Below are positions 1-64,000 of a stretch of 64,000 nucleotides of DNA, in pieces. Made by a program: the position numbers and the translations under genes. The notes below the pieces were generated by a model. The model was given only the letters and a program-made list of their open reading frames with translations. It did not search any database and was not told the DNA's origin. The stretch lies in sequence record PQ671644.1; one strand, 5' to 3'. Source of the stretch: Escherichia phage DCP80. Position 1 is the stretch's first letter, and each line of letters opens with the position of its first letter.

Positions 1-1255
1 AGATGTTCATTGCCACTAACTTCTCTGCATAATCGCCATATATTTCACTCGCCTGGAGTTCCTCAATCAACTTCTTACGAGGTTTCCCCTGGATAACAAC
101 CTTACCGTCAATCACTTCTTTAATAAAGAAGACTTTTGCCCGGGCCAGTTTAAATGCTGCTTCAGTTTCTTTAATCTTACTGTCAATTCGCACTTGAACA
201 TAAGTCTTACGGACATCAACGAAATCGCGAATCAGGTCAAGCGTGTTGGTGTATTCAGCCAGCTTGCCTTTGTGATTAAGCACTGTTAAGTTTTGGGAGA
301 GCTTCTCAATCAGACCAAAGTCTTTCATGATTTTCTCATGATTTTCTTCTTCAGTACCATCCAGCTTGTATTCTTTGCGGAATTTAATCTTAAACCCAAA
401 ACCATGCTCGCCGCAGTTATCTTTCCAGGTGATAAAACCTTTCTCTTCCAGCGGGTCCAGGATTTTACTTGTATACTTTTCTAGGTTCCATTGGACCGGG
501 ATTTCAGTAATTTCCATTTGGGTCCTGGAAGTCATTTTGTACGTGCCATGAAGCTCATACTTACCAGGCTCTTCCAGCTCAACCACTTCACCACGGAATT
601 CTGGATATTTTACTTTCGGCGCAACCGGCTCACGACCTTCCACGATAGCTTTAACAGCTTCCTTGACGTCCTGGAACGAATGAGGAAGAATATCAGTAGC
701 GAAGCCAACAGCAATCCCAGAAGTGGCGTTAAGTAATACAGTAGGAATAACAGGAAGATAAAAAGCAGGAGGCTTATGTTCTTCATCAGGATGGACCGGA
801 GCATATTCTGTATCCTTAAACAAGTTATAAAAGTTCTTTGAAACCCGTGCGAATACATAACGAGCTGATGATGCTTCTGGCACCATTCTGGAACCAAAGT
901 TGCCTTGTCCATCAAACATGGGGTATTCATTTTTATATGTTGCGACCAGACCAGAAGTTGCTTCTTCCGCTGATGCTTCACCATGGTGATAACCATAATC
1001 AGCTACGCCGCCGGCGATGGATGCAACTTTATGGAATTTATTCTTATCACCGCGCGCCAGGTCTAATGCTCTCGCCATAACAAATCTGTGAACTGGTTTA
1101 AAACCATCAATCATGTTTGGGATTGCGCGACCTTCCACAGTGTAGATAGCATATGATAATGCTTCCACATCAATAATGTCTTTTAGACTGCGTGGGTTAA
1201 GGGTCCCCATTGAATCACTGAACTGTTTGGACATCATACTTAAAACGTCAGACAT
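1..1255 (-). CDS. 52: DNA topoisomerase II medium subunit gp52 (GyrA-like), C-terminal part lost at window edge
   Basis: Minus-strand frame from ATG at 1255-1253 to position 1 with no stop; absent from ORF track because no stop lies in the window. Translation MSDVLSMMSKQFSD...AIPNMIDGFKPVHRFV...IAGGVADYGYHHGE...YAPVHPDEEHKPPAFYLP matches T4 gp52 as recalled. Confidence 0.85.
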   Translation of the reverse strand, partial: MSDVLSMMSKQFSDSMGTLNPRSLKDIIDVEALSYAIYTVEGRAIPNMIDGFKPVHRFVMARALDLARGDKNKFHKVASIAGGVADYGYHHGEASAEEATSGLVATYKNEYPMFDGQGNFGSRMVPEASSARYVFARVSKNFYNLFKDTEYAPVHPDEEHKPPAFYLPVIPTVLLNATSGIAVGFATDILPHSFQDVKEAVKAIVEGREPVAPKVKYPEFRGEVVELEEPGKYELHGTYKMTSRTQMEITEIPVQWNLEKYTSKILDPLEEKGFITWKDNCGEHGFGFKIKFRKEYKLDGTEEENHEKIMKDFGLIEKLSQNLTVLNHKGKLAEYTNTLDLIRDFVDVRKTYVQVRIDSKIKETEAAFKLARAKVFFIKEVIDGKVVIQGKPRKKLIEELQASEIYGDYAEKLVAMNI

Positions 1256-1396
1256 ATATCACCTTACCAGATTAACGAATGTACTGCCATTATAGCATCA
1301 GAAATAAAAAGCACAACCTGCACTAATGCAAATACAACTCCATAATATAGCGCTACCAATAAGGCAGCAAGGGCTAACGAGTAGCCCAGGATTTTC

Positions 1397-1579
1397 TTAA
1401 TCATTTTTAATCATCTTAAGTAAACCGACAAAAGTAGAAAGAATCCAGCCAATAAACAGAAAACTTAAGAATAGCGGACCAGGGGTCCAGACTCCTAAAA
1501 AGAAGCAGACTGAACAAACCACGGCAATAATAAGTTCGATAAAAGCCAGAATAATCATATTTTCCTCAAGGGCGTCCAA
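1397..1579 (-). CDS. small hydrophobic membrane protein
   Basis: 60-aa ORF, strongly hydrophobic, in the position of the small membrane ORFs upstream of gene 52 in T4-like phages. Confidence 0.35.
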
Positions 1580-1647
1580 AGACGCCAGTTAATTTAAGAT
1601 TATGGCGATGCCATTGCATCACATGTTCATTATGGAAATTACTCATA

Positions 1648-2097
1648 TTAATAACTCTGCAGAATGAATTTAAAGTTATCAGCAAGCATGCGATTCATTT
1701 CTGAAAGGGTCTGGCAATCAGAACTATGTGAGCGAGTGAACGCCATCGCAATTTGACCTTTACCATAACCAGTTGTCAGGGGTTTCATTTTAGAAACTGG
1801 AACAAACAGGACTTCATAGATAACACCATTGTTCGCCATTGTGCGCGACAGTTGCGAACGCTGTTTGCGGATGTGACTTAATACAGTGTCAAACCCTTGT
1901 TGTGAACGTTGGTTACCAACGTAAAAACGTGCAGCAACAATACGTGATTCGCCTTCACCCTTAACTACAAAATAAAAACCTGGTTGAGTGATAGCTTCTT
2001 TAGTTGGACGCCCTGCAACATAATTACCATTATGGATATAAGCAACAGTGGTAGCGCCAGCATTCAGTACGTCACGACGGGTCATGTAAGTATTCAT
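1648..2097 (-). CDS. ndd: nucleoid disruption protein Ndd
   Basis: 149 aa; PGFYFVV...[14 protein letters not shown]...[11 protein letters not shown]...[20 protein letters not shown]...[12 protein letters not shown] closely matches recalled T4 Ndd; synteny between rIIB region and gene 52. Confidence 0.7.
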
Positions 2098-2140
2098 ATT
2101 AATTTCCTCAGTAAGTTAAAGTTTTGTGCTCCAGTGGGGT

Positions 2141-2170
2141 CATTATACTCTGACCCCAAGAGTATGTACA
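2141..2170 (-). promoter_or_regulatory. early-type promoter with stem-loop around the -10 box
   Basis: Minus-strand TGTACA, 17-nt spacer, TATAAT; GGGTCA/TGACCC inverted repeat flanks the -10 box; lies upstream of ndd. Confidence 0.4.
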
Positions 2171-2515
2171 CTATTTTTGAAGTTGTTCTAAAATAAATCC
2201 GCTGGTGTAAAGGCTTGCATTATACAGGCGGTCAAGAGACAACGAATCCAATCCATAAGCTTCGCGAATTGCATTGATAGCACTCTCATAACTTGTATAA
2301 TAAACATCGCGATAATCGCGGTCCATAGTCATGCGGAACTTAATAAATTTGTAGAAACCAGTTTCAGGGTCCTGATAGAATGCAAATTCTGCAGACATCA
2401 AATTTTTAAGGTTAACAGCTTTTGTACCACCTGAATAACTTAAATCAAATGCTTCTGATACGCTAATCTGTTTAAAGAACATAATGTTGCGATTACCAAA
2501 AAATACTTTAGACAT
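2171..2515 (-). CDS. hypothetical protein
   Basis: 114-aa ORF, same strand and tight spacing as neighbours. Confidence 0.5.
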   Translation of the reverse strand: MSKVFFGNRNIMFFKQISVSEAFDLSYSGGTKAVNLKNLMSAEFAFYQDPETGFYKFIKFRMTMDRDYRDVYYTSYESAINAIREAYGLDSLSLDRLYNASLYTSGFILEQLQK

Positions 2516-2530
2516 AATATTTTCCTCAGC

Positions 2531-2776
2531 TTATTCAGGGTCTACTGCGCCATCCCACAAGTCAACTTCTTCTGATGATTCCATCAGTTCATCAACTGTG
2601 AAGCACTCAGTATTATTTTCAATTGCAAAACGCTTCTGATAAAAAGGATAATCCAAACAGTTTTCAGTGCGCACTGGACGCTCGCTGTTATCCATTAAAG
2701 GCGAAATGCGAATCAGTTGTTGACCATTACCCAGGACAAATTTTTCACCAACTGCAACGTCTTTAAAAAGTTTCAT
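2531..2776 (-). CDS. hypothetical protein
   Basis: 81-aa ORF with ATGA stop/start overlap to upstream ORF. Confidence 0.45.
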   Translation of the reverse strand: MKLFKDVAVGEKFVLGNGQQLIRISPLMDNSERPVRTENCLDYPFYQKRFAIENNTECFTVDELMESSEEVDLWDGAVDPE

Positions 2777-2979
2777 TGCTTAGCTCCATTCCAAATTACA
2801 TCAACAACAGACTTCAAACCATTATCCTGGATTTGTGTGAATACTTCAGCAGCAATCCAGACCTGGAAACCAATCATTGCAATGGCACCAATGAAAATCA
2901 GGATAATCATTGCCACAATAAACTTGAACATAAAGTCAAAGCGACGATTGGATTTCTGAAAGTGTGAATTGTAATTCAT
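2773..2979 (-). CDS. small membrane protein
   Basis: Likely start MNYNSHF at 2979 preceded by GAGGA; hydrophobic core; homolog in second copy at 17644-17790. Confidence 0.45.
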   Translation of the reverse strand: MNYNSHFQKSNRRFDFMFKFIVAMIILIFIGAIAMIGFQVWIAAEVFTQIQDNGLKSVVDVIWNGAKQ

Positions 2980-3251
2980 AATATTATCCTCAAAAGAAAT
3001 AGTTAAAGTAAACACGTACATGGTCAATCATAAAAATAATTGGGAAAATGCTCAGGACAACAAACAATACAAACATGTTCCAAATGGCTTTAAGTAACTT
3101 TTTCATAATCATCTCCAGTAGTTGATAGGTTCATTATACTACAACCACCGGAGATGTACACTCTTTTATGCAAGTTTCATTAATAATAAACTAAAACAAA
3201 CGCAAATTACTGGAATACACAACATCCAGATAAGACACCAGGTTTTGCTGC

Positions 3252-3518
3252 TCAAAATATCACCTCTTTTATTTCAATCAGACCCCTGTGCAATGCGGTG
3301 CGAAGGTCATAAAGAATATCTATGCCATCAACATTATCCAGTTTTCCATCAATAAGCTTTTTTAAATCATGCTTTGATGCAACTAGCGGGCGAAGAAATT
3401 TACATTCAGAAAGAGACAATTCTGTAGTAATATCATCACCATCACCTGACGCATCATACATGGCAGCAACAACCATACCTGTAACTTTGTGCTTGGCGTA
3501 ATATAATTTAATATCCAT
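3252..3518 (-). CDS. hypothetical protein, YYxKHKVTG family
   Basis: 88 aa from MDIKLYYAKHKVTG with GGAAAACAGA RBS; track ORF extends upstream in frame; homolog in second copy at 16949-17215. Confidence 0.5.
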   Translation of the reverse strand: MDIKLYYAKHKVTGMVVAAMYDASGDGDDITTELSLSECKFLRPLVASKHDLKKLIDGKLDNVDGIDILYDLRTALHRGLIEIKEVIF

Positions 3519-3528
3519 TCTGTTTTCC

Positions 3529-3684
3529 TCACGCATAACGATTGTATGTATTTTTACGACAAGCGTAAAATTGACGCTCAGTAACTGCAAAACTTTTTCC
3601 GCGTTGTTGCATTAATTTAAAAAATTCAGTAATATCGCCATTAACTTCAAGGTATAAAGTCATTGCATATTGAGCAGGTTTCAT
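3529..3684 (-). CDS. small hypothetical protein (copy-1-specific)
   Basis: 51-aa ORF MKPAQYAMTLYLEVNGD... translated by eye; below track threshold; the second copy carries a different gene here. Confidence 0.3.
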   Translation of the reverse strand: MKPAQYAMTLYLEVNGDITEFFKLMQQRGKSFAVTERQFYACRKNTYNRYA

Positions 3685-3704
3685 TTTATTCTCCAGTCTG
3701 TTTG

Positions 3705-3760
3705 GTAACTCAGTATGGAATCATTATGCACTGACTCCATACTGATGTACACTACTTTTT
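3705..3760 (-). promoter_or_regulatory. early promoter / stem-loop cassette (PeSL-like)
   Basis: Minus strand aaaaGTAGTGTACA, 17 nt, CATAATG, with CAGTATGGA/TCCATACTG inverted repeat flanking the -10; repeated elsewhere in the window. Confidence 0.45.
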
Positions 3761-3762
3761 AA

Positions 3763-4038
3763 TTAATTGTGCATTTGTTCTTTAACTTCTTTATATGCGC
3801 CAACTGCATTCACGACCCCAGTAAAATCTGCAGTCCCACGATAGAGATAGAAAGCAATTTCAGTCAGGTGGTAGACTTCAAATTCTGAAAGATAAACGAT
3901 AACGTCATAATATGCAACTTGACCCTGGACTTCGTTGAATGCCACATCAAAAATTTCATGGGTTGGAAAATTGATGTTGTTGTTTTTGAGTGCTTGGATA
4001 AGAATTTGTTTGATGTTGTGAGTAGTAACGTGTTCCAT
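3763..4038 (-). CDS. hypothetical protein
   Basis: Probable start MEHVTTHN at 4038 with AAGGA RBS; track ORF 3763-4128 extends into upstream gene. Confidence 0.45.
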   Translation of the reverse strand: MEHVTTHNIKQILIQALKNNNINFPTHEIFDVAFNEVQGQVAYYDVIVYLSEFEVYHLTEIAFYLYRGTADFTGVVNAVGAYKEVKEQMHN

Positions 4039-4085
4039 GATAATGTCCTCATTTGTTGGTATGAGGACATTATTACACGGTTGGT

Positions 4086-4679
4086 TCAGCTTGTAAACCG
4101 GTGATAGGGAAATTTTTCTTCTGAACAAGAACGGAGGTACCAGCCATCCCCTTGTGACTTCTGCACAAGACCAGACTCAGGAACGAAAGCACCAGGCCCA
4201 GCAAGGAATTTTGGTTTAAATCTATAACCTTTGAGAGTCTCTTTTACATCGAGCATAATCATAAGGTCAGCAAGCTTGTGCTGCATAAAAGGACCAAGAT
4301 TAATCCCGTAACCATGCGGATAATCGCCCTGGTGGCCAGTGTGTACGGATATCCATTTGGAACCAGACTGGTGGGTCTTGACTTCGATTCTTACCCCTTC
4401 CTTCGAAACTACATCAAATGCAAAGGAATAAGGATTATCGTAATCTTCGTCGCCGCCACATAAAAAACCAGAAGTCCATTTAGCAATAGCTTGTTCAGCC
4501 ATTGTAGCAACCATGCATCTTTGCATGACTTGCTCACGGTCCTGACCTGGGTCTTTACGCAATGAATACCGGGTAGTGTCTACAATCTTCTGCAGGGATT
4601 CGGGGTTTAAGTCTTCCTTTGTATAAAGAAAGGAGGGCATCTTTTTCAGATGCTCCCAGGTTTTACTCTTCTGAATCAT
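4086..4679 (-). CDS. hypothetical protein (197 aa) in the denB/ndd-region position
   Basis: Long ORF, same-strand synteny; identity with a named T4 protein not established. Confidence 0.55.
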   Translation of the reverse strand: MIQKSKTWEHLKKMPSFLYTKEDLNPESLQKIVDTTRYSLRKDPGQDREQVMQRCMVATMAEQAIAKWTSGFLCGGDEDYDNPYSFAFDVVSKEGVRIEVKTHQSGSKWISVHTGHQGDYPHGYGINLGPFMQHKLADLMIMLDVKETLKGYRFKPKFLAGPGAFVPESGLVQKSQGDGWYLRSCSEEKFPYHRFTS

Positions 4680-4932
4680 TTACGACCTCATCGATACCGA
4701 CGATTCCACGGATGTGAAGCTCACCATAATACAAACGGTCATTAGCATCAAATGTATCAGAATCCGGGTCAGGGAATTCCCCAACAACTACTTCATCACA
4801 TTCCAACCAACCATAGTGAACATCACCTTCATGCTTGATGAGCTTACCGCAGTAAACTATTCCTGCATAATGATGACCCCGGAGATTTGAAACTTTGATG
4901 TCACGGTCTGACACATTGAAATGCTTAATCAT
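4663..4932 (-). CDS. hypothetical protein
   Basis: 89-aa ORF, overlapping stop/start with neighbours. Confidence 0.5.
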   Translation of the reverse strand: MIKHFNVSDRDIKVSNLRGHHYAGIVYCGKLIKHEGDVHYGWLECDEVVVGEFPDPDSDTFDANDRLYYGELHIRGIVGIDEVVNDSEE

Positions 4933-4935
4933 AAT

Positions 4936-5133
4936 TTATTCACCAAAATAAGAGATACGAGTTGCCAGTACATGAGCATAAGCGCCCATCGCGTCTAACT
5001 GTGCAATCAAAAGACCTTGTTGACGAGCATCGAGAGTTTCAAAAACACCGCCCTTAATAAATTCTTCAAGAGCATTGATTTTCAAAACCAGCTGGTCATG
5101 TTCTTCAACTACACGTGCTTGGAAACCTAACAT
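4936..5133 (-). CDS. hypothetical protein
   Basis: 65-aa ORF with GAGG RBS; homolog in second copy at 15231-15440. Confidence 0.5.
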   Translation of the reverse strand: MLGFQARVVEEHDQLVLKINALEEFIKGGVFETLDARQQGLLIAQLDAMGAYAHVLATRISYFGE

Positions 5134-5146
5134 AAAGCCTCATTAG

Positions 5147-5160
5147 GGGCCGAAGCCCCG
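5147..5160 (-). promoter_or_regulatory. C(UUCG)G tetraloop RNA hairpin downstream of rIIB
   Basis: GGGGC-TTCG-GCCCC on the coding strand; no U-run, so a structural or processing element rather than a clear terminator. Confidence 0.4.
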
Positions 5161-5166
5161 ATTAAT

Positions 5167-6141
5167 TTAGAATTGTTCAGTTACATCATCAAGGACCAGG
5201 TAACCACAGACCCTCATCTTACTATCACCATAATCCACCGGGATACTTACAACATCACGCGGGTGAACTTTACAGGATACGATGCGTCCATCACCATGAC
5301 CAAAACCACTTCCAATATAACCTTTAGAGCAAACATGCAACCCAGTTGAACAAGTTTGTTCGTCATTATCGTTCACACGAGAGCGCGGCATTTTAACATA
5401 TTGACCAGGGCTGTTGTCGAATGTATTTGAGTGACAATCTTTGTAAGTTGCACGAACCATTTTCCATGCGATGAAATGACCGTCTTCGGTGATTTCGATA
5501 TCGTTCGCAACCAGGAAGTCAAACAAACGCTGTACGGCTTTCTCACTCGGGTTCTCAAGGAGATTCTCAAGGAACGGCAGATAGAATTCAAAGTCTTCGC
5601 CATTTTGCATTGAATCAATGATACGAGTAACCAGGCCAGAGCGTAGTTCAATTCCCTGATAGAACAGACTACCACCTTCAATACGCACATCGCCTTTCAC
5701 ATATTTTTGTACTGCAGCTTTGATTGAGATAAACTCGATAGCATCATCAAAACGAGATTCAATCAATGCCTGAATAATATCATTAAAGTGTTTATGGTCT
5801 TTTGTGGCGTTCCAGACTGTGCGACCTTCAGTGATGGAAACGAATTTGCTTGATGCGTTCCATACGATTTCTGGGCGGCTACCGCCGATTGTATCTTCAA
5901 CGACCGGAACTTCAACCATTACTGTCACCGGAGCATTAATCGCCACACCAACAGCTGCTTTCAGTGATGCAGAAATGGTTTTAGATAATTTTGATTCTTT
6001 ATCATTTTTCAAAACACGGCGAATGGTGTCAACCGATACACCGAAATTATCTGCTAGTTCCTGTTGGGTATAATTACCAGTTTTATAAAGAGAAACTACC
6101 TGGTTTTGGTCAAATTTGGATAAAGCTTTAATATTAAACAT
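5167..6141 (-). CDS. rIIB: rIIB protein
   Basis: 324 aa; GNYTQQELA...VSVDTIRRVLKN...DVRIEGGSLFYQGIELRSGLV...FYLPFLENLLENPS...LFDFLVANDIEITEDG...QYVKMPRSRVNDNDEQTCSTGLHVCSKGYIGSGFGHGDGRIVSCKVHPRDVVSIPVDY matches recalled T4 rIIB; immediately downstream of rIIA. Confidence 0.85.
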   Translation of the reverse strand: MFNIKALSKFDQNQVVSLYKTGNYTQQELADNFGVSVDTIRRVLKNDKESKLSKTISASLKAAVGVAINAPVTVMVEVPVVEDTIGGSRPEIVWNASSKFVSITEGRTVWNATKDHKHFNDIIQALIESRFDDAIEFISIKAAVQKYVKGDVRIEGGSLFYQGIELRSGLVTRIIDSMQNGEDFEFYLPFLENLLENPSEKAVQRLFDFLVANDIEITEDGHFIAWKMVRATYKDCHSNTFDNSPGQYVKMPRSRVNDNDEQTCSTGLHVCSKGYIGSGFGHGDGRIVSCKVHPRDVVSIPVDYGDSKMRVCGYLVLDDVTEQF

Positions 6142-6142
6142 A

Positions 6143-8377
6143 TTATTCCTTATTGGCCGCTTCCACGGCCTTCATGATTTGAGCAACGTTCTGTACTTGT
6201 TCAGTTGACATAGCGTTACGGTTATATAAAAAGTGTGAAACAATCGGGTGATTCTTTTCAAATTCAAAAACCATTTTATCGCTTGTTACCGAAGCGTTTT
6301 TGGTCAGGTCGTCATAAATCTTATTACAAAGGACCAGCGTTTCCTGCATGGTCTTATCAACCGTTCCACTGTTATATGCGTTATAAGCAAAGAACTTATT
6401 GAACTGCATTAGTTCGGCATAGTCAGTATTCACATCTTTCTGAACATCTTTTGCATAAAAATACTTGAACATAAAATTCAGTTCTGCATATTCAGACAGG
6501 ATAGGAATATAATAACGCGAACGGCTTGAAGCGGCAATGTACTGGTCTGCATCAACCGCATCAATCAATTCCACATAACGATTGACTGCAGCTTCAATCA
6601 GACAATCGCACTGCGCCAGCTTGGTAACCTTTTTCTGAAGCTGTGGACGAATAACACAGAATTCATTGATTTCCAACAGATTCGCCAGTTTGCACAATGT
6701 CTGGGTCCCGAAGGTCGTGGTGCCATATTCTTGATTCAACGGGGAAATGCTACTGCGGTTAATGAATACAGCATAACCATCGATTTCCTCTGCATCAGCT
6801 GCACATGTAAATTCTTCAACAGACTGCCAGCGACCATTGGTTTTAGTCCAACGAATCAATGATGGAGTCTTTGACTTAATGCGCGCTTTCGGGTCAGCAA
6901 CCGGAATCCAGTCTTTTACAAGGGCAGTCAGTTCAGACGTACGATAGATATTAACCGTATCGCCTTCAAATCGTTCCTGGAGTTGAACCATCAACCGTGT
7001 CTGAATTTCGCTGGTCGGGTCAACAAACAGTAAACTACTACCCTGACGAGTCGGGACTTTACCAGATGCAATAAGCTTTTTAGCTTTTGCGCTGGTATCA
7101 TACAACATTGAACTGATACCACGAATCATCGCAATTCGCCCTTTAACATCGTCAATAACAATGTTCAAGGTATCATTCTGAATACCAAACATGCTCGTCA
7201 GACTTGCCGTGTTCGAGCTTGAGCTTGAGTTGCGCAGACGTTTCAGACGAGTGTCACGATAGATATCATAGACAACCCCGGCATTAATAAGGTCTTTGTC
7301 CAGCTCGAACATTTCGTACATCTGGTTAAAGGTCAATTGTGATTTCGTAAATTTCGTTTCAGCATTACGAGCTTTCAGAAAATTACGAGCTTCATAATTC
7401 AGATTCTGCAATTCGCGATATGTATGGCGAAGACATTCTGATTCCTGCCATTTCTTACAATCGTCTTCCATGACTTTCTTATCAAGGGCTTCAATACGTT
7501 CAACGATATTTGCGACCGTACGTTTGTCCAGTGATAACGCTTCGCGAGAAGGTGCAATATCCAACGAACCCATCGGGAACTTAATAAAGACAACATCATT
7601 TTTGGCAGTCATCCAGGTTTTCTTGGTGTAACCATCACCAATCGGATAAACAATTCCGCCATAAATTGCATAAAGTCCATAACGTTCTGGACTGCTATAA
7701 TTAATACGCGCTGGAGCATAGTAATCATCAAATTCCGGGAAGTATTCAATTTCGCCAGCGCCTTGCACTTCAGCCAGCCCAGCAAATGGACGCATGATAT
7801 ACGCAATCTCGTAGCGGAACTTACCAAAATCATTACTATCAACCGGGACAACAACTTCAATCCCTGTGCGGTCACCAGGTTTCATTGGTTCACTAAAGGT
7901 TGGCTTAATCTGTGGACCATCGCCGTCCATATAAGCGACATATCCATTAACTTGACCATCATGATATGAAATCAGGCTAAACGTCTCGGTATAACTGAAC
8001 GGAGATTTAGAACCCAGACCAAAGCCACCAATAAAATCGTTGGATTCGGCCTTGGATGATGCAAAGAAACTGTTATACAGACCTGGAGTATTTTCATCAC
8101 CACGAATCTGGAAATCACTCATACCCGGACCAAAGTCACGACATACAAAACGTGGGTCCAGTTCACCAGGAGCTTGCACAATGAATTTATCCTGACATCC
8201 ATTGAGCATATGAGCATCAATCATATTGGTAATCAGCTCACGAACAACCGCGCGCACCTTGTTTGTATAAAGGTCGCTGGTCAGAATCTTAAACACCTTT
8301 GGAGATGCCTGGATTGTGAATGCTGATGCCTTGGCACCATTACCAAGGATTGTTTCCTTTTCAGTTTCTAAAATCAT
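6143..8377 (-). CDS. rIIA: rIIA protein
   Basis: 744 aa; N-terminus ETEKETILGNG...SPKVFKILTSDLYTNKVRAVVRELITNMIDAH...DPRFVCRDFGPGMSDF...FIGGFGLGSKSPFSYT matches recalled T4 rIIA. Confidence 0.9.
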   Translation of the reverse strand: MILETEKETILGNGAKASAFTIQASPKVFKILTSDLYTNKVRAVVRELITNMIDAHMLNGCQDKFIVQAPGELDPRFVCRDFGPGMSDFQIRGDENTPGLYNSFFASSKAESNDFIGGFGLGSKSPFSYTETFSLISYHDGQVNGYVAYMDGDGPQIKPTFSEPMKPGDRTGIEVVVPVDSNDFGKFRYEIAYIMRPFAGLAEVQGAGEIEYFPEFDDYYAPARINYSSPERYGLYAIYGGIVYPIGDGYTKKTWMTAKNDVVFIKFPMGSLDIAPSREALSLDKRTVANIVERIEALDKKVMEDDCKKWQESECLRHTYRELQNLNYEARNFLKARNAETKFTKSQLTFNQMYEMFELDKDLINAGVVYDIYRDTRLKRLRNSSSSSNTASLTSMFGIQNDTLNIVIDDVKGRIAMIRGISSMLYDTSAKAKKLIASGKVPTRQGSSLLFVDPTSEIQTRLMVQLQERFEGDTVNIYRTSELTALVKDWIPVADPKARIKSKTPSLIRWTKTNGRWQSVEEFTCAADAEEIDGYAVFINRSSISPLNQEYGTTTFGTQTLCKLANLLEINEFCVIRPQLQKKVTKLAQCDCLIEAAVNRYVELIDAVDADQYIAASSRSRYYIPILSEYAELNFMFKYFYAKDVQKDVNTDYAELMQFNKFFAYNAYNSGTVDKTMQETLVLCNKIYDDLTKNASVTSDKMVFEFEKNHPIVSHFLYNRNAMSTEQVQNVAQIMKAVEAANKE

Positions 8378-8384
8378 GTTTTTC

Positions 8385-8594
8385 TCACTTTATGTTACGT
8401 TTGATTAATTCTGCAACTTCAAGAAGTTCATCCTTTGTTGCGGTGTCTGAAGCTATTTTAATACGGATTTCTTTGAAGCGTTCTTTAAACTCTTCAGCTT
8501 CTCTTATATCAAAAAAACGTTGGATAACACGGTATTCTTTATGGATAGCCTTATCAAACAGTTCCATATTAACTTTGAAGTTCGTCATTTCCAA
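8385..8594 (-). CDS. hypothetical protein
   Basis: 69-aa ORF between gene 39 region and rIIA; conserved in second copy. Confidence 0.5.
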   Translation of the reverse strand: MEMTNFKVNMELFDKAIHKEYRVIQRFFDIREAEEFKERFKEIRIKIASDTATKDELLEVAELIKRNIK

Positions 8595-8853
8595 TCTCCT
8601 GTAATATTTTTCTCATACTACGCATGGTAGCTTTATGTTCTTGGTCATGGTATATCAATGCAAGGAGTGCTTCAATTCGCTCCTCAGGGACCTTCTGGCC
8701 AGCCTTAATTCTCATGGCTGATGTTCTTACAGCTAACAAGTAACTTCGCTTCCTGTCGTTATCTGGGAGCCCCTGCACTTTCCTCAGACCTGCTTCCATA
8801 ATACACCGTGCGACATTTTGCAGATTAACTAAACTTCCGTCAGACATAATCAT
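8569..8853 (-). CDS. hypothetical protein
   Basis: 94-aa ORF; conserved in second copy at 11065-11349. Confidence 0.5.
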   Translation of the reverse strand: MIMSDGSLVNLQNVARCIMEAGLRKVQGLPDNDRKRSYLLAVRTSAMRIKAGQKVPEERIEALLALIYHDQEHKATMRSMRKILQEIGNDELQS

Positions 8854-8900
8854 ATTTTCACCTCAAAGACATCTTAACACACTTTTTGTGGCTTGTACAT

Positions 8901-8926
8901 AATAAAAAGGTCTCCCGAAGGAGACC
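8901..8926 (-). terminator. rho-independent terminator with UUCG tetraloop
   Basis: Minus strand GGTCTCC-TTCG-GGAGACC followed by TTTTTATT. Confidence 0.6.
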
Positions 8927-8936
8927 AAATTTTATT

Positions 8937-8993
8937 CTACTTTATAGACTTGACCATACGCCATGAAAGTTTCACCTTCCCAGGTTTCGCACG
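8937..8993 (-). CDS. 3' end of small ORF downstream of gene 39 (cut by gap)
   Basis: Encodes ...CETWEGETFMAYGQVYKVE, identical to the end of the ORF at 10842-10986. Confidence 0.4.
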   Translation of the reverse strand, partial: RAKPGKVKLSWRMVKSIK

Positions 8994-9040
8994 NNNNNNN
9001 NNNNNNNNNNNNNNNNNNNNNNNNNNNNNNNNNNNNNNNN
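8994..9040. other. assembly gap (N-run); junction between inverted homologous blocks
   Basis: 47 Ns; flanking sequence truncates gene 39 and its downstream ORF. Confidence 0.95.
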
Positions 9041-9044
9041 ATTC

Positions 9045-10793
9045 TTGTTTGGTGAATATAAGTCCGTAAGCTATGTTCCTGGTATTGTAAAACTGATTGA
9101 TGAAATTATCGATAACTCTGTTGATGAAGCAATTCGCACCAGTTTTAAATTCGCCAATAAAATTGATGTTCAAATTAAAGGCAATAAGGTTATCGTTGAA
9201 GATAACGGACGCGGTATTCCACAAGCAATGGTTGTCGACCAGACCGGTGAACAAATACCTGGCCCTGTCGCGGCATGGACTATTCCAAAGGCCGGTGGCA
9301 ACTTCGGTGATGATGCTGAGCGTAAAACTGGCGGGATGAATGGCGTTGGTAGTAGTTTAACCAACATCTTCTCTGTAACATTTGCGGGTGCAACTTGTGA
9401 TGGTGAGAATGAAATTGTCGTACGTTGTTCTAACGGAATGGAAAATAAGAGCTGGAATAAAGTTCCCGCTTCGAAGAAAGAACATGTGAAGGCTAAGACT
9501 GGTACGGTTGTTTCCTTTATTCCCGAATTCAGCCATTTTGAAACTAATGGACTCGACGAGACTTATGACGCCATCACATTGGACCGTCTACAGACTCTTG
9601 CGGTTGTTTATCCGGATATTCAGTTTACCTTTAATGGCAAAAAGGTTGATGGTAACTTCAAGAAGTTCGCCAAGCAATTTGGAACCGAAGTTGTTATCCA
9701 GGAAACTGATACGGTATCGATGGCCTTTACGACTAGCCCGGATGGTTTCCGTCAGTTGACTTATGTCAACAACATTCATACAAAGAATGGCGGACACCAC
9801 GTTGAATGTGTTATGGATGATATCTGTGAACATCTTCAACCAGCCATTAAACGCAAATATAAAGGCATCGAGGTGACCAAGGCACGAGTTAAAGAATGTC
9901 TCACCATGCTTATGTTCATCCGCGATATGAGCAACATGCGATTTGATTCCCAGACCAAAGAGCGATTGACTTCTCCGGCTGGTGAAATTCGAAATCACAT
10001 TAAGATTGATGCTAAGAAAATCGCGCAAGCTATTCTGAAAAATGAACCGCTGATTATGCCGATTGTTGAAGCTGCATTAGCCCGTAAATTGGCTGCAGAA
10101 AAAGCAGCAGAGACTAAAGCGAATAAGAAAGCTTCGAAGGCTAAGGTACAAAAGCATATCAAAGCCAACGAATGGGGTAACGACAAACTTGAAACGACTC
10201 TATTCCTGACCGAAGGGGATTCTGCAACGGGTCCATTTATCAAGGTTCGCGACCGTGAATTGCAAGGTGCTTATCCATTACGTGGTAAGTTTAAAAACAC
10301 ATGGGGTCTGAAAGCTGTTGACGTTATGAAGAACGCTGAAGCCTTTGATGTGTGTGCAATTACTGGGTTAACGATTGGACAACCGGCCAAGAATATGAAT
10401 TACCGAAACATTGCTATCATGACAGATGCGGATGTGGATGGTGTCGGTAGTATCTATCCATCGTTATTGGCGTTTTTCAGTAACTGGCCAGAGCTGTTCC
10501 ATGAAGGACGAATTCGCTTTGTGAAAACTCCTGTTATTATTGCGCAGCTCAAAGACAAACAAGAATGGTTCTATTCTCTTCCTGACTATGAAGAAGCTAA
10601 GGATAAACTTCCGAAGCACACCATCCGATATATCAAGGGGCTTGGTTCTCTGGAAGATTCCGAGTATAAACGCGTATTGCTCGAACCAGTATTCGAAGTT
10701 GTCCAATTGCCTGATAACTGGAAAGAACTGTTCGAAATGTTATTCGGTAAAGATTCACAACAGCGTAAAGATTGGATGAATGCGACGCTATAA
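9045..10793 (+). CDS. 39: DNA topoisomerase II large subunit gp39 (fused 39/60 form), N-terminus lost in gap
   Basis: 582 aa; VPGIVKLIDEIIDNSVDEAIRT...VEDNGRGIPQ...GPVAAWTIPKAGGNFGDD...GGMNGVGSSLTNIFS (GHKL ATPase) and AIMTDADVDGVGSI (Toprim) match recalled T4 gp39/gp60. Confidence 0.85.
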   Translation: MFGEYKSVSYVPGIVKLIDEIIDNSVDEAIRTSFKFANKIDVQIKGNKVIVEDNGRGIPQAMVVDQTGEQIPGPVAAWTIPKAGGNFGDDAERKTGGMNGVGSSLTNIFSVTFAGATCDGENEIVVRCSNGMENKSWNKVPASKKEHVKAKTGTVVSFIPEFSHFETNGLDETYDAITLDRLQTLAVVYPDIQFTFNGKKVDGNFKKFAKQFGTEVVIQETDTVSMAFTTSPDGFRQLTYVNNIHTKNGGHHVECVMDDICEHLQPAIKRKYKGIEVTKARVKECLTMLMFIRDMSNMRFDSQTKERLTSPAGEIRNHIKIDAKKIAQAILKNEPLIMPIVEAALARKLAAEKAAETKANKKASKAKVQKHIKANEWGNDKLETTLFLTEGDSATGPFIKVRDRELQGAYPLRGKFKNTWGLKAVDVMKNAEAFDVCAITGLTIGQPAKNMNYRNIAIMTDADVDGVGSIYPSLLAFFSNWPELFHEGRIRFVKTPVIIAQLKDKQEWFYSLPDYEEAKDKLPKHTIRYIKGLGSLEDSEYKRVLLEPVFEVVQLPDNWKELFEMLFGKDSQQRKDWMNATL

Positions 10794-10841
10794 ATAGATG
10801 TGGGAGAATATTCTCCCGCTACTAGGAGACAATATGACTAA

Positions 10842-10986
10842 ATACTGGATTACACTCGCTACCGGTGAATATGGTTTTCTCTGGGCAGAGAAAAAGCCTT
10901 TGTTTGCAGAATTTGTAACAATCACGTGCGAAACCTGGGAAGGTGAAACTTTCATGGCGTATGGTCAAGTCTATAAAGTAGAATAA
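10842..10986 (+). CDS. small hypothetical protein
   Basis: ATG at 10842 after AGGAGA RBS; preceded by 16-bp palindrome GGGAGAATATTCTCCC at 10802-10817. Confidence 0.4.
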
Positions 10987-10991
10987 AATTT

Positions 10992-11016
10992 GGTCTCCTT
11001 CGGGAGACCTTTTTAT
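10992..11016 (+). terminator. rho-independent terminator with UUCG tetraloop
   Basis: GGTCTCC-TTCG-GGAGACC followed by TTTTTATT. Confidence 0.6.
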
Positions 11017-11064
11017 TATGTACAAGCCACAAAAATTGTGTTAAGATGTCTTTGAGGTGAAAAT

Positions 11065-11349
11065 ATGATTATGTCTGACGGAAGTTTAGTTAATCTGCAG
11101 AATGTCGCACGGTGTATTATGGAAGCAGGCCTGAGGAAGGTACAGGAGCTCCCAGATAGCGACAGGAAGCGAAGTTACTTGTTAGCTGTAAGAACAGCAG
11201 CCATGAGCATTAAGGCTGGCCAGAAGGTCCCTGAGGAGCGAATTGAAGCACTTCTTGCATTGATATACCATGACCAAGAACATAAAGCTACCATGCGTAG
11301 TATGAGAAAAATATTACAGGAGATTGGAAATGACGAACTTCAAAGTTAA
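11065..11349 (+). CDS. hypothetical protein
   Basis: 94 aa, homolog of 8569-8853. Confidence 0.5.
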   Translation: MIMSDGSLVNLQNVARCIMEAGLRKVQELPDSDRKRSYLLAVRTAAMSIKAGQKVPEERIEALLALIYHDQEHKATMRSMRKILQEIGNDELQS

Positions 11350-11533
11350 TATGGAGCTGTTTGATAAAGCTGTTCATAAAGAATACCGCGTTATCCAACG
11401 ATTTTTTGATATAAGAGAAGCTGAAGAGTTTAAAGAACGCTTCAAAGAAATCCGTATTAAAATAGCTTCAGACACCGCAACAAAGGATGAACTTCTTGAA
11501 GTTGCAGAATTAATCAAACGTAACATAAAGTGA
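11324..11533 (+). CDS. hypothetical protein
   Basis: 69 aa, homolog of 8385-8594. Confidence 0.5.
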   Translation: MEMTNFKVNMELFDKAVHKEYRVIQRFFDIREAEEFKERFKEIRIKIASDTATKDELLEVAELIKRNIK

Positions 11534-11540
11534 GAAAAAC

Positions 11541-13775
11541 ATGATTTTAGAAACTGAAAAGGAAACAATCCTTGGTAATGGTGCCAAGGCATCAGCATTC
11601 ACAATCCAGGCATCTCCAAAGGTGTTTAAGATTCTGACCAGCGACCTTTATACAAACAAGGTGCGCGCGGTTGTTCGTGAGCTGATTACCAATATGATTG
11701 ATGCTCATATGCTCAATGGCTGTCAGGATAAATTCATTGTTCAAGCTCCTGGTGAACTGGACCCACGTTTTGTGTGTCGTGACTTTGGTCCAGGTATGAG
11801 TGATTTCCAGATTCGTGGTGATGAAAATACGCCAGGTCTGTATAACAGTTTCTTTGCATCATCCAAGGCTGAATCCAATGATTTTATTGGTGGCTTCGGC
11901 TTGGGTTCTAAATCTCCGTTTAGTTATACAGAGACGTTTAGCCTGATTTCATATCATGATGGACAAGTTAATGGTTATGTCGCTTATATGGACGGTGATG
12001 GTCCACAGATTAAGCCAACCTTTAGCGAACCAATGAAACCTGGTGACCGCACAGGGATTGAAGTTGTTGTCCCGGTTGATAGTAATGATTTCGGTAAGTT
12101 CCGTTATGAGATTGCATATATCATGCGTCCATTTGCTGGACTGGCTGAAGTGCAAGGCGTAGGCGAAATTAATTACTTCCCAGAATTTGATGATTATTAT
12201 GCTCCAGCGCGTATTAATTATAGCAGTCCAGAACGTTATGGACTTTATGCAATTTATGGTGGAATTGTTTATCCGATTGGTGATGGTTACACCAAGAAAA
12301 CCTGGATGACTGCCAAAAATGATGTTGTCTTTATTAAGTTCCCAATGGGTTCGCTGGATATTGCACCTTCTCGCGAAGCGTTATCACTGGACAAACGTAC
12401 GGTCGCAAATATCGTTGAACGTATTGAAGCCCTTGATAAGAAAGTCATGGAAGATGATTGTAAGAAATGGCAGGAATCAGAATGTCTCCGCCATACATAT
12501 CGCGAATTGCAGAATCTGAATTATGAAGCTCGTAATTTTCTGAAAGCTCGTAATGTTGAAACGAAATTTACGAAATCACAATTGACCTTTAACCAGATGT
12601 ACGAAATGTTCGAGCTGGACAAAGACCTTATTAATGCCGGGGTTGTCTATGATATCTATCGCGATACTCGTCTGAAACGTCTGCGTAACGCAAGCTCAAG
12701 CTCGAACACGGCAAGTCTGACGCGCATGTTTGGTATTCAGACTGATACCTTGAACATTGTTATTGATGATGCTAAAGGGCGAATTGCGATGATTCGTGGT
12801 ATCAGTTCAATGTTGTATGATACCAGCGCGAAAGCTAAAAAGCTTATTGCATCTGGTAAAGTCCCGACTCGTCAGGGTAGTAGTTTACTGTTTGTTGACC
12901 CAACCAGCGAAATTCAAACACGGTTGATGGTTCAACTCCAGGAACGATTTAAAGGCGATACGGTTAATATCTATCGTACGTCTGAACTGACTGCCCTTGT
13001 AAAAGACTGGATTCCGGTTGCTGACCCGAAAGCGCGCGTTAAGTCAAAGACTCCATCATTGATTCGTTGGACTAAAACTAATGGTCGCTGGCAGTCTGTT
13101 GAAGAATTTACATGTGCAGCTGATGCAGAGGAAATCGATGGTTATGCTGTATTCATTAACCGCAGTAGCATTTCCCCGTTGAATCAAGAATACGGCACCA
13201 CGACCTTCGGGACCCAGACATTGTGTAAACTGGCAAACCTGTTGGAAATCAATGAATTCTGTGTTATTCGTCCACAGCTTCAGAAAAAGGTTACCAAGCT
13301 GGCGCAGTGCGATTGTCTGATTGAAGCTGCAGTCAATCGTTATGTGGAATTGATTGATGCGGTTGATGCGGACCAGTACATTGCCGCTTCAAGCCGTTCG
13401 CGTTATTATATTCCTATCCTGTCTGAATATGCAGAACTGAATTTTATGTTCAAGTATTTTTATGCAAAAGATGTTCAGAAAGATGTGAATACTGACTATG
13501 CCGAACTAATGCAGTTCAATAAGTTCTTTGCTTATAACGCATATAACAGTGGAACAGTTGATAAGACCATGCAGGAAACATTGGTCCTTTGTAATAAGAT
13601 TTATGACGACCTGACCAAAAACGCTTCGGTAACAAGCGATAAAATGGTTTTTGAATTTGAAAAGAATCACCCGATTGTTTCACACTTTTTATATAACCGT
13701 AACGCTATGTCAACTGAACAAGTACAGAACGTTGCTCAAATCATGAAGGCCGTGGAAGCGGCCAATAAGGAATAA
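11541..13775 (+). CDS. rIIA: rIIA protein (second copy)
   Basis: 744 aa, near-identical to 6143-8377 with scattered substitutions. Confidence 0.9.
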   Translation: MILETEKETILGNGAKASAFTIQASPKVFKILTSDLYTNKVRAVVRELITNMIDAHMLNGCQDKFIVQAPGELDPRFVCRDFGPGMSDFQIRGDENTPGLYNSFFASSKAESNDFIGGFGLGSKSPFSYTETFSLISYHDGQVNGYVAYMDGDGPQIKPTFSEPMKPGDRTGIEVVVPVDSNDFGKFRYEIAYIMRPFAGLAEVQGVGEINYFPEFDDYYAPARINYSSPERYGLYAIYGGIVYPIGDGYTKKTWMTAKNDVVFIKFPMGSLDIAPSREALSLDKRTVANIVERIEALDKKVMEDDCKKWQESECLRHTYRELQNLNYEARNFLKARNVETKFTKSQLTFNQMYEMFELDKDLINAGVVYDIYRDTRLKRLRNASSSSNTASLTRMFGIQTDTLNIVIDDAKGRIAMIRGISSMLYDTSAKAKKLIASGKVPTRQGSSLLFVDPTSEIQTRLMVQLQERFKGDTVNIYRTSELTALVKDWIPVADPKARVKSKTPSLIRWTKTNGRWQSVEEFTCAADAEEIDGYAVFINRSSISPLNQEYGTTTFGTQTLCKLANLLEINEFCVIRPQLQKKVTKLAQCDCLIEAAVNRYVELIDAVDADQYIAASSRSRYYIPILSEYAELNFMFKYFYAKDVQKDVNTDYAELMQFNKFFAYNAYNSGTVDKTMQETLVLCNKIYDDLTKNASVTSDKMVFEFEKNHPIVSHFLYNRNAMSTEQVQNVAQIMKAVEAANKE

Positions 13776-13776
13776 T

Positions 13777-14754
13777 ATGTTTAATATCAAATGTATGTCT
13801 AAAGCCGAACAAGAACGAGTTGTCTCTCTTTATGAATCTGGTAACTATACGCAAGACGAACTTGCACTCGGTTTCGGCGTTTCGGTTGACACCATTCGTC
13901 GCGTTTTGAAAAATGACAAAGAATCAAAATTAGCTAAAACCATTTCTGCATCACTGAAAGCCGCTGTCGGGGTGGCGATTAATGCTCCAGTGACAGTAAC
14001 AGTTGAAGCCCCGGTTGAAGCCACAATCGGTGGAAGCCGCCCGGAAATCGTATGGAATGCATCAAGTAAATTCGTTTCCATTACTGAAGGTCGTACAGTC
14101 TGGAATGCAACAAAAGACCATAAACACTTTGATGATATTATTCAGGCACTCAAAGAATCTCGTTTTGATGATGCTATTGAGTATATCTCAATCAAAGCTG
14201 CAGTACAAAAATATGTGAAAGGCGATGTGCGTATTGAAGGTGGTAGTCTGTTCTATCAGGGAATTGAACTGCGCTCTGGCCTGGTTACTCGTATCATTGA
14301 TTCAATGCAAAATGGCGAAGACTTTGAATTCTATCTGCCATTCCTTGAGAATCTCCTTGAGAACCCGAGTGAGAAAGCCGTACAGCGTTTGTTTGACTTC
14401 CTGGTTGCGAACGATATCGAAATCACCGAAGACGGCCATTTCATCGCATGGAAAATGGTTCGTGCAACCTACAAAGATTGTCACTCAAACACATTCGACA
14501 ACAGCCCTGGCCAATATGTTAAAATGCCACGCTCTCGTGTGAATGACAATGACGAACAAACTTGTTCGACTGGTCTGCACGTTTGCTCTAAAGGCTATAT
14601 CGGAAGTGGTTTTGGTCATGGTGATGGACGCATCGTATCCTGTAAAGTTCACCCGCGTGATGTTGTAAGTATCCCGGTGGATTATTCCGATAGTAAGATG
14701 AGGGTTTGCGGTTACCTGGTTCTTGAAGATGTGACCGAACGTTTCAATGATTAA
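13777..14754 (+). CDS. rIIB: rIIB protein (second copy)
   Basis: 325 aa; conserved core as in 5167-6141, N-terminal third diverged. Confidence 0.85.
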   Translation: MFNIKCMSKAEQERVVSLYESGNYTQDELALGFGVSVDTIRRVLKNDKESKLAKTISASLKAAVGVAINAPVTVTVEAPVEATIGGSRPEIVWNASSKFVSITEGRTVWNATKDHKHFDDIIQALKESRFDDAIEYISIKAAVQKYVKGDVRIEGGSLFYQGIELRSGLVTRIIDSMQNGEDFEFYLPFLENLLENPSEKAVQRLFDFLVANDIEITEDGHFIAWKMVRATYKDCHSNTFDNSPGQYVKMPRSRVNDNDEQTCSTGLHVCSKGYIGSGFGHGDGRIVSCKVHPRDVVSIPVDYSDSKMRVCGYLVLEDVTERFND

Positions 14755-15238
14755 ACAAACAATTGCTAAAGATGGCTCGGCTCGTGGTATTGTCCACGGG
14801 CTAGGTCACACGCCTGAATACATTGTATGGATTGGCATGAAAGCTCGGTGTTGCAATCCAACACATATTAGTTATTCTCGATATGGCGGTCGGGGTATCA
14901 CTGTTTGCGATGAATGGCTGCATGATTTTGAAAGATTTTATACAGATATGGGGCCACGACCCACTGACAAACATCAACTTGACCGAACAGATAACGATAA
15001 AGGGTACTCTCCCGATAACTGCAGATGGGTTAGTCCAGGCGAGAATGCTTTAAATAAGCGCCCGTATAATAACAACAAGTCTGGATTTAAAGGAGTCTCG
15101 TTTGATAAACGAGCTTTGAATAAACCATGGCGAGCCACTATTATGCGAAATAAAAAACAAATTCAAGTCGGAGCTTTTGCAACTCCAGAAGAAGCAAATG
15201 AAGCTCGATTAAAATATATGGAAGAACACAATGTCTAA
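14747..15238 (+). mobile_element. free-standing HNH homing endonuclease with AP2-type DNA-binding domain
   Basis: 163 aa; HNH-like DRTDNDKGYSPDNCRWVSPGEN followed by AP2-like SGFKGVSFDKRALNKPWRATIMRNKKQIQVGAFATPEEANEARLKYMEEH; start overlaps rIIB stop (ATGATTAA); absent from the other copy. Confidence 0.7.
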
Positions 15239-15440
15239 AGAAATGTTAGGTTTCCAAGCACGTGTAGTTGAAGAACATGACCAGCTGGTTTTGAAAATTA
15301 ATGCTCTTGAAGAATTTATTAAGGGCGGAGTTTTTGAAACTCTCGATGCTCGTCAACAAGGTCTTTTGATTGCCCAGTTAGATGCAATGGGTGCATATGC
15401 TCATATACTGGCAACTCGTATCTCTTATTTTGGTGAATAA
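15231..15440 (+). CDS. hypothetical protein
   Basis: 69 aa, homolog of 4936-5133; start overlaps HNH stop. Confidence 0.5.
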   Translation: MSKEMLGFQARVVEEHDQLVLKINALEEFIKGGVFETLDARQQGLLIAQLDAMGAYAHILATRISYFGE

Positions 15441-15443
15441 ATT

Positions 15444-15713
15444 ATGATTAAGCATTTCAATGTGTCAGACCGTGACATCAAAGTTTCAAATCTCCGGGGT
15501 CATCATTATGCGGGAATAGTTTACTGCGGTAAGCTCATCAAGCATGAAGGTGATGTTCACTATGGTTGGTTGGAATGTGATGAAGTAGTTGTTGGGGAAT
15601 TCCCTGACCCGAATTCTGATACATTTGATGCTAATGACCGTTTGTATTATGGCGAGCTTCACATCCGTGGAATCGTCGGTATCGATGAGGTCGTAAATGA
15701 TTCAGAAGAGTAA
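15444..15713 (+). CDS. hypothetical protein
   Basis: 89 aa, homolog of 4663-4932. Confidence 0.5.
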   Translation: MIKHFNVSDRDIKVSNLRGHHYAGIVYCGKLIKHEGDVHYGWLECDEVVVGEFPDPNSDTFDANDRLYYGELHIRGIVGIDEVVNDSEE

Positions 15714-16290
15714 AACCTGGGAGCATTTGAAAAAGATGCCCTCCTTTCTTTATACGAAGGAAGACTTAACCCCCGAATCCCTACAAAAGATTGTAGACAC
15801 TGCCAGATATTCATTGCGTAAAGACCCAGGTCAGGACCGTGAGCAAGTCATGCAAAGATGTATGGTGGCCACAATGGCTGAACAAGCTATTGCTAAATGG
15901 ACCTCCGGTTTTTTATGTGGCGGTGATGAAGATTACGATAATCCTTATTCCTTTGCATTTGATGTAGTTTCGAAGGAAGGGGTGAGAATCGAAGTCAAGA
16001 CCCACCAGTCTGGGTCCAAATGGATATCCGTGCATACTGGCCACCAGGGCGATTATCCACATGGTTACGGGATTAATCTTGGTCCTTTTATGCAACACAA
16101 GCTTGCTGACCTTATGATTATGCTCGATGTAAAAGAGACTCTCAAAGGTTATAGATTTAAACCAAAATTCCTTGCTGGACCCGGTGCTTTCGTTCCTGAG
16201 TCTGGTCTTGTGCAGAAGTCACAAGGGGATGGCTGGTACCTCCGTTCTTGTTCAGAAGAAAAATTTCCCTATCACCGGTTTACAAGCTGA
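15697..16290 (+). CDS. hypothetical protein (197 aa)
   Basis: Homolog of 4086-4679. Confidence 0.55.
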   Translation: MIQKSKTWEHLKKMPSFLYTKEDLTPESLQKIVDTARYSLRKDPGQDREQVMQRCMVATMAEQAIAKWTSGFLCGGDEDYDNPYSFAFDVVSKEGVRIEVKTHQSGSKWISVHTGHQGDYPHGYGINLGPFMQHKLADLMIMLDVKETLKGYRFKPKFLAGPGAFVPESGLVQKSQGDGWYLRSCSEEKFPYHRFTS

Positions 16291-16337
16291 ACCAACTGTG
16301 TAATAATGTCCTCATACCAACAAATAAGGACATTATC

Positions 16338-16613
16338 ATGGAACACGTTACTACTCACAACATCAAACAAATTCTTATCCAAGCACTCAAAAACAACAAC
16401 ATCAATTTTCCAACCCATGAAATTTTTGATGTGGTATTCAACGAAGTCCAGGGTCAAGTTGCATATTATGACGTTATCGTTTATCTTTCAGAATTTGAAG
16501 TCTACCATCTGACTGAAATTGCTTTCTATCTCTATCGTGGGACTGCAGATTTTACTGGGGTCGTGAATGCAGTTGGCGCATATAAAGAAGTTAAAGAGCA
16601 AATGCACAATTAA
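16338..16613 (+). CDS. hypothetical protein
   Basis: Probable start MEHVTTHN after AAGGA RBS; homolog of 3763-4038. Confidence 0.45.
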   Translation: MEHVTTHNIKQILIQALKNNNINFPTHEIFDVVFNEVQGQVAYYDVIVYLSEFEVYHLTEIAFYLYRGTADFTGVVNAVGAYKEVKEQMHN

Positions 16614-16672
16614 TTAAAAAGTAGTGTACATCAGTATGGAGTCAGTGCATAATGATTCCATACTGAGTTACC
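16612..16672 (+). promoter_or_regulatory. early promoter / stem-loop cassette (PeSL-like)
   Basis: TGTACA 16625-16630, 17-nt spacer, CATAAT 16648-16653; CAGTATGGA 16632-16640 pairs with TCCATACTG 16657-16665. Confidence 0.45.
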
Positions 16673-16688
16673 AACCTGGAGAAACAAA

Positions 16689-16952
16689 ATGAAATTTAAA
16701 TTTTATTATATTAAGCATAAAGTTACTGGGGAGTTTATTGCATTTACAACTTCATCCAATAATCAAGGTGATACTTTTACTTCATTGTTCTTATCTAGAT
16801 GGGATTCAGACCAGCCTTATTTGTCCACAAAAGAGCATCTTCAACGTATGGCGAAGGGCGAGCTAAACGATTCTTGGGATAATATTGTGAATAATTGTAT
16901 CAAGAAAGCTATCCAAGAAAATCAACTTGAAATCATTGAGGTGGAATTGTGA
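16689..16952 (+). CDS. hypothetical protein, YYxKHKVTG family paralog (copy-2-specific)
   Basis: 87 aa MKFKFYYIKHKVTG...; tandem paralog of the next gene; not present at the equivalent site in copy 1. Confidence 0.5.
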   Translation: MKFKFYYIKHKVTGEFIAFTTSSNNQGDTFTSLFLSRWDSDQPYLSTKEHLQRMAKGELNDSWDNIVNNCIKKAIQENQLEIIEVEL

Positions 16953-17215
16953 ATATTAAATTATATTACGCCAAGCACAAAGTTACAGGTATGGTTGTTG
17001 CTGCTATGTATGACGCGTCAGGCGATGGTGATGATGTTATTACAGAGTTATCTCTTTCTGATTGTAAATTTCTTCGCCCGTTGGTTGCATCAAAGCGTGA
17101 TTTAAAAAAGCTTATTGATGGTAAGCTGGACAATATTGATGGTATAGATATTTTTTATGACCTCCGCGTCGCATTGTCTGATGGATTGATTGAAATCAAA
17201 GAGGTGATATTTTGA
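16949..17215 (+). CDS. hypothetical protein, YYxKHKVTG family
   Basis: 88 aa, homolog of 3252-3518. Confidence 0.5.
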   Translation: MNIKLYYAKHKVTGMVVAAMYDASGDGDDVITELSLSDCKFLRPLVASKRDLKKLIDGKLDNIDGIDIFYDLRVALSDGLIEIKEVIF

Positions 17216-17304
17216 GCAGCAAAACCTGGTGTCTTATCTGGATGTTGTGTATCCCAGTAATTTGCGTTTGTTTTAGTTTATTATTAATGAAACTTGCATA
17301 AAGA

Positions 17305-17332
17305 GTGTACATCTCCGGTGGTTGTAGTATAA
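17305..17332 (+). promoter_or_regulatory. early-type promoter
   Basis: GTGTACAT, 17-nt spacer, TATAAT; mirror of the copy-1 element near 3130-3160. Confidence 0.4.
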
Positions 17333-17486
17333 TGAACCTATCAACTACTGGAGATGATTATGAAAAAGTTACTTAAAGCCATTTGGAACATGTTTATACT
17401 GTTTGTTGTCCTGAGCATTTTCCCAATTGTTTTTATGATTGACCATGTACGTGTTTACTTTAACTATTTCTTTTGAGGATAATACT

Positions 17487-17633
17487 ATGATAGTTATGAA
17501 AAAGTTTAAAGAATATCATTGCTATGAATGTGGCAAAAAGATTGATTCTATTCATTCATTAAACGTCTTTTCTTTTGATAATTTAAACTATGCACACATT
17601 TGGTGCCTTCGTGGAATGACTAAATTTAACTGA
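17487..17633 (+). CDS. small zinc-ribbon-like protein (copy-2-specific cassette)
   Basis: 48 aa MIVMKKFKEYHCYECGKK...HIWC (CxxC...HxxC spacing); flanked by duplicated GAGGATAATA(C/T)TATG junction. Confidence 0.4.
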   Translation: MIVMKKFKEYHCYECGKKIDSIHSLNVFSFDNLNYAHIWCLRGMTKFN

Positions 17634-17643
17634 GGATAATATT

Positions 17644-17790
17644 ATGAATTACAATTCACACTTTCAGAAATCCAATCGCCGCTTTGACTTTATGTTCAAG
17701 TTTATTGTGGCAATGATTATCCTGATTTTCATTGGTGCCATTGCAATGATTGGTTTCCAGGTCTGGATTGCTGCTGAAGTATTCACACAA
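17644..17790 (+). CDS. small membrane protein, 3' end lost in gap
   Basis: MNYNSHFQKSNRRFDFMFKF..., homolog of 2773-2979. Confidence 0.45.
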
Positions 17791-17800
17791 NNNNNNNNNN
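17791..17800. other. assembly gap (N-run)
   Basis: 10 Ns; gene content changes abruptly across it. Confidence 0.95.
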
Positions 17801-17831
17801 TTTACAATTGAGTTAACTCCCAAGGATTAAT

Positions 17832-18143
17832 ATGCAAGCTCCAGATATTTCTCAACTGACCGATAAGCAGATTGAAGAAGCACAGGAACGTCTCGAAGAA
17901 GCGAACGCACTTGAAGCACGCAGTCAAGCAGCGAAGATTCTGAAAAAGAATGCTCGTGAAATTGCACGACTGAATAAGCATGCTCAAGGGGCAGTGCTGG
18001 AAAACAATTTTGAAGCATACAAATATGCTTTAGTTAAACTGCGTGGAATTTACCGCCAACCAGTTACGGAAGACCTGATTAAGTTGATGTGGGAAACTAC
18101 TCGCAAACAAATTTGGGAAATCGTAAATGGCATTAGTAAATAA
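17832..18143 (+). CDS. hypothetical protein
   Basis: 103-aa ORF upstream of gene 47. Confidence 0.45.
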   Translation: MQAPDISQLTDKQIEEAQERLEEANALEARSQAAKILKKNAREIARLNKHAQGAVLENNFEAYKYALVKLRGIYRQPVTEDLIKLMWETTRKQIWEIVNGISK

Positions 18144-18333
18144 ACCGTTTAAGCGGCTTCGTGTAGGGGCCGCTTTCAGATTTCGCTCATATGGTGATAT
18201 CTGTATCAAGCAGACCGAAACCGAATGTAAGCTCCTTGGCCCTTATGGTGTTCCAAAAGGTATTGTTAAAATTGAGCCGACATCCAAAGTTTGGGTGGAT
18301 TCACACCAACTTAAGAAATGGTGGCAACGATGA
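18127..18333 (+). CDS. hypothetical protein
   Basis: 68-aa ORF, basic. Confidence 0.4.
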   Translation: MALVNKPFKRLRVGAAFRFRSYGDICIKQTETECKLLGPYGVPKGIVKIEPTSKVWVDSHQLKKWWQR

Positions 18334-18390
18334 TAACATGGACAGCAGGCTAATGAAAGACGAATACGAAAAAGTTTAAGAGGTTGTATG

Positions 18391-18564
18391 AATGACGAAT
18401 TCGATGGATTTTGATAAGATTAAATCTGACAAAAATGAGATGTTGCTTAAATTTGAAGCCGCTCGTATTAAAGCAGAAAATGAAGGTACTATTACCTATA
18501 AGCCTATCAAGTTCAGGTCTTCTCATGAACCTCTGTATGGTGTATTAATTGGAAAGGAAGCCTA
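18391..18564 (+). CDS. small hypothetical protein
   Basis: 57-aa ORF translated by eye, ends inside terminator loop. Confidence 0.3.
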
Positions 18565-18578
18565 GTGCTTCCTTTTTT
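18556..18578 (+). terminator. rho-independent terminator
   Basis: GGAAGC-CTAGT-GCTTCC followed by TTTTTT. Confidence 0.55.
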
Positions 18579-18762
18579 GCTTTATATTCGGGATGATAAA
18601 ATGAACCAACTGAGGAGAACATATGGAATTATTTTTAGGATATGTCGTGCTATTCATGGCATTCTATACATTCACACGAGCTTGTTGGATAGGATTCTTT
18701 TCCACTCCTGACGGGTTCATTTCAATAATTTTATTTTGCATTGCGATAACGGTGCTTGGCTT

Positions 18763-19782
18763 ATGAAAATTTTAAATTTAGGTGATTGGCACTTGGGTGT
18801 CAAAGCTGACGACCCATGGGCTCAAAACATTCAACGCGATGGTATTTTACAGGCGATTGCGTATTCCAAAGCGAATGGGATTAAAGTCTGGATTCAATAT
18901 GGCGATATTTTTGACGTCCGTAAGGCCGTAACGCATAAGACGATGGAATTCAGCCGTGAGATTATGGAACTCCTTCGTGAAGCAGGAATTACTATGCACA
19001 CGATAGTCGGGAACCATGACATGAATCTGAAGAATAAGATTCATCCTAATGCTATCACTGAACTCCTGAATAAGTATGACCATGTTAAAATCTACGACAA
19101 GCCAACGACTGTTGATTTTGACGGTTGTCAGATTGATATGATTCCATGGATGTGTGACGAGAACGCAACTGACATTCACCAACATATCAAAACTTCTGGT
19201 GCTGAATATTGCATCGGTCACTGGGAATTAACCGGGTTTTATTTCTATAAAGGATTGAAATCCCACGGACTTGAGCCTGATTTCCTTAAGAAGTACAAGC
19301 AAGTTTGGTCTGGTCACTTCCACACAATTTCAGAAGCTGCGAACGTTAAGTACATAGGAACACCATGGACATTAACAGCAGGTGATGAGAACGACCCACG
19401 CGGGTTCTGGGAATTTGATACCGAAACCGAAGAGATGAAATTTATTCCGAATGAAACCACCTGGCATCGGAAGATTTTTTATCCAAACGAAACTATTAAC
19501 TACGACGACTTCAAAGACTTATCAGTCCGTGTTATTGTAGAAAAAGTCGATAAAGACCTGACCAAGTTCGAATCCGAATTAGAAAAGCGTGTGCATGAAT
19601 TGCGTGTTGTCAATAAGGTTGATAACAGTGTTGATACGACTGACTCCGAAGAAGAGTTAGACATAAAACGCTTAACTGATATGATGGCAGAATATATTGA
19701 TGCATTACCTGACACCAATGAGAAAGAATCAAAAGCTCTTAAAGCATTGGCCAACAAATTATATCTTGAGGTGCAACCGTGA
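18763..19782 (+). CDS. 47: recombination endonuclease subunit gp47 (Mre11-like)
   Basis: MKILNLGDWHLGVKADD...IQYGDIFDVRKA...HTIVGNHD...GHWELTGFYFYKGLKSHGLEPDFLKKYKQVWSGHFHTISEAANVKYIGTPWTLTAGDENDPRGFW matches recalled T4 gp47; track ORF starts at upstream TTG. Confidence 0.85.
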   Translation: MKILNLGDWHLGVKADDPWAQNIQRDGILQAIAYSKANGIKVWIQYGDIFDVRKAVTHKTMEFSREIMELLREAGITMHTIVGNHDMNLKNKIHPNAITELLNKYDHVKIYDKPTTVDFDGCQIDMIPWMCDENATDIHQHIKTSGAEYCIGHWELTGFYFYKGLKSHGLEPDFLKKYKQVWSGHFHTISEAANVKYIGTPWTLTAGDENDPRGFWEFDTETEEMKFIPNETTWHRKIFYPNETINYDDFKDLSVRVIVEKVDKDLTKFESELEKRVHELRVVNKVDNSVDTTDSEEELDIKRLTDMMAEYIDALPDTNEKESKALKALANKLYLEVQP

Positions 19783-20042
19783 AACTTTATGATTTTAATG
19801 AAGCGGGGCTTGAACATATCCGCGAATGTGATGTGGTTGACGACGATAATCAACCGAATACTATTAAGTATTGGTTTGAAGCTATCACTGACCGGGAAAC
19901 CGGTCAACTTATCAAAGTCTATGTAGTCACCGATTGGGCCGTAGAATTTAGTTTTAATGTAATGGAAGATGATACTCCAGAAACATTAATTCATATGGCT
20001 GAATCATGCATCAAGGATGCTTATAATGATGAAAATGTATAA
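19779..20042 (+). CDS. hypothetical protein
   Basis: 87-aa ORF between 47 and 46, overlapping stop/start. Confidence 0.45.
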   Translation: MKLYDFNEAGLEHIRECDVVDDDNQPNTIKYWFEAITDRETGQLIKVYVVTDWAVEFSFNVMEDDTPETLIHMAESCIKDAYNDENV

Positions 20043-20237
20043 ACATGATTTTCATATTGGCGATGGCTGGTTCGGTAATGTAGAATGGGACGTGGATGGT
20101 TCTTGGTATACCGGAACTATGTATGTCACTTCTGAATATTCTGAAGGTGTTTCATGGGCCATGGAACTTGACGACGTGTTTGCTTCTTCCGAAGAAATGC
20201 TAGAATATGCTGAACAAACAATTCGTGAGAACAATAC

Positions 20238-21920
20238 ATGAAAACGTTTAAGCTAAAGAAAGTAACGTATAAAAATATTATGTCTGTAGGCCAGCAGCCT
20301 ATTACAATCCAACTTGATAAGGTCCAAAAGACCTTAGTCACTGGTAAAAATGGCGCTGGTAAATCGACATTCCTTGAAGCTGTTACTTTTGCTTTATTTG
20401 GTAAGCCTTTTCGTGATGTTAAGAAAGGGCAATTAATTAACTCAAGTAACAAGAAAGACCTTTTGGTCGAACTGTGGATGGAATATGATGGAAAAGAATA
20501 CTATATCAAGCGCGGGCAAAAACCCAACGTTTTTGAAATCTCTTGTGGCGGTGAACGTCTTGATGAATCTGCCAGCAGTAAAGACTTCCAAGCGGAATTT
20601 GAACAGCTCATCGGAATGTCCTATGCGAGCTTCAAACAGATTGTCGTACTCGGCACAGCTGGATATACCCCTTTTATGGGCCTATCCACTCCTGCAAGAA
20701 GAAAACTTGTCGAAGACCTTTTAGAGGTTTCTGTACTGGCCGATATGGATAAGCTGAACAAATCTCTTATCCGTGAAGTCAATAGTCAAATCCAGGTGAT
20801 GGATGTGCAGCATGACGGGATTGTTCAACAGATTAAAATCTATCAGGACAACGAAGACCGTCAAAGAAAATTATCAGGCGATAATCTGTTGCGACTGCAA
20901 ACGATGTATGATGAACTTGCCACAGAAGCACGTGGAATCAAGGCAACTATCGAAGAAGCAACGACAAGACTGACCGAGATAATCTTGGGAGAAGACCCTG
21001 AGCACGAACTCACAAAGTTAAAGCAGGAATCATTCCTGATTAAATCGAAGATTGACGATTATCGAAAGGTTGTTGGTCTGTACGAGAAAGGTGGTTGTTG
21101 TCAGACCTGTGCTAGTCAGTTGCATCCAGGAGACCCTATTGTCGCCAGGATTGAGTCAAAGATTGAAGAATGTAATGCATCGGCTGATAAGCATAAAGCT
21201 CGCCAGAATGCTGTTCAGGAGCAATTTGATGCGTATACCAAGGCAAGACAAAACCAGCGTACAATAGCTCAAGACATTCAAACCAAGAAACAAACCTTAG
21301 TCCAGACTGTCGAAAAAGCTAAAAAGGTTAAAGCATTAATCGAGCAAGCCAAGTCAGAATTCATCGACCATGCAGCAGACATTAAAATGCTTCAAGACCA
21401 GCTTGATAAAATAGTCAAACAGAAATCTGACCTTGTGATGGAAAAATATCAACGTGGCATCCTAACGGATATGTTGAAAGATTCCGGTATCAAAGGTGCG
21501 ATTATTAAGAAATATATTCCTATCTTTAATAAGCAGATAAACGCTTACCTTAAAGTTATGGAAGCTGATTATAGTTTTACGTTAGATGAAGAGTTCAACG
21601 AAACGATTAAATCTCGTGGACGTGAAGACTTCAGCTATGCATCATTTAGCCAGGGTGAAAAAGCTCGTATCGATATTGCATTGCTGTTTACATGGCGTGA
21701 TATTGCTGCGAAAGTATCTGGTGTTAATATTAACACCTTGATTCTGGATGAAGTTTTTGACTCGGCCACCGATGTAGAGGGTGTTAAAGCAATTGCTACC
21801 ATCCTGAACAAATTGGAAGACACCAACATCTTTATTATCAGTCACCGAGACCATGACCCGGAAGCATACGGGCAACATCTCCAGATGAAAAAAGTTGGTC
21901 GATTCACTGTTATGGAATAA
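20238..21920 (+). CDS. 46: recombination endonuclease subunit gp46 (Rad50/SbcC-like ATPase)
   Basis: 560 aa; Walker A GKNGAGKST, ...GKPFRDVKKGQLINSSNKK..., C-terminal FSQGEKARIDIALLFTWRDIA...LILDEVFD match recalled T4 gp46. Confidence 0.9.
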   Translation: MKTFKLKKVTYKNIMSVGQQPITIQLDKVQKTLVTGKNGAGKSTFLEAVTFALFGKPFRDVKKGQLINSSNKKDLLVELWMEYDGKEYYIKRGQKPNVFEISCGGERLDESASSKDFQAEFEQLIGMSYASFKQIVVLGTAGYTPFMGLSTPARRKLVEDLLEVSVLADMDKLNKSLIREVNSQIQVMDVQHDGIVQQIKIYQDNEDRQRKLSGDNLLRLQTMYDELATEARGIKATIEEATTRLTEIILGEDPEHELTKLKQESFLIKSKIDDYRKVVGLYEKGGCCQTCASQLHPGDPIVARIESKIEECNASADKHKARQNAVQEQFDAYTKARQNQRTIAQDIQTKKQTLVQTVEKAKKVKALIEQAKSEFIDHAADIKMLQDQLDKIVKQKSDLVMEKYQRGILTDMLKDSGIKGAIIKKYIPIFNKQINAYLKVMEADYSFTLDEEFNETIKSRGREDFSYASFSQGEKARIDIALLFTWRDIAAKVSGVNINTLILDEVFDSATDVEGVKAIATILNKLEDTNIFIISHRDHDPEAYGQHLQMKKVGRFTVME

Positions 21921-22146
21921 TGCTTTAAACAAGGATGTTATAATAGAGGCTATTATGGCTGACTTCTTAACCGGGCAGCATTTACTGGCTGTCCCTGAAA
22001 TTAAACGGTATGTGTTAGTTAATACCTTTTCGAAAGATGAACACCTTGTTACTGAACGTGACTTACAAAACGCTTTCGGTGAAGAATATGTTAAAATAAT
22101 CGCGAACAGACACAATGCCTGGTTCGCATATGAATACTTTGATTAA
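21895..22146 (+). CDS. hypothetical protein
   Basis: 83-aa ORF between 46 and 45. Confidence 0.4.
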   Translation: MVDSLLWNNALNKDVIIEAIMADFLTGQHLLAVPEIKRYVLVNTFSKDEHLVTERDLQNAFGEEYVKIIANRHNAWFAYEYFD

Positions 22147-22578
22147 TTGATAATGAATAGAGAGAATATTATGAACAACGTAACTGCTAAAGATATCCAA
22201 GTTAAAACCATCCGCACCGACGCTAACCCACATAACCAAAACCGCATCCGCAAATCCTGGGTCCTGGCGTGTGATGAAGTATCTGCCACCCGTCTGCAGT
22301 CTCTGCCGCAAGAAGTTAAATTCATGTTGTATGGTGTTATCGATACTGATGTATCTGATAAGTGGATTGAACTGATGCAACGTCATTACAACGATTCACT
22401 GGCTGCTGGTGCTAAACTGGTTATCGACCGTGACGGTTCCGAACGTCTTGAAGATGATTACTGTGTTAACTCTGACGACCATCTGGTGCAAGCTGGTTCT
22501 ATTATTGCTGCGCAACTTCCAGAGTATATTGAATCTCTTCCGGAAGCTATCCACAAACAAATGGCAGTTGTTGCTTAA
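22147..22578 (+). CDS. hypothetical protein, RpbA-like by position only
   Basis: 143-aa ORF in the position T4 rpbA occupies upstream of gene 45; sequence identity not verified. Confidence 0.4.
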   Translation: MIMNRENIMNNVTAKDIQVKTIRTDANPHNQNRIRKSWVLACDEVSATRLQSLPQEVKFMLYGVIDTDVSDKWIELMQRHYNDSLAAGAKLVIDRDGSERLEDDYCVNSDDHLVQAGSIIAAQLPEYIESLPEAIHKQMAVVA

Positions 22579-22608
22579 TTAATTTTGATTTGAATAAAAG
22601 GTAATTAA

Positions 22609-23304
22609 ATGAAATTCTCTAAAGACACTATCGCAGTTTTGAAAAACTTCACCTCCATCTACTCTGGCATTATGCTTAAACCAGGCAATACCATCCTGAC
22701 TCGTTCTGTAACTGGAGCGTCATATGGCGAATCCGAAATCAATGATACAATTGACTTTGAAGCTGCGATTTATGACCTGAACGGCTTCTTAAGTATCCTG
22801 GGCCTGGTAACTGACCAAGCTGAAGTATCTCTGGCTGAAGACGCATCAAATATCATTATCAAAGACCAACGTTCAACGATTCACTGGCCTGCGGCTGACC
22901 CGAGCACTATCGTGTTCCCTGCTAAGAAGATTCCTTTCCCGGTAGCTAAGGTTATCTTCGACCTGAAAGGCAGTGACCTGCAGCAGCTTCTGCGTGTGGC
23001 TGGTGGTTTGTCTCTGGACACTTTTGCAATCACCAACAAAGACGGTAAGATTGTTATCCATGGTTATAACCAGCTCGAAGATAAAGAATTAGCGCGTCCA
23101 TTGTATTCCCTGGTGTGTGGTGATTACGAAGGCGATGCAGCGTTTAAATTTATCATTAACAAACTGAACATGAAAATGATTCCGGCTGATTACCGTGTTA
23201 TGCTTTGGGCAAAAGATGATAAATTTGCTACGAAGTTTGAAGGCACACAAGCAAGCTATGTGATTGCAATGGAACAAGGCTCTAGCCACGAATTCCAAGA
23301 TTAA
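22609..23304 (+). CDS. 45: sliding clamp gp45
   Basis: 231 aa; LKNFTSIYSGIMLK...IDFEAAIYDLNGFL...IHWPAADPSTIVFP...KIPFPVA...DLQQLLRV...WAKDDKFATKFEG matches recalled T4 gp45. Confidence 0.9.
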   Translation: MKFSKDTIAVLKNFTSIYSGIMLKPGNTILTRSVTGASYGESEINDTIDFEAAIYDLNGFLSILGLVTDQAEVSLAEDASNIIIKDQRSTIHWPAADPSTIVFPAKKIPFPVAKVIFDLKGSDLQQLLRVAGGLSLDTFAITNKDGKIVIHGYNQLEDKELARPLYSLVCGDYEGDAAFKFIINKLNMKMIPADYRVMLWAKDDKFATKFEGTQASYVIAMEQGSSHEFQD

Positions 23305-23307
23305 TAA

Positions 23308-23325
23308 ATGGGGCTTCGGCCCCAT
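23308..23325 (+). promoter_or_regulatory. C(UUCG)G tetraloop RNA hairpin between genes 45 and 44
   Basis: ATGGGGC-TTCG-GCCCCAT, no U-run. Confidence 0.45.
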
Positions 23326-23360
23326 GGAGTACAAAGTAGAAACTAATATGAGGAAAATAT

Positions 23361-24320
23361 ATGTTAACGGTTAATGACAAAGAATTCATGTGGGAACAAA
23401 AATACCGCCCAGGTACATTATCAGAGTGTATTCTCCCGGCTCATGATAAAGAAACATTAGAGGCGATTGTTAAAAAAGGTTTGATTCCTAACTTGATTCT
23501 GGTCAGTAGTTCCCCTGGTACTGGTAAGACAACAGTTGCAAAAGCTATGTGCGCAGATACGAATTCTGATATGCTGTTTGTTAACGGCTCCGATTGCCGA
23601 ATTGACTTTGTGCGTAATGAATTGACTCGCTTTGCATCATCCAAATCAATCGAAGGTCGCCGTAAGGTAATTGTTATCGATGAGTTCGACCGTGCAGGTC
23701 TGGCAGAATCACAACGGCATCTTCGTAGCTTTATGGAAGCTTATTCAAGCAACTGTTCAATCATTATGACCGCGAACAATATTGATGGCATCATCACTCC
23801 GTTGCAGTCTCGTTGTCGCGTCATTAAGTTTGGTGAAGCAACTCCGGCTGACCAGACTACCATGATGAAAGAGATGATTCATCGTGCAGTCGCGATATGT
23901 AAAAACGAAGGCGTTGAAATCGAAGACCTGAAAGTTGTTGCTGCTTTGGTTAAGCATAACTTCCCGGACCTGCGTAAGACAATTAATGAGCTTGACCGTT
24001 ACTCTGCAAAGGGTGTTATCGATTCCGGTATTCTAAGCATCGTGACAAACAATCGCACGCCAATTGATGATGTGATTGATGCCCTTAAGGACCGTAACTT
24101 TAAAGTTCTCCGTGGTCTGGCTCCTAAGCATGCAAATGATTATTCAAGCTTCATTGCAAAGCTGGCTGATGAAATGTATGGCAAACTGACTGGTGCAAGT
24201 ATTATCCGCATGTATGAGATTGTAGGTGAGAATAATCAGTATCATGGCATTGCAGCCAATACCGAAGTTCACTTGACTTATCTGTTTGCTCAACTGGCTG
24301 GGGAAATGAAATGGCTGTAA
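23361..24320 (+). CDS. 44: clamp loader large subunit gp44 (AAA+)
   Basis: 319 aa; WEQKYRP, Walker A SPGTGKTT, Walker B VIVIDEFDR, sensor SRC; synteny 45-44-62. Confidence 0.9.
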   Translation: MLTVNDKEFMWEQKYRPGTLSECILPAHDKETLEAIVKKGLIPNLILVSSSPGTGKTTVAKAMCADTNSDMLFVNGSDCRIDFVRNELTRFASSKSIEGRRKVIVIDEFDRAGLAESQRHLRSFMEAYSSNCSIIMTANNIDGIITPLQSRCRVIKFGEATPADQTTMMKEMIHRAVAICKNEGVEIEDLKVVAALVKHNFPDLRKTINELDRYSAKGVIDSGILSIVTNNRTPIDDVIDALKDRNFKVLRGLAPKHANDYSSFIAKLADEMYGKLTGASIIRMYEIVGENNQYHGIAANTEVHLTYLFAQLAGEMKWL

Positions 24321-24742
24321 GTCTCTTTGATGATGACGTTCAATTAAACGAACATGAGGTTGCGTGGAAATCACGCGACTTTAACAAAATTCAGGAATTG
24401 TCCGATTCATACAAAGAGAAAGCAGAAAATGAATTGTTCGCGATTCTTAACGACATAACCGTTAGCAAAAAACCACGGAACCTGATTCAATCGGAAAACT
24501 ACAATAAATTCTGGCTGGACAATGCCTTGAGTCAACATGTCGATTGCATCATGCAGGTGAACGTGATGAACTTAATCGGTTCTGGATTAACAGACCAACA
24601 GCATTATAATTATTTGCTGCATGCGGTTCCACAAGGCAAGCGTTATGGCAAATGGGCGAAGGCTGAACCGGATGTAGTCAGCGTCCAGCTTGTGTTAAAG
24701 CTTTTGATGAAATATTATACAATTAATGCAGATGATGCTTTG
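24311..24742 (+). CDS. 62: clamp loader small subunit gp62, 3' end lost in gap
   Basis: MAVSLFDDDVQLNEHEVAW...KEKAENE...MNLIGSGL...NYLLHAVPQGKRYGKWAK matches recalled T4 gp62; ATG overlaps gp44 stop. Confidence 0.8.
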
Positions 24743-24760
24743 NNNNNNNNNNNNNNNNNN
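24743..24760. other. assembly gap (N-run)
   Basis: 18 Ns; strand and gene content switch across it. Confidence 0.95.
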
Positions 24761-24910
24761 ACGAATCTGACGTTTAGTCGGTCGCGCAACGTAAGCTTGT
24801 GTAGTTACTCGTCCAAAAACACCATACTTAGGCGAAGGAGTATCAATAAAGACTTCCCACTGGCAAGAGTAGCTATATATTGCTTTAGAGAATTGGGTCA
24901 AAACAAACAT
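24761..24910 (-). CDS. hypothetical protein, 3' end lost in gap
   Basis: MFVLTQFSKAIYSYS...; ATG embedded in TTAATATG junction with upstream gene. Confidence 0.4.
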
Positions 24911-24911
24911 A

Positions 24912-25271
24912 TTAACCTCGCTTCATGAAGGCATTAAAAATCTGGTCATCAATATCAGTAGGCGGTTCTTGAGCTTTGACCCAAGCCCCTTCCAGAATGT
25001 CATTCGCTTCAGTAGATAACATGACCCCAATTTCGGGGTTTCCCGTTATCCAGGCGGCGCAATCACGTACATTCTTTTTATCAAATGGATAGCCACGAGT
25101 ATCTTCATAAGGTCCATTCATTACCAGGAATGAGCGAGCCTTTATGATAATATCATCTTTAACGATAATATAACCAATCGCTTGATTAAACTGAGGGTCG
25201 CGGAATTCATAATGAGCATTACCATCATTATTGCTCGCCAGTTCAAAATTCAGAAAATTGTAATCATTCAT
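24912..25271 (-). CDS. hypothetical protein with shared C-terminal module DDQIFNAFMKR
   Basis: 119-aa ORF; last 13 codons plus stop/start junction are nucleotide-identical to the end of the upstream gene. Confidence 0.5.
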   Translation of the reverse strand: MNDYNFLNFELASNNDGNAHYEFRDPQFNQAIGYIIVKDDIIIKARSFLVMNGPYEDTRGYPFDKKNVRDCAAWITGNPEIGVMLSTEANDILEGAWVKAQEPPTDIDDQIFNAFMKRG

Positions 25272-25272
25272 A

Positions 25273-25707
25273 TTAATCTCGCTTCATGAAGGCATTAAAA
25301 ATCTGGTCGTCAACTGAATATACAGGGGTTTCCAGAAGTTTCAAAAGACTGTTTTTGATGTACTTACCCGGGATACCCTTAACAATACTGTCATTCAACT
25401 CATTATCAGGGTTGATGTCTTTAAATTCAAACCCGTCAAACTCAACCTTGTCAGGAATACCGTCAGCGAAAAAATAAACCAATTGGTGCATTGTATTGCG
25501 CGAAAATAATTTAGACTTGACCGCAATAAGTTCTTGCCAATGGTTTAATTCTTTGTTAAGAAGTTTATGAGCAAACGTAATTCTATTATCACTATCAACA
25601 AGAAAATAACCCAGGTATTGAATCTCGTCGCTCCAAAACACCCTGTATGCCTGCGCATTTGGATTTTTACAACGAAGTTTTTTGATAACCAAATTTCTGT
25701 TAATCAT
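25273..25707 (-). CDS. hypothetical protein with shared C-terminal module DDQIFNAFMKR
   Basis: Probable start MINRNLVIKK at 25707, 1 nt after sp stop, GGTGA RBS; track ORF extends into sp. Confidence 0.5.
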   Translation of the reverse strand: MINRNLVIKKLRCKNPNAQAYRVFWSDEIQYLGYFLVDSDNRITFAHKLLNKELNHWQELIAVKSKLFSRNTMHQLVYFFADGIPDKVEFDGFEFKDINPDNELNDSIVKGIPGKYIKNSLLKLLETPVYSVDDQIFNAFMKRD

Positions 25708-25708
25708 T

Positions 25709-26002
25709 TTATTCACCTGTAACCCATTGAACAATTTTGCTATTGTCAAATGAAGCATCGCAATACAGAATATAGTTATACTGCATAACGTCACCAGAAG
25801 ACAATTGGTCAGATACTTCTTTAACCATATCAGGGCGGTCACGTTTGGTTATGTTCATGATATCAGCACGAATCTGGGTTTCAACTTCAGATTGCTCTGC
25901 TGTCATAGACCATTCACAAAGGTTTTTATCAAGCCCAGCAGTAACTGGAGCTGTACCACATGATGCTACGGTAAGAATTGCTGCAATAATTAACTTTTTC
26001 AT
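25709..26002 (-). CDS. sp: Spackle-like periplasmic protein (lysozyme inhibitor / superinfection exclusion)
   Basis: 97 aa; signal peptide MKKLIIAAILTVASC, then ...DKNLCEWSMTAEQSEVETQIRADIMNI...GDVMQYNYILYCD resembles recalled T4 Sp; lies between 41 and 61. Confidence 0.6.
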   Translation of the reverse strand: MKKLIIAAILTVASCGTAPVTAGLDKNLCEWSMTAEQSEVETQIRADIMNITKRDRPDMVKEVSDQLSSGDVMQYNYILYCDASFDNSKIVQWVTGE

Positions 26003-26062
26003 AATGTTCTCCTCAGTAGTTGATATGGATAATATACTGCATTATCCCTTTGATGTAAACTG

Positions 26063-26266
26063 TTATTTTTCGTTAGAACGATAATCACATTCAAAAACTT
26101 TATTGCCATTAACAAAGGCTTTAACCAGCGCATTATTCACTTCTGCATACTGCACTGTAACCCATTCAATCATATTTTTGTCACTGACATCCAGGGCGGT
26201 TTCTTTGGTAAACATATTACCATTTTCAAACCAACCAATAAACACTACGTTCTCTAATTTATACAT
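26063..26266 (-). CDS. dmd: Dmd-like antitoxin (discriminator of mRNA degradation)
   Basis: 67 aa; VVFIGWFENGNMFTKE...QYAEVNNALVKAFV resembles recalled T4 Dmd; synteny near sp. Confidence 0.5.
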   Translation of the reverse strand: MYKLENVVFIGWFENGNMFTKETALDVSDKNMIEWVTVQYAEVNNALVKAFVNGNKVFECDYRSNEK

Positions 26267-26584
26267 TTAGATTTCCTCACAAAACGCCCAAGCGGCGTGA
26301 TAAACTGTTGCGCCTTTAGTATCATTTAAACAAACCACGTCAACAGGTGCAATCACACGATAAAGACGGGGTTCTCCTCCATATGAGCGAGCTGCTCTTC
26401 CTGCATAGATACGCGCCAAACCAATATCTTCAGTAAAAAACACACGCCCTAAATTTTTCTTACGTCCAACTTCTGACAGAACACCAGTTGCATCAGGAGG
26501 ACAAAGCATATTTTGGATTCCAGCATTAGAGCTTGACCCATGATAATAAACTTTGTATTCTGCCTTGCAATCAATGGTTTTCAT
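26267..26584 (-). CDS. small protein with PARP-like NAD-binding motifs (candidate minimal ADP-ribosyltransferase-fold protein)
   Basis: 105 aa; YYHGSSSNAGI (H-G-S), GRVFFTEDIGLARIYAG (aromatic-rich strand), GGEPRLYRV (candidate catalytic E); motif-level only. Confidence 0.35.
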   Translation of the reverse strand: MKTIDCKAEYKVYYHGSSSNAGIQNMLCPPDATGVLSEVGRKKNLGRVFFTEDIGLARIYAGRAARSYGGEPRLYRVIAPVDVVCLNDTKGATVYHAAWAFCEEI

Positions 26585-26620
26585 TTTATTCTCCAGTAGT
26601 TGATAGAGTCATTATAACAT

Positions 26621-26644
26621 AAGAAAAAGGGGCTGTAAGCCCCT
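26621..26644 (-). terminator. rho-independent terminator
   Basis: Minus strand AGGGGC-TTACA-GCCCCT followed by TTTTTCTT. Confidence 0.5.
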
Positions 26645-26652
26645 TTGTTCAC

Positions 26653-26955
26653 TTACGCCAACTCATAGTTGTGCATAGTCAGACAACGAATTTTCCCAGT
26701 AGTTGGGTGCATAACAGTCACACTAATTGTGTAATCATCACACACGTTAACAAAAGGTTCAGCGATAACATATACTGCCCCACCCGCCAACAGGTATTCA
26801 CGAAGAGAGCTGCGAACAGATGAAGGTTGAACATCGCTTTTGAGCTTTATTAATTTACCAGTTTGAATGCCTGATGCGATAAGAGCAGCACAGTTTTCAT
26901 CACGGCGAGCGAATTGTCCAAAATAGTAACGATTCATGTCGGTTTGATTAAACAT
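26653..26955 (-). CDS. hypothetical protein
   Basis: 100-aa ORF. Confidence 0.45.
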   Translation of the reverse strand: MFNQTDMNRYYFGQFARRDENCAALIASGIQTGKLIKLKSDVQPSSVRSSLREYLLAGGAVYVIAEPFVNVCDDYTISVTVMHPTTGKIRCLTMHNYELA

Positions 26956-27033
26956 ATGGTTTTCCTTTTAACAGTTGGTTTATTGTGTAACTCAGTATGA
27001 AATCATTATGTCCTAAGACAAGGGGCTTGTACA

Positions 27034-27282
27034 CTATTTTAATTCATTAATTAAATGAAAATCTTGTGCATTGAAAGTAATGAAAAAATAATCATTCCCT
27101 TCAACTGAAGCATGACAGGCAACACTACACCAGCGCCTTGCTCTGTTCAAGGAGCAATCCAAAATTTTAAAAGGCTTCAGACCAACAATGGCAGCTGTTC
27201 TTTTATTATGCTCACAAATATCAGCATACTTTTGGAGAGCTTCTTCAGATTTGAACTGGTAATGCACATTAACTAATAACAT
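27034..27282 (-). CDS. hypothetical protein
   Basis: 82-aa ORF, Cys-rich. Confidence 0.45.
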   Translation of the reverse strand: MLLVNVHYQFKSEEALQKYADICEHNKRTAAIVGLKPFKILDCSLNRARRWCSVACHASVEGNDYFFITFNAQDFHLINELK

Positions 27283-27347
27283 TTTATTATCCTCATCAGT
27301 AGTTGATGGGATAATAGTACACCCTTTTTATGGTGATGTAAACCTCT

Positions 27348-27376
27348 AAAATGAAAAAGACCCGAAGGGTCTTTAG
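27348..27376 (-). terminator. rho-independent terminator with UUCG tetraloop after gene 41
   Basis: Minus strand AAAGACCC-TTCG-GGTCTTT then TTCATTT; overlaps gp41 stop. Confidence 0.5.
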
Positions 27377-28812
27377 AATTTCATTTGAGCAGCAAGGTCG
27401 TCCAGGTCGCTCCTGTTGACCCTGGTTTGTCTATTCATTTCAGCCTGGCGATTCATCTCACCGGTGGCTTCTTTAACCGTAGGGCCTTGTTTAGGAGCTG
27501 AATCATCATCAACCTCGTACCAGCGCTGATTACCTTTCTTAACACCCATCTTGAATTTATTATAGTAGTTCTTATCGCCATAACGAGACTTAAGCTGTTT
27601 GATTAACTGCAGACCCATTTGAGCGAATTCTTCAGTCTCAACAACACCCAACATAAAGTCGGCCGTGTGAGCAATACCAAAGGATTCTGCGATGTCAGCC
27701 ATATCAATCTCAGCTGCAACGTTCGCGCCCCTGGTTGTCTGTGCTGCAGTCCACAGGACCACATTTTTCTCAACAGCCAGACCACGAAGTTCTTCTGCAA
27801 CCATCTTAATCAGGCCGTAACTGTTTTCGGTAAACGTTTTCAGTCTTGAGCTTGCACAGATTGCCAGGTAGTCAACAATAATCACATCCGGCACAAACCC
27901 TTGCTTCAGTTTGTATTCATTCAATAATGCACGGAAGGTATCTGCATGAGCACCGCCAGTTGGATATTGTTTTATCTTCAGAGTCCCAAGAGTCCCTGAT
28001 GCCCGCCATTTTTCCATCTTAGCTTTGTATTCTGCCCATGATATATGACCTTCATCAATATCATCCAGAGACACATCCAGCAAGTTGGCATCAATACGTT
28101 TGGCACATACTTCTTCAGCCATTTCCATGCTTATATAAAGCACGTTATGACCAGTCTGAAGATAGTCGGCCGCTAACGAACAAAGTCCCAGAGATTTCCC
28201 GACGTTTGTCCCGGCCAGTAAAACGTTCTCTGTGCCGTACTCAACTCCACCCTTCGTAATTTTATTCAGGATGTTAATACGGAACGGAACCTTCTTCGAT
28301 TTGTTCAGATAAGTCTGGAATCGAGCTTCGTAATCGTTTAACCAGTCATGGCCCAGTGCAGAGTCAAAACAGATAGACAATGCATCGCGCATGATATCAG
28401 GGATAGCACCAATATCTGGGATTCGTTTATCACGTTTATCTTTCGGAAGTTCGGCATTACTCTGGATTTCGATAATCCTGGATGTGGCATTGAACATCGC
28501 AGACTTCTGTACATACTTCTCGGTTTCTCTAACCAACCATTCCTGGTCTTCTGGAGTATCAGCCAGAACTCCTAAGAGTTTCTTTGTGCCTTCATATTCG
28601 ACTTCAGAAAGGTCAGAACTGTCAAGCGCAATATCAAGTGCAGTCTTAGTTGGTACCGCTTGATATTCTTTTACGTGTTCGTTAATCGTATTAAAAAGGG
28701 TCTTTGCAGGACCCTTTTCAAAATATGTGTTATTCAGATATGGCCAGACTTTAACAAAATATTCCTTGTTAAAGAGTAGCTGGGATAAAATAGTTTCTAC
28801 CACTTCCACCAC
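27373..28812 (-). CDS. 41: replicative DNA helicase gp41 (DnaB-like)
   Basis: 479 aa; Walker A GTNVGKS, Walker B IIVDYL, ...LGTLKIKQYPTGGA..., RecA-like C-terminal domain; matches recalled T4 gp41. Confidence 0.9.
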   Translation of the reverse strand: MVEVVETILSQLLFNKEYFVKVWPYLNNTYFEKGPAKTLFNTINEHVKEYQAVPTKTALDIALDSSDLSEVEYEGTKKLLGVLADTPEDQEWLVRETEKYVQKSAMFNATSRIIEIQSNAELPKDKRDKRIPDIGAIPDIMRDALSICFDSALGHDWLNDYEARFQTYLNKSKKVPFRINILNKITKGGVEYGTENVLLAGTNVGKSLGLCSLAADYLQTGHNVLYISMEMAEEVCAKRIDANLLDVSLDDIDEGHISWAEYKAKMEKWRASGTLGTLKIKQYPTGGAHADTFRALLNEYKLKQGFVPDVIIVDYLAICASSRLKTFTENSYGLIKMVAEELRGLAVEKNVVLWTAAQTTRGANVAAEIDMADIAESFGIAHTADFMLGVVETEEFAQMGLQLIKQLKSRYGDKNYYNKFKMGVKKGNQRWYEVDDDSAPKQGPTVKEATGEMNRQAEMNRQTRVNRSDLDDLAAQMKF

Positions 28813-29141
28813 CTCTTTTTCATTTTAATTTTATCAATTTCATCTTGTATTTGCATTGTAACACACTTTTCTACATGCACTGCAAGCTCCGCTTTGCGGT
28901 CTTCAGAAGGGGTGCCGAAATCAACTGAAACTTTTCCAGATGGTTCAATTTTAATTCCGGTTACGTACACAATGTGACTGGACCCATCAGGGAGTGATAA
29001 CAGAATTTCCTGCCGTACAGTTCCCATGGATTGCCGGATAATCTCCAAACTTTTTTCGTAGTAAGGTACAGAAGGAGCCTTAGCTCCCTCCGCATCTTTC
29101 TCGAAATTATCTAAATCAGATAAATCGATATCATTCATCAA
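28797..29141 (-). CDS. 40: gp40-like protein
   Basis: 114-aa ORF between uvsX and 41 with overlapping junctions; synteny-based. Confidence 0.55.
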   Translation of the reverse strand: MMNDIDLSDLDNFEKDAEGAKAPSVPYYEKSLEIIRQSMGTVRQEILLSLPDGSSHIVYVTGIKIEPSGKVSVDFGTPSEDRKAELAVHVEKCVTMQIQDEIDKIKMKKRWWKW

Positions 29142-30309
29142 GGTCTTCCATCATATCTAAATCGTTTTCGATATCTGCCGCAGACGGTTTTGTCTTACCT
29201 TCAGGAGCAGTGTATTTTTCAACCTTGGAGGCAATAAGCGCATCAACTTCGGCATCAACAACAGCATTGCTATCGATTGCACCCAGTTGGTAATGGCGTT
29301 TGATTGCATCACGGAAAGGTTCGTGCTTGAACAGCGGGCCCCAGAATTCGGTGCAGTTAGTATCTTTTGCGCGCCATGATTTTTCTTCGCGGACCATTTC
29401 ACCGGTCTCAACATCAAGATATTCACGGTTATACCAACCAACTTTTGGTTTCACCACAAATCCGATTTCCATTGCCATATCAAGCAGGCCAGAATACGGG
29501 TCAATCCCACCATCGAATTTTACATCAATGAAGAATTTACTTTTCTCTTTGACCATACGAGATTTTTCGGCGTTCAGAACAAATTGGAAGCCTTCAAGTT
29601 CTTTACCAGTTTCTTTAATCTGGCGTTTGCCGATAATGAATACGGTGTCCGCAGAATACATAACACCTGTACCGCCGGTCATAACGGTTTTACTGTACAT
29701 CTCAATCGTCTCGATTGTATGGTTAACCGCGACACAAGGAATATCCTTGATGCTAAAATACGGGGTAACAATACGGAACAGAGATTTCAGGGATTTGGCA
29801 CGAGTCATATCACCAACGACTTTTTCGTTCATCGCATCTTCTGTTTCTTTTTTCGACGCCATGTTACCGATTGAGTCAATAAAAATAATGACTTTTTCAC
29901 CACGCTCAATTGCTTCAAGCTGGTTAACCATATCAACTTTCAATTGTTCAACCGACTGGATTGGTGTATGGATAACACGTTCCGGGTCAACTTTCATTGC
30001 ACGAAGATATGCTTCTGTGATACCAAATTCTGAATCATAGAACAAACAGATTGCATCGGGGTATTTGTTCATATATGCAGAGACCATCGTTAAACCCATA
30101 TTGGATTTAAAGTGTTTTGACGGACCAGCAAAAATAGTCAAACCTGACTGCATACCACCATCTAGTGCACCGCTGATTGCAATGTTCAGCATCGGGATTT
30201 TTGTACGAACTACATCTTTACCATTAAAGAACTTGGACTTGGTAAGAGTCGCGGTCATTTTGGATGTAGAAGCTTTAATCAAACGGGATTTCAAATCTGC
30301 AATAGACAT
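29131..30309 (-). CDS. uvsX: recombinase UvsX (RecA-like)
   Basis: 392 aa; LKSRLIKASTSK...KIPMLNIAISGALDGGMQSGLTIFAGPSKHFKSN...LFYDSEFGIT...MVREEKSWRAKDTNCTEFWGPLFKHEPFRDAIKRHYQLG matches recalled T4 UvsX. Confidence 0.9.
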   Translation of the reverse strand: MSIADLKSRLIKASTSKMTATLTKSKFFNGKDVVRTKIPMLNIAISGALDGGMQSGLTIFAGPSKHFKSNMGLTMVSAYMNKYPDAICLFYDSEFGITEAYLRAMKVDPERVIHTPIQSVEQLKVDMVNQLEAIERGEKVIIFIDSIGNMASKKETEDAMNEKVVGDMTRAKSLKSLFRIVTPYFSIKDIPCVAVNHTIETIEMYSKTVMTGGTGVMYSADTVFIIGKRQIKETGKELEGFQFVLNAEKSRMVKEKSKFFIDVKFDGGIDPYSGLLDMAMEIGFVVKPKVGWYNREYLDVETGEMVREEKSWRAKDTNCTEFWGPLFKHEPFRDAIKRHYQLGAIDSNAVVDAEVDALIASKVEKYTAPEGKTKPSAADIENDLDMMEDLDE

Positions 30310-30362
30310 TCATTTTTTCCATAGGCACCATCATATTTTTCTCACAGGTTTAAGATAGGATA

Positions 30363-30389
30363 ATTATATCACTGTATTTTTAGAGCAAT
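30363..30389 (-). promoter_or_regulatory. possible middle promoter (MotA-box-like plus -10) upstream of uvsX
   Basis: Minus strand TTGCTCTA, 12 nt, TATAAT; one mismatch to the recalled MotA box consensus. Confidence 0.3.
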
Positions 30390-30651
30390 TAACGATTGAA
30401 TCCACGATTAATTGCACGTTCAACAATCTTCCGGGTCTGACGTTTGTCCCACCAGTACATAAACCCAATACCAAATGCAGACAACAGCCATAAGCTAATC
30501 AATAACATACCAATCATAATATTCTTCTCACAGTTCAGGGAAATTTAGTAAACGTTACCACGTTTCCAGTTTTCTTCAGCCAAATGCTTATTACGCTTTT
30601 CTAATAGCAACAAACCAATTACTGTTACAACAATCAGAAGTAATAATAACA

Positions 30652-30886
30652 TCAGTTAATACCTTGGCGTGCTTTCTCTTTAGCTACACATTTATTAATA
30701 TAGCTCAGACGGTTTTGAGCAGAACGCTGATACATATCACGATACTCATTAGCTTTTGGAGAACCCGTCTCCGCTGCCTGATAAGCTTCCGCGCGCATGA
30801 TGTTTATCTGCATATTGATGTATGACATGCAGACCTGCGAAATCTGGTTAACAGTATCCAGGTCATTTTGTCGCTTGGTTTCTGCT
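30652..30886 (-). CDS. 3' end of unidentified gene, 5' part lost in gap
   Basis: Open frame ending at stop 30652, running into N-run. Confidence 0.35.
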
Positions 30887-30940
30887 NNNNNNNNNNNNNN
30901 NNNNNNNNNNNNNNNNNNNNNNNNNNNNNNNNNNNNNNNN
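30887..30940. other. assembly gap (N-run)
   Basis: 54 Ns. Confidence 0.95.
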
Positions 30941-31093
30941 AGATTGGTTGCAAGACTGTGCTCACCAACAAGCCATAATGAGTATGTTTGAACATCCAGA
31001 CCATAATTTCTGTCTTTATGAACTCGTACACCCATTACTTCAAATTGTTCACTCGCCTTTTCTACTGCATCCAGGAAATCATCTTTAGTCATG

Positions 31094-31531
31094 TTAGACC
31101 CCAAAAGTTGCTTTAATCAGTGCAATGACTTCTGCTGCATTTTTGTGATTGACTTGCACATGAATGGTTTGAGTATCAACATCAGGAGCATCACCATCAA
31201 CTTCCAGGAAGTGACAGAATTCCCATTCAGCGAGTTCAAAGTACTCATCAACATCACCCATACTATTCAGGATGGTGCCATCTTTCATTTCAACTTTTTC
31301 AACAAAATAATCACCTTCAATATAACACATATCCAGGACTTTGAAGGAATTGCCATGTTGTTCCATCAACTTGACCATGCACGAATTATCATCAGGACTA
31401 CCAGCGATGAATTGTTTTTTAGCAGCAGGGTCTAATACGTAAAATTTACCAGTTTCCATCATTTTAATTTCCTCATTTTTGTTGAGGGAACATATTATCA
31501 TGTTCCCGTTGGTTTGTATATTAAGCTTCAA
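31094..31531 (-). CDS. hypothetical protein, paralog family with 31811-32173
   Basis: 145 aa; shares [11 protein letters not shown] and C-terminal (V/I)IxLIKA motifs with the 120-aa ORF. Confidence 0.5.
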
Positions 31532-31748
31532 TCAAATTCATATAAAATTTAGCGTCTTCCGGGTGCATCCCTTCGCAATATTCATTTTGCATAAAGCGGG
31601 TAAGGTCTTCAAGAGGACCTTGAACTTCAATTTGAATACTAAAGAATTGGGTATCTTTAATGTAAGTCATACACAAAGAAGGATACCGATTACGAATAAC
31701 TTCGTAAGTGTATTCAAAATCAACGATATCAATATTAACCTTAGCCAT
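31521..31748 (-). CDS. hypothetical protein
   Basis: 75-aa ORF. Confidence 0.4.
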
Positions 31749-31810
31749 TTTATTTTCCTCATGTAGTTGATAGGTCTATAATAACATAATCATAGACCCG
31801 TTGTAAACTG

Positions 31811-32173
31811 CTATTTGAAAGCTTTTTGCAGAAGTTCAATGATTTGGTCGACGTTATTAGCATCTACAACACAATTAATAGAAACCGCCCCCGAAGGTGT
31901 TTTTGTATAATTGGAGTATTCACGGAAGCAATAAAACTCTTCTTCACTAAGTTCAAAATAATCATCACCCATACCATCATCATTATAGATTGCACCATTA
32001 GCACAAATGATTTCGGTTACATAATCATAGCCGTCTGCACTTGATATTGATTTAACTTCAAACCAACCGCCATTTTCTTGGATGATGTCGACCATACTAG
32101 CATTCGATGAACTAATATCAATGAAAGATTTAATACGATGTGGATTGAACTCATATTTTTTGCCGATTTCCAT
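31811..32173 (-). CDS. hypothetical protein, paralog family with 31094-31531
   Basis: 120 aa; DDYFELSEEEF and C-terminal IIELLQKAF. Confidence 0.5.
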   Translation of the reverse strand: MEIGKKYEFNPHRIKSFIDISSSNASMVDIIQENGGWFEVKSISSADGYDYVTEIICANGAIYNDDGMGDDYFELSEEEFYCFREYSNYTKTPSGAVSINCVVDANNVDQIIELLQKAFK

Positions 32174-32250
32174 TTTTATTTCCTCAGTTGTTATCAGTAG
32201 TTGATGGAACCATTATGCCTTAGCTCAAGGGACTTGTACACTACTTTTTG

Positions 32251-32278
32251 AAAATAAAAAAGGGACCCGAAGGTCCCC
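32251..32278 (-). terminator. rho-independent terminator with UUCG tetraloop after gene 32
   Basis: Minus strand GGGACC-TTCG-GGTCCC followed by TTTTTTATTTT. Confidence 0.6.
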
Positions 32279-32283
32279 TTATA

Positions 32284-33195
32284 TTAAAGGCCAGCCAGAA
32301 GGTCGTCAAGACCATCATCAGAAGGCTCTGGAGTGCTTGGAGCAGTCGCAGTGCGTTCAGACTTAGCAGGTTTGCTGGAAGTGAAGTCTTCCATATCTTT
32401 ATCAAAATCGTCCAGGTCAGCACCCAGTTTATCGGCTTGCGCAGCAGCTTTAGAAGCAGCACCACCGAGAGCAGCTGTACCCATTACTTTAGAGAATTTC
32501 TTCTGATTCTCTTCAAGAGATTTAAATACCAGCAATTCATTCAGGTCAGACATTTCGTCCCAAAGTTTTTTCTGGAATGCTTCATCATTGATGCCAGCGA
32601 TTTCAGACTGGTTCATGAATTTGGAATCATCGTAGTTTTTATAACCGGAAACCATTTTAGATTTCAGTACGAAGTTCGCACCTTCAAAAGGACAGGTTAC
32701 ATCAATAGCTGTTTCGCCCATGTCAACATCGACTTCAACCATCTGGTTGATTTTGTCCATGATTTTCTTACCAAAGCGATATTTGAATACTTGGCCTTCG
32801 TTAGACGGAACAGCAGGGTCTTTAATGACCAGGATGTTAGCCCAGTAAGAAGTATTACGCTTCAGTTTACGATATTCGGATTCGTTTGTGTTGTACAGGT
32901 CATTCTTGTTCATGTACGCACACACAGGGCAGTTTTCATAATCGCCGTGGGTAGAAGTACAGTTTTCAATATACCATTGACCGCCATTTTTAAAGCCGTG
33001 GTTAACGAGCTTGATGAACGGAGATGGATTTTCTTCATTCTTAGAAGGTAGGAAACGAATAACCGCAGAGCCGACGCCATCAGTATCTTTCAGTTTCCAT
33101 TCTTTTTTATCGTCAGAAGAGAAACCAGCACCACCTTTAAGAGCGTTAAGGGAAGCGGCGAGGTCAGCTGGGTTTTTACGTTTAAACATAGACAT
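32284..33195 (-). CDS. 32: single-stranded DNA-binding protein gp32
   Basis: 303 aa; WKLK...AVIRFLPSK...[21 protein letters not shown] (zinc site)...TSYWANILV...FKYRFGKKI...[11 protein letters not shown]; acidic C-terminus; matches recalled T4 gp32. Confidence 0.9.
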
Positions 33196-33255
33196 ATGAT
33201 TTTCCTTAGATTATTTGATTTTTAGCAGTTGTTTTGATTACGTATTAATTATACT

Positions 33256-33924
33256 TCAAAGTGTTTGAAGCGTTATTTGACAGTTTTTAACGGTCTCGAT
33301 GAACAATTTACGAGCTTCAAGAGAATCTATATTTAAGATTTTCTTATAGGCATTTAGTTTGGTTGAATACTTTTCCCAAACCAAGTCGTTAGTCTGTTCA
33401 TCATGTTTATTTATAATACCTAAAAATGAATCAAGCAAACAAAACGTTTCAAATGAGATAACATTCGATTGGAGAAGTTTGAAAATATAACTTGTATTCA
33501 CTTTAGTATTATATTCGAAAATCTCTTGGAGCGATTTGACTTCGACTTTCTTACTGAAGTAATAGATGTTCTTTATATCATCTTCGTATACTTGTCTAAT
33601 TCTTTTAAGTCTGCCAATGTATTCTCTATAAAATATCAGAGCATCAGCATCACTTATATCGCCTATCCATGCATCCTGGTTTGCGACCAGGTTTGACATG
33701 AATATTAACGTTAATTCTTTAAGAGTGTACTTATCGCTAAGCTTTTCGAAAAAATACTTATCGCGACGTTTTTGATAAGCACTATCGGAGATTCGCATGG
33801 TCCAGTTATATTTGATAATATCATAACGACCCGAAAAATGCTGTTTGATGGATAAGTACAGTTGGTATACTGATTTACCATTTATATATCGGTTGTTATT
33901 TGGAGGCATGCGAATCGTAATCAT
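33256..33924 (-). CDS. 59: helicase loader gp59
   Basis: 222 aa; YINGKSVYQLYLSIKQH..YDIIKYNW.MR.SD.AYQKRRDKYFFEKLSDKY.LKEL.LIF.SNLVANQDAWIGDISDADAL.FYREYIGRLK matches recalled T4 gp59. Confidence 0.85.
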   Translation of the reverse strand: MITIRMPPNNNRYINGKSVYQLYLSIKQHFSGRYDIIKYNWTMRISDSAYQKRRDKYFFEKLSDKYTLKELTLIFMSNLVANQDAWIGDISDADALIFYREYIGRLKRIRQVYEDDIKNIYYFSKKVEVKSLQEIFEYNTKVNTSYIFKLLQSNVISFETFCLLDSFLGIINKHDEQTNDLVWEKYSTKLNAYKKILNIDSLEARKLFIETVKNCQITLQTL

Positions 33925-34214
33925 AACAAAAAGTCCAGCGTATTAGTTTTCTGTGTACGAGACATACTCGGACGAAGCAGGTTATCATCATATGCTTCAT
34001 TCATAATCTTATCGACGATTCCCGCAGGGATATATCGCGCAAAATTGCCCTCAGGAATTCCACGTTCTTCCAACCAGGCAGTTGTAGCTTCCAGATAAGA
34101 CATTTCAGTTGACTCAACCATGGCTTCAATATCAAGCCCGTTTTGCTGCTTACTAATCGCCCCGGAAGGCGATTCAGTTTTCTGTGTATCAAAATTAACT
34201 AAAGAGGACATCAT
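33921..34214 (-). CDS. 33: late transcription co-activator gp33 (start uncertain)
   Basis: C-terminal ...MSYLEATTAWLEERGIPEGNFARYIPAGIVDKI...NLLRPS....KTNTLDFLL matches recalled T4 gp33; track ORF extends upstream into dsbA. Confidence 0.6.
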   Translation of the reverse strand: MMSSLVNFDTQKTESPSGAISKQQNGLDIEAMVESTEMSYLEATTAWLEERGIPEGNFARYIPAGIVDKIMNEAYDDNLLRPSMSRTQKTNTLDFLL

Positions 34215-34464
34215 AGAGCTCCACAGCTTCGGTTTTTTCATCTTCAAAACGCTCACGGGTGCCTTTATGATACAGGCCGAGCTGTGTATTGAACATCTTA
34301 CCGTCAACGCCTAATTCGGTTTTTGCCTTGTCTTTAAGGTCTTTAATTTCGTCTGCATATGCTTCCATTTTTAATTTGGTATCGGAAGCAGCTTTAATCA
34401 GCTTGGCTAGTTCAGCGCCATGAGTATCAGGACAAAATTCAACTTTCACTTTTTTCTCTTTCAT
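34195..34464 (-). CDS. dsbA: dsDNA-binding protein DsbA
   Basis: 89 aa; ...ELGVDGKMFN..L.LYHK......E.E..E.VELYD..FS matches recalled T4 DsbA; synteny rnh-dsbA-33-59-32. Confidence 0.65.
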   Translation of the reverse strand: MKEKKVKVEFCPDTHGAELAKLIKAASDTKLKMEAYADEIKDLKDKAKTELGVDGKMFNTQLGLYHKGTRERFEDEKTEAVELYDVLFS

Positions 34465-34472
34465 AATATACC

Positions 34473-35417
34473 TTAATAAAATTCAGCAATGTTTGCAGTT
34501 AGTTTAGACAGACCAGACTTAACAAAGTAAGGATAAACTTTACTTTTGGCTGGGATAACGTAGTTATTATATCGTTCTAAGATTGAAGCAGATATTTCCG
34601 TTGGGATAAAGTCCATATCAATCAACAATTGGTTTTCACAGAATCTATTATATTGCTCTTCTGTTAAAAGCGTTTTCAGCACGTCATGGTCGTAATAGTT
34701 GAGCGCAATTTGTTCAAGCTCGGCGGCACGTGTCGGTGGAGTACGTTCACCTTCTTCGTGAGTGTAATAAAAATCACCACGAACCTTGATGCTCGACACG
34801 TTATCTTTTTTGTCACCTTTAACAACCTTTGTCACGCAATCCATAAGGGCATCGCCTGATTTGGTTTTGACATATTTTTTCTGCATCGGGGACCATTGTT
34901 TCACCCCAGGGAATTTATGTAACTGGGTAAAGTCACCATCTGAAGAAACAACCATAACCGGATGGCCGAGACCAGTGAGCAATTTTGTTAATACCGCAAT
35001 ATGGTCATCAGCCTCGACTTTATCTATATTCATCACGATGTAAGGCATATGTTTTTCCATTTCATCGATGATGATGTGCATGGCAGCATGTAGACCTTCC
35101 CAATCGAATTGAGACTCTTCACGAGCTTTCGCACGGTTTTTCTTATAATAATAAGATTTAGTCCGCCGCCAATAGCCATTCTTCGAGTTATCAACACAAA
35201 TAATTGGAATCGTATAACCGAGCTTCTTGAACTGCACAATATTTTTTCTGATGGAGTTCAGAACCAGGTGTCTGGTCATTGCAGTTGTTACCTTCGGAAA
35301 GCCTGCGTCTTTGCCGAATTCCTGGAAGGCTGCAGCCATGATGAGCTGACTAAAATCGAGTAACTGAAAACCATCTTTTTGACGGTCTTCTTCAGGGAGT
35401 AAAAAATCTAAATTCAT
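34473..35417 (-). CDS. rnh: RNase H (5'-3' exonuclease, FEN-1 family)
   Basis: 314 aa; ...GYWRR..YYYKKNR.KAREES.WDWEG...MPYIVM.IDK.EADDHIAVL.......SSDGDFTQLHK.P.VKQWSPM.KK.VK...GDKKDNV.S.KVR.DF...EGERTP...VKSGLSKLT matches recalled T4 RNase H. Confidence 0.85.
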   Translation of the reverse strand: MNLDFLLPEEDRQKDGFQLLDFSQLIMAAAFQEFGKDAGFPKVTTAMTRHLVLNSIRKNIVQFKKLGYTIPIICVDNSKNGYWRRTKSYYYKKNRAKAREESQFDWEGLHAAMHIIIDEMEKHMPYIVMNIDKVEADDHIAVLTKLLTGLGHPVMVVSSDGDFTQLHKFPGVKQWSPMQKKYVKTKSGDALMDCVTKVVKGDKKDNVSSIKVRGDFYYTHEEGERTPPTRAAELEQIALNYYDHDVLKTLLTEEQYNRFCENQLLIDMDFIPTEISASILERYNNYVIPAKSKVYPYFVKSGLSKLTANIAEFY

Positions 35418-35474
35418 ATGAACCTCTGTTCAATTAGTTGACTCGATTATATTAGCATAAAATTTTTAAAGCAA

Positions 35475-35482
35475 TATAAATA
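35475..35482 (+). promoter_or_regulatory. late promoter TATAAATA upstream of gene 34
   Basis: Exact TATAAATA about 30 nt upstream of the gene 34 ATG. Confidence 0.55.
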
Positions 35483-35512
35483 CACGTATACCAATCAATA
35501 AGGATAAAGCAC

Positions 35513-36510
35513 ATGGCCGATATTTTAAAACCAGCATTCAGAGCAACATCCGGTCTCGATGCTGCTGGTGAGAAAGTCATTAATGTCGCGAAAGCTGATT
35601 ACTCAGTTTTATCAGACGGCGTTAACGTAGATTTCTTTATAGAAGAAAACACAGTTCAACAATATGATGCGACACGAGGATACAAAAAGAACTTTGCAGT
35701 TATTAACGATAACCGTATTTGGGTTGCTCAACGTGATATCGCGGCTCCGGCAGGAGCATTTACCCCTCAGTATTGGTTAGCAACCCGTACTGACCCGAAA
35801 TGGGAAACTGTTGCATCTCCAACTCGTCAGCTTAGCTCGGGTGAATTTATCGCGGTCGACTCAGCTGCAAGCTTTACCACATTTACATTGCCTCCGAACC
35901 CGACTGATGGTGATACCATCGTTATTAAAGATATCGGTGGCAATACCGGTTATAATGAAATCAAAGTTCAATCGAGCAATGTACCTGGTCAAGGTAACCA
36001 AAAGATTGTTCGTTTCGGTAACCAATTTACTGAAATATTAATCAGTAAGCCGTTCTCTTATAATATGCTTATTTTCTCTAACCGCTTATGGCAGTTCTGG
36101 GAAGCAGGTAACGAAGAACGCGGAATAAGAATTGAACCAAGCTCTGGCAAATATCGTGCACAGGCAGCAGACTTTATTATGCGCCATTACACGACCGCAG
36201 AGAAGATTACATTTGTTCTTCCTAAGTATGCTAACCAAGGCGATATTGTCAAATCAGTAGATATAGATGGATTAGGGCCATTATACCACCTGGATGTTGA
36301 AACGTTTGACGAGTCAAGTTCTCTGGGTAAACAAGGCCAACACAGTATGGAATTCCGTACTACTGGTGATGGTTTCTTCGTTTATAATGCCACCGAAAAA
36401 TTGTGGGTGACCTGGGACGGTGATAATAAAACTCGTTTGCGTGTAATTCGTGACAATGTAAAATTGTTACCAAACGAAAGTATCATCGTGTTCGGTAATG
36501 ATAACAACAC
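35513..36510 (+). CDS. 34: long tail fiber proximal subunit gp34, N-terminal ~332 aa only (cut by gap)
   Basis: ...GLDAAGEKVINVA...DGVNVDFFIEENTVQQYDATRGY...PAGAF...IVIKDIGG...LIFSNRLWQ...LWVTWDGDNKTRLRVI matches recalled T4 gp34 N-terminus; divergent from rnh as in T4. Confidence 0.8.
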
Positions 36511-36520
36511 NNNNNNNNNN
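36511..36520. other. assembly gap (N-run)
   Basis: 10 Ns; cuts gene 34. Confidence 0.95.
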
Positions 36521-36600
36521 TTAGAAACACGTACAATATCACCAGCTTCAACTTTCATAATTTTCTCTCTTGGTTAATAAGTTTATTCTCCAGCAGGGTC

Positions 36601-36629
36601 ATTATACTCTGACCCCAAGAGTTTGTACA
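36601..36629 (-). promoter_or_regulatory. early-type promoter with stem-loop
   Basis: Minus strand TGTACA, 17 nt, TATAAT with GGGGTCAGAG/GACCC partial inverted repeat. Confidence 0.4.
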
Positions 36630-36632
36630 CAC

Positions 36633-37388
36633 TTAATTAAAAATTTCAACAACCATGGAACGTGGGACGACAGTAAATTCACCAGCATGGACAACGTTCA
36701 GGAGTTCAACACCATCTTCAATCCACTGATCTGTTACCCAACCACAAATGGAACTGTTAAATGGGCGTTTGATTTGAACTGGTTTACATAGCAAGTCAAT
36801 AGGGTCACCCAGTTCGCTAACTTCTTTCAGCAGTACAGATTCACGCGGATAAAGGATAGCTTCAAGATTGTCACCTGATTCATTAACCGCAGTAAATTCA
36901 AAGATGCTTTGGTGATTGTGGTACTTAACTGTTTTAACGGTAAATGGAGCAAATCCAAAAATACCTTTTAGTACACGCCAACCAGCATGCATTGCAACGG
37001 TCTTTCCAAACTGACTGGCATCTTCAATAAGCTGATAGGTTTTACCAACTTTGATAGGAGTTTCTTCAACTTCTTTGAAGAGTTCAATCTCAGCTTCATA
37101 AACCATAATTTTTTCTACTTCATTTGTATCAAGGCGACGTGCATGTAGAATATATGCTTTATCAAACCAGTTACTTTTTACAAAAGTTTCAACAATAAAT
37201 TCACCTTCGCCTAAAGCATCAGTCAGAGTATTATACCCAGAAACCATAGCTGCGTTTTGAATAATAGGTTCAATCAGTTGATAAGTTTTGTTAATTTCAA
37301 TAGTCATATTTTGTTTCTCAAGTTTTAATGGTTTAATTGGACGAACATACATACTTACAATATCAAAGTCAATAAATTCTGGTTTCAT
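36633..37388 (-). CDS. hypothetical protein with internal tandem repeat
   Basis: 251 aa; two KTYQLIE-containing modules (INKTYQLIEPIIQNA... and VGKTYQLIEDASQFG...). Confidence 0.55.
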   Translation of the reverse strand: MKPEFIDFDIVSMYVRPIKPLKLEKQNMTIEINKTYQLIEPIIQNAAMVSGYNTLTDALGEGEFIVETFVKSNWFDKAYILHARRLDTNEVEKIMVYEAEIELFKEVEETPIKVGKTYQLIEDASQFGKTVAMHAGWRVLKGIFGFAPFTVKTVKYHNHQSIFEFTAVNESGDNLEAILYPRESVLLKEVSELGDPIDLLCKPVQIKRPFNSSICGWVTDQWIEDGVELLNVVHAGEFTVVPRSMVVEIFN

Positions 37389-37693
37389 TATGCAACCTTA
37401 TTGAACATCGCCAGTTGATTAGGTTGTACAACCATAATTTCACGACGACCTTTTGCGTTTGACACGTTTAGGTAGATGCCTTTGTTCATGTCTGTTTCTT
37501 TATCATATACCGCAATTTTATTGACAGTAAAGATTTTACCACGAATATTTGCAAATGCACATTCAAACGCTTTAGTCAGACCTGCTTCAGCAGCTTGAAG
37601 AGCAGACATTTCATATTGTTGGCCAATTTCAAAAGAAGTAATCATTTTGTTGTCCTCATCAGTAGTTGATGAGATGATTATGTCTCTTTCCAT
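37388..37693 (-). CDS. hypothetical protein
   Basis: 101-aa ORF downstream of dexA. Confidence 0.45.
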   Translation of the reverse strand: MERDIIISSTTDEDNKMITSFEIGQQYEMSALQAAEAGLTKAFECAFANIRGKIFTVNKIAVYDKETDMNKGIYLNVSNAKGRREIMVVQPNQLAMFNKVA

Positions 37694-37712
37694 TGACCTT
37701 GTACACTACTTT

Positions 37713-38396
37713 TTATCGTTTTTTCGGTAAAGATAACGGGTCTGCATCTTCTTCGGAAGGAACTTCATCCAAACCAAGGGCATAGCGCTGGGCATACTTC
37801 AACATCAAAATATCTTTCGCGCAGTCATGTACCGAATCGTGCGCCACGAATCCATCTAAAGCCCCTTTCGGTAATGGGGTTTCACACATCTTACGGACGA
37901 GTGACAAGGCTTCGATTGCCGTCCTGATATCACGCTGGTTCCAGAATACAACCGGCTCCAGGCCATAAGTGTTCAATTCACGCTCAGGAATCCCCTCATT
38001 GCGCTGTAGGTCGCGGATAAGGTCGACAAACAACGGGAAGTCAAAAGACATTCCACGGCACCACATAAGGCTTTCGTATTTGTTAATTCCATTACCGTTC
38101 AGATAGTCAATCGCCTGTTGGATACCGGTCAGAGTATCAACATCATGTGCAGAAGGAGCCAGGTTAACACGAGCTTCTGCTGATTGCTTTTTCCACCAAC
38201 CCATGGTTGTTGTGTCGAACAGACGCTTACCTTTTTGATATTCGAGACTGAACTTAATACGTTTGCCGCGATTAACCAGGGTTTCGAATGATTCCACAAT
38301 AGCAGGGTCAGATTCGAATGTAATCAGAGCCAGGTCAATAACGGCTCCCTTCGAGCCGTTTCCCAGAGTTTCAAAGTCAATAATAGCATCAATCAT
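37713..38396 (-). CDS. dexA: exonuclease A DexA (DnaQ-like 3'-5' exonuclease)
   Basis: 227 aa; IIDFETLG...AVIDLA, WCRGMSFDFP.LVDLIRD, FWNQRDIRT.IEAL.LVR, LDGFVAHDS.HDCAKDI.MLKYA.RYA.GL...PSEE..DPLSLP match recalled T4 DexA. Confidence 0.85.
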   Translation of the reverse strand: MIDAIIDFETLGNGSKGAVIDLALITFESDPAIVESFETLVNRGKRIKFSLEYQKGKRLFDTTTMGWWKKQSAEARVNLAPSAHDVDTLTGIQQAIDYLNGNGINKYESLMWCRGMSFDFPLFVDLIRDLQRNEGIPERELNTYGLEPVVFWNQRDIRTAIEALSLVRKMCETPLPKGALDGFVAHDSVHDCAKDILMLKYAQRYALGLDEVPSEEDADPLSLPKKR

Positions 38397-38664
38397 CGCA
38401 CATCTCTTTTAATTTCTGAATTTCGCCAGCAACATAGTCGGAGATAAAAATCCCTGGCTCTTCATTGTTAAAATATTCAATCGCGGCCATACGTTTCCGA
38501 ATAAGGTCCAGTTCCAGTAAAACGTAATTGCCCTGTTGGACGATAGTCGGATTATCTTCGAAAAATTCAACGGCATCTTTAATACCGTAGATGAGATTAT
38601 CTAAATCTTCTTTATGTACCTTATACATAATATGCGTCGTACCTCGCTCGTGTGATTCCAACAT
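38389..38664 (-). CDS. hypothetical protein
   Basis: 91-aa ORF between dda and dexA. Confidence 0.45.
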   Translation of the reverse strand: MLESHERGTTHIMYKVHKEDLDNLIYGIKDAVEFFEDNPTIVQQGNYVLLELDLIRKRMAAIEYFNNEEPGIFISDYVAGEIQKLKEMCDD

Positions 38665-39949
38665 AAGCCAACTGGCTCGCTAATGAAGCTTCGGCCATAT
38701 GGATGCATGGAGTATAGATGAATGCTTTGTCCACTGAAACGCCCTGGGCCTTGTGGATTGTACTAACCGGAAGAGCACGAACTTTCAAGAAGGTCCGGCG
38801 AGCTTTCCAGAAGTCTTTCCACTCTGGACGTTTACCAGCGGCTTTCATCTGTTTGTATGTGTCAGCAACTTTAGCCAGATATGCCTGGAATTTCGGTTGC
38901 TGGTCTTCTGGTAAAACTTTGATGCGGTCAACCTGATATTCTTCATCTTCATCAATTGACTCAACTTCCAGGTCCCAGTAATTAATCACTAACTGGTGCG
39001 ATTCACCTTTACAACGGAGAATTGTGGAAGTGTATTTGCAATCCTTGATGCGAACCAACTGACCATTATTAAAAATGGTTTCGCTGAATTTCTTGCCTTC
39101 AAATTCCAGCTCTTTCATGTGTGGCTCTTGCATAACCAGGACTTCATACGGTAAAAATGCTTTATCCGTTTCATAGAGCTTGCGACGAATAATATTGTTC
39201 AGTTTTTCAACTGATTTATTCGTGTACGCATACATCCTGTTTTCCATCAACATATCAGCATCTTTTACAATACCGAAATAGTTTACCATGAAATCCTTTA
39301 AAGCGGTTTGTGAGGTAAAACCCTGCACACCATGACCATCATACATACAGTCGCGGAACCAACCACCATTGCGAATTTCTGTCGCCACTTCAATGATAGG
39401 AGCATTGCTTCGCATGACTTCAGTCAGATGAATCTGTTTGAACTTAGGATGCGTAAAGAATGGGCTTATCTTTTGTTGTGTGCTTCCTGGGTCAACTGGC
39501 TGCAGCTGGTGCATATCACCAATCCCAAGAATAGTACACCATTCAGGAACAGAGTTAAGAATAATCTTAAACAGAGCCCCGTCATACATACTTGCTTCAT
39601 CACAAACCAGAACATTGCATTTTGACATGTCAGGCATTTCGCGCTGTTCAAAAACGTTTTGGTCTTCATATGTGGTCGGGTTAATCTTCAGAATACTATG
39701 GATTGTATTCGCCGTTTGACCAGACAATTTAGATAAAACTTTTTTCGCCTGGTGAGTTGGTGCAGCAAGTACAATTCCCATAACTCCATTACGCACTAAA
39801 TGGTCAATGACAAATTTTGTCAGAGTAGTTTTACCTGTACCAGCTGGACCATTCAGAGTGATACATTCCCCTGAACGTCGCTGAATAGCTTCAGTGATAT
39901 AATCAAAAGCTTCTTTTTGTCCTGTGTTCAAGTCTTCAAATTTAATCAT
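38621..39949 (-). CDS. dda: Dda DNA helicase (SF1B)
   Basis: 442 aa; Walker A GPAGTGKTTL, ...ILAAPTH.AKK.LSKLSG..A.TIHSILKINP.TYE...FEQ.E.PD...C.VL.CDE.SMYD..LFKI.L...P.WCTI.GIGD..Q..PVDPG, C-terminal ...KAQG.SVD.AFIYTPCIH.......QL.YVG.TR.RYD..YV match recalled T4 Dda. Confidence 0.9.
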   Translation of the reverse strand: MIKFEDLNTGQKEAFDYITEAIQRRSGECITLNGPAGTGKTTLTKFVIDHLVRNGVMGIVLAAPTHQAKKVLSKLSGQTANTIHSILKINPTTYEDQNVFEQREMPDMSKCNVLVCDEASMYDGALFKIILNSVPEWCTILGIGDMHQLQPVDPGSTQQKISPFFTHPKFKQIHLTEVMRSNAPIIEVATEIRNGGWFRDCMYDGHGVQGFTSQTALKDFMVNYFGIVKDADMLMENRMYAYTNKSVEKLNNIIRRKLYETDKAFLPYEVLVMQEPHMKELEFEGKKFSETIFNNGQLVRIKDCKYTSTILRCKGESHQLVINYWDLEVESIDEDEEYQVDRIKVLPEDQQPKFQAYLAKVADTYKQMKAAGKRPEWKDFWKARRTFLKVRALPVSTIHKAQGVSVDKAFIYTPCIHMAEASLASQLAYVGITRARYDAYYV

Positions 39950-40245
39950 GCCAATTTTACTCGCTTAACATATAAAGTATCTAAAACTAATTTCAATTCT
40001 CGTGCGTGTTCTTCAGTAGGAAAAACAGTTTTTGTTTCCCGCTTATCAAACCACCATTTTCTGGGAATATACCGTGTTTCAATACGTCCCATGCGTAAAT
40101 AGCGGTTTGTAGTATATGAATAGTTGGCAAGTTCATACTCTGCGCCCGGTTTTGTGGTGTATAAGGTAACCTTTCCATCATACTCCAATGGGCGTTCAAA
40201 ACCATCTTTATCTTTGTGGACCAGCACATATGCGTAGTACATCAC
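39946..40245 (-). CDS. hypothetical protein
   Basis: 99-aa ORF, ATGA overlap with dda. Confidence 0.45.
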   Translation of the reverse strand: MMYYAYVLVHKDKDGFERPLEYDGKVTLYTTKPGAEYELANYSYTTNRYLRMGRIETRYIPRKWWFDKRETKTVFPTEEHARELKLVLDTLYVKRVKLA

Positions 40246-40246
40246 A

Positions 40247-40990
40247 TTAACCTCTAATCAGTTTAAAAATTGACGCGTTCAAAGGTAGACCTTTTTTCAG
40301 TTTAAGGCGGTCAATGAATGACAACTTATCTAAACGCTCCAGACCTTGAATAATTTTATCATACATATCGTAACGCGTTTCAGCGTCAGATGATTTCATT
40401 TTCAGACGCCAGTCAGGACCACCCATAACCATTTTCAGCCCGCGTTGACTAGTTCCGATGGAAGCCATTTGTCCATGGATACGAGCCTTGACTGCAATCA
40501 CAGAAGGGGTGGTATCTTTAGCGCCACTTTTATAAAGCTCTTTTAAATGTTTTTGACGCTTCTTGATTCCACGTTCGGTATCTTTAATATTTTTAACAAT
40601 TTTGCGAATTTTATAATAGTCAGCAGGAGTTACTTTAAAACTATTGGGCATCTTAGAACCGCCATTAATACGCACCGCCAAACGAGTCTGCGCACGTTTA
40701 AGTTCATCAAGAGATAAATCAGCACGTAAACCGTTGTACTTAGTTTTGACAGGGATAACATTGCCTTCAATATAACCTATATCATTGTTAAAGCGTTCAA
40801 AGGAAACTTTATCTTGAGTTGAATTTTCATCAAAACGTTCACCAGAATACGCACAGAATTCTTGTTTCAAAAGATTGGCGATATACTTACTAGACAGATT
40901 GAAATCCTTGTTACGACGTTTTGCAGACGTTTTGGTATGCTCGCGACGTTTGTAAACTTTCAATTCAAACTCTTCTTTTGACATATTCAT
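40247..40990 (-). CDS. Srd-like protein (position-based)
   Basis: 247-aa ORF between modA-like gene and dda, where T4 srd sits; some resemblance to recalled Srd (SAKRRNKDFNLSSKYIANLL...CAYSG..FD.....DK.SFER.NND.GY..GNVIPVK..YN) and C-terminal LKLKKGLPL. Confidence 0.45.
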   Translation of the reverse strand: MNMSKEEFELKVYKRREHTKTSAKRRNKDFNLSSKYIANLLKQEFCAYSGERFDENSTQDKVSFERFNNDIGYIEGNVIPVKTKYNGLRADLSLDELKRAQTRLAVRINGGSKMPNSFKVTPADYYKIRKIVKNIKDTERGIKKRQKHLKELYKSGAKDTTPSVIAVKARIHGQMASIGTSQRGLKMVMGGPDWRLKMKSSDAETRYDMYDKIIQGLERLDKLSFIDRLKLKKGLPLNASIFKLIRG

Positions 40991-41146
40991 GATATTTTTC
41001 TCATCTTACGGACGATTGAAAACTCAGTATGGATTCATTATACACTATACATCTTTTATGTACACTACTTTTTAGCCTTTAACGCTTTTATTTTTACTGT
41101 GTATAATGGTTCTAAGGTCTTTGGCCTTTTGTTAACCCAGAATACT

Positions 41147-41659
41147 TCAGTAAGAAAGAACGGAAAGATTCCATAATTTATAGTCTTCCCATCTATAAAT
41201 GCTCTCAATAGAGTCCACGCGTAGCGTAGTTCCCGCAGGGAACATCATCTCATCTTCATCATTTACTAATTGTAAGTTTGAAGAACGAGTTATTTCAGGA
41301 TATAGTCCGTTGAACTCTTCAGGAGGTGCCGCACAAATCATTTTAAAAATCGCTTCCTGATAATCAAATGCGAATGGTGCATCATTAATACAGAAAATAT
41401 TTTTGGTTCCATAGAAGCTAAAGGAAGCAAAGTTACGCGCAACACTGAAATCTTTGGAGAAACTCATTACACGGTCAAACTCAATCGTAGCACCAACACA
41501 TCCTACGGTTTCAAGATATGCCAAAGTTTTCTTAGAAATCCCGCGATATAACTTACCAGGCACAGCAGAAGTCAAATTCTTACGAATAATTTTGTTCAAA
41601 GTTTCCTGGATAGTGTCTGGCTTATTTTCCATGCACTGCCAGAGTGTACTCTGTTCCAA
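41147..41659 (-). CDS. ADP-ribosyltransferase, ModA/ModB-like (R-S-E class)
   Basis: 170 aa; KLYRGIS (Arg), SFS/FSFYGTK (S-x-S), NDEDEMMFPAG (E-x-E-like); position upstream of srd-like gene as in T4 modA. Confidence 0.5.
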   Translation of the reverse strand: MEQSTLWQCMENKPDTIQETLNKIIRKNLTSAVPGKLYRGISKKTLAYLETVGCVGATIEFDRVMSFSKDFSVARNFASFSFYGTKNIFCINDAPFAFDYQEAIFKMICAAPPEEFNGLYPEITRSSNLQLVNDEDEMMFPAGTTLRVDSIESIYRWEDYKLWNLSVLSY

Positions 41660-41759
41660 CTCAGAGTAAATTTCATCAATTTCAATCTGGGTATTTTCGC
41701 GAAAATATTCACATTTAACTGCATTGATGTACTCTGCTAATTGGTGACTTGCGTACAGC

Positions 41760-41800
41760 NNNNNNNNNNNNNNNNNNNNNNNNNNNNNNNNNNNNNNNNN
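41760..41800. other. assembly gap (N-run)
   Basis: 41 Ns. Confidence 0.95.
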
Positions 41801-41818
41801 TGGGTCAAAACAAACATA

Positions 41819-42178
41819 TTAACCTCGCTTCATGAAGGCATTAAAAATCTGGTCATCAATATCAGTAGGCGGTTCTTGAGCTTTGACCCAAGCCCCTTCC
41901 AGAATGTCATTTGCTTCAGTAGATATCATGACCCCAATTTCAGGGTTTCCGGTTATCCATACTGCACAATCGCGGACATTCTTTTTATCAAATGGATAAC
42001 CACGATTATCTTCACAAGGCCCATTCATTGTCATAAATGAACGAGCCTTTATGATAACATCATCTTTAACGATAATATAACCAATCGCCTGATTATAACG
42101 AGGCTCACGAAATTCATAGTGAGCATTACCATTATTATTGCTCACCAGTTCAAAATTCAGAAAATTATAATAACTCAT
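41819..42178 (-). CDS. hypothetical protein with shared C-terminal module (copy 2)
   Basis: 119 aa, homolog of 24912-25271. Confidence 0.5.
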   Translation of the reverse strand: MSYYNFLNFELVSNNNGNAHYEFREPRYNQAIGYIIVKDDVIIKARSFMTMNGPCEDNRGYPFDKKNVRDCAVWITGNPEIGVMISTEANDILEGAWVKAQEPPTDIDDQIFNAFMKRG

Positions 42179-42179
42179 A

Positions 42180-42620
42180 TTAATCTCGCTTCATGAAGGC
42201 ATTAAAAATTTGGTCGTCAACTGAATATACAGGGGTTTCCAGAAGTTTCAAAAGACTGTTTTTAATGTACTTACCCGGGATACCCATATTAACAATACTG
42301 TCATTCAATTCATTATCAGGGTTGATGTCTTTAAATTCAAACCCATCAAATTCAACCTTGTCAGGAATACCATCAGCGAAAAAATAAACCAATTGGTGCA
42401 TTGTATTGCGCGAAAATAATTTAGACTTGACCGCAATAAGTTCTTGCCAATGGTTTAATTCTTTGTTAAGAAGTTTATGAGCAAACGTAATTCTATTATC
42501 ACTATCAACAAGAAAATAACCCAGGTATTGAATGGGTTCGTCGCTCCAAAACATCCTGTATGCTTGTGCATTTTGATTTTTACAACGAAGTTTTTTGATA
42601 ACTAGAGTTCTGTTAATCAT
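42180..42620 (-). CDS. hypothetical protein with shared C-terminal module (copy 2)
   Basis: Homolog of 25273-25707 with two in-frame indels (DEPIQY vs DEIQY; VNMGIPG vs VKGIPG). Confidence 0.5.
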   Translation of the reverse strand: MINRTLVIKKLRCKNQNAQAYRMFWSDEPIQYLGYFLVDSDNRITFAHKLLNKELNHWQELIAVKSKLFSRNTMHQLVYFFADGIPDKVEFDGFEFKDINPDNELNDSIVNMGIPGKYIKNSLLKLLETPVYSVDDQIFNAFMKRD

Positions 42621-42621
42621 T

Positions 42622-42915
42622 TTATTCACCTGTAACCCATTGAACAATCTTGCTGTTGTCAAATGAAGCATCGCAATACAGAACATAGTTATACTGCATA
42701 ACATCACCAGAAGTCAATTGGTCAGATACTTCTTTAACCATATCAGGACGGTCACGTTTAGTAATATTCATGATGTCAGCATAAATCTGATGTTCAACAT
42801 CAGCCTGGTCAGCAGTCATGGACCACTCGCAAAGGTCTTTATCAAGTCCAGCAGTAACTGGAGCTGTGCCACATGATGCTACGGTAAGAATTGCTGCGAT
42901 TAATAACTTTTTCAT
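42622..42915 (-). CDS. sp: Spackle-like periplasmic protein (copy 2)
   Basis: 97 aa, homolog of 25709-26002. Confidence 0.6.
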   Translation of the reverse strand: MKKLLIAAILTVASCGTAPVTAGLDKDLCEWSMTADQADVEHQIYADIMNITKRDRPDMVKEVSDQLTSGDVMQYNYVLYCDASFDNSKIVQWVTGE

Positions 42916-42973
42916 TTCAATCTCCTCAGTAGTTGATAGGGATAATATACTGCATTATCCCTATGTTGTACAC

Positions 42974-43177
42974 TTATTTTTCGTTAGAACGATAATCATA
43001 TTCAAAAACTTTATTGTCATTAACAAAGGCTTTAACCAGTGCATTATTCACTTCTGCATACTGCACTGTAATCCATTCAATCATATTTTTGTCACTGACA
43101 TCTAGCGCGGTTTCTTTGGTAAACATATTACCATTTTCAAACCAACCAATAAACACTACGTTCTCTAATTTATACAT
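42974..43177 (-). CDS. dmd: Dmd-like antitoxin (copy 2)
   Basis: 67 aa, homolog of 26063-26266. Confidence 0.5.
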   Translation of the reverse strand: MYKLENVVFIGWFENGNMFTKETALDVSDKNMIEWITVQYAEVNNALVKAFVNDNKVFEYDYRSNEK

Positions 43178-43495
43178 TTAGATTTCCTCACAAAACGCCC
43201 AGGCGGCGTGATAAACTGTTGCACCTTTAGTGTCATTTAAACAAACCACGTCAACAGGTGCAATCACACGATAAAGACGGGGTTCTCCTCCATATGAGCG
43301 AGCTGCTCTTCCTGCATAGATACGCGCCAAACCAATATCTTCAGTAAAAAACACACGCCCTAAATTTTTCTTACGCCCAACTTCTGACAGAACACCAGTT
43401 GCATCAGGAGGACAAAGCATATTTTGGATTCCAGCATTAGAGCTTGAGCCATGATAATAAACTTTGTATTCTGCCTTGCAATCAATGGTTTTCAT
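43178..43495 (-). CDS. PARP-like-motif small protein (copy 2)
   Basis: 105 aa, identical in translation to 26267-26584. Confidence 0.35.
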   Translation of the reverse strand: MKTIDCKAEYKVYYHGSSSNAGIQNMLCPPDATGVLSEVGRKKNLGRVFFTEDIGLARIYAGRAARSYGGEPRLYRVIAPVDVVCLNDTKGATVYHAAWAFCEEI

Positions 43496-43563
43496 TTTAT
43501 TCTCCAGTAGTTGATAGGGTCATTATAACATAAGAAAAAGGGGCTTACAGCCCCTTTGTTCAC

Positions 43564-43866
43564 TTACGCCAACTCATAGTTGTGCATAGTCAGACAACGA
43601 ATTTTCCCAGTAGTTGGGTGCATAACAGTCACACTAATTGTGTAATCATCACACACGTTAACAAAAGGTTCGGCGATAACATATACTGCCCCACCTGCCA
43701 ACAGGTACTCACGAAGAGAGCTGCGAACAGATGAAGGTTGAACATCGCTTTTGAGCTTTATTAATTTACCAGTTTGAATGCCTGATGCGATAAGAGCAGC
43801 ACAGTTTTCATCACGGCGAGCGAACTGACCAAAATAGTAACGGTTCATATCGGTTTGATTAAACAT
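43564..43866 (-). CDS. hypothetical protein (copy 2)
   Basis: 100 aa, homolog of 26653-26955. Confidence 0.45.
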   Translation of the reverse strand: MFNQTDMNRYYFGQFARRDENCAALIASGIQTGKLIKLKSDVQPSSVRSSLREYLLAGGAVYVIAEPFVNVCDDYTISVTVMHPTTGKIRCLTMHNYELA

Positions 43867-43944
43867 ATGGTTTTCCTTTTAACAGTTGGTTTATTGTGTA
43901 ACTCAGTATGGAATCATTATGTCCTAAGACAAGGGGCTTGTACA

Positions 43945-44193
43945 CTATTTTAATTCATTAATTAAATGAAAATCTTGTGCATTGAAAGTAATGAAAAAAT
44001 AATCATTCCCTTCAACTGAAGCATGACAGGCAACACTACACCAGCGCCTTGCTCTGTTCAAGGAGCAATCCAAAATTTTAAAAGGCTTCAGACCAACAAT
44101 GGCAGCTGTTCTTTTATTATGCTCACAAATATCAGCATACTTTTGGAGAGCTTCTTCAGATTTGAACTGGTAATGCACATTAACTAATAACAT
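43945..44193 (-). CDS. hypothetical protein (copy 2)
   Basis: 82 aa, homolog of 27034-27282. Confidence 0.45.
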   Translation of the reverse strand: MLLVNVHYQFKSEEALQKYADICEHNKRTAAIVGLKPFKILDCSLNRARRWCSVACHASVEGNDYFFITFNAQDFHLINELK

Positions 44194-44281
44194 TTTATTA
44201 TCCTCATCAGTAGTTGATGGGATAATAGTACACCCTTTTTATGGTGATGTAAACCTCTAAATGAAAAAGACCCGAAGGTCT

Positions 44282-45721
44282 TTAGAATTTCATTTGAGCA
44301 GCAAGGTCGTCCAGGTCGCTCCTGTTGACCCTGGTTTGTCTATTCATTTCAGCCTGACGATTCATCTCACCGGTGGCTTCTTTAACCGTAGGGCCTTGTT
44401 TAGGAGCTGAATCATCATCAACCTCGTACCAGCGCTGATTACCTTTCTTAACACCCATCTTGAATTTATTATAGTAGTTCTTATCGCCATAACGAGACTT
44501 AAGCTGTTTGATTAACTGTAGTCCCATTTGAGCGAATTCTTCGGTCTCAACAACACCCAACATAAAGTCGGCCGTGTGAGCAATACCAAAGGATTCTGCG
44601 ATGTCAGCCATATCAATCTCAGCTGCAACGTTCGCACCCCTGGTTGTCTGCGCTGCAGTCCACAGGACTACATTTTTCTCAACAGCCAGACCACGAAGTT
44701 CTTCTGCAACCATCTTAATCAGGCCGTAACTGTTTTCGGTAAACGTTTTCAGTCTTGAGCTTGCACAGATTGCCAGGTAGTCAACAATAATCACATCCGG
44801 CACAAACCCTTGCTTCAGTTTGTATTCATTCAATAATGCACGGAAGGTATCTGCATGAGCGCCGCCAGTTGGATATTGTTTTATCTTCAGAGTCCCAAGA
44901 GTCCCGGAAGCACGCCACTTTTCCATCTTAGCTTTATATTCCGCCCATGATATATGACCTTCATCAATATCATCCAGAGATACATCCAGCAAGTTGGCAT
45001 CAATACGTTTGGCACATACTTCTTCAGCCATTTCCATGCTTATATAAAGAACATTATGACCAGTCTGAAGATAGTCAGCAGCTAACGAACAAAGTCCAAG
45101 AGATTTACCGACGTTTGTCCCGGCCAGTAAAACGTTCTCTGTACCGTACTCAACCCCACCCTTTGTGATTTTATTCAGGATGTTAATACGGAACGGAACC
45201 TTCTTCGATTTGTTCAGATAAGTCTGGAATCGAGCTTCGTAATCGTTTAACCAGTCATGGCCCAGAGCAGAGTCAAAACAGATAGACAATGCATCGCGCA
45301 TGATGTCGGGGATAGCACCAATATCCGGGATTCGTTTATCACGTTTATCTTTCGGAAGTTCGGCATTACTCTGGATTTCGATAATCCTGGATGTGGCATT
45401 GAACATCGCAGACTTCTGCACATACTTCTCGGTTTCTTTAACCAACCATTCCTGGTCTTCTGGAGTATCGGCCAGGACTCCTAAGAGTTTCTTTGTGCCT
45501 TCATATTCGACTTCAGAAAGGTCAGAACTGTCGAGCGCGATATCAAGTGCAGTCTTAGTTGGTACCGCTTGATATTCTTTTACGTGTTCGTTAATCGTAT
45601 TAAAAAGAGTCTTCGCGGGACCCTTTTCAAAATATGTGTTATTCAGATACGGCCAGACTTTAACAAAATATTCCTTGTTAAAGAGTAGCTGGGATAAAAT
45701 AGTTTCTACCACTTCCACCAC
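44282..45721 (-). CDS. 41: replicative DNA helicase gp41 (copy 2)
   Basis: 479 aa, near-identical to 27373-28812. Confidence 0.9.
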   Translation of the reverse strand: MVEVVETILSQLLFNKEYFVKVWPYLNNTYFEKGPAKTLFNTINEHVKEYQAVPTKTALDIALDSSDLSEVEYEGTKKLLGVLADTPEDQEWLVKETEKYVQKSAMFNATSRIIEIQSNAELPKDKRDKRIPDIGAIPDIMRDALSICFDSALGHDWLNDYEARFQTYLNKSKKVPFRINILNKITKGGVEYGTENVLLAGTNVGKSLGLCSLAADYLQTGHNVLYISMEMAEEVCAKRIDANLLDVSLDDIDEGHISWAEYKAKMEKWRASGTLGTLKIKQYPTGGAHADTFRALLNEYKLKQGFVPDVIIVDYLAICASSRLKTFTENSYGLIKMVAEELRGLAVEKNVVLWTAAQTTRGANVAAEIDMADIAESFGIAHTADFMLGVVETEEFAQMGLQLIKQLKSRYGDKNYYNKFKMGVKKGNQRWYEVDDDSAPKQGPTVKEATGEMNRQAEMNRQTRVNRSDLDDLAAQMKF

Positions 45722-46050
45722 CTCTTTTTCATTTTAATTTTATCAATTTCATCTTGTATTTGCATTGTAACACACTTTTCTACATGCACAGCAAGCTCCG
45801 CTTTGCGGTCTTCAGAAGGGGTGCCGAAATCAACTGAAACTTTTCCAGATGGTTCAATTTTAATTCCGGTTACGTACACAATGTGACTGGACCCATCAGG
45901 GAGTGATAACAGAATTTCCTGTCGTACGGTTCCCATGGATTGCCGGATAATCTCCAAACTTTTTTCGTAGTAAGGTACAGAAGGAGCCTTAGCTCCCTCC
46001 GCATCTTTCTCGAAATTATCTAAATCAGATAAATCGATATCATTCATCAA
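45706..46050 (-). CDS. 40: gp40-like protein (copy 2)
   Basis: 114 aa, identical in translation to 28797-29141. Confidence 0.55.
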   Translation of the reverse strand: MMNDIDLSDLDNFEKDAEGAKAPSVPYYEKSLEIIRQSMGTVRQEILLSLPDGSSHIVYVTGIKIEPSGKVSVDFGTPSEDRKAELAVHVEKCVTMQIQDEIDKIKMKKRWWKW

Positions 46051-47030
46051 GGTCTTCCATCATATCTAAATCGTTTTCGATATCTGCCGCAGACGGTTTT
46101 GTCTTACCTTCAGGAGCAGTGTATTTTTCAACCTTGGAGGCAATAAGCGCATCAACTTCGGCATCAACAACAGCATTGCTATCGATTGCACCCAGCTGGT
46201 AATGGCGTTTGATTGCGTCACGGAAAGGTTCGTGCTTGAACAACGGGCCCCAGAATTCGGTGCAGTTAGTATCTTTTGCGCGCCATGATTTTTCTTCGCG
46301 GACCATTTCACCGGTCTCAACATCAAGATATTCACGGTTATACCAACCAACTTTCGGTTTCACCACAAATCCGATTTCCATTGCCATATCAAGCAGGCCA
46401 GAATACGGGTCAATACCGCCATCGAATTTTACATCAATGAAGAATTTACTTTTCTCTTTGACCATACGAGATTTTTCGGCGTTCAGAACAAATTGGAAAC
46501 CTTCAAGTTCTTTACCAGTTTCTTTAATCTGGCGTTTGCCGATAATGAATACGGTGTCTGCGGAATACATAACACCTGTACCACCGGTCATAACGGTTTT
46601 GCTATACATCTCAATCGTCTCGATTGTATGGTTAACCGCGACACAAGGAATATCCTTGATGCTAAAATATGGAGTAACAATACGGAACAGAGATTTCAGG
46701 GATTTGGCACGAGTCATATCGCCAACAACTTTTTCGTTCATCGCATCTTCTGTTTCTTTTTTCGACGCCATGTTACCGATTGAGTCAATAAAGATAATGA
46801 CTTTTTCACCACGCTCAATTGCTTCAAGCTGGTTAACCATATCAACTTTCAATTGTTCAACCGACTGGATTGGTGTGTGGATAACACGTTCCGGGTCAAC
46901 TTTCATTGCACGAAGATAGGCTTCTGTGATACCAAATTCTGAATCATAGAACAAACAGATTGCATCGGGGTATTTGTTCATATATGCAGAGACCATCGTT
47001 AAACCCATATTGGATTTAAAGTGTTTTGAC
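46040..47030 (-). CDS. uvsX: recombinase UvsX (copy 2), 5' end lost in gap
   Basis: C-terminal ~330 aa, near-identical to the 29131-30309 copy. Confidence 0.85.
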
Positions 47031-47080
47031 NNNNNNNNNNNNNNNNNNNNNNNNNNNNNNNNNNNNNNNNNNNNNNNNNN
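47031..47080. other. assembly gap (N-run)
   Basis: 50 Ns. Confidence 0.95.
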
Positions 47081-47136
47081 ACGCAACCTCATGTTCGTTT
47101 AATTGAACGTCATCATCAAAGAGACTTACAGCCATT
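47081..47136 (-). CDS. 62: gp62 clamp loader small subunit, first 18 codons only
   Basis: Minus strand MAVSLFDDDVQLNEHEVA, ATG overlapping gp44 stop. Confidence 0.5.
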
Positions 47137-48085
47137 TCATTTCCCCAGCCAGTTGAGCAAACAGATAAGTCAAGTGAACTTCGGTATTGGCCGCAATGCC
47201 ATGATACTGATTGTTCTCACCTACAATCTCATACATGCGGATGATACTTGCACCAGTCAGTTTGCCATACATTTCATCAGCCAGCTTTGCAATGAAGCTT
47301 GAATAATCATTTGCATGTTTAGGAGCCAGACCACGAAGAACTTTAAAGTTACGGTCTTTAAGGGCATCAATCACATCATCAATTGGCGTGCGATTGTTTG
47401 TCACGATACTCAGAATACCAGAATCGATAACACCCTTTGCAGAGTAACGGTCAAGCTCGTTAATTGTCTTACGCAGGTCCGGGAAGTTATGCTTAACCAG
47501 AGCAGCAACAACTTTCAGGTCTTCGATTTCAACGCCTTCGTTTTTACATACCGCAACTGCACGATGAATCATCTCTTTCATCATGGTAGTCTGGTCAGCC
47601 GGAGTTGCTTCACCGAACTTAATGACGCGACAACGAGACTGCAACGGAGTGATAATGCCATCGATATTGTTCGCGGTCATAATGATTGAACAGTTGCTCG
47701 AATAAGCTTCCATAAAGCTACGAAGATGCCGTTGTGATTCGGCCAGACCTGCACGGTCAAACTCATCGATAACGATTACCTTACGGCGACCTTCGATTGA
47801 TTTGGATGATGCAAAGCGAGTCAATTCATTACGCACAAAGTCAATTCGACAATCGGAGCCGTTAACAAACAGCATATCAGAATTCGTATCTGCGCACATA
47901 GCTTTTGCAACTGTTGTCTTACCAGTACCAGGGGAACTACTGACCAGAATCAAGTTAGGAATCAAACCTTTTTTAACAATCGCCTCTAATGTTTCTTTAT
48001 CATGAGCCGGGAGAATACACTCTGATAATGTACCTGGGCGGTATTTTTGTTCCCACATGAATTCTTTGTCATTAACCGTTAACAT
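47126..48085 (-). CDS. 44: clamp loader large subunit gp44 (copy 2)
   Basis: 319 aa, one substitution relative to 23361-24320. Confidence 0.9.
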   Translation of the reverse strand: MLTVNDKEFMWEQKYRPGTLSECILPAHDKETLEAIVKKGLIPNLILVSSSPGTGKTTVAKAMCADTNSDMLFVNGSDCRIDFVRNELTRFASSKSIEGRRKVIVIDEFDRAGLAESQRHLRSFMEAYSSNCSIIMTANNIDGIITPLQSRCRVIKFGEATPADQTTMMKEMIHRAVAVCKNEGVEIEDLKVVAALVKHNFPDLRKTINELDRYSAKGVIDSGILSIVTNNRTPIDDVIDALKDRNFKVLRGLAPKHANDYSSFIAKLADEMYGKLTGASIIRMYEIVGENNQYHGIAANTEVHLTYLFAQLAGEMKWL

Positions 48086-48141
48086 ATATTTTCCTCATAT
48101 TAGTTTCTACTTTGTACTCCATGGGGCCGAAGCCCCATTTA

Positions 48142-48837
48142 TTAATCTTGGAATTCGTGGCTAGAGCCTTGTTCCATTGCAATCACATAGCTTGCTTGTG
48201 TGCCTTCAAACTTCGTAGCAAATTTATCATCTTTCGCCCAAAGCATAACACGGTAATCAGCCGGAATCATTTTCATGTTCAGTTTGTTAATGATAAATTT
48301 AAACGCTGCATCACCTTCGTAATCGCCACACACCAGGGAATACAATGGACGCGCCAATTCTTTATCTTCGAGCTGGTTATAACCATGGATAACAATCTTA
48401 CCGTCTTTGTTGGTGATTGCAAAAGTATCCAGAGACAAACCACCAGCCACACGCAGAAGCTGCTGCAGGTCACTGCCTTTCAGGTCGAAGATAACCTTAG
48501 CTACCGGGAAAGGAATCTTCTTAGCAGGGAACACGATAGTGCTCGGGTCAGCCGCAGGCCAGTGAATCGTTGAACGTTGGTCTTTGATAATGATATTTGA
48601 TGCGTCTTCAGCCAGAGATACTTCAGCTTGGTCAGTTACCAGGCCCAGGATACTTAAGAAGCCGTTCAGGTCATAAATCGCAGCTTCAAAGTCAATTGTA
48701 TCATTGATTTCGGATTCGCCATATGACGCTCCAGTTACAGAACGAGTCAGGATGGTATTACCCGGCTTAAGCATAATGCCAGAGTAAATGGAGGTGAAAT
48801 TTTTCAATACCGCGATTGTGTCCTTTGAGAATTTCAT
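48142..48837 (-). CDS. 45: sliding clamp gp45 (copy 2)
   Basis: 231 aa, same translation as 22609-23304. Confidence 0.9.
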   Translation of the reverse strand: MKFSKDTIAVLKNFTSIYSGIMLKPGNTILTRSVTGASYGESEINDTIDFEAAIYDLNGFLSILGLVTDQAEVSLAEDASNIIIKDQRSTIHWPAADPSTIVFPAKKIPFPVAKVIFDLKGSDLQQLLRVAGGLSLDTFAITNKDGKIVIHGYNQLEDKELARPLYSLVCGDYEGDAAFKFIINKLNMKMIPADYRVMLWAKDDKFATKFEGTQASYVIAMEQGSSHEFQD

Positions 48838-48902
48838 GTAATTACCTTTTATTCAATATTCAGTTAATGAGAATTAATTATACAACGTTTGTTAACAAGC
48901 AG

Positions 48903-49334
48903 TTAAGCAACAACTACCATTTGTTTGCGGATAGCTTCCGGAAGAGATTCAATATACTCTGGAAGTTGCGCAGCAATAATAGAACCAGCTTGCACCAGAT
49001 GGTCGTCCGAGTTAACACAATAATCATCTTCAAGACGTTCGGAACCATCACGGTCGATAACCAGTTTAGCACCAGCGGCCAGTGAATCATTGTAGTGATT
49101 ACGCATCAGTTCAATCCACTTATCAGATACATCAGTATCAATCACACCGTACAGCATGAATTTAATTTCTTGTGGCAGAGACTGCAGACGGGTAGCAGAT
49201 GCTTCATCACATGCCAGGACCCAGGATTTGCGAACACGGTTTTGGTTATGTGGGTTAGCGTCGGTGCGGATGGTTTTAACTTGGATATCTTTAGCAGTTA
49301 CGTTGTTCATAATATTCTCTCTATTCATTATCAA
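48903..49334 (-). CDS. hypothetical protein, RpbA-like by position (copy 2)
   Basis: 143 aa, homolog of 22147-22578. Confidence 0.4.
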   Translation of the reverse strand: MIMNRENIMNNVTAKDIQVKTIRTDANPHNQNRVRKSWVLACDEASATRLQSLPQEIKFMLYGVIDTDVSDKWIELMRNHYNDSLAAGAKLVIDRDGSERLEDDYCVNSDDHLVQAGSIIAAQLPEYIESLPEAIRKQMVVVA

Positions 49335-49586
49335 TTAATCAAAGTATTCATATGCGAACCAGGCATTGTGTCTGTTCGCGATTATTTTAACATATTCTTC
49401 GCCGAAAGCGTTTTGTAAGTCACGTTCAGTAACAAGGTGTTCATCTTTCGAAAAGGTATTAACTAACACATACCGTTTAATTTCAGGGACAGCCAGTAAA
49501 TGCTGCCCGGTTAAGAAGTCAGCCATAATAGCCTCTATTATAACATCCTTGTTTAAAGCATTATTCCATAACAGTGAATCGACCAA
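49335..49586 (-). CDS. hypothetical protein (copy 2)
   Basis: 83 aa, homolog of 21895-22146. Confidence 0.4.
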   Translation of the reverse strand: MVDSLLWNNALNKDVIIEAIMADFLTGQHLLAVPEIKRYVLVNTFSKDEHLVTERDLQNAFGEEYVKIIANRHNAWFAYEYFD

Positions 49587-51243
49587 CTTTTTTCATCTGG
49601 AGATGTTGCCCGTATGCTTCCGGGTCATGGTCTCGGTGACTGATAATAAAGATGTTGGTGTCTTCCAATTTGTTCAGGATGGTAGCAATTGCTTTAACAC
49701 CCTCTACATCCGTAGCCGAGTCAAAAACTTCGTCCAGAATCAAGGTGTTAATATTAACACCAGATACTTTCGCAGCAATATCACGCCATGTAAACAGCAA
49801 TGCAATATCGATACGAGCTTTTTCACCCTGGCTAAATGATGCATAGCTGAAGTCTTCACGTCCACGAGATTTAATCGTTTCGTTGAACTCTTCATCTAAC
49901 GTAAAACTATAATCAGCTTCCATAACTTTAAGATAAGCGTTTATCTGCTTATTAAAGATAGGAATATATTTCTTAATAATCGCACCCTTGATACCAGAAT
50001 CTTTCAACATATCCGTTAGGATACCACGTTGATATTTTTCCATCACAAGGTCAGATTTCTGTTTGACTATTTTATCAAGCTGGTCTTGAAGCATTTTAAT
50101 GTCTGCAGCATGGTCAATGAATTCTGACTTGGCTTGCTCGATTAATGCTTTAACCTTTTTAGCTTTTTCGACAGTCTGGACTAAGGTTTGTTTCTTGGTT
50201 TGAATGTCTTGAGCTATTGTACGCTGGTTTTGTCTTGCCTTGGTATACGCATCAAATTGCTCCTGAACAGCGTTCTGGCGAGCTTTATGGTTATCAGCTG
50301 ATACATTACATTCTTCAATCTTTGACTCAATCCTGGCGACAATAGGGTCTCCTGGATGCAACTGACTGGCACAAGTCTGACAGCAACCACCTTTCTCGTA
50401 CAGACCAACAACCTTTCGGTAATCGTCTATCTTCGATTTAATCAGGAATGATTCCTGCTTTAACTTCGTGAGTTCATGCTCAGGGTCTTCTCCCAAGATT
50501 ATCTCGGTCAGTCTTGTCGTTGCTTCTTCGATAGTCGTCTTGATTCCACGTGCTTCTGTGGCAAGTTCATCATACATCGTTTGCAGCCGCAACAGATTAT
50601 CACCTGATAATTTTCTTTGGCGGTCTTCGTTGTCCTGATAGATTTTAATCTGTTGAACAATACCATCATGCTGCACATCCATCACCTGGATTTGACTATT
50701 GACTTCGCGGATAAGAGATTTGTTCAGCTTATCCATATCGGCCAGTACAGAAACCTCTAAAAGGTCTTCGACAAGTTTTCTTCTTGCAGGAGTGGATAGG
50801 CCCATAAAAGGGGTATATCCAGCTGTGCCGAGTACGACAATCTGTTTGAAGCTTGCATAGGACATTCCGATAAGCTGTTCAAATTCCGCTTGGAAGTCTT
50901 TACTGCTGGCAGATTCATCAAGACGTTTACCGCCACAAGAGATTTCAAAAACATTGGGTTTTTGCCCGCGTTTGATATAGTATTCTTTTCCATCATATTC
51001 CATCCACAATTCAACGAGCATATCTTTTTTATTGCTCGAGTTAATCAGCTGGCCTTTCTTTACATCACGGAAAGGCTTACCGAACATAGCAAAGGTAACC
51101 GCTTCAAGGAACGTAGATTTCCCCGCGCCGTTCTTACCGGTGACCAGAGTTTTCTGGACTTTATCCAGTTCAACAGTAATCGGTTTGGCGCCAACCGACA
51201 TAATATTTTTATAGATAACTTTCTTAAGCTTAAAAGTCTTCAT
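49561..51243 (-). CDS. 46: recombination endonuclease subunit gp46 (copy 2)
   Basis: Start MKTFKLKK at 51243; near-identical to 20238-21920. Confidence 0.9.
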   Translation of the reverse strand: MKTFKLKKVIYKNIMSVGAKPITVELDKVQKTLVTGKNGAGKSTFLEAVTFAMFGKPFRDVKKGQLINSSNKKDMLVELWMEYDGKEYYIKRGQKPNVFEISCGGKRLDESASSKDFQAEFEQLIGMSYASFKQIVVLGTAGYTPFMGLSTPARRKLVEDLLEVSVLADMDKLNKSLIREVNSQIQVMDVQHDGIVQQIKIYQDNEDRQRKLSGDNLLRLQTMYDELATEARGIKTTIEEATTRLTEIILGEDPEHELTKLKQESFLIKSKIDDYRKVVGLYEKGGCCQTCASQLHPGDPIVARIESKIEECNVSADNHKARQNAVQEQFDAYTKARQNQRTIAQDIQTKKQTLVQTVEKAKKVKALIEQAKSEFIDHAADIKMLQDQLDKIVKQKSDLVMEKYQRGILTDMLKDSGIKGAIIKKYIPIFNKQINAYLKVMEADYSFTLDEEFNETIKSRGREDFSYASFSQGEKARIDIALLFTWRDIAAKVSGVNINTLILDEVFDSATDVEGVKAIATILNKLEDTNIFIISHRDHDPEAYGQHLQMKKVGRFTVME

Positions 51244-51493
51244 CGTAATAAGCATCCTTGATACATGATTCAGCCATATGGATTAATGCCTCTGGGGTAT
51301 CATCTTCCATTACATTAAAGCTAAATTCTACGGCCCAATCGGTGACTACATAGACTTTGATAAGTTGACCAGTTTCCCGGTCAGTGATAGCTTCAAACCA
51401 ATACTTAATAGTATTCGGTTGATTATCGTCGTCAACCACATCACATTCGCGGATATGCTCAAGCCCCGCTTCATTAAAATCATAAAGTCTCAT
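51230..51493 (-). CDS. hypothetical protein (copy 2)
   Basis: 87 aa, homolog of 19779-20042. Confidence 0.45.
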   Translation of the reverse strand: MRLYDFNEAGLEHIRECDVVDDDNQPNTIKYWFEAITDRETGQLIKVYVVTDWAVEFSFNVMEDDTPEALIHMAESCIKDAYYDEDF

Positions 51494-52285
51494 GGTTGCA
51501 CCTCAAGATATAATTTGTTGGCCAATGCTTTGAGAGCTTTTGATTCTTTCTCATTGGCGTCAGGTAATGCATCGATATATTCTGCCATCATATCTGTTAA
51601 GCGTTTTATGTCTAACTCTTCATCAGAGTCTGACGTATCAACACTGTTATCAACCTTATTGACAACACGCAATTCGTGCACACGCTTTTCTAATTCAGAT
51701 TCGAACTTGGTCAGGTCTTTATCGACTTTTTCTACAATAACACGGACTGATAAGTCTTTGAAGTCGTCGTAGTTAATAGTTTCGTTTGGATAAAAAATCT
51801 TCCGATGCCAGGTGGTTTCATTCGGAATAAATTTCATCTCTTCGGTTTCTGTATCAAATTCCCAGAATCCGCGCGGGTCATTCTCATCACCTGCTGTTAA
51901 TGTCCATGGCGTTCCTATGTACTTAACGTTCGCAGCTTCTGAAATGGTATGGAAGTGCCCAGACCAAACTTGCTTGTACTTCTTAAGGAAATCAGGCTCA
52001 AGTCCGTGGGATTTCAATCCTTTATAGAAATAAAACCCGGTTAATTCCCAGTGACCGATGCAATATTCGGCACCAGAAGTTTTGATGTGTTGATGAATGT
52101 CAGTCGCGTTCTCGTCACACATCCATGGAATCATATCAATCTGACAACCGTCAAAATCAACAGTCGTTGGCTTATCGTAGATTTTAACATGGTCATACTT
52201 ATTCAGGAGTTCAGTGATAGCATTAGGATGAATCTTATTCTTCAGATTCATGTCATGGTTCCCGACTATCGTGTGCATAGTAATT
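51490..52285 (-). CDS. 47: recombination endonuclease subunit gp47 (copy 2), 5' end lost in gap
   Basis: From ...ITMHTIVGNHDMNL to stop, near-identical to 18763-19782. Confidence 0.85.
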
Positions 52286-52300
52286 NNNNNNNNNNNNNNN
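52286..52300. other. assembly gap (N-run)
   Basis: 15 Ns; joins gene 47 to an unrelated late-gene block. Confidence 0.95.
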
Positions 52301-52383
52301 TTCCCGGTCGCATTATCTTTAAAAATTCTATCAAGAAGTCCAAAAAGTAGGTCTGATAATGAAAATCCTACTTTTGGTTCCAT
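52301..52383 (-). CDS. t: holin t, first 27 codons only
   Basis: MEPKVGFSLSDLLFGLLDRIFKDNATG matches N-terminus of recalled T4 holin T; follows gene 38 as in T4. Confidence 0.7.
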
Positions 52384-52401
52384 ACTTTTCTCCTTTAAAG
52401 A

Positions 52402-52409
52402 TATTTATA
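52402..52409 (-). promoter_or_regulatory. late promoter TATAAATA upstream of holin t
   Basis: Minus strand TATAAATA about 20 nt upstream of the t ATG. Confidence 0.5.
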
Positions 52410-52419
52410 ATATGGGGTA

Positions 52420-53220
52420 TTATACTCTGCTTCCGTATATCGTACCAACGTTTTGCCAGTTAGGAGCATTACCGGCGACTGCTGCCCCAGCATTACCACC
52501 AGCACCAACTTTAAGCACTTTACCTCCATCATTCCAAGCGTTTTGGCCTTTAGCACCGACATTCCCACCAGCACCTGAATGCGCGTTACCATAATTATAA
52601 CCACCACCTGCTCCGGTAAGAGATGCCGCCCCACCGGAGTATCCTCCGCCACCAGCTGCACCAAATGGTCTACCGCCGCCAGCGCCTATATCTTGCCAGT
52701 TAGCACCTGAATGGGGTCTATACGCGATGCCACCACCACCGCCACCACCACCGGCTATAGCGCCATTATTACGGATACGAAGTTTAGTTCCGGCATTGTT
52801 TTGTATGGCTATTCCGCCGGCCTCACCATTACCATTGCCGTCGCTATGGGTCCAGCCTCCTCGGCCTCCTCGACCATAAACGGTAACACCGCTATTAATA
52901 TTAAGTTGTATATAAGCATTAGGTAAGTTGCTAGGGAATTCCAGACATGGGTTTCCGCGGTTGTTAGATACCAAGTCACCAGTAATTGTAATAACAACAG
53001 GCGCACTGCCTTGTGCTCTCATCCAGTTTATAAGGGTGTTTTTATCATAGTTATGATTAGCCCCTATAGATAAGTAAATTTCTTTTGATTGGTTAGCCAT
53101 CGAACCCATCCAACCCGGGACAGCTACACGAACATCTCGCATTGCTGCATCCATCCAACGTTGGCCAGTTTCGTCAACTGCAGATTGTCCGACCCAACCA
53201 GGTAATCCTACAATTGCCAT
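52420..53220 (-). CDS. 38: tail fiber adhesin gp38 (T2-type, glycine-rich motifs)
   Basis: 266 aa; conserved N-terminus ...GQRWMDAAM...INWMRAQGSAPVVITITGDLVS...NAYIQLNI..GVTVYGRGG then poly-Gly motifs (AGGGGGGGG, GAGGGRPFGAAGGGG) and C-terminal TIYGSRV, as in recalled T2-family gp38. Confidence 0.8.
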   Translation of the reverse strand: MAIVGLPGWVGQSAVDETGQRWMDAAMRDVRVAVPGWMGSMANQSKEIYLSIGANHNYDKNTLINWMRAQGSAPVVITITGDLVSNNRGNPCLEFPSNLPNAYIQLNINSGVTVYGRGGRGGWTHSDGNGNGEAGGIAIQNNAGTKLRIRNNGAIAGGGGGGGGIAYRPHSGANWQDIGAGGGRPFGAAGGGGYSGGAASLTGAGGGYNYGNAHSGAGGNVGAKGQNAWNDGGKVLKVGAGGNAGAAVAGNAPNWQNVGTIYGSRV

Positions 53221-53228
53221 AATAAATC

Positions 53229-53246
53229 CTTAGGGCCCGAAGGCCC
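53229..53246 (-). promoter_or_regulatory. C(UUCG)G tetraloop hairpin between genes 37 and 38
   Basis: Minus strand AGGGCC-TTCG-GGCCCT. Confidence 0.4.
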
Positions 53247-53251
53247 TTTTC

Positions 53252-56200
53252 TTAATTTAATTTAGCTTCAAGTTCTCTAACTTTAGCCGACAGGGTTTTA
53301 ACTGCTTCAATTAACAGAGCAACTTGTGCCTGAGTCGAAACTGTCAGAACCATATTTTCCTGCGAATCTAAAGACTCATGCACCGCTTCAGGTAATACTT
53401 CTTTAAGATTCTGAGCAATAACACCTGCTTCAGTTTGAACCGCTTCACCACCGATATATTCAGCTTTATCATAGATTAAACCGTCGAGCTGTTCAACCTT
53501 TTCAAGAGCATTTTCAATAGGCCTGAAGTTTGATTTCAAACGAATGTCAGAACGAATATAAACGTTTGGAGCATTTATATTTTTATATGAGTACAAATCA
53601 CCGTTTTGGAAACGGAAAGTCTGTACGCCATTCGCATATATGTCTAATAATCCATCGCCATTTTGCTTAATACCGGTATCACTATCGCCAATTGTTATAC
53701 TACTTCCACCGAGTGAGTTAGTTGTATTAACACCAAAGGCACTTGTTTGTGGCATCTGTACTTTACCCGGGCAATCTAAAATGCCATCCATTGTAAATCG
53801 CCATCTTGCTTGTTGGCCGTTAGCGTTATCTCCGCGAATACGAATAATACCTTCTCGCCAACCAGCTGTGGTACCAGAGCCGACCCATCCAAATTCAAAG
53901 GTTTGACGATATCCAGAGGAACCATAGTTGCTGTATGCACCTACAATAGGATAATAACTACCTGAATTAGATAAATCACCATGGTCTGCCATAAAGGTGA
54001 TTTTAGATTTCATTGTATCTGAGGTATCTCCCCAACCAGAGGCACCGCGCCAACCTGCAACCACACGAGACGAGATATTGCCTAAACTAGTATTACCACT
54101 GGTGACATTAAGGCCGCCCGCCACGTTCAGACCACCACCAGTAATATTCAGACCACTGCCCATGCCTACACGACCATCAGCCATGTTGATAGAGAAAGGT
54201 CTTAAGCCATTCCACAACCCGTCAGTTGCATTCGGGTTTTCTTCCGTGTTTTTATCCGTAACTAAAATATGAAAATTTTCACCGTCGTTTCTAATCAAAG
54301 CGGCATTAGAACCTATATCATTACCGCTGGATTTGATACGCATACCTTTTTGGTTATTGGTAACGTATTCACCACGTGTAACAATATCCGATTCGCCGGC
54401 AGCAAACATTCCGTCAATGTTGTTCAGCATTCTTACAGATTTACCTACAACATGACCTTCAGGTAATGTTTCTACCAAAGGCTGGACACCGCTATTAATA
54501 CCCACTACGGTTACTTTACTATTGCTACTGCATGTATATTCTACCGCCAAAGAATTAGAATACCCACCTAAGTAAACGTAAATATCATAGGTATCTTCGC
54601 TTGTATTAACAGAAGCAATCTGAGAAATAGCTTCAGAAGTTCTATTCCACAGCGTAGCATTAAGGCCTTTAGGGTTATTATTGCCGGTTCTAAGGACTAT
54701 TTCGGCTATTGAAGCCTGACCATAACTTTTAAAATTAAATCCAGAACCACCTGATATTTTAAAGGATGCTGTACCCGTCGCTTGTGGAATTTCTACAGTA
54801 GCAAATTTATACCAACCTGTAGTAGCGCCGCCAGCCCAACCGCCTGTGTTAACTTTACGGTCTAACGTTGTGTTCAGGTTTTTAAAGTTATCTAATGCAG
54901 TGCTGCCTGTAATATTACCGTCAGGACCAATACGAACATCGGAACCAATTTTAAGTGCCTTGGTTATATCAACAGTATCAGAGTTTAATGCAATACCATG
55001 GGAGTATGTATAGTTATGTAAACGAACAACGTTGCCGCCGTCGCCAATACCGAGATACCATTTTGTAACATCTGCTTTACGTCCTTGGATAAAGTTGGAT
55101 GATGCCTGGGATGAAGCATTTACCACAATGGCATCAGAATCCATATTAACACGCAGTCTACAGTCGGTCTGGACAAATTTACTTACGTTGTCTACTGTAA
55201 AAAGTGGACCATACCCGGCACTTTTATTCCCCATTATAACCGTGCCGGTGGCTAAATTGATAGATAGCGGACGAAGGTCACTTATTCCACCATTTTCTCC
55301 AGCGTTCTGAAGAGTAGGAATAAGATGGAATGAAGCAGAAGAACCTGTTTCTGAACGACGGAAAATCATACCATATTCGGCATTCCAAATTCTTAATGCA
55401 TCAGCGGTACCGCCTATTTTAACTTGACCGTTAAAAGTGGCGCCACCATTTATATTCAATCCGTTTGCTGAAGTGATACTACCTTCCGATGAAATACTAC
55501 CAGCAGTAGTCAATCCACCATTTACACGGAATTGAATAGAACCTACGGTTTGGGAACTTGTGGGAGCAACGCGTTGTGAATAAAAATGCCAACCCTGTCC
55601 ATCGCCTAATTCAAATACAGTTTCTCTGCTTTTATTAGTGTCATCCTCAAATGCGTTACCCCATACTTTCATGGTCACATAGCTTTTGTTCTGACCCGGG
55701 CGGGTGCCTGCGTTCCAAACAATCGTTTTTGTGCCATTGATAGTGGAAGAAGCGCCGAACTTTATACCTTTATTGTTGTTGTTAGTATTAAAAAATAATT
55801 CGTTATCTAATTTAACTGGTTGGGTCGAGGAAACTGTGCCATCGGCTCTAAGATTCAGTTCATTAACCCCGGTTTTAATATTCAAAATACCTGGTTCAAT
55901 AATCATGCCTTCTGCCATAGAAATGGCTACACGACCTGTACCACGGAAATAATGATAAAGTTTACCATTAGAATTATAACCTAAATGGGTTTGGCCATCC
56001 CCAGAGTTATTACCGTCTATTTCGGTTCTAATAGAAACCATAGAAGAGTTCTGGCCAGGCAGAAGCCAAGTAAGACCTTGGTCATTACTACGGCCAAATA
56101 TGGTTTTACTAGTCCCACGGAAGCCGTCGGAAGTAATAGATGCAACGGAATAACCTCCACCAACTAAATCATAAACACCTTGCTTAATATATTTCAGACC

Positions 56201-57004
56201 GGTTACAGTGTCACCGAGAACAAGATACTTATCGCCCATTACACCGACGTTACCATAATCACTAGACGGGAAACCCGTAGTGAATGTACCTAATGCAAGG
56301 CTATTACGGCCTGCCATTCGTCCGTCATTACGAATGCCATATTGTTTAGATGATGGAGTATTACCTGTCCACCATGACATTTCATCAGCTTGACCTGTCT
56401 GGGCGGTGCAAAGCTCATGCCACATAGTGCCACCAGACTTGGCGCGAACTTTACGAAGATAGTTTACACCATTCGTTTCGCCTGTGCCTGGGTATACATA
56501 ATTAACTAATGAATCTGTATCATATACACCAAAGGCTTTGCCACCGTGGATAACTGTATCGACTGCAATGCGTTTAGTTACTAATGAATCTGATGCTAAA
56601 ATACGGTTGGCCTGAAATTCACCACCATTTATAGAACGGAAATAGAATTCACTATTAGCAGTACCTTCTGTCCCCTGTTTAATCCTAATGCGTAATTCAC
56701 CAGCATTTGTAGTTTGAGGACGTGCATATATAACACCGCGTTCACTGCCATCAGCATTTTCAAACCATAAATGGGCATTTGATGTTGTATCGTTTGAAGC
56801 TCTTGAATAAAACGAGCCTTGCAACGCTCTAAAAGTTTGAGCCGAAATACTAGTGCCTGCTGTAATCGACCCGCTTGTAGAAAAGTTTCCAAAATTGTTT
56901 AATGGGCCGTTAATGCGTAAAGTTCCATTAATAGTTACATCCCCGTCAACCTGCCCACCTTTAGCAAAGCCCAAATCAATAATCTGTCCCTGGTCTGACT
57001 TAGT
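53252..57004 (-). CDS. 37: long tail fiber distal subunit gp37, N-terminus lost in gap, with C-terminal intramolecular-chaperone-like domain
   Basis: About 1250 aa of continuous frame; long beta-rich fiber repeats; C-terminus [17 protein letters not shown]...[11 protein letters not shown]...[19 protein letters not shown] resembles self-cleaving peptidase S74 chaperone modules; synteny 37-38-t. Confidence 0.8.
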
Positions 57005-57040
57005 NNNNNNNNNNNNNNNNNNNNNNNNNNNNNNNNNNNN
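57005..57040. other. assembly gap (N-run)
   Basis: 36 Ns. Confidence 0.95.
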
Positions 57041-57056
57041 GCGGAAAGGGGGTGTT

Positions 57057-57224
57057 ATGAAAACATTCAAAGATTTTATCAACGAAGATATGGTTGCAGG
57101 TGATGCAGGTGGAAACCCAACTAATATCACAACAGGTACCACTTCCGGGGCAGTTGTCAATAAAGGCCCTGAACAAATCCCATCAAAAAAGCGTAAGAAC
57201 AAAGACGATAAACCTACAGTATAA
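57057..57224 (+). CDS. small basic protein with N-terminal capsid-targeting-like sequence (candidate internal protein)
   Basis: 55 aa; AAGGGGG RBS; MKTFKDFINE resembles the T4 internal-protein CTS MKTYQEFIAE with an I-x-E cleavage motif; C-terminus KKRKNKDDKPTV. Confidence 0.45.
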   Translation: MKTFKDFINEDMVAGDAGGNPTNITTGTTSGAVVNKGPEQIPSKKRKNKDDKPTV

Positions 57225-57226
57225 TG

Positions 57227-57243
57227 GTCCTTCGGGGCCATTG
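57227..57243 (+). promoter_or_regulatory. UUCG tetraloop hairpin upstream of gene 61
   Basis: TGGTCC-TTCG-GGGCCA (one G-U pair), no U-run, 12 nt before the gene 61 RBS. Confidence 0.35.
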
Positions 57244-57256
57244 AAATGAGGAAACT

Positions 57257-58285
57257 ATGTCATATATTGATAAAGAATTTGCAGTCAGAGCTTTATCGTA
57301 TCAACCACGTTATAGAGAAGTCACCGGGAGCACATTTAAAGCAAACTGCAGATGTAAAGTTTGTGGCGACTCCCAGAAAGATTCACATAAAGCCAGATTC
57401 TGGGCGTATACTAATCCGGCTGATGGCGCGGTTTACGTGAAATGTTTTAACTGTGACTACTCCACGCATATAAGCAAATACATAAAAGAGTTTGAGCCGG
57501 ATTTGCACCGGGAATATATGGTTGAGAAGTACAAGGAGAACGCCTTCGGGCGACAACGCACTGAAGTTGTCGAAACTCCGAAAGAACCAGAAAAAACTCC
57601 GGTTATCGAACAGCTTGCTTTTTGTGAAAGACTCGATACTTTACCAGAAGCACATCCGATAGTTAAGTATGTAAAAAGTCGATGTATTCCAAGCAATGTT
57701 TGGAACCGGTTATGGTTTACAAACCAATGGCCCGCATTAGTTAACTCCGTCAATCCTGGGACGTATAAGAATGAAACGAATGAACCACGCTTGGTTATTC
57801 CTATCTTCAACGGCAAAAAAGAAATCGAATCTTTCCAAGGACGAGCTCTTCGCAAAGATGCACCACAAAAATATATCACAATCAAAGCTCACCCAGAAGC
57901 TTCCAAAGTCTATGGCGTAGACAAGATTGATGAGCGTAAACGCGTATGGGTAATGGAAGGTCCAATTGATAGTTTGTTTATCCCTAACAGCATTGCGATA
58001 ACTGGTGGCACATTGTCATTGGAAGCAGTTCCTTATGCTGAAACCAGAGTATGGGTAATGGACAACGAGCCAAGACATCCGGATACGATTAAACGTATGA
58101 AGAAGCTCGTTGAAGCTGGCGAAGCTGTTATGTTCTGGGACAATGCACCATGGCATACGAAAGACATAAATGAGATGGTTAAATCAGAAGGGGCAACCCC
58201 TGAACAAATCGAATCATATATGGCCGATAACGTTGCTCAAGGATTGATGGCGAGAATGCGACTTTCGAAGTACGCAAAAGTTTAG
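57257..58285 (+). CDS. 61: DNA primase gp61
   Basis: 342 aa; zinc ribbon C..C...C..C, ...IKEFEPDL.REY..., ...EPRLVIPI.N......SFQGRAL.KDAPQKYITI.A.PEA.K.YGV......V.V.EGPIDSLFI.N.IAITGG.L.LE.VP......VWV.DNEPRHPDTIKRM.KLV.AGE.VMFWD..PW..KD.N.M...EGATPEQI..YM..N.AQGLMA.MRLSKYAK match recalled T4 gp61. Confidence 0.9.
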   Translation: MSYIDKEFAVRALSYQPRYREVTGSTFKANCRCKVCGDSQKDSHKARFWAYTNPADGAVYVKCFNCDYSTHISKYIKEFEPDLHREYMVEKYKENAFGRQRTEVVETPKEPEKTPVIEQLAFCERLDTLPEAHPIVKYVKSRCIPSNVWNRLWFTNQWPALVNSVNPGTYKNETNEPRLVIPIFNGKKEIESFQGRALRKDAPQKYITIKAHPEASKVYGVDKIDERKRVWVMEGPIDSLFIPNSIAITGGTLSLEAVPYAETRVWVMDNEPRHPDTIKRMKKLVEAGEAVMFWDNAPWHTKDINEMVKSEGATPEQIESYMADNVAQGLMARMRLSKYAKV

Positions 58286-58393
58286 GAAGGGATTCCGGTA
58301 AAGTAACCGATGATGGAATGAATATGTTCTATTGTGACCTGGGGTAAGTGCACCCCTTGTGTTGCAGCGATAGGCACAACCAGTAAGTTCCAC

Positions 58394-58591
58394 CTATATA
58401 AGGCCGATTAATGCTAGTGAAACATCTACAACTGATTCGAGCGCGACGACTGGCAATATAACACCATGTGCCAATGCAATAGGGGCAACAATGAAATTCC
58501 AGAGTAGAACAAAACAGAGTATCGAAAGGACCAGAATCGTTCGCTTACGACTGCCTTTGATGGCTTGAATTAGACTAGATAGTTTGAGCAT
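58394..58591 (-). CDS. antisense small hydrophobic protein
   Basis: 65-aa ORF on the opposite strand to all neighbours, strong AGGAGG RBS 7 nt upstream, two predicted hydrophobic segments. Confidence 0.35.
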   Translation of the reverse strand: MLKLSSLIQAIKGSRKRTILVLSILCFVLLWNFIVAPIALAHGVILPVVALESVVDVSLALIGLI

Positions 58592-58675
58592 ACATCCTCC
58601 TTTCTTGTATTTATGCTTTAAACCAATATGATATAATTAACATACAAACAATATGAATTGATAAGGAAAAATATA

Positions 58676-59194
58676 ATGGCTCATTTTAACGAGTGTTCTC
58701 AACTGATTGCTGGTGTTGATAAAGCGCAAGATGCGTATAATGATGTCCTAAAAGGCAATGATGACCCTCTGCAGATTATGCTTGATATGCAGAAATCTTT
58801 GCAGGTTCGTCTGGCTACAGAAAAACCAGAATATAACGCACATCCAGATGAATTGGCAACCGCAGGCGATGTTGTTGCATGGCTTCGTAACCAGAAAGAT
58901 TATGTCGACGACGAATTCCGTGAACTTCTGACTTCGCTCGGTGGCATGTCTAATGGTGAGAAAGCCGCATCCAGTTGCTGGAAGCCGTGGAAAGCGCAAC
59001 ATGCTGAATATCGTAATCGTCGTATTGATGAACTGTCTCCTGAAGACCAGCTCGAAATTAAATTCGAAATGATTGATATTCTGCACTTCGTTCTGAATAT
59101 GTTTCAAGGTCTGGGTCTTTCTGCTGAAGAAATCTTTAAACTGTATTACTTGAAAAATGCCGAGAACTTTGCTCGCCAAGACCGAGGTTATTAA
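58676..59194 (+). CDS. 56: dCTP pyrophosphatase gp56
   Basis: MAHFNEC..LI.GVDKAQ..Y.D.L......DPLQ.MLDMQ..LQ.RLA......HPD.L.TAGDVV.W.R.QKD..DDEFRELLTSLG.MS.GEK.AS..WK.WKA........RIDE.SPEDQLEIKFE..DI.HFVLNMF.GLG..AEEIFKLYYLKN.ENFARQDRGY matches recalled T4 gp56; track ORF starts at upstream TTG. Confidence 0.85.
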   Translation: MAHFNECSQLIAGVDKAQDAYNDVLKGNDDPLQIMLDMQKSLQVRLATEKPEYNAHPDELATAGDVVAWLRNQKDYVDDEFRELLTSLGGMSNGEKAASSCWKPWKAQHAEYRNRRIDELSPEDQLEIKFEMIDILHFVLNMFQGLGLSAEEIFKLYYLKNAENFARQDRGY

Positions 59195-59475
59195 TGGCTC
59201 GTTTAAATAAACGTCAACTTAAGAAAGCTCGTAAGAAGCATATTAATGCTATAATTGAAAACGCTAATGTTGAAATCTTTGTAGAACTCTTAGCCAATCA
59301 ACTAAAAAATTTATCTAAACAAGAAATTGATATGAATACTGAAAATGCTAAAAATGTAATCGAAACTCATAATGTTTTTGCTCAAGCTACAGCCGAATAC
59401 ATTGCCAATCCTACTGCTGAAAATCTAGCTAAAATGACTGAAGCCAATAAAGCAGTCCAAGCCGCCAAATTGTAA
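59194..59475 (+). CDS. hypothetical protein
   Basis: 93-aa ORF, ATGA overlap with gene 56 stop. Confidence 0.45.
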   Translation: MARLNKRQLKKARKKHINAIIENANVEIFVELLANQLKNLSKQEIDMNTENAKNVIETHNVFAQATAEYIANPTAENLAKMTEANKAVQAAKL

Positions 59476-59476
59476 G

Positions 59477-59484
59477 TTATAAAT
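59477..59484 (+). promoter_or_regulatory. late promoter TATAAATA upstream of soc
   Basis: Exact TATAAATA about 33 nt upstream of the soc ATG. Confidence 0.55.
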
Positions 59485-59516
59485 ACACCTGTAATTAAAC
59501 AACAAAGGAGTTTATT

Positions 59517-59750
59517 ATGGGTGGTTTCGTTAATATCAAAACCTTCACGCATCCAGCTGGTGAAGGTAAAGAAGTTAAAGGCGTTGAAGTATCAGTTCCG
59601 TTTGAAATCTATTCGAACGAGCACCGTATTGCTGATGCGCACTATCAGACTTTCCCTTCGGCCGTTGCAGCATATACTACTGTAGTGACTGATGCAGCCG
59701 ATTGGCGAACTAAGAACGCGGCAATGTTTACGCCTACCCCAGTAGTTTAA
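59517..59750 (+). CDS. soc: small outer capsid protein Soc
   Basis: 77 aa; GFVNIKTF......GKE..VPFE.YSNEHRIADAHYQTFPS..AAY.TV matches recalled T4 Soc. Confidence 0.75.
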   Translation: MGGFVNIKTFTHPAGEGKEVKGVEVSVPFEIYSNEHRIADAHYQTFPSAVAAYTTVVTDAADWRTKNAAMFTPTPVV

Positions 59751-59755
59751 TTATA

Positions 59756-59780
59756 GGGAACCTTCGGGTTCCCTTTTTTG
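59756..59780 (+). terminator. rho-independent terminator with UUCG tetraloop after soc
   Basis: GGGAACC-TTCG-GGTTCCC followed by TTTTTTGCTTTT. Confidence 0.65.
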
Positions 59781-59827
59781 CTTTTAATAGAGATGGTATA
59801 ATTATTTCAACTACAGAGGAGAATACT

Positions 59828-60025
59828 ATGTTAAACCGTTGGATTAAACCAAATAAAACTTTAGATGAAGTTATTGCCCATGATGTGCATTTTAAGTATG
59901 GTCTGGGTGTGTTTGACGAGGTTGTCGTGCACTCGTTCATGATGCACGATGATGATTCTTTAGAATTCAATATTGAAATCCGTTATGATGATGGTCAAGT
60001 TGAATTTAAACGAGGTTTCCTATGA
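59828..60025 (+). CDS. hypothetical protein
   Basis: 65-aa ORF with GAGGAG RBS. Confidence 0.45.
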   Translation: MLNRWIKPNKTLDEVIAHDVHFKYGLGVFDEVVVHSFMMHDDDSLEFNIEIRYDDGQVEFKRGFL

Positions 60026-60381
60026 TTAGTTGGCTCAAGAATTTATTCAAGACTAAACCTGGTGAAGGGGTGGTTCCTGTTAGCCTGCCAGATGTTAAAC
60101 TAAGAGAATATGTTTACATGGGCGATGGTATGATGGAAGAAGTTCGTCGCCGCCCAGAAAAAGCCGGTAATGTCGGACCAGGCGCATTGCCATTGAATTC
60201 GAAAAAGTTAAAAGAGCATCTGGATTCAAGACGTTCTACAAGCCATGTCGATACTACACCGCATATTGATATGACTCCGATTGTGGTTACTGCGGCCGCT
60301 GTCAGTTCGTGGACTGGTGATTCGTCTTATTCCTCCTATGATTCAGGAAGCTGCGATTCATCTTCCAGCTCGTGTGATTAA
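60022..60381 (+). CDS. hypothetical protein with Ser/Cys-rich C-terminal tail
   Basis: 119-aa ORF; tail DSSYSSYDSGSCDSSSSSCD. Confidence 0.45.
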   Translation: MISWLKNLFKTKPGEGVVPVSLPDVKLREYVYMGDGMMEEVRRRPEKAGNVGPGALPLNSKKLKEHLDSRRSTSHVDTTPHIDMTPIVVTAAAVSSWTGDSSYSSYDSGSCDSSSSSCD

Positions 60382-60576
60382 ATGAGAATTACAAGTTGGC
60401 TTAAAGATTGGTTGGTTACCCCGGGGATTGATGATTCCTGGGTGGCCAGAGCCGAGGAAGAAATGCAGCGCGAAGCTGAAGAATGGGCCGCCGCAAGCGT
60501 CAAAGATATGCAGGAAAAGAAGACCGAACGAGCTGTGCTTAAACTGATGCGTGATATCTACGGAGATAAATCATGA
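60382..60576 (+). CDS. hypothetical protein
   Basis: 64-aa ORF. Confidence 0.4.
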
Positions 60577-60722
60577 CACAAGAAGAAGCTGAACGTCAGG
60601 CAAAAGAAGCACTGGATTTGCTTTTGAAAATTGGCAGTAAAATGATGGAAGAAAATGAAAAGTACATCAAGGAAAATAAAGTTCCTGATGGTCCATTAGT
60701 TGGTAAGAGGAAAACATTATGA
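60573..60722 (+). CDS. small hypothetical protein
   Basis: 49-aa ORF translated by eye, ATGA overlaps on both sides. Confidence 0.3.
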
Positions 60723-61207
60723 AAGTATATGAATTAGAATTCTATGTCCGTGATTCTGCTGGGCAAACACGACCTTACGATGCAACAGCCTGTCTTATCT
60801 TTGCATATAATGGCATGGATTCGGTTACTGAGTTGGAAACAAAATTAATGAACCTGACGATGCCAGAAAATGTCATGATGAAGGTATTTCATAACAAAAA
60901 CGTTAATGTGGCTGAAGGGTGTCCGTTTACTGTTTCCGAAGCTCTACACATTAAAGGCTATCGTCACCCGGACCCTTATGCAGAAGGTACTGCGGATATC
61001 TTCTATAAAGATACCGATAGAATTTCAGAAGAACGCCTTAAAGGTCGCACATATCTGATTTCCACTACCGACGACCTTGCTGAAGTTGAACGTCAGATTT
61101 GGAAGCACTTTGATATCGGTCTGCGCTTTACTTTAACAGAAGAAGCTATTCAAGATACTAAAATGCGTGCTCGTATGTATGGTTACGGTCCGATTGGTGG
61201 TTACTAA
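60719..61207 (+). CDS. hypothetical protein
   Basis: 162-aa ORF. Confidence 0.5.
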
Positions 61208-61383
61208 TGGATTTATTTGAACTTTTTGAAGAGCCTAAAGCTCCCACAGAAGCCCGTGTGGACCTAGTTGACGAACTTGATGCGATTATACAGAAGCACG
61301 GTTTTAGTCTCCCATTGGAAGTTCTGCGCGACCTGGCCTCATATTACGACGACCCACCTCCATGGGCACCATGGAAACAGTAG
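61207..61383 (+). CDS. small hypothetical protein
   Basis: 58-aa [16 protein letters not shown]..., overlaps previous stop. Confidence 0.35.
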   Translation: MDLFELFEEPKAPTEARVDLVDELDAIIQKHGFSLPLEVLRDLASYYDDPPPWAPWKQ

Positions 61384-61504
61384 TTTACTTACTCCCCTCC
61401 TAATGACATAATGACCTTTCTTACAACAGAGAGGTCATTATGAACATCATCAAATCTGATACCGAACCCAACCAGTTAAAATTTAGTGAAATGGAGATAG
61501 CTTC

Positions 61505-61540
61505 ANNNNNNNNNNNNNNNNNNNNNNNNNNNNNNNNNNN
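61505..61540. other. assembly gap (N-run)
   Basis: 36 Ns. Confidence 0.95.
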
Positions 61541-61756
61541 ACTGAAGGCACAAGCCCCGGTGGCCAAGGTTCAAGTCAATCAGCAGGCCCTTCTAATGGT
61601 TCTGCACATGCATCACATTCTCAAGGTATAGAGAATATTAAATCCAGCTATGTAAATACCACTCACGGTAAAGCACAGGAAGCATGGGCGAAAGGTAGAG
61701 TAGTTACTGATTCTGTTTTCTGTCATATGCCAAAATATGTTGGTTGTAAGAAATAA
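61541..61756 (+). CDS. 3' end of unidentified gene (Gly/Ser-rich segment), 5' part lost in gap
   Basis: Open frame from gap to TAA at 61754-61756, followed by a terminator. Confidence 0.35.
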   Translation, partial: TEGTSPGGQGSSQSAGPSNGSAHASHSQGIENIKSSYVNTTHGKAQEAWAKGRVVTDSVFCHMPKYVGCKK

Positions 61757-61760
61757 TCTA

Positions 61761-61786
61761 AGGACCCTTCGGGGTCCTTTTTTATT
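61761..61786 (+). terminator. rho-independent terminator with UUCG tetraloop
   Basis: GGACCC-TTCG-GGGTCC followed by TTTTTTATTTT. Confidence 0.65.
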
Positions 61787-61797
61787 TTAAAAAGTAG

Positions 61798-61850
61798 TGT
61801 ACAACCAGATGGTCATAAGACATAATGATTCCATACTGAGTTACCAAATA
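61798..61850 (+). promoter_or_regulatory. early promoter / stem-loop cassette (PeSL-like)
   Basis: TGTACA 61798-61803, 17-nt spacer, CATAAT 61821-61826, then conserved GATTCCATACTGAGTTACCAA leader. Confidence 0.45.
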
Positions 61851-61867
61851 AACAAACGGAGAATAAA

Positions 61868-62074
61868 ATGTTAGAATTAATCAAAGCTGCTGGTGAAAAA
61901 GGTCTGATGGTTAACACTCGTGACCCTGAGCAACGTCAAGCATTTGGTGAGTTAAAAGCCAAAGGTCTGGTTAAAGCATCCCTTGGTATTGGTAATGCTT
62001 TGCGTGTGACTTTGACCCCTGCAGGTAAAGCAATGTTCTTCCCTAAACCATTACCAAAACGTCGTCGCAAGTGA
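61868..62074 (+). CDS. hypothetical small basic protein
   Basis: 68-aa ORF, basic C-terminus KRRRK, GGAGAATAAAATG RBS context. Confidence 0.45.
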   Translation: MLELIKAAGEKGLMVNTRDPEQRQAFGELKAKGLVKASLGIGNALRVTLTPAGKAMFFPKPLPKRRRK

Positions 62075-62080
62075 GGAATT

Positions 62081-62383
62081 ATGAAGAAGTATGAACTTGA
62101 CATGATTGAGGCATGTCTGAAATCTGCTGACCATTTTAAGTTGAAAATGCACAAGTTAAGAGGAATGGTCAAAACTCCAGAAGAGAAGAAGCGATATGCT
62201 CTTAAGGAGAAATGTAAAGCTCTTATCATGATGGATAAGCTGCAAATGGTCGCCGCAGAAGCTCACAGGACACGTAAAGCCGAGGCCCTTGGTGTTTATA
62301 TGGCAGAGCAGCTTCATCGTGCACAGCAAGCCGTTAAGAGCGTCTGGTTCAGCGGTGAAAATACTGAAAGAACTTTTAATTAA
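62081..62383 (+). CDS. hypothetical protein
   Basis: 100-aa ORF. Confidence 0.45.
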   Translation: MKKYELDMIEACLKSADHFKLKMHKLRGMVKTPEEKKRYALKEKCKALIMMDKLQMVAAEAHRTRKAEALGVYMAEQLHRAQQAVKSVWFSGENTERTFN

Positions 62384-62386
62384 ATG

Positions 62387-62440
62387 TGTACATAGTATGG
62401 GGATAGACGTATAATGTTCCCATACTGAGTTACCAAATAC
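62387..62440 (+). promoter_or_regulatory. early promoter / stem-loop cassette (PeSL-like)
   Basis: TGTACA 62387-62392, 17-nt spacer, TATAAT 62410-62415; CATAGTATGGGGA pairs with TTCCCATACTGAG. Confidence 0.45.
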
Positions 62441-62451
62441 TGGAGAATAAA

Positions 62452-62976
62452 ATGGACGCAAAATCAATCTTTAATCTGATTAATTACAATAATGGTAATT
62501 TTAAATCAGAAGCGCAAAGCAAGTTCTTTAATGATGTTGCTTGTGCAGGTGAGATTACAGTATCAGGTGGTCAGACTTATAAAAACGCCTGGAACTGGAT
62601 TGTGACTGTTGATTCAGTTGGTATTGTTGATGTGTATAAAAACACCAACAAAAACCGCTCTTTGTTCTGGTCAAGAGAGACTAATGCAGAATATCAAGCG
62701 ACAAGAGCGAAGAAAAATATGCCTACTGAATCTGATGTACAAAACATCAAATCAGATATCCAATATTATGATGGTCTGATTGCTGAACAACAAGCGGTGC
62801 TTGATAAGTTCAATGAAATCAAGGCGTGTAAAGAGATTCCTGAATTCATGAGGGAATCAGTTAATGAACAATACAATCTCACTTCAGAGCGTATTGAAAC
62901 CTATACCAAACAAAGAGCAGAGCGCCAGGTACTCCTTCAGAAGTTTGAAGAGCGTTTAAAGACGGTTCTCGCATAA
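62452..62976 (+). CDS. hypothetical protein
   Basis: 174-aa ORF. Confidence 0.5.
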   Translation: MDAKSIFNLINYNNGNFKSEAQSKFFNDVACAGEITVSGGQTYKNAWNWIVTVDSVGIVDVYKNTNKNRSLFWSRETNAEYQATRAKKNMPTESDVQNIKSDIQYYDGLIAEQQAVLDKFNEIKACKEIPEFMRESVNEQYNLTSERIETYTKQRAERQVLLQKFEERLKTVLA

Positions 62977-63039
62977 ACGCTTTATACCAAGGATGGTATA
63001 ATGGTTCTGACCTTTGATTAATCTATTGAGGAAATTATT

Positions 63040-63882
63040 ATGTCACAAGCAATTAATGAAATTCGTTCTGAAGTTAAAAAAGTTATTAAATTTGGTCGTA
63101 TTCCAAGCACTAAAGATGTGGTTGAAAAGGTTCTATATATGATGTGGGACAAGTTCAATGTTTGTACTGTTAAAAATGACTTCACTAAAATCTTTGACAA
63201 GACTAAAGGTTCGTTTACATTAGAAGACCGAGTCATGAAAACTCTTCGTAAAACAGGTATGTTGTCTCGTGCTAATGCCAAAATTATTCTTAAAAAATAT
63301 AACAAAGGCTACGACCTTTATGGTCGTGCGATTAACACCATGACGTTTGATGAAGTGGTTAAAGACCTTCATGCCAACCAACGACGTTTACTAGCACTAG
63401 GTGCTCGCCTTGCAAAAGGTCAAGATAAACAAATGACCTTTAAAACCAATAATTCTTTAGATTATAAAGTATTCAATGTTATTAAAGGTCAAAATGAAGG
63501 CGAATACAGTATTTCTTCTTTTAGTGGTTGTCAATATGACAACTGGAAGTTCCATCTCCGATTGGCCTTGTCTGAATTAGAACAGCACGGTGTTCTTAGT
63601 TTTGGTGATGCCGAAACTGGAGCAGGTCAGCGTATTAAACTTTATAAAATTAAAGACCTGGCTGAAGACTCTTCAGAACAAGCTCCTAAAATGGAACCTG
63701 TTCCAGTGCGAAGCAATGAAAAATATTCAGAGCAAATTGAGCTTTTCACTAAACAGATTGAAGAGCTTAACATCACCATCCAGCAGCAAGATGATGAAAT
63801 TTTCCGCCTGTCAGGACTGAACGGCGCGGCAAAAGCTGAACGTCAGAAACTGATGGACGTTATTAAATTGCTTAAGGCTTAA
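63040..63882 (+). CDS. hypothetical protein (280 aa)
   Basis: Long ORF, predicted coiled-coil C-terminus. Confidence 0.5.
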   Translation: MSQAINEIRSEVKKVIKFGRIPSTKDVVEKVLYMMWDKFNVCTVKNDFTKIFDKTKGSFTLEDRVMKTLRKTGMLSRANAKIILKKYNKGYDLYGRAINTMTFDEVVKDLHANQRRLLALGARLAKGQDKQMTFKTNNSLDYKVFNVIKGQNEGEYSISSFSGCQYDNWKFHLRLALSELEQHGVLSFGDAETGAGQRIKLYKIKDLAEDSSEQAPKMEPVPVRSNEKYSEQIELFTKQIEELNITIQQQDDEIFRLSGLNGAAKAERQKLMDVIKLLKA

Positions 63883-63883
63883 T

Positions 63884-64000
63884 ATGACCATTTTGATTAT
63901 CAGTATTATTTTTGGTTATCTTGTGACGGGTTTTATTACTACCCTGTTGCTTCACAAGTTTGATAGTCCCTACGAAAGTGGGGACGAGTATGATGCGGTG
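63884..64000 (+). CDS. hydrophobic protein, 3' end beyond window
   Basis: MTILIISIIFGYLVTGFITTLLL...; ATG overlaps previous stop (TAATATG). Confidence 0.35.
   Translation, partial: MTILIISIIFGYLVTGFITTLLLHKFDSPYESGDEYDAV

Follow-up and report, generated by a model that had tools for sequence, protein, structure and literature searches.

The spacer that separates the primase gene 61 from the dCTPase gene 56 in this T4-type phage of the genus Gaprivervirus raises the question of whether a genuine gene lies there on the strand opposite to its neighbours and, if so, what its product does for the phage. A sequence-only reading of the window (the whole 64-kb stretch of DNA analysed) had drawn attention to an antisense frame of 65 codons, in what it described as the only stretch of its block with the best ORF on the opposite strand, and had proposed that it encodes a small membrane protein. 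The frame, here called ORF-A, is present in both the ORF list and the sequence (Table 1), and it is the sole minus-strand gene in the contiguous segment 57041-61505, where all other genes lie on the plus strand. What the window yields is mostly tidying: a hypothetical gene that is already catalogued, the stump of a deleted paralogue and two candidate promoters placed back-to-back. Its by-products are a missing annotation in T4, a conserved variant of the late promoter box (as a candidate), a pair of A and B paralogues with a microhomology deletion, and relatives in prophages.

The locus and its base composition

The 1.9 kb comprising gene 61, the spacer and gene 56 share 97.9% nucleotide identity with Escherichia phage 212, in which the gene 61 counterpart is annotated as primase, and 92-96% identity with phages SP18, TH54 and VR20. 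Gene 61 is convergent with the small gene and gene 56 is divergent from it. A locus search of IMG/VR returned three loci only (VR20, VR25 and VR26), and the other relatives used for comparison were taken individually from GenBank phages. ORF-A lies inside one clean segment (57041-61505) that is colinear with these relatives. Taken whole, the 64-kb window does not represent a single natural molecule: it is divided by ten runs of N into 11 segments, some of which are 94-98% identical copies of one another in either orientation.

An alternative on the sense strand was sought, and no plus-strand ORF of at least 30 aa is present in the ORF list for 58286-58675. Because an Rfam scan of 58100-58800 with E-values up to 1 returned no match, the spacer is not explained by any known RNA gene either. 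The spacer had also been described as visibly more GC-rich than the surrounding genes, a statement that direct windowed calculation overturns: with a GC content of 0.392, 58286-58675 is below the window mean (0.404) and ranks at the 32nd percentile among 390-bp windows, and a GC island at the spacer is ruled out. The composition of ORF-A (0.419) is as in its neighbours, gene 61 (0.425) and gene 56 (0.428). The 108-bp piece between ORF-A and gene 61 (58286-58393), which corresponds to the remnant of a second small gene, ORF-B, is slightly higher at 0.472, and the 84-bp promoter piece on the other side of ORF-A (58592-58675) is very AT-rich at 0.226.

Table 1. Coordinates of genes and predicted signals at the gene 61 to gene 56 spacer, numbered by position in the window.
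Feature	Position	Strand	Basis
Gene 61 (DNA primase), convergent with ORF-A and ORF-B	57257..58285	+	phrog_47, E = 1.4e-94
ORF-B remnant, last 36 codons (WNLLVVPIAATQGVHLPQVTIEHIHSIIGYFTGIPS, then stop), stop overlapping that of gene 61	58282..58393	-	DNA and protein alignments, intact ORF-B translations
Weak hairpin, GGGGTAAGTGCACCCC then TTGTGTTG, inside ORF-B remnant (possible terminator)	58341..58356	+	Consensus scan; 5-bp stem, poor T-run
Deletion junction, one remaining copy of an 8-bp direct repeat (GTGGAACT)	58386..58393	-	Alignment with relatives
ORF-A, 65-aa small membrane protein gene (PHROG 2024 family), ATG start	58394..58591	-	ORF list, profile match
ORF-A stop codon (TAG)	58394-58396	-	Sequence
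Shine-Dalgarno AGGAGG, 4 nt before ATG	58596..58601	-	Sequence (plus-strand CCTCCT)
Candidate T4-type late promoter box (CATAAATA), 16 nt before ATG	58608..58615	-	Sequence, conservation
Candidate MotA-dependent middle promoter for gene 56	58614..58637	+	TGCTTTA (58614-58620), 11 nt, TATAAT (58632-58637)
Gene 56 (dCTPase), divergent from ORF-A	58676..59194	+	phrog_173, E = 6.4e-45; Pfam dUTPase_2; annotation in relatives

A conserved gene of T4-type phages and its paralogue

ORF-A is a real, conserved gene. The profile of PHROG family 2024 (phrog_2024) aligns end to end with its 65-residue product (MLKLSSLIQAIKGSRKRTILVLSILCFVLLWNFIVAPIALAHGVILPVVALESVVDVSLALIGLI), all 65 profile positions being covered by residues 1-65 (E = 1.9e-26), and phage vB_EcoM_RZ has a hypothetical protein with 100% identity to this product; the gene and its family are thereby already catalogued as hypothetical, with the function unassigned in PHROG. 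Variable sites at codon positions 1, 2 and 3 number 25, 3 and 35 when summed over three genera (chi-square p = 3e-6), with per-genus counts of 14/3/15, 7/0/9 and 4/0/11, and pairwise dN/dS values range from 0.05 to 0.6. As codon position 2 is spared and dN/dS lies in this range, the protein is under selection. Its length is also maintained, at exactly 65 aa in 34 of the 35 close homologue clusters.

Relatives of the A type were found by tblastn in 707 phage records, among them approximately 30 from Gaprivervirus at 80-100% identity and approximately 670 from Tequatrovirus and Mosigvirus at 46-54%, with weaker matches in Moonvirus, and matches to the B type were found in 115 phage records. The family occupies one fixed site in several hundred T4-type genomes belonging to at least ten genera, over which protein identity spans 30-100%. 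At every locus inspected (the window, T4, RB69, U115, MN01, Moon, Q7622, JS09, SA21RB, T2, OE5505, JN02, pSs-1, JS10, Marfa, PM2, SEA1 and PEi20), the ORF is convergent with the primase gene 61, and in most lineages its stop codon overlaps that of gene 61 or abuts it within a few nt. ORF-A shares with the family its length, its W-N...P...G...P.V motif and its site convergent with gene 61; it differs in being set off from gene 61 by the ORF-B remnant, whereas the single copy in T4 and RB69 overlaps the primase stop codon.

The RB69 homologue is annotated as RB69ORF029w and was listed by Nolan et al. in 2006 among novel ORFs, with a single transmembrane segment predicted at residues 21-41 (PMC1524935 supplement). 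A literature search returned no functional study of the gene, only this listing of RB69ORF029w as a novel ORF (PMC1524935). In T4, an intact homologous ORF of 66 codons, with an ATG start and an AAGGAGG ribosome-binding site, is found between dam and gene 61 at 17738-17938 on the plus strand of RefSeq record NC_000866.4, which carries no feature there; several other deposited genomes also have the gene intact yet unannotated. Names given to family members in other records are misleading, including "holin" and, for the B type, "DNA packaging ATPase".

Searches for more distant members returned small proteins of the same family. A profile search of a 90%-clustered database recovered 114 clusters, nearly all of 62-69 aa, and an exhaustive HMMER search of 1.84 billion representatives recovered 18 clusters only (at 50% identity), all of 33-82 aa and all with the family motif. 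Prophages of E. coli and Hafnia carry distant relatives that match phrog_2024 (E = 4e-10 and 7e-11). In the first type of E. coli prophage, the family gene is the last before a disrupted yegD and lies 1.5 kb (five genes) from a T4-type lysozyme gene and a transmembrane/coiled-coil DUF2730-like gene. In the second type, it follows a tail-tip fibre gene, a gene for a 98-aa transmembrane/coiled-coil protein and an endonuclease VII-like gene, and an annotated glycoside hydrolase is located approximately 27 kb away on the prophage map. The neighbouring prophage proteins of 179/196 aa and 106 aa gave no informative matches. These tail and late-region contexts are in agreement with late expression.

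As judged from alignment with relatives, the 108 bp between ORF-A and gene 61 are what is left of ORF-B after a microhomology deletion. Phages MN01, VR25 and VR26 carry two tandem small genes, ORF-A and ORF-B, between genes 56 and 61. Intact ORF-B lies 9 nt downstream of ORF-A and runs over the gene 61 stop codon; its product has 66 aa, starts with MGTLFYQIWKLTSKKDKK and is 28% identical to the ORF-A protein, and the family motif is common to both. In these three genomes, two copies of GTGGAACT are found exactly 97 bp apart, and in the window and phage 212 exactly 97 bp are missing between the repeats, a deletion that took away the ORF-B start and first 30 codons. The paralogue is broken in other ways elsewhere: in VR20 it reads ATG TGA, a nonsense codon, and has a 2-bp deletion in addition; in EAWsc9 the start codon is lost and a different deletion is present; and truncated matches occur in RZ and P8, where they adjoin a homing-endonuclease gene. 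SP18, TH54 and P896 have truncated matches like the remnant seen here. ORF-A is intact in all of these Gaprivervirus genomes with a broken ORF-B. Since ORF-B has been broken variously and ORF-A kept, the two are suggested to be partly redundant paralogues, with ORF-B on its way out. The B type is the only copy in other lineages, among them Dhakavirus (JS10), Klebsiella phages such as Marfa, Kanagawavirus Q7622, Pectobacterium phage PM2 and Salmonella phage SEA1.

Expression signals and predicted protein architecture

The AGGAGG that had been noted ahead of the frame is confirmed at a spacing of 4 nt from the ATG, and a GGAG-containing Shine-Dalgarno sequence occurs at the same place in 22 of the 22 homologous loci listed. 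Upstream of it, the candidate late promoter box CATAAATA departs from the T4 consensus TATAAATA at a single base, at -13, where conservation is lowest, and its 16-nt distance from the ATG falls within the roughly 15-25 nt expected for T4-type late genes. The base at -13 is C here and G in T4; known variants mostly have A. A list of 50 T4 late sites contains 32 perfect boxes and nine with A at -13, and another single deviation accounts for most of the remainder (PMC2988020); the T at -13 is poorly conserved among the late promoters of T4 relatives (PMC1524935). Of 14 lineages examined, 12 have NATAAATA at a conserved distance ahead of the ORF and two, Moon and SEA1, have ATTAAATA instead, and the box is conserved across lineages despite flanks that are unalignable. 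Its form is GATAAATA in T4, T2, OE5505 and PM2, AATAAATA in RB69, SA21RB, pSs-1 and JS10, and CATAAATA in PEi20, as in the window; Marfa and Q7622 have the perfect TATAAATA.

Motif counts in the window point the same way. VATAAATA occurs once in the 64 kb, as the ORF-A box, against 14.9 +/- 3.9 expected, and ATAAATA is depleted, with six occurrences against 19.1 expected, which suggests avoidance of the motif outside the site at which it presumably serves as a promoter. Of the five perfect TATAAATA boxes in the window, at least three are located 19-32 nt before start codons, and one precedes the soc-like gene at 59517. In T4, early and middle transcripts are all of one polarity and only late transcripts use either (PMC2988020). 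ORF-A is expected to be expressed late because it lies on the strand opposite to this early and middle polarity, and its transcription most likely begins at a gp55-type late promoter of its own, the box CATAAATA. A sigma-70 promoter was considered and set aside, the minus-strand upstream matches being weak (9-of-12) and the late box preferred. The corresponding RB69 site is absent from the late-promoter list of Nolan et al. when searched by coordinate (PMC1524935). The T4 homologue is among the few genes of the T4 early region that lie on the late-only strand.

Back-to-back with the late box, the plus strand carries TGCTTTA-N11-TATAAT, which fits a MotA-type middle promoter and is a candidate for the transcription of gene 56; a predicted RB69 middle promoter, Pm:16038 (minus strand), is at the equivalent ORF029w/gene 56 position (Nolan et al., PMC1524935). 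Downstream of gene 61, the hairpin inside the ORF-B remnant is a possible terminator for gene 61 transcripts. For the minus strand, no terminator-like site was found between ORF-A and gene 61, and the nearest, at 58201-58189, is inside gene 61.

The two hydrophobic segments described from the sequence alone are also seen by hydropathy. The best 19-residue Kyte-Doolittle window of the protein starts at residue 18 with a score of 2.58, and the C-terminal 22 residues score approximately 2.0 and carry a net charge of -2. An alignment of 30 diverse members, including the protein encoded here, shows M1, W31, N32, P37, G43, P47 and V49 to be invariant, and the motif W-N-x4-P-x5-G-x3-P-x-V, following a basic N-terminus, is present in the ORF-A protein. 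Across these 30 members, the net charge of the N-terminus ranges from +2 to +6 (+5 in the ORF-A protein) and that of the C-terminal approximately 20 residues from 0 to -2. An AlphaFold2 model built on the family alignment (mean pLDDT 71.6, moderate confidence) places helices at residues 4-10, 15-41 and 51-62, with an extended conserved loop at 42-50. The second hydrophobic segment is clearly hydrophobic in the A type and much less so in the B type, and it has conserved acidic residues; it probably does not cross the membrane fully as a second span. By the positive-inside rule, the predicted topology has the N-terminus inside, one span, and the C-terminus outside or re-entrant. A Foldseek search of viral predicted structures returned family members only, plus one weak match to a 72-aa "Holin" of an uncultured siphovirus (E = 0.56, prob 0.94, 23% identity); the fold search is uninformative because a 65-residue helical model is too simple. 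Taken with the ribosome-binding site, these features uphold the earlier proposal of a convergent gene with its own translation signal for what is predicted to be a small membrane protein.

Possible roles of the ORF-A product

Our preferred reading, to which we assign a probability of roughly 0.6, is that the T4-type phages of enterobacteria (Tevenvirinae) have in ORF-A a genuine accessory gene passed on by vertical inheritance, and that it encodes a late, small inner-membrane protein acting through helix contacts. The gene would be transcribed late from its own gp55-type promoter and translated from the strong Shine-Dalgarno sequence, and our best reading is that the product is a non-essential, late-made, single-span protein of the inner membrane. 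In such an arrangement, the basic N-terminus (net +5) would be cytoplasmic, followed by one long transmembrane helix (approximately residues 15-41) bearing the invariant Trp31-Asn32 pair and Pro37, a conserved turn (G43-x3-P47-x-V49), and a C-terminal helix, short and slightly acidic, that would lie in the periplasm or re-enter the membrane. As other very small membrane proteins do, the protein may act late in infection by helix-to-helix contact through the buried Asn and Trp residues, either with itself or with a membrane partner, and so might modulate a late envelope event, in setting the time of lysis or in shielding the membrane from a host defence. By analogy with known systems, these two are the likeliest area for its function, an assignment made with low confidence.

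Of the roles suggested from the sequence alone, that of a lysis or immunity regulator may still apply, and late expression would suit a part played in lysis or at the envelope late in infection. The antiholin RI and the holin T of T4 are oriented N-in/C-out. The ORF-A protein resembles them in being encoded by a T4-type phage and in its predicted character as a small, late, single-span inner-membrane protein of N-in/C-out orientation; however, it shares no sequence similarity with either in the exhaustive search, and its predicted periplasmic part amounts to approximately 22 residues, in contrast to the folded domains that RI and T place in the periplasm. We know of no genetic link between the ORF-A family and lysis inhibition and, to our knowledge, decades of screens for rapid-lysis and lysis-defective mutants of T4 mapped no locus at this site beside gene 61. 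Given that outcome, the protein is unlikely to contribute strongly to lysis or its inhibition.

The names in some databases imply a more direct part in lysis, in which the ORF-A product would be a holin or pinholin-type protein that accumulates late in the inner membrane until its lesions trigger lysis. The OE5505 homologue is called "Holin" in UniProt and the EAWsc9 homologue "holin family protein" by Bakta; the protein is small, hydrophobic and probably late, like class II holins and pinholins (phage 21 S68), which share its length of approximately 65-70 aa and two hydrophobic stretches; the weak Foldseek match carries the same name; and the relative in the first prophage type lies near a lysozyme gene and a DUF2730-like gene. 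These database names are without model support, however, as the holin models in Pfam, NCBIfam and PHROG gave no match to the ORF-A protein with E-values up to 10; more broadly, Pfam, NCBIfam and PADLOC returned no match to the protein encoded here, to its T4 and RB69 counterparts or to the B-type proteins. The charge layout is the reverse of that of typical holins, with a basic N-terminus and a hydrophobic, weakly acidic C-terminus, and unlike class II holins, the protein has neither a charged C-terminal tail nor a dual-start motif. ORF-A lies between primase and dCTPase genes, outside any lysis cassette and not adjoining an endolysin gene, and the second prophage type has its annotated glycoside hydrolase far from the family gene. 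T4-type phages already possess the holin T, the loss of which blocks lysis. A holin function is improbable on this balance. It is similarly doubtful that the product serves superinfection exclusion or immunity by blocking a receptor or the entry of DNA, in the manner of T4 Imm and Sp or of Cor/Llp proteins from other phages. Imm and Sp, small proteins of the envelope, have their genes in the same early region, with the spackle gene approximately 2 kb upstream in relatives, and the ORF-A product is likewise predicted to be a small inner-membrane protein; the E. coli prophage members adjoin tail-tip or tail-fibre genes or end the prophage, where exclusion genes are often found; and A/B paralogues with repeated loss of one resemble an arms-race accessory gene. 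Imm and Sp, however, are early and encoded on the other strand, and an early immunity role of their type is disfavoured for ORF-A because its opposite strand and late-promoter-like box point to late expression, too late for such exclusion. Homology to either was not detected, the profile search of 1.84 billion representatives having returned only its 18 family-motif clusters.

A further reading is a counter-defence protein directed against a membrane-acting abortive-infection effector that is triggered late; the points in its favour are indirect, namely that the gene is accessory and its paralogues turn over, and that the product is probably late, is predicted to lie in the membrane and keeps a polar residue conserved in its helix. 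We give this reading little credence: it has no known target, PADLOC-DB returned no match (this library holds defence proteins, not anti-defence proteins), and the gene is nearly universal in the subfamily, whereas counter-defence genes are mostly patchy. The suggestion made from the sequence alone that ORF-A could be a recently acquired moron or toxin-like peptide fares worse and is now very improbable. The gene does have its own promoter-like box and ribosome-binding site on the strand opposite to its neighbours, but its base composition matches that of the flanking genes, its position is fixed across the genera in which it occurs, no terminator on its own strand precedes gene 61, and neither an antisense-RNA partner nor a match to a toxin family was found. 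A toxin-like character as such is neither favoured nor disfavoured by these results. Equally hard to credit is the view that the protein is incidental and that a late antisense RNA extending into the 3' end of gene 61 shuts off the primase mRNA. The overlapping or abutting stop codons of most lineages and the position of the first minus-strand terminator-like site, within gene 61, would suit such an RNA, and T4 is known for opposite-strand transcription at different times (PMC2988020). The substitutions are nevertheless those of a protein, with codon position 2 almost invariant and dN/dS below 1 in three genera; residues remain invariant at 25-50% identity, beyond the range over which the DNA can be aligned; and the strong Shine-Dalgarno sequence is conserved. 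An antisense effect could exist in addition to the ORF-A protein.

The preferred reading, of an inherited late membrane protein, admits a bolder extension that we regard as speculative and rather unlikely, in which this gene, missing from the T4 annotation, would encode an unrecognised player at the T-even envelope, such as a fine-tuner of holin triggering or a shield against host defences that act on membranes, and the A and B types would reflect different partners. Several hundred sequenced phages keep the gene, and the family, with its sharply conserved Trp-Asn membrane motif, extends into enterobacterial prophages.

Homologues of ORF-A in phages and prophages

Public records both miss and misname homologues of ORF-A, the predicted small membrane protein gene convergent with gene 61 (DNA primase). 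The T4 homologue, intact at 66 codons and equipped with both AAGGAGG and a GATAAATA box, has no annotation in the RefSeq record, and the homologues in JS10, PEi20 and JN02 are likewise unannotated. Others, of 63-66 aa, bear misleading product names: the ORF-A homologues in OE5505 and EAWsc9 are called "Holin" or "holin family protein", and homologues of its tandem paralogue, ORF-B, in UPEC01, SAKp28 and VAC36 are called "DNA packaging ATPase".

Family relatives of 70 aa are found across hundreds of contigs in E. coli and Hafnia prophages, where they are located in the tail/late region and have Y-N-Y where W-N-F would otherwise stand. Adjoining them are a DUF2730-like transmembrane/coiled-coil gene and nuclease genes of the endonuclease VII-like or GIY-YIG type.

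Coordinates of the features (window positions unless another record is named)
Feature	Position	Strand
T4 homologue of ORF-A	NC_000866.4 17738-17938 (T4 locus L003 1992-2192)	+
70-aa prophage relative, E. coli NZ_CP024269.1	L031 8002-8214	
70-aa prophage relative, NZ_AP027709.1	L032 9723-9935	
Out-of-frame ATG after the ORF-A SD, AGGAGGATGTATG	58592-58595 / 58589-58603	-
Perfect TATAAATA	59478-59485	+
77-aa ORF	59517-59750	
1329-aa ORF (ORF list of the window)	53252-57241	-
N-run inside the 1329-aa ORF	57005-57040	
N-runs	8994, 17791, 24743, 30887, 36511, 41760, 47031, 52286, 57005, 61506	
Near-identical segment pair	1-8993 with 9041-17790	
Near-identical segment pair	17801-24742 with 47081-52285	
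Near-identical segment pair	24761-30886 with 41801-47030	

The gene 61 spacer and the ORF-A start

The spacer between ORF-A and gene 61 spans approximately 800 bp more in vB_EcoM_RZ, vB_YenM_P8 and DK-13 than in the window, and a homing-endonuclease gene is annotated there in all three; in RZ and P8, a truncated ORF-B match adjoins this gene. At the other end of ORF-A, an out-of-frame ATG immediately follows the SD and starts a mini-ORF of 6 codons that overlaps the real start. This mini-ORF is probably irrelevant, judging from MN01 and EAWsc9, where the sequence reads ATATATG and the mini-ORF is absent.

Late-promoter motifs

The ATAAATA heptamer occurs 6 times on both strands of the window against 19.1 +/- 4.6 expected, an approximately 3-fold depletion that is consistent with stray late promoters being selected against. 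Another motif, a perfect TATAAATA, occurs 32 nt upstream of a 77-aa ORF that matches soc of relatives by position; soc encodes the small outer capsid protein and is a late gene located on the "early" strand.

Assembly of the window

The window is made up of 11 segments with N-runs between them, and identity is 94-98% within three segment pairs, some copies being inverted. It looks like a contig scaffold from at least two related phages rather than a single natural genome. Directly upstream of gene 61 is a 1329-aa ORF, where relatives instead have dmd, sp and 61.x genes; this adjacency is probably a scaffold junction. The ORF crosses an N-run, making its N-terminal part an artefact, and the remainder looked, by eye only, like a tail-fibre protein.
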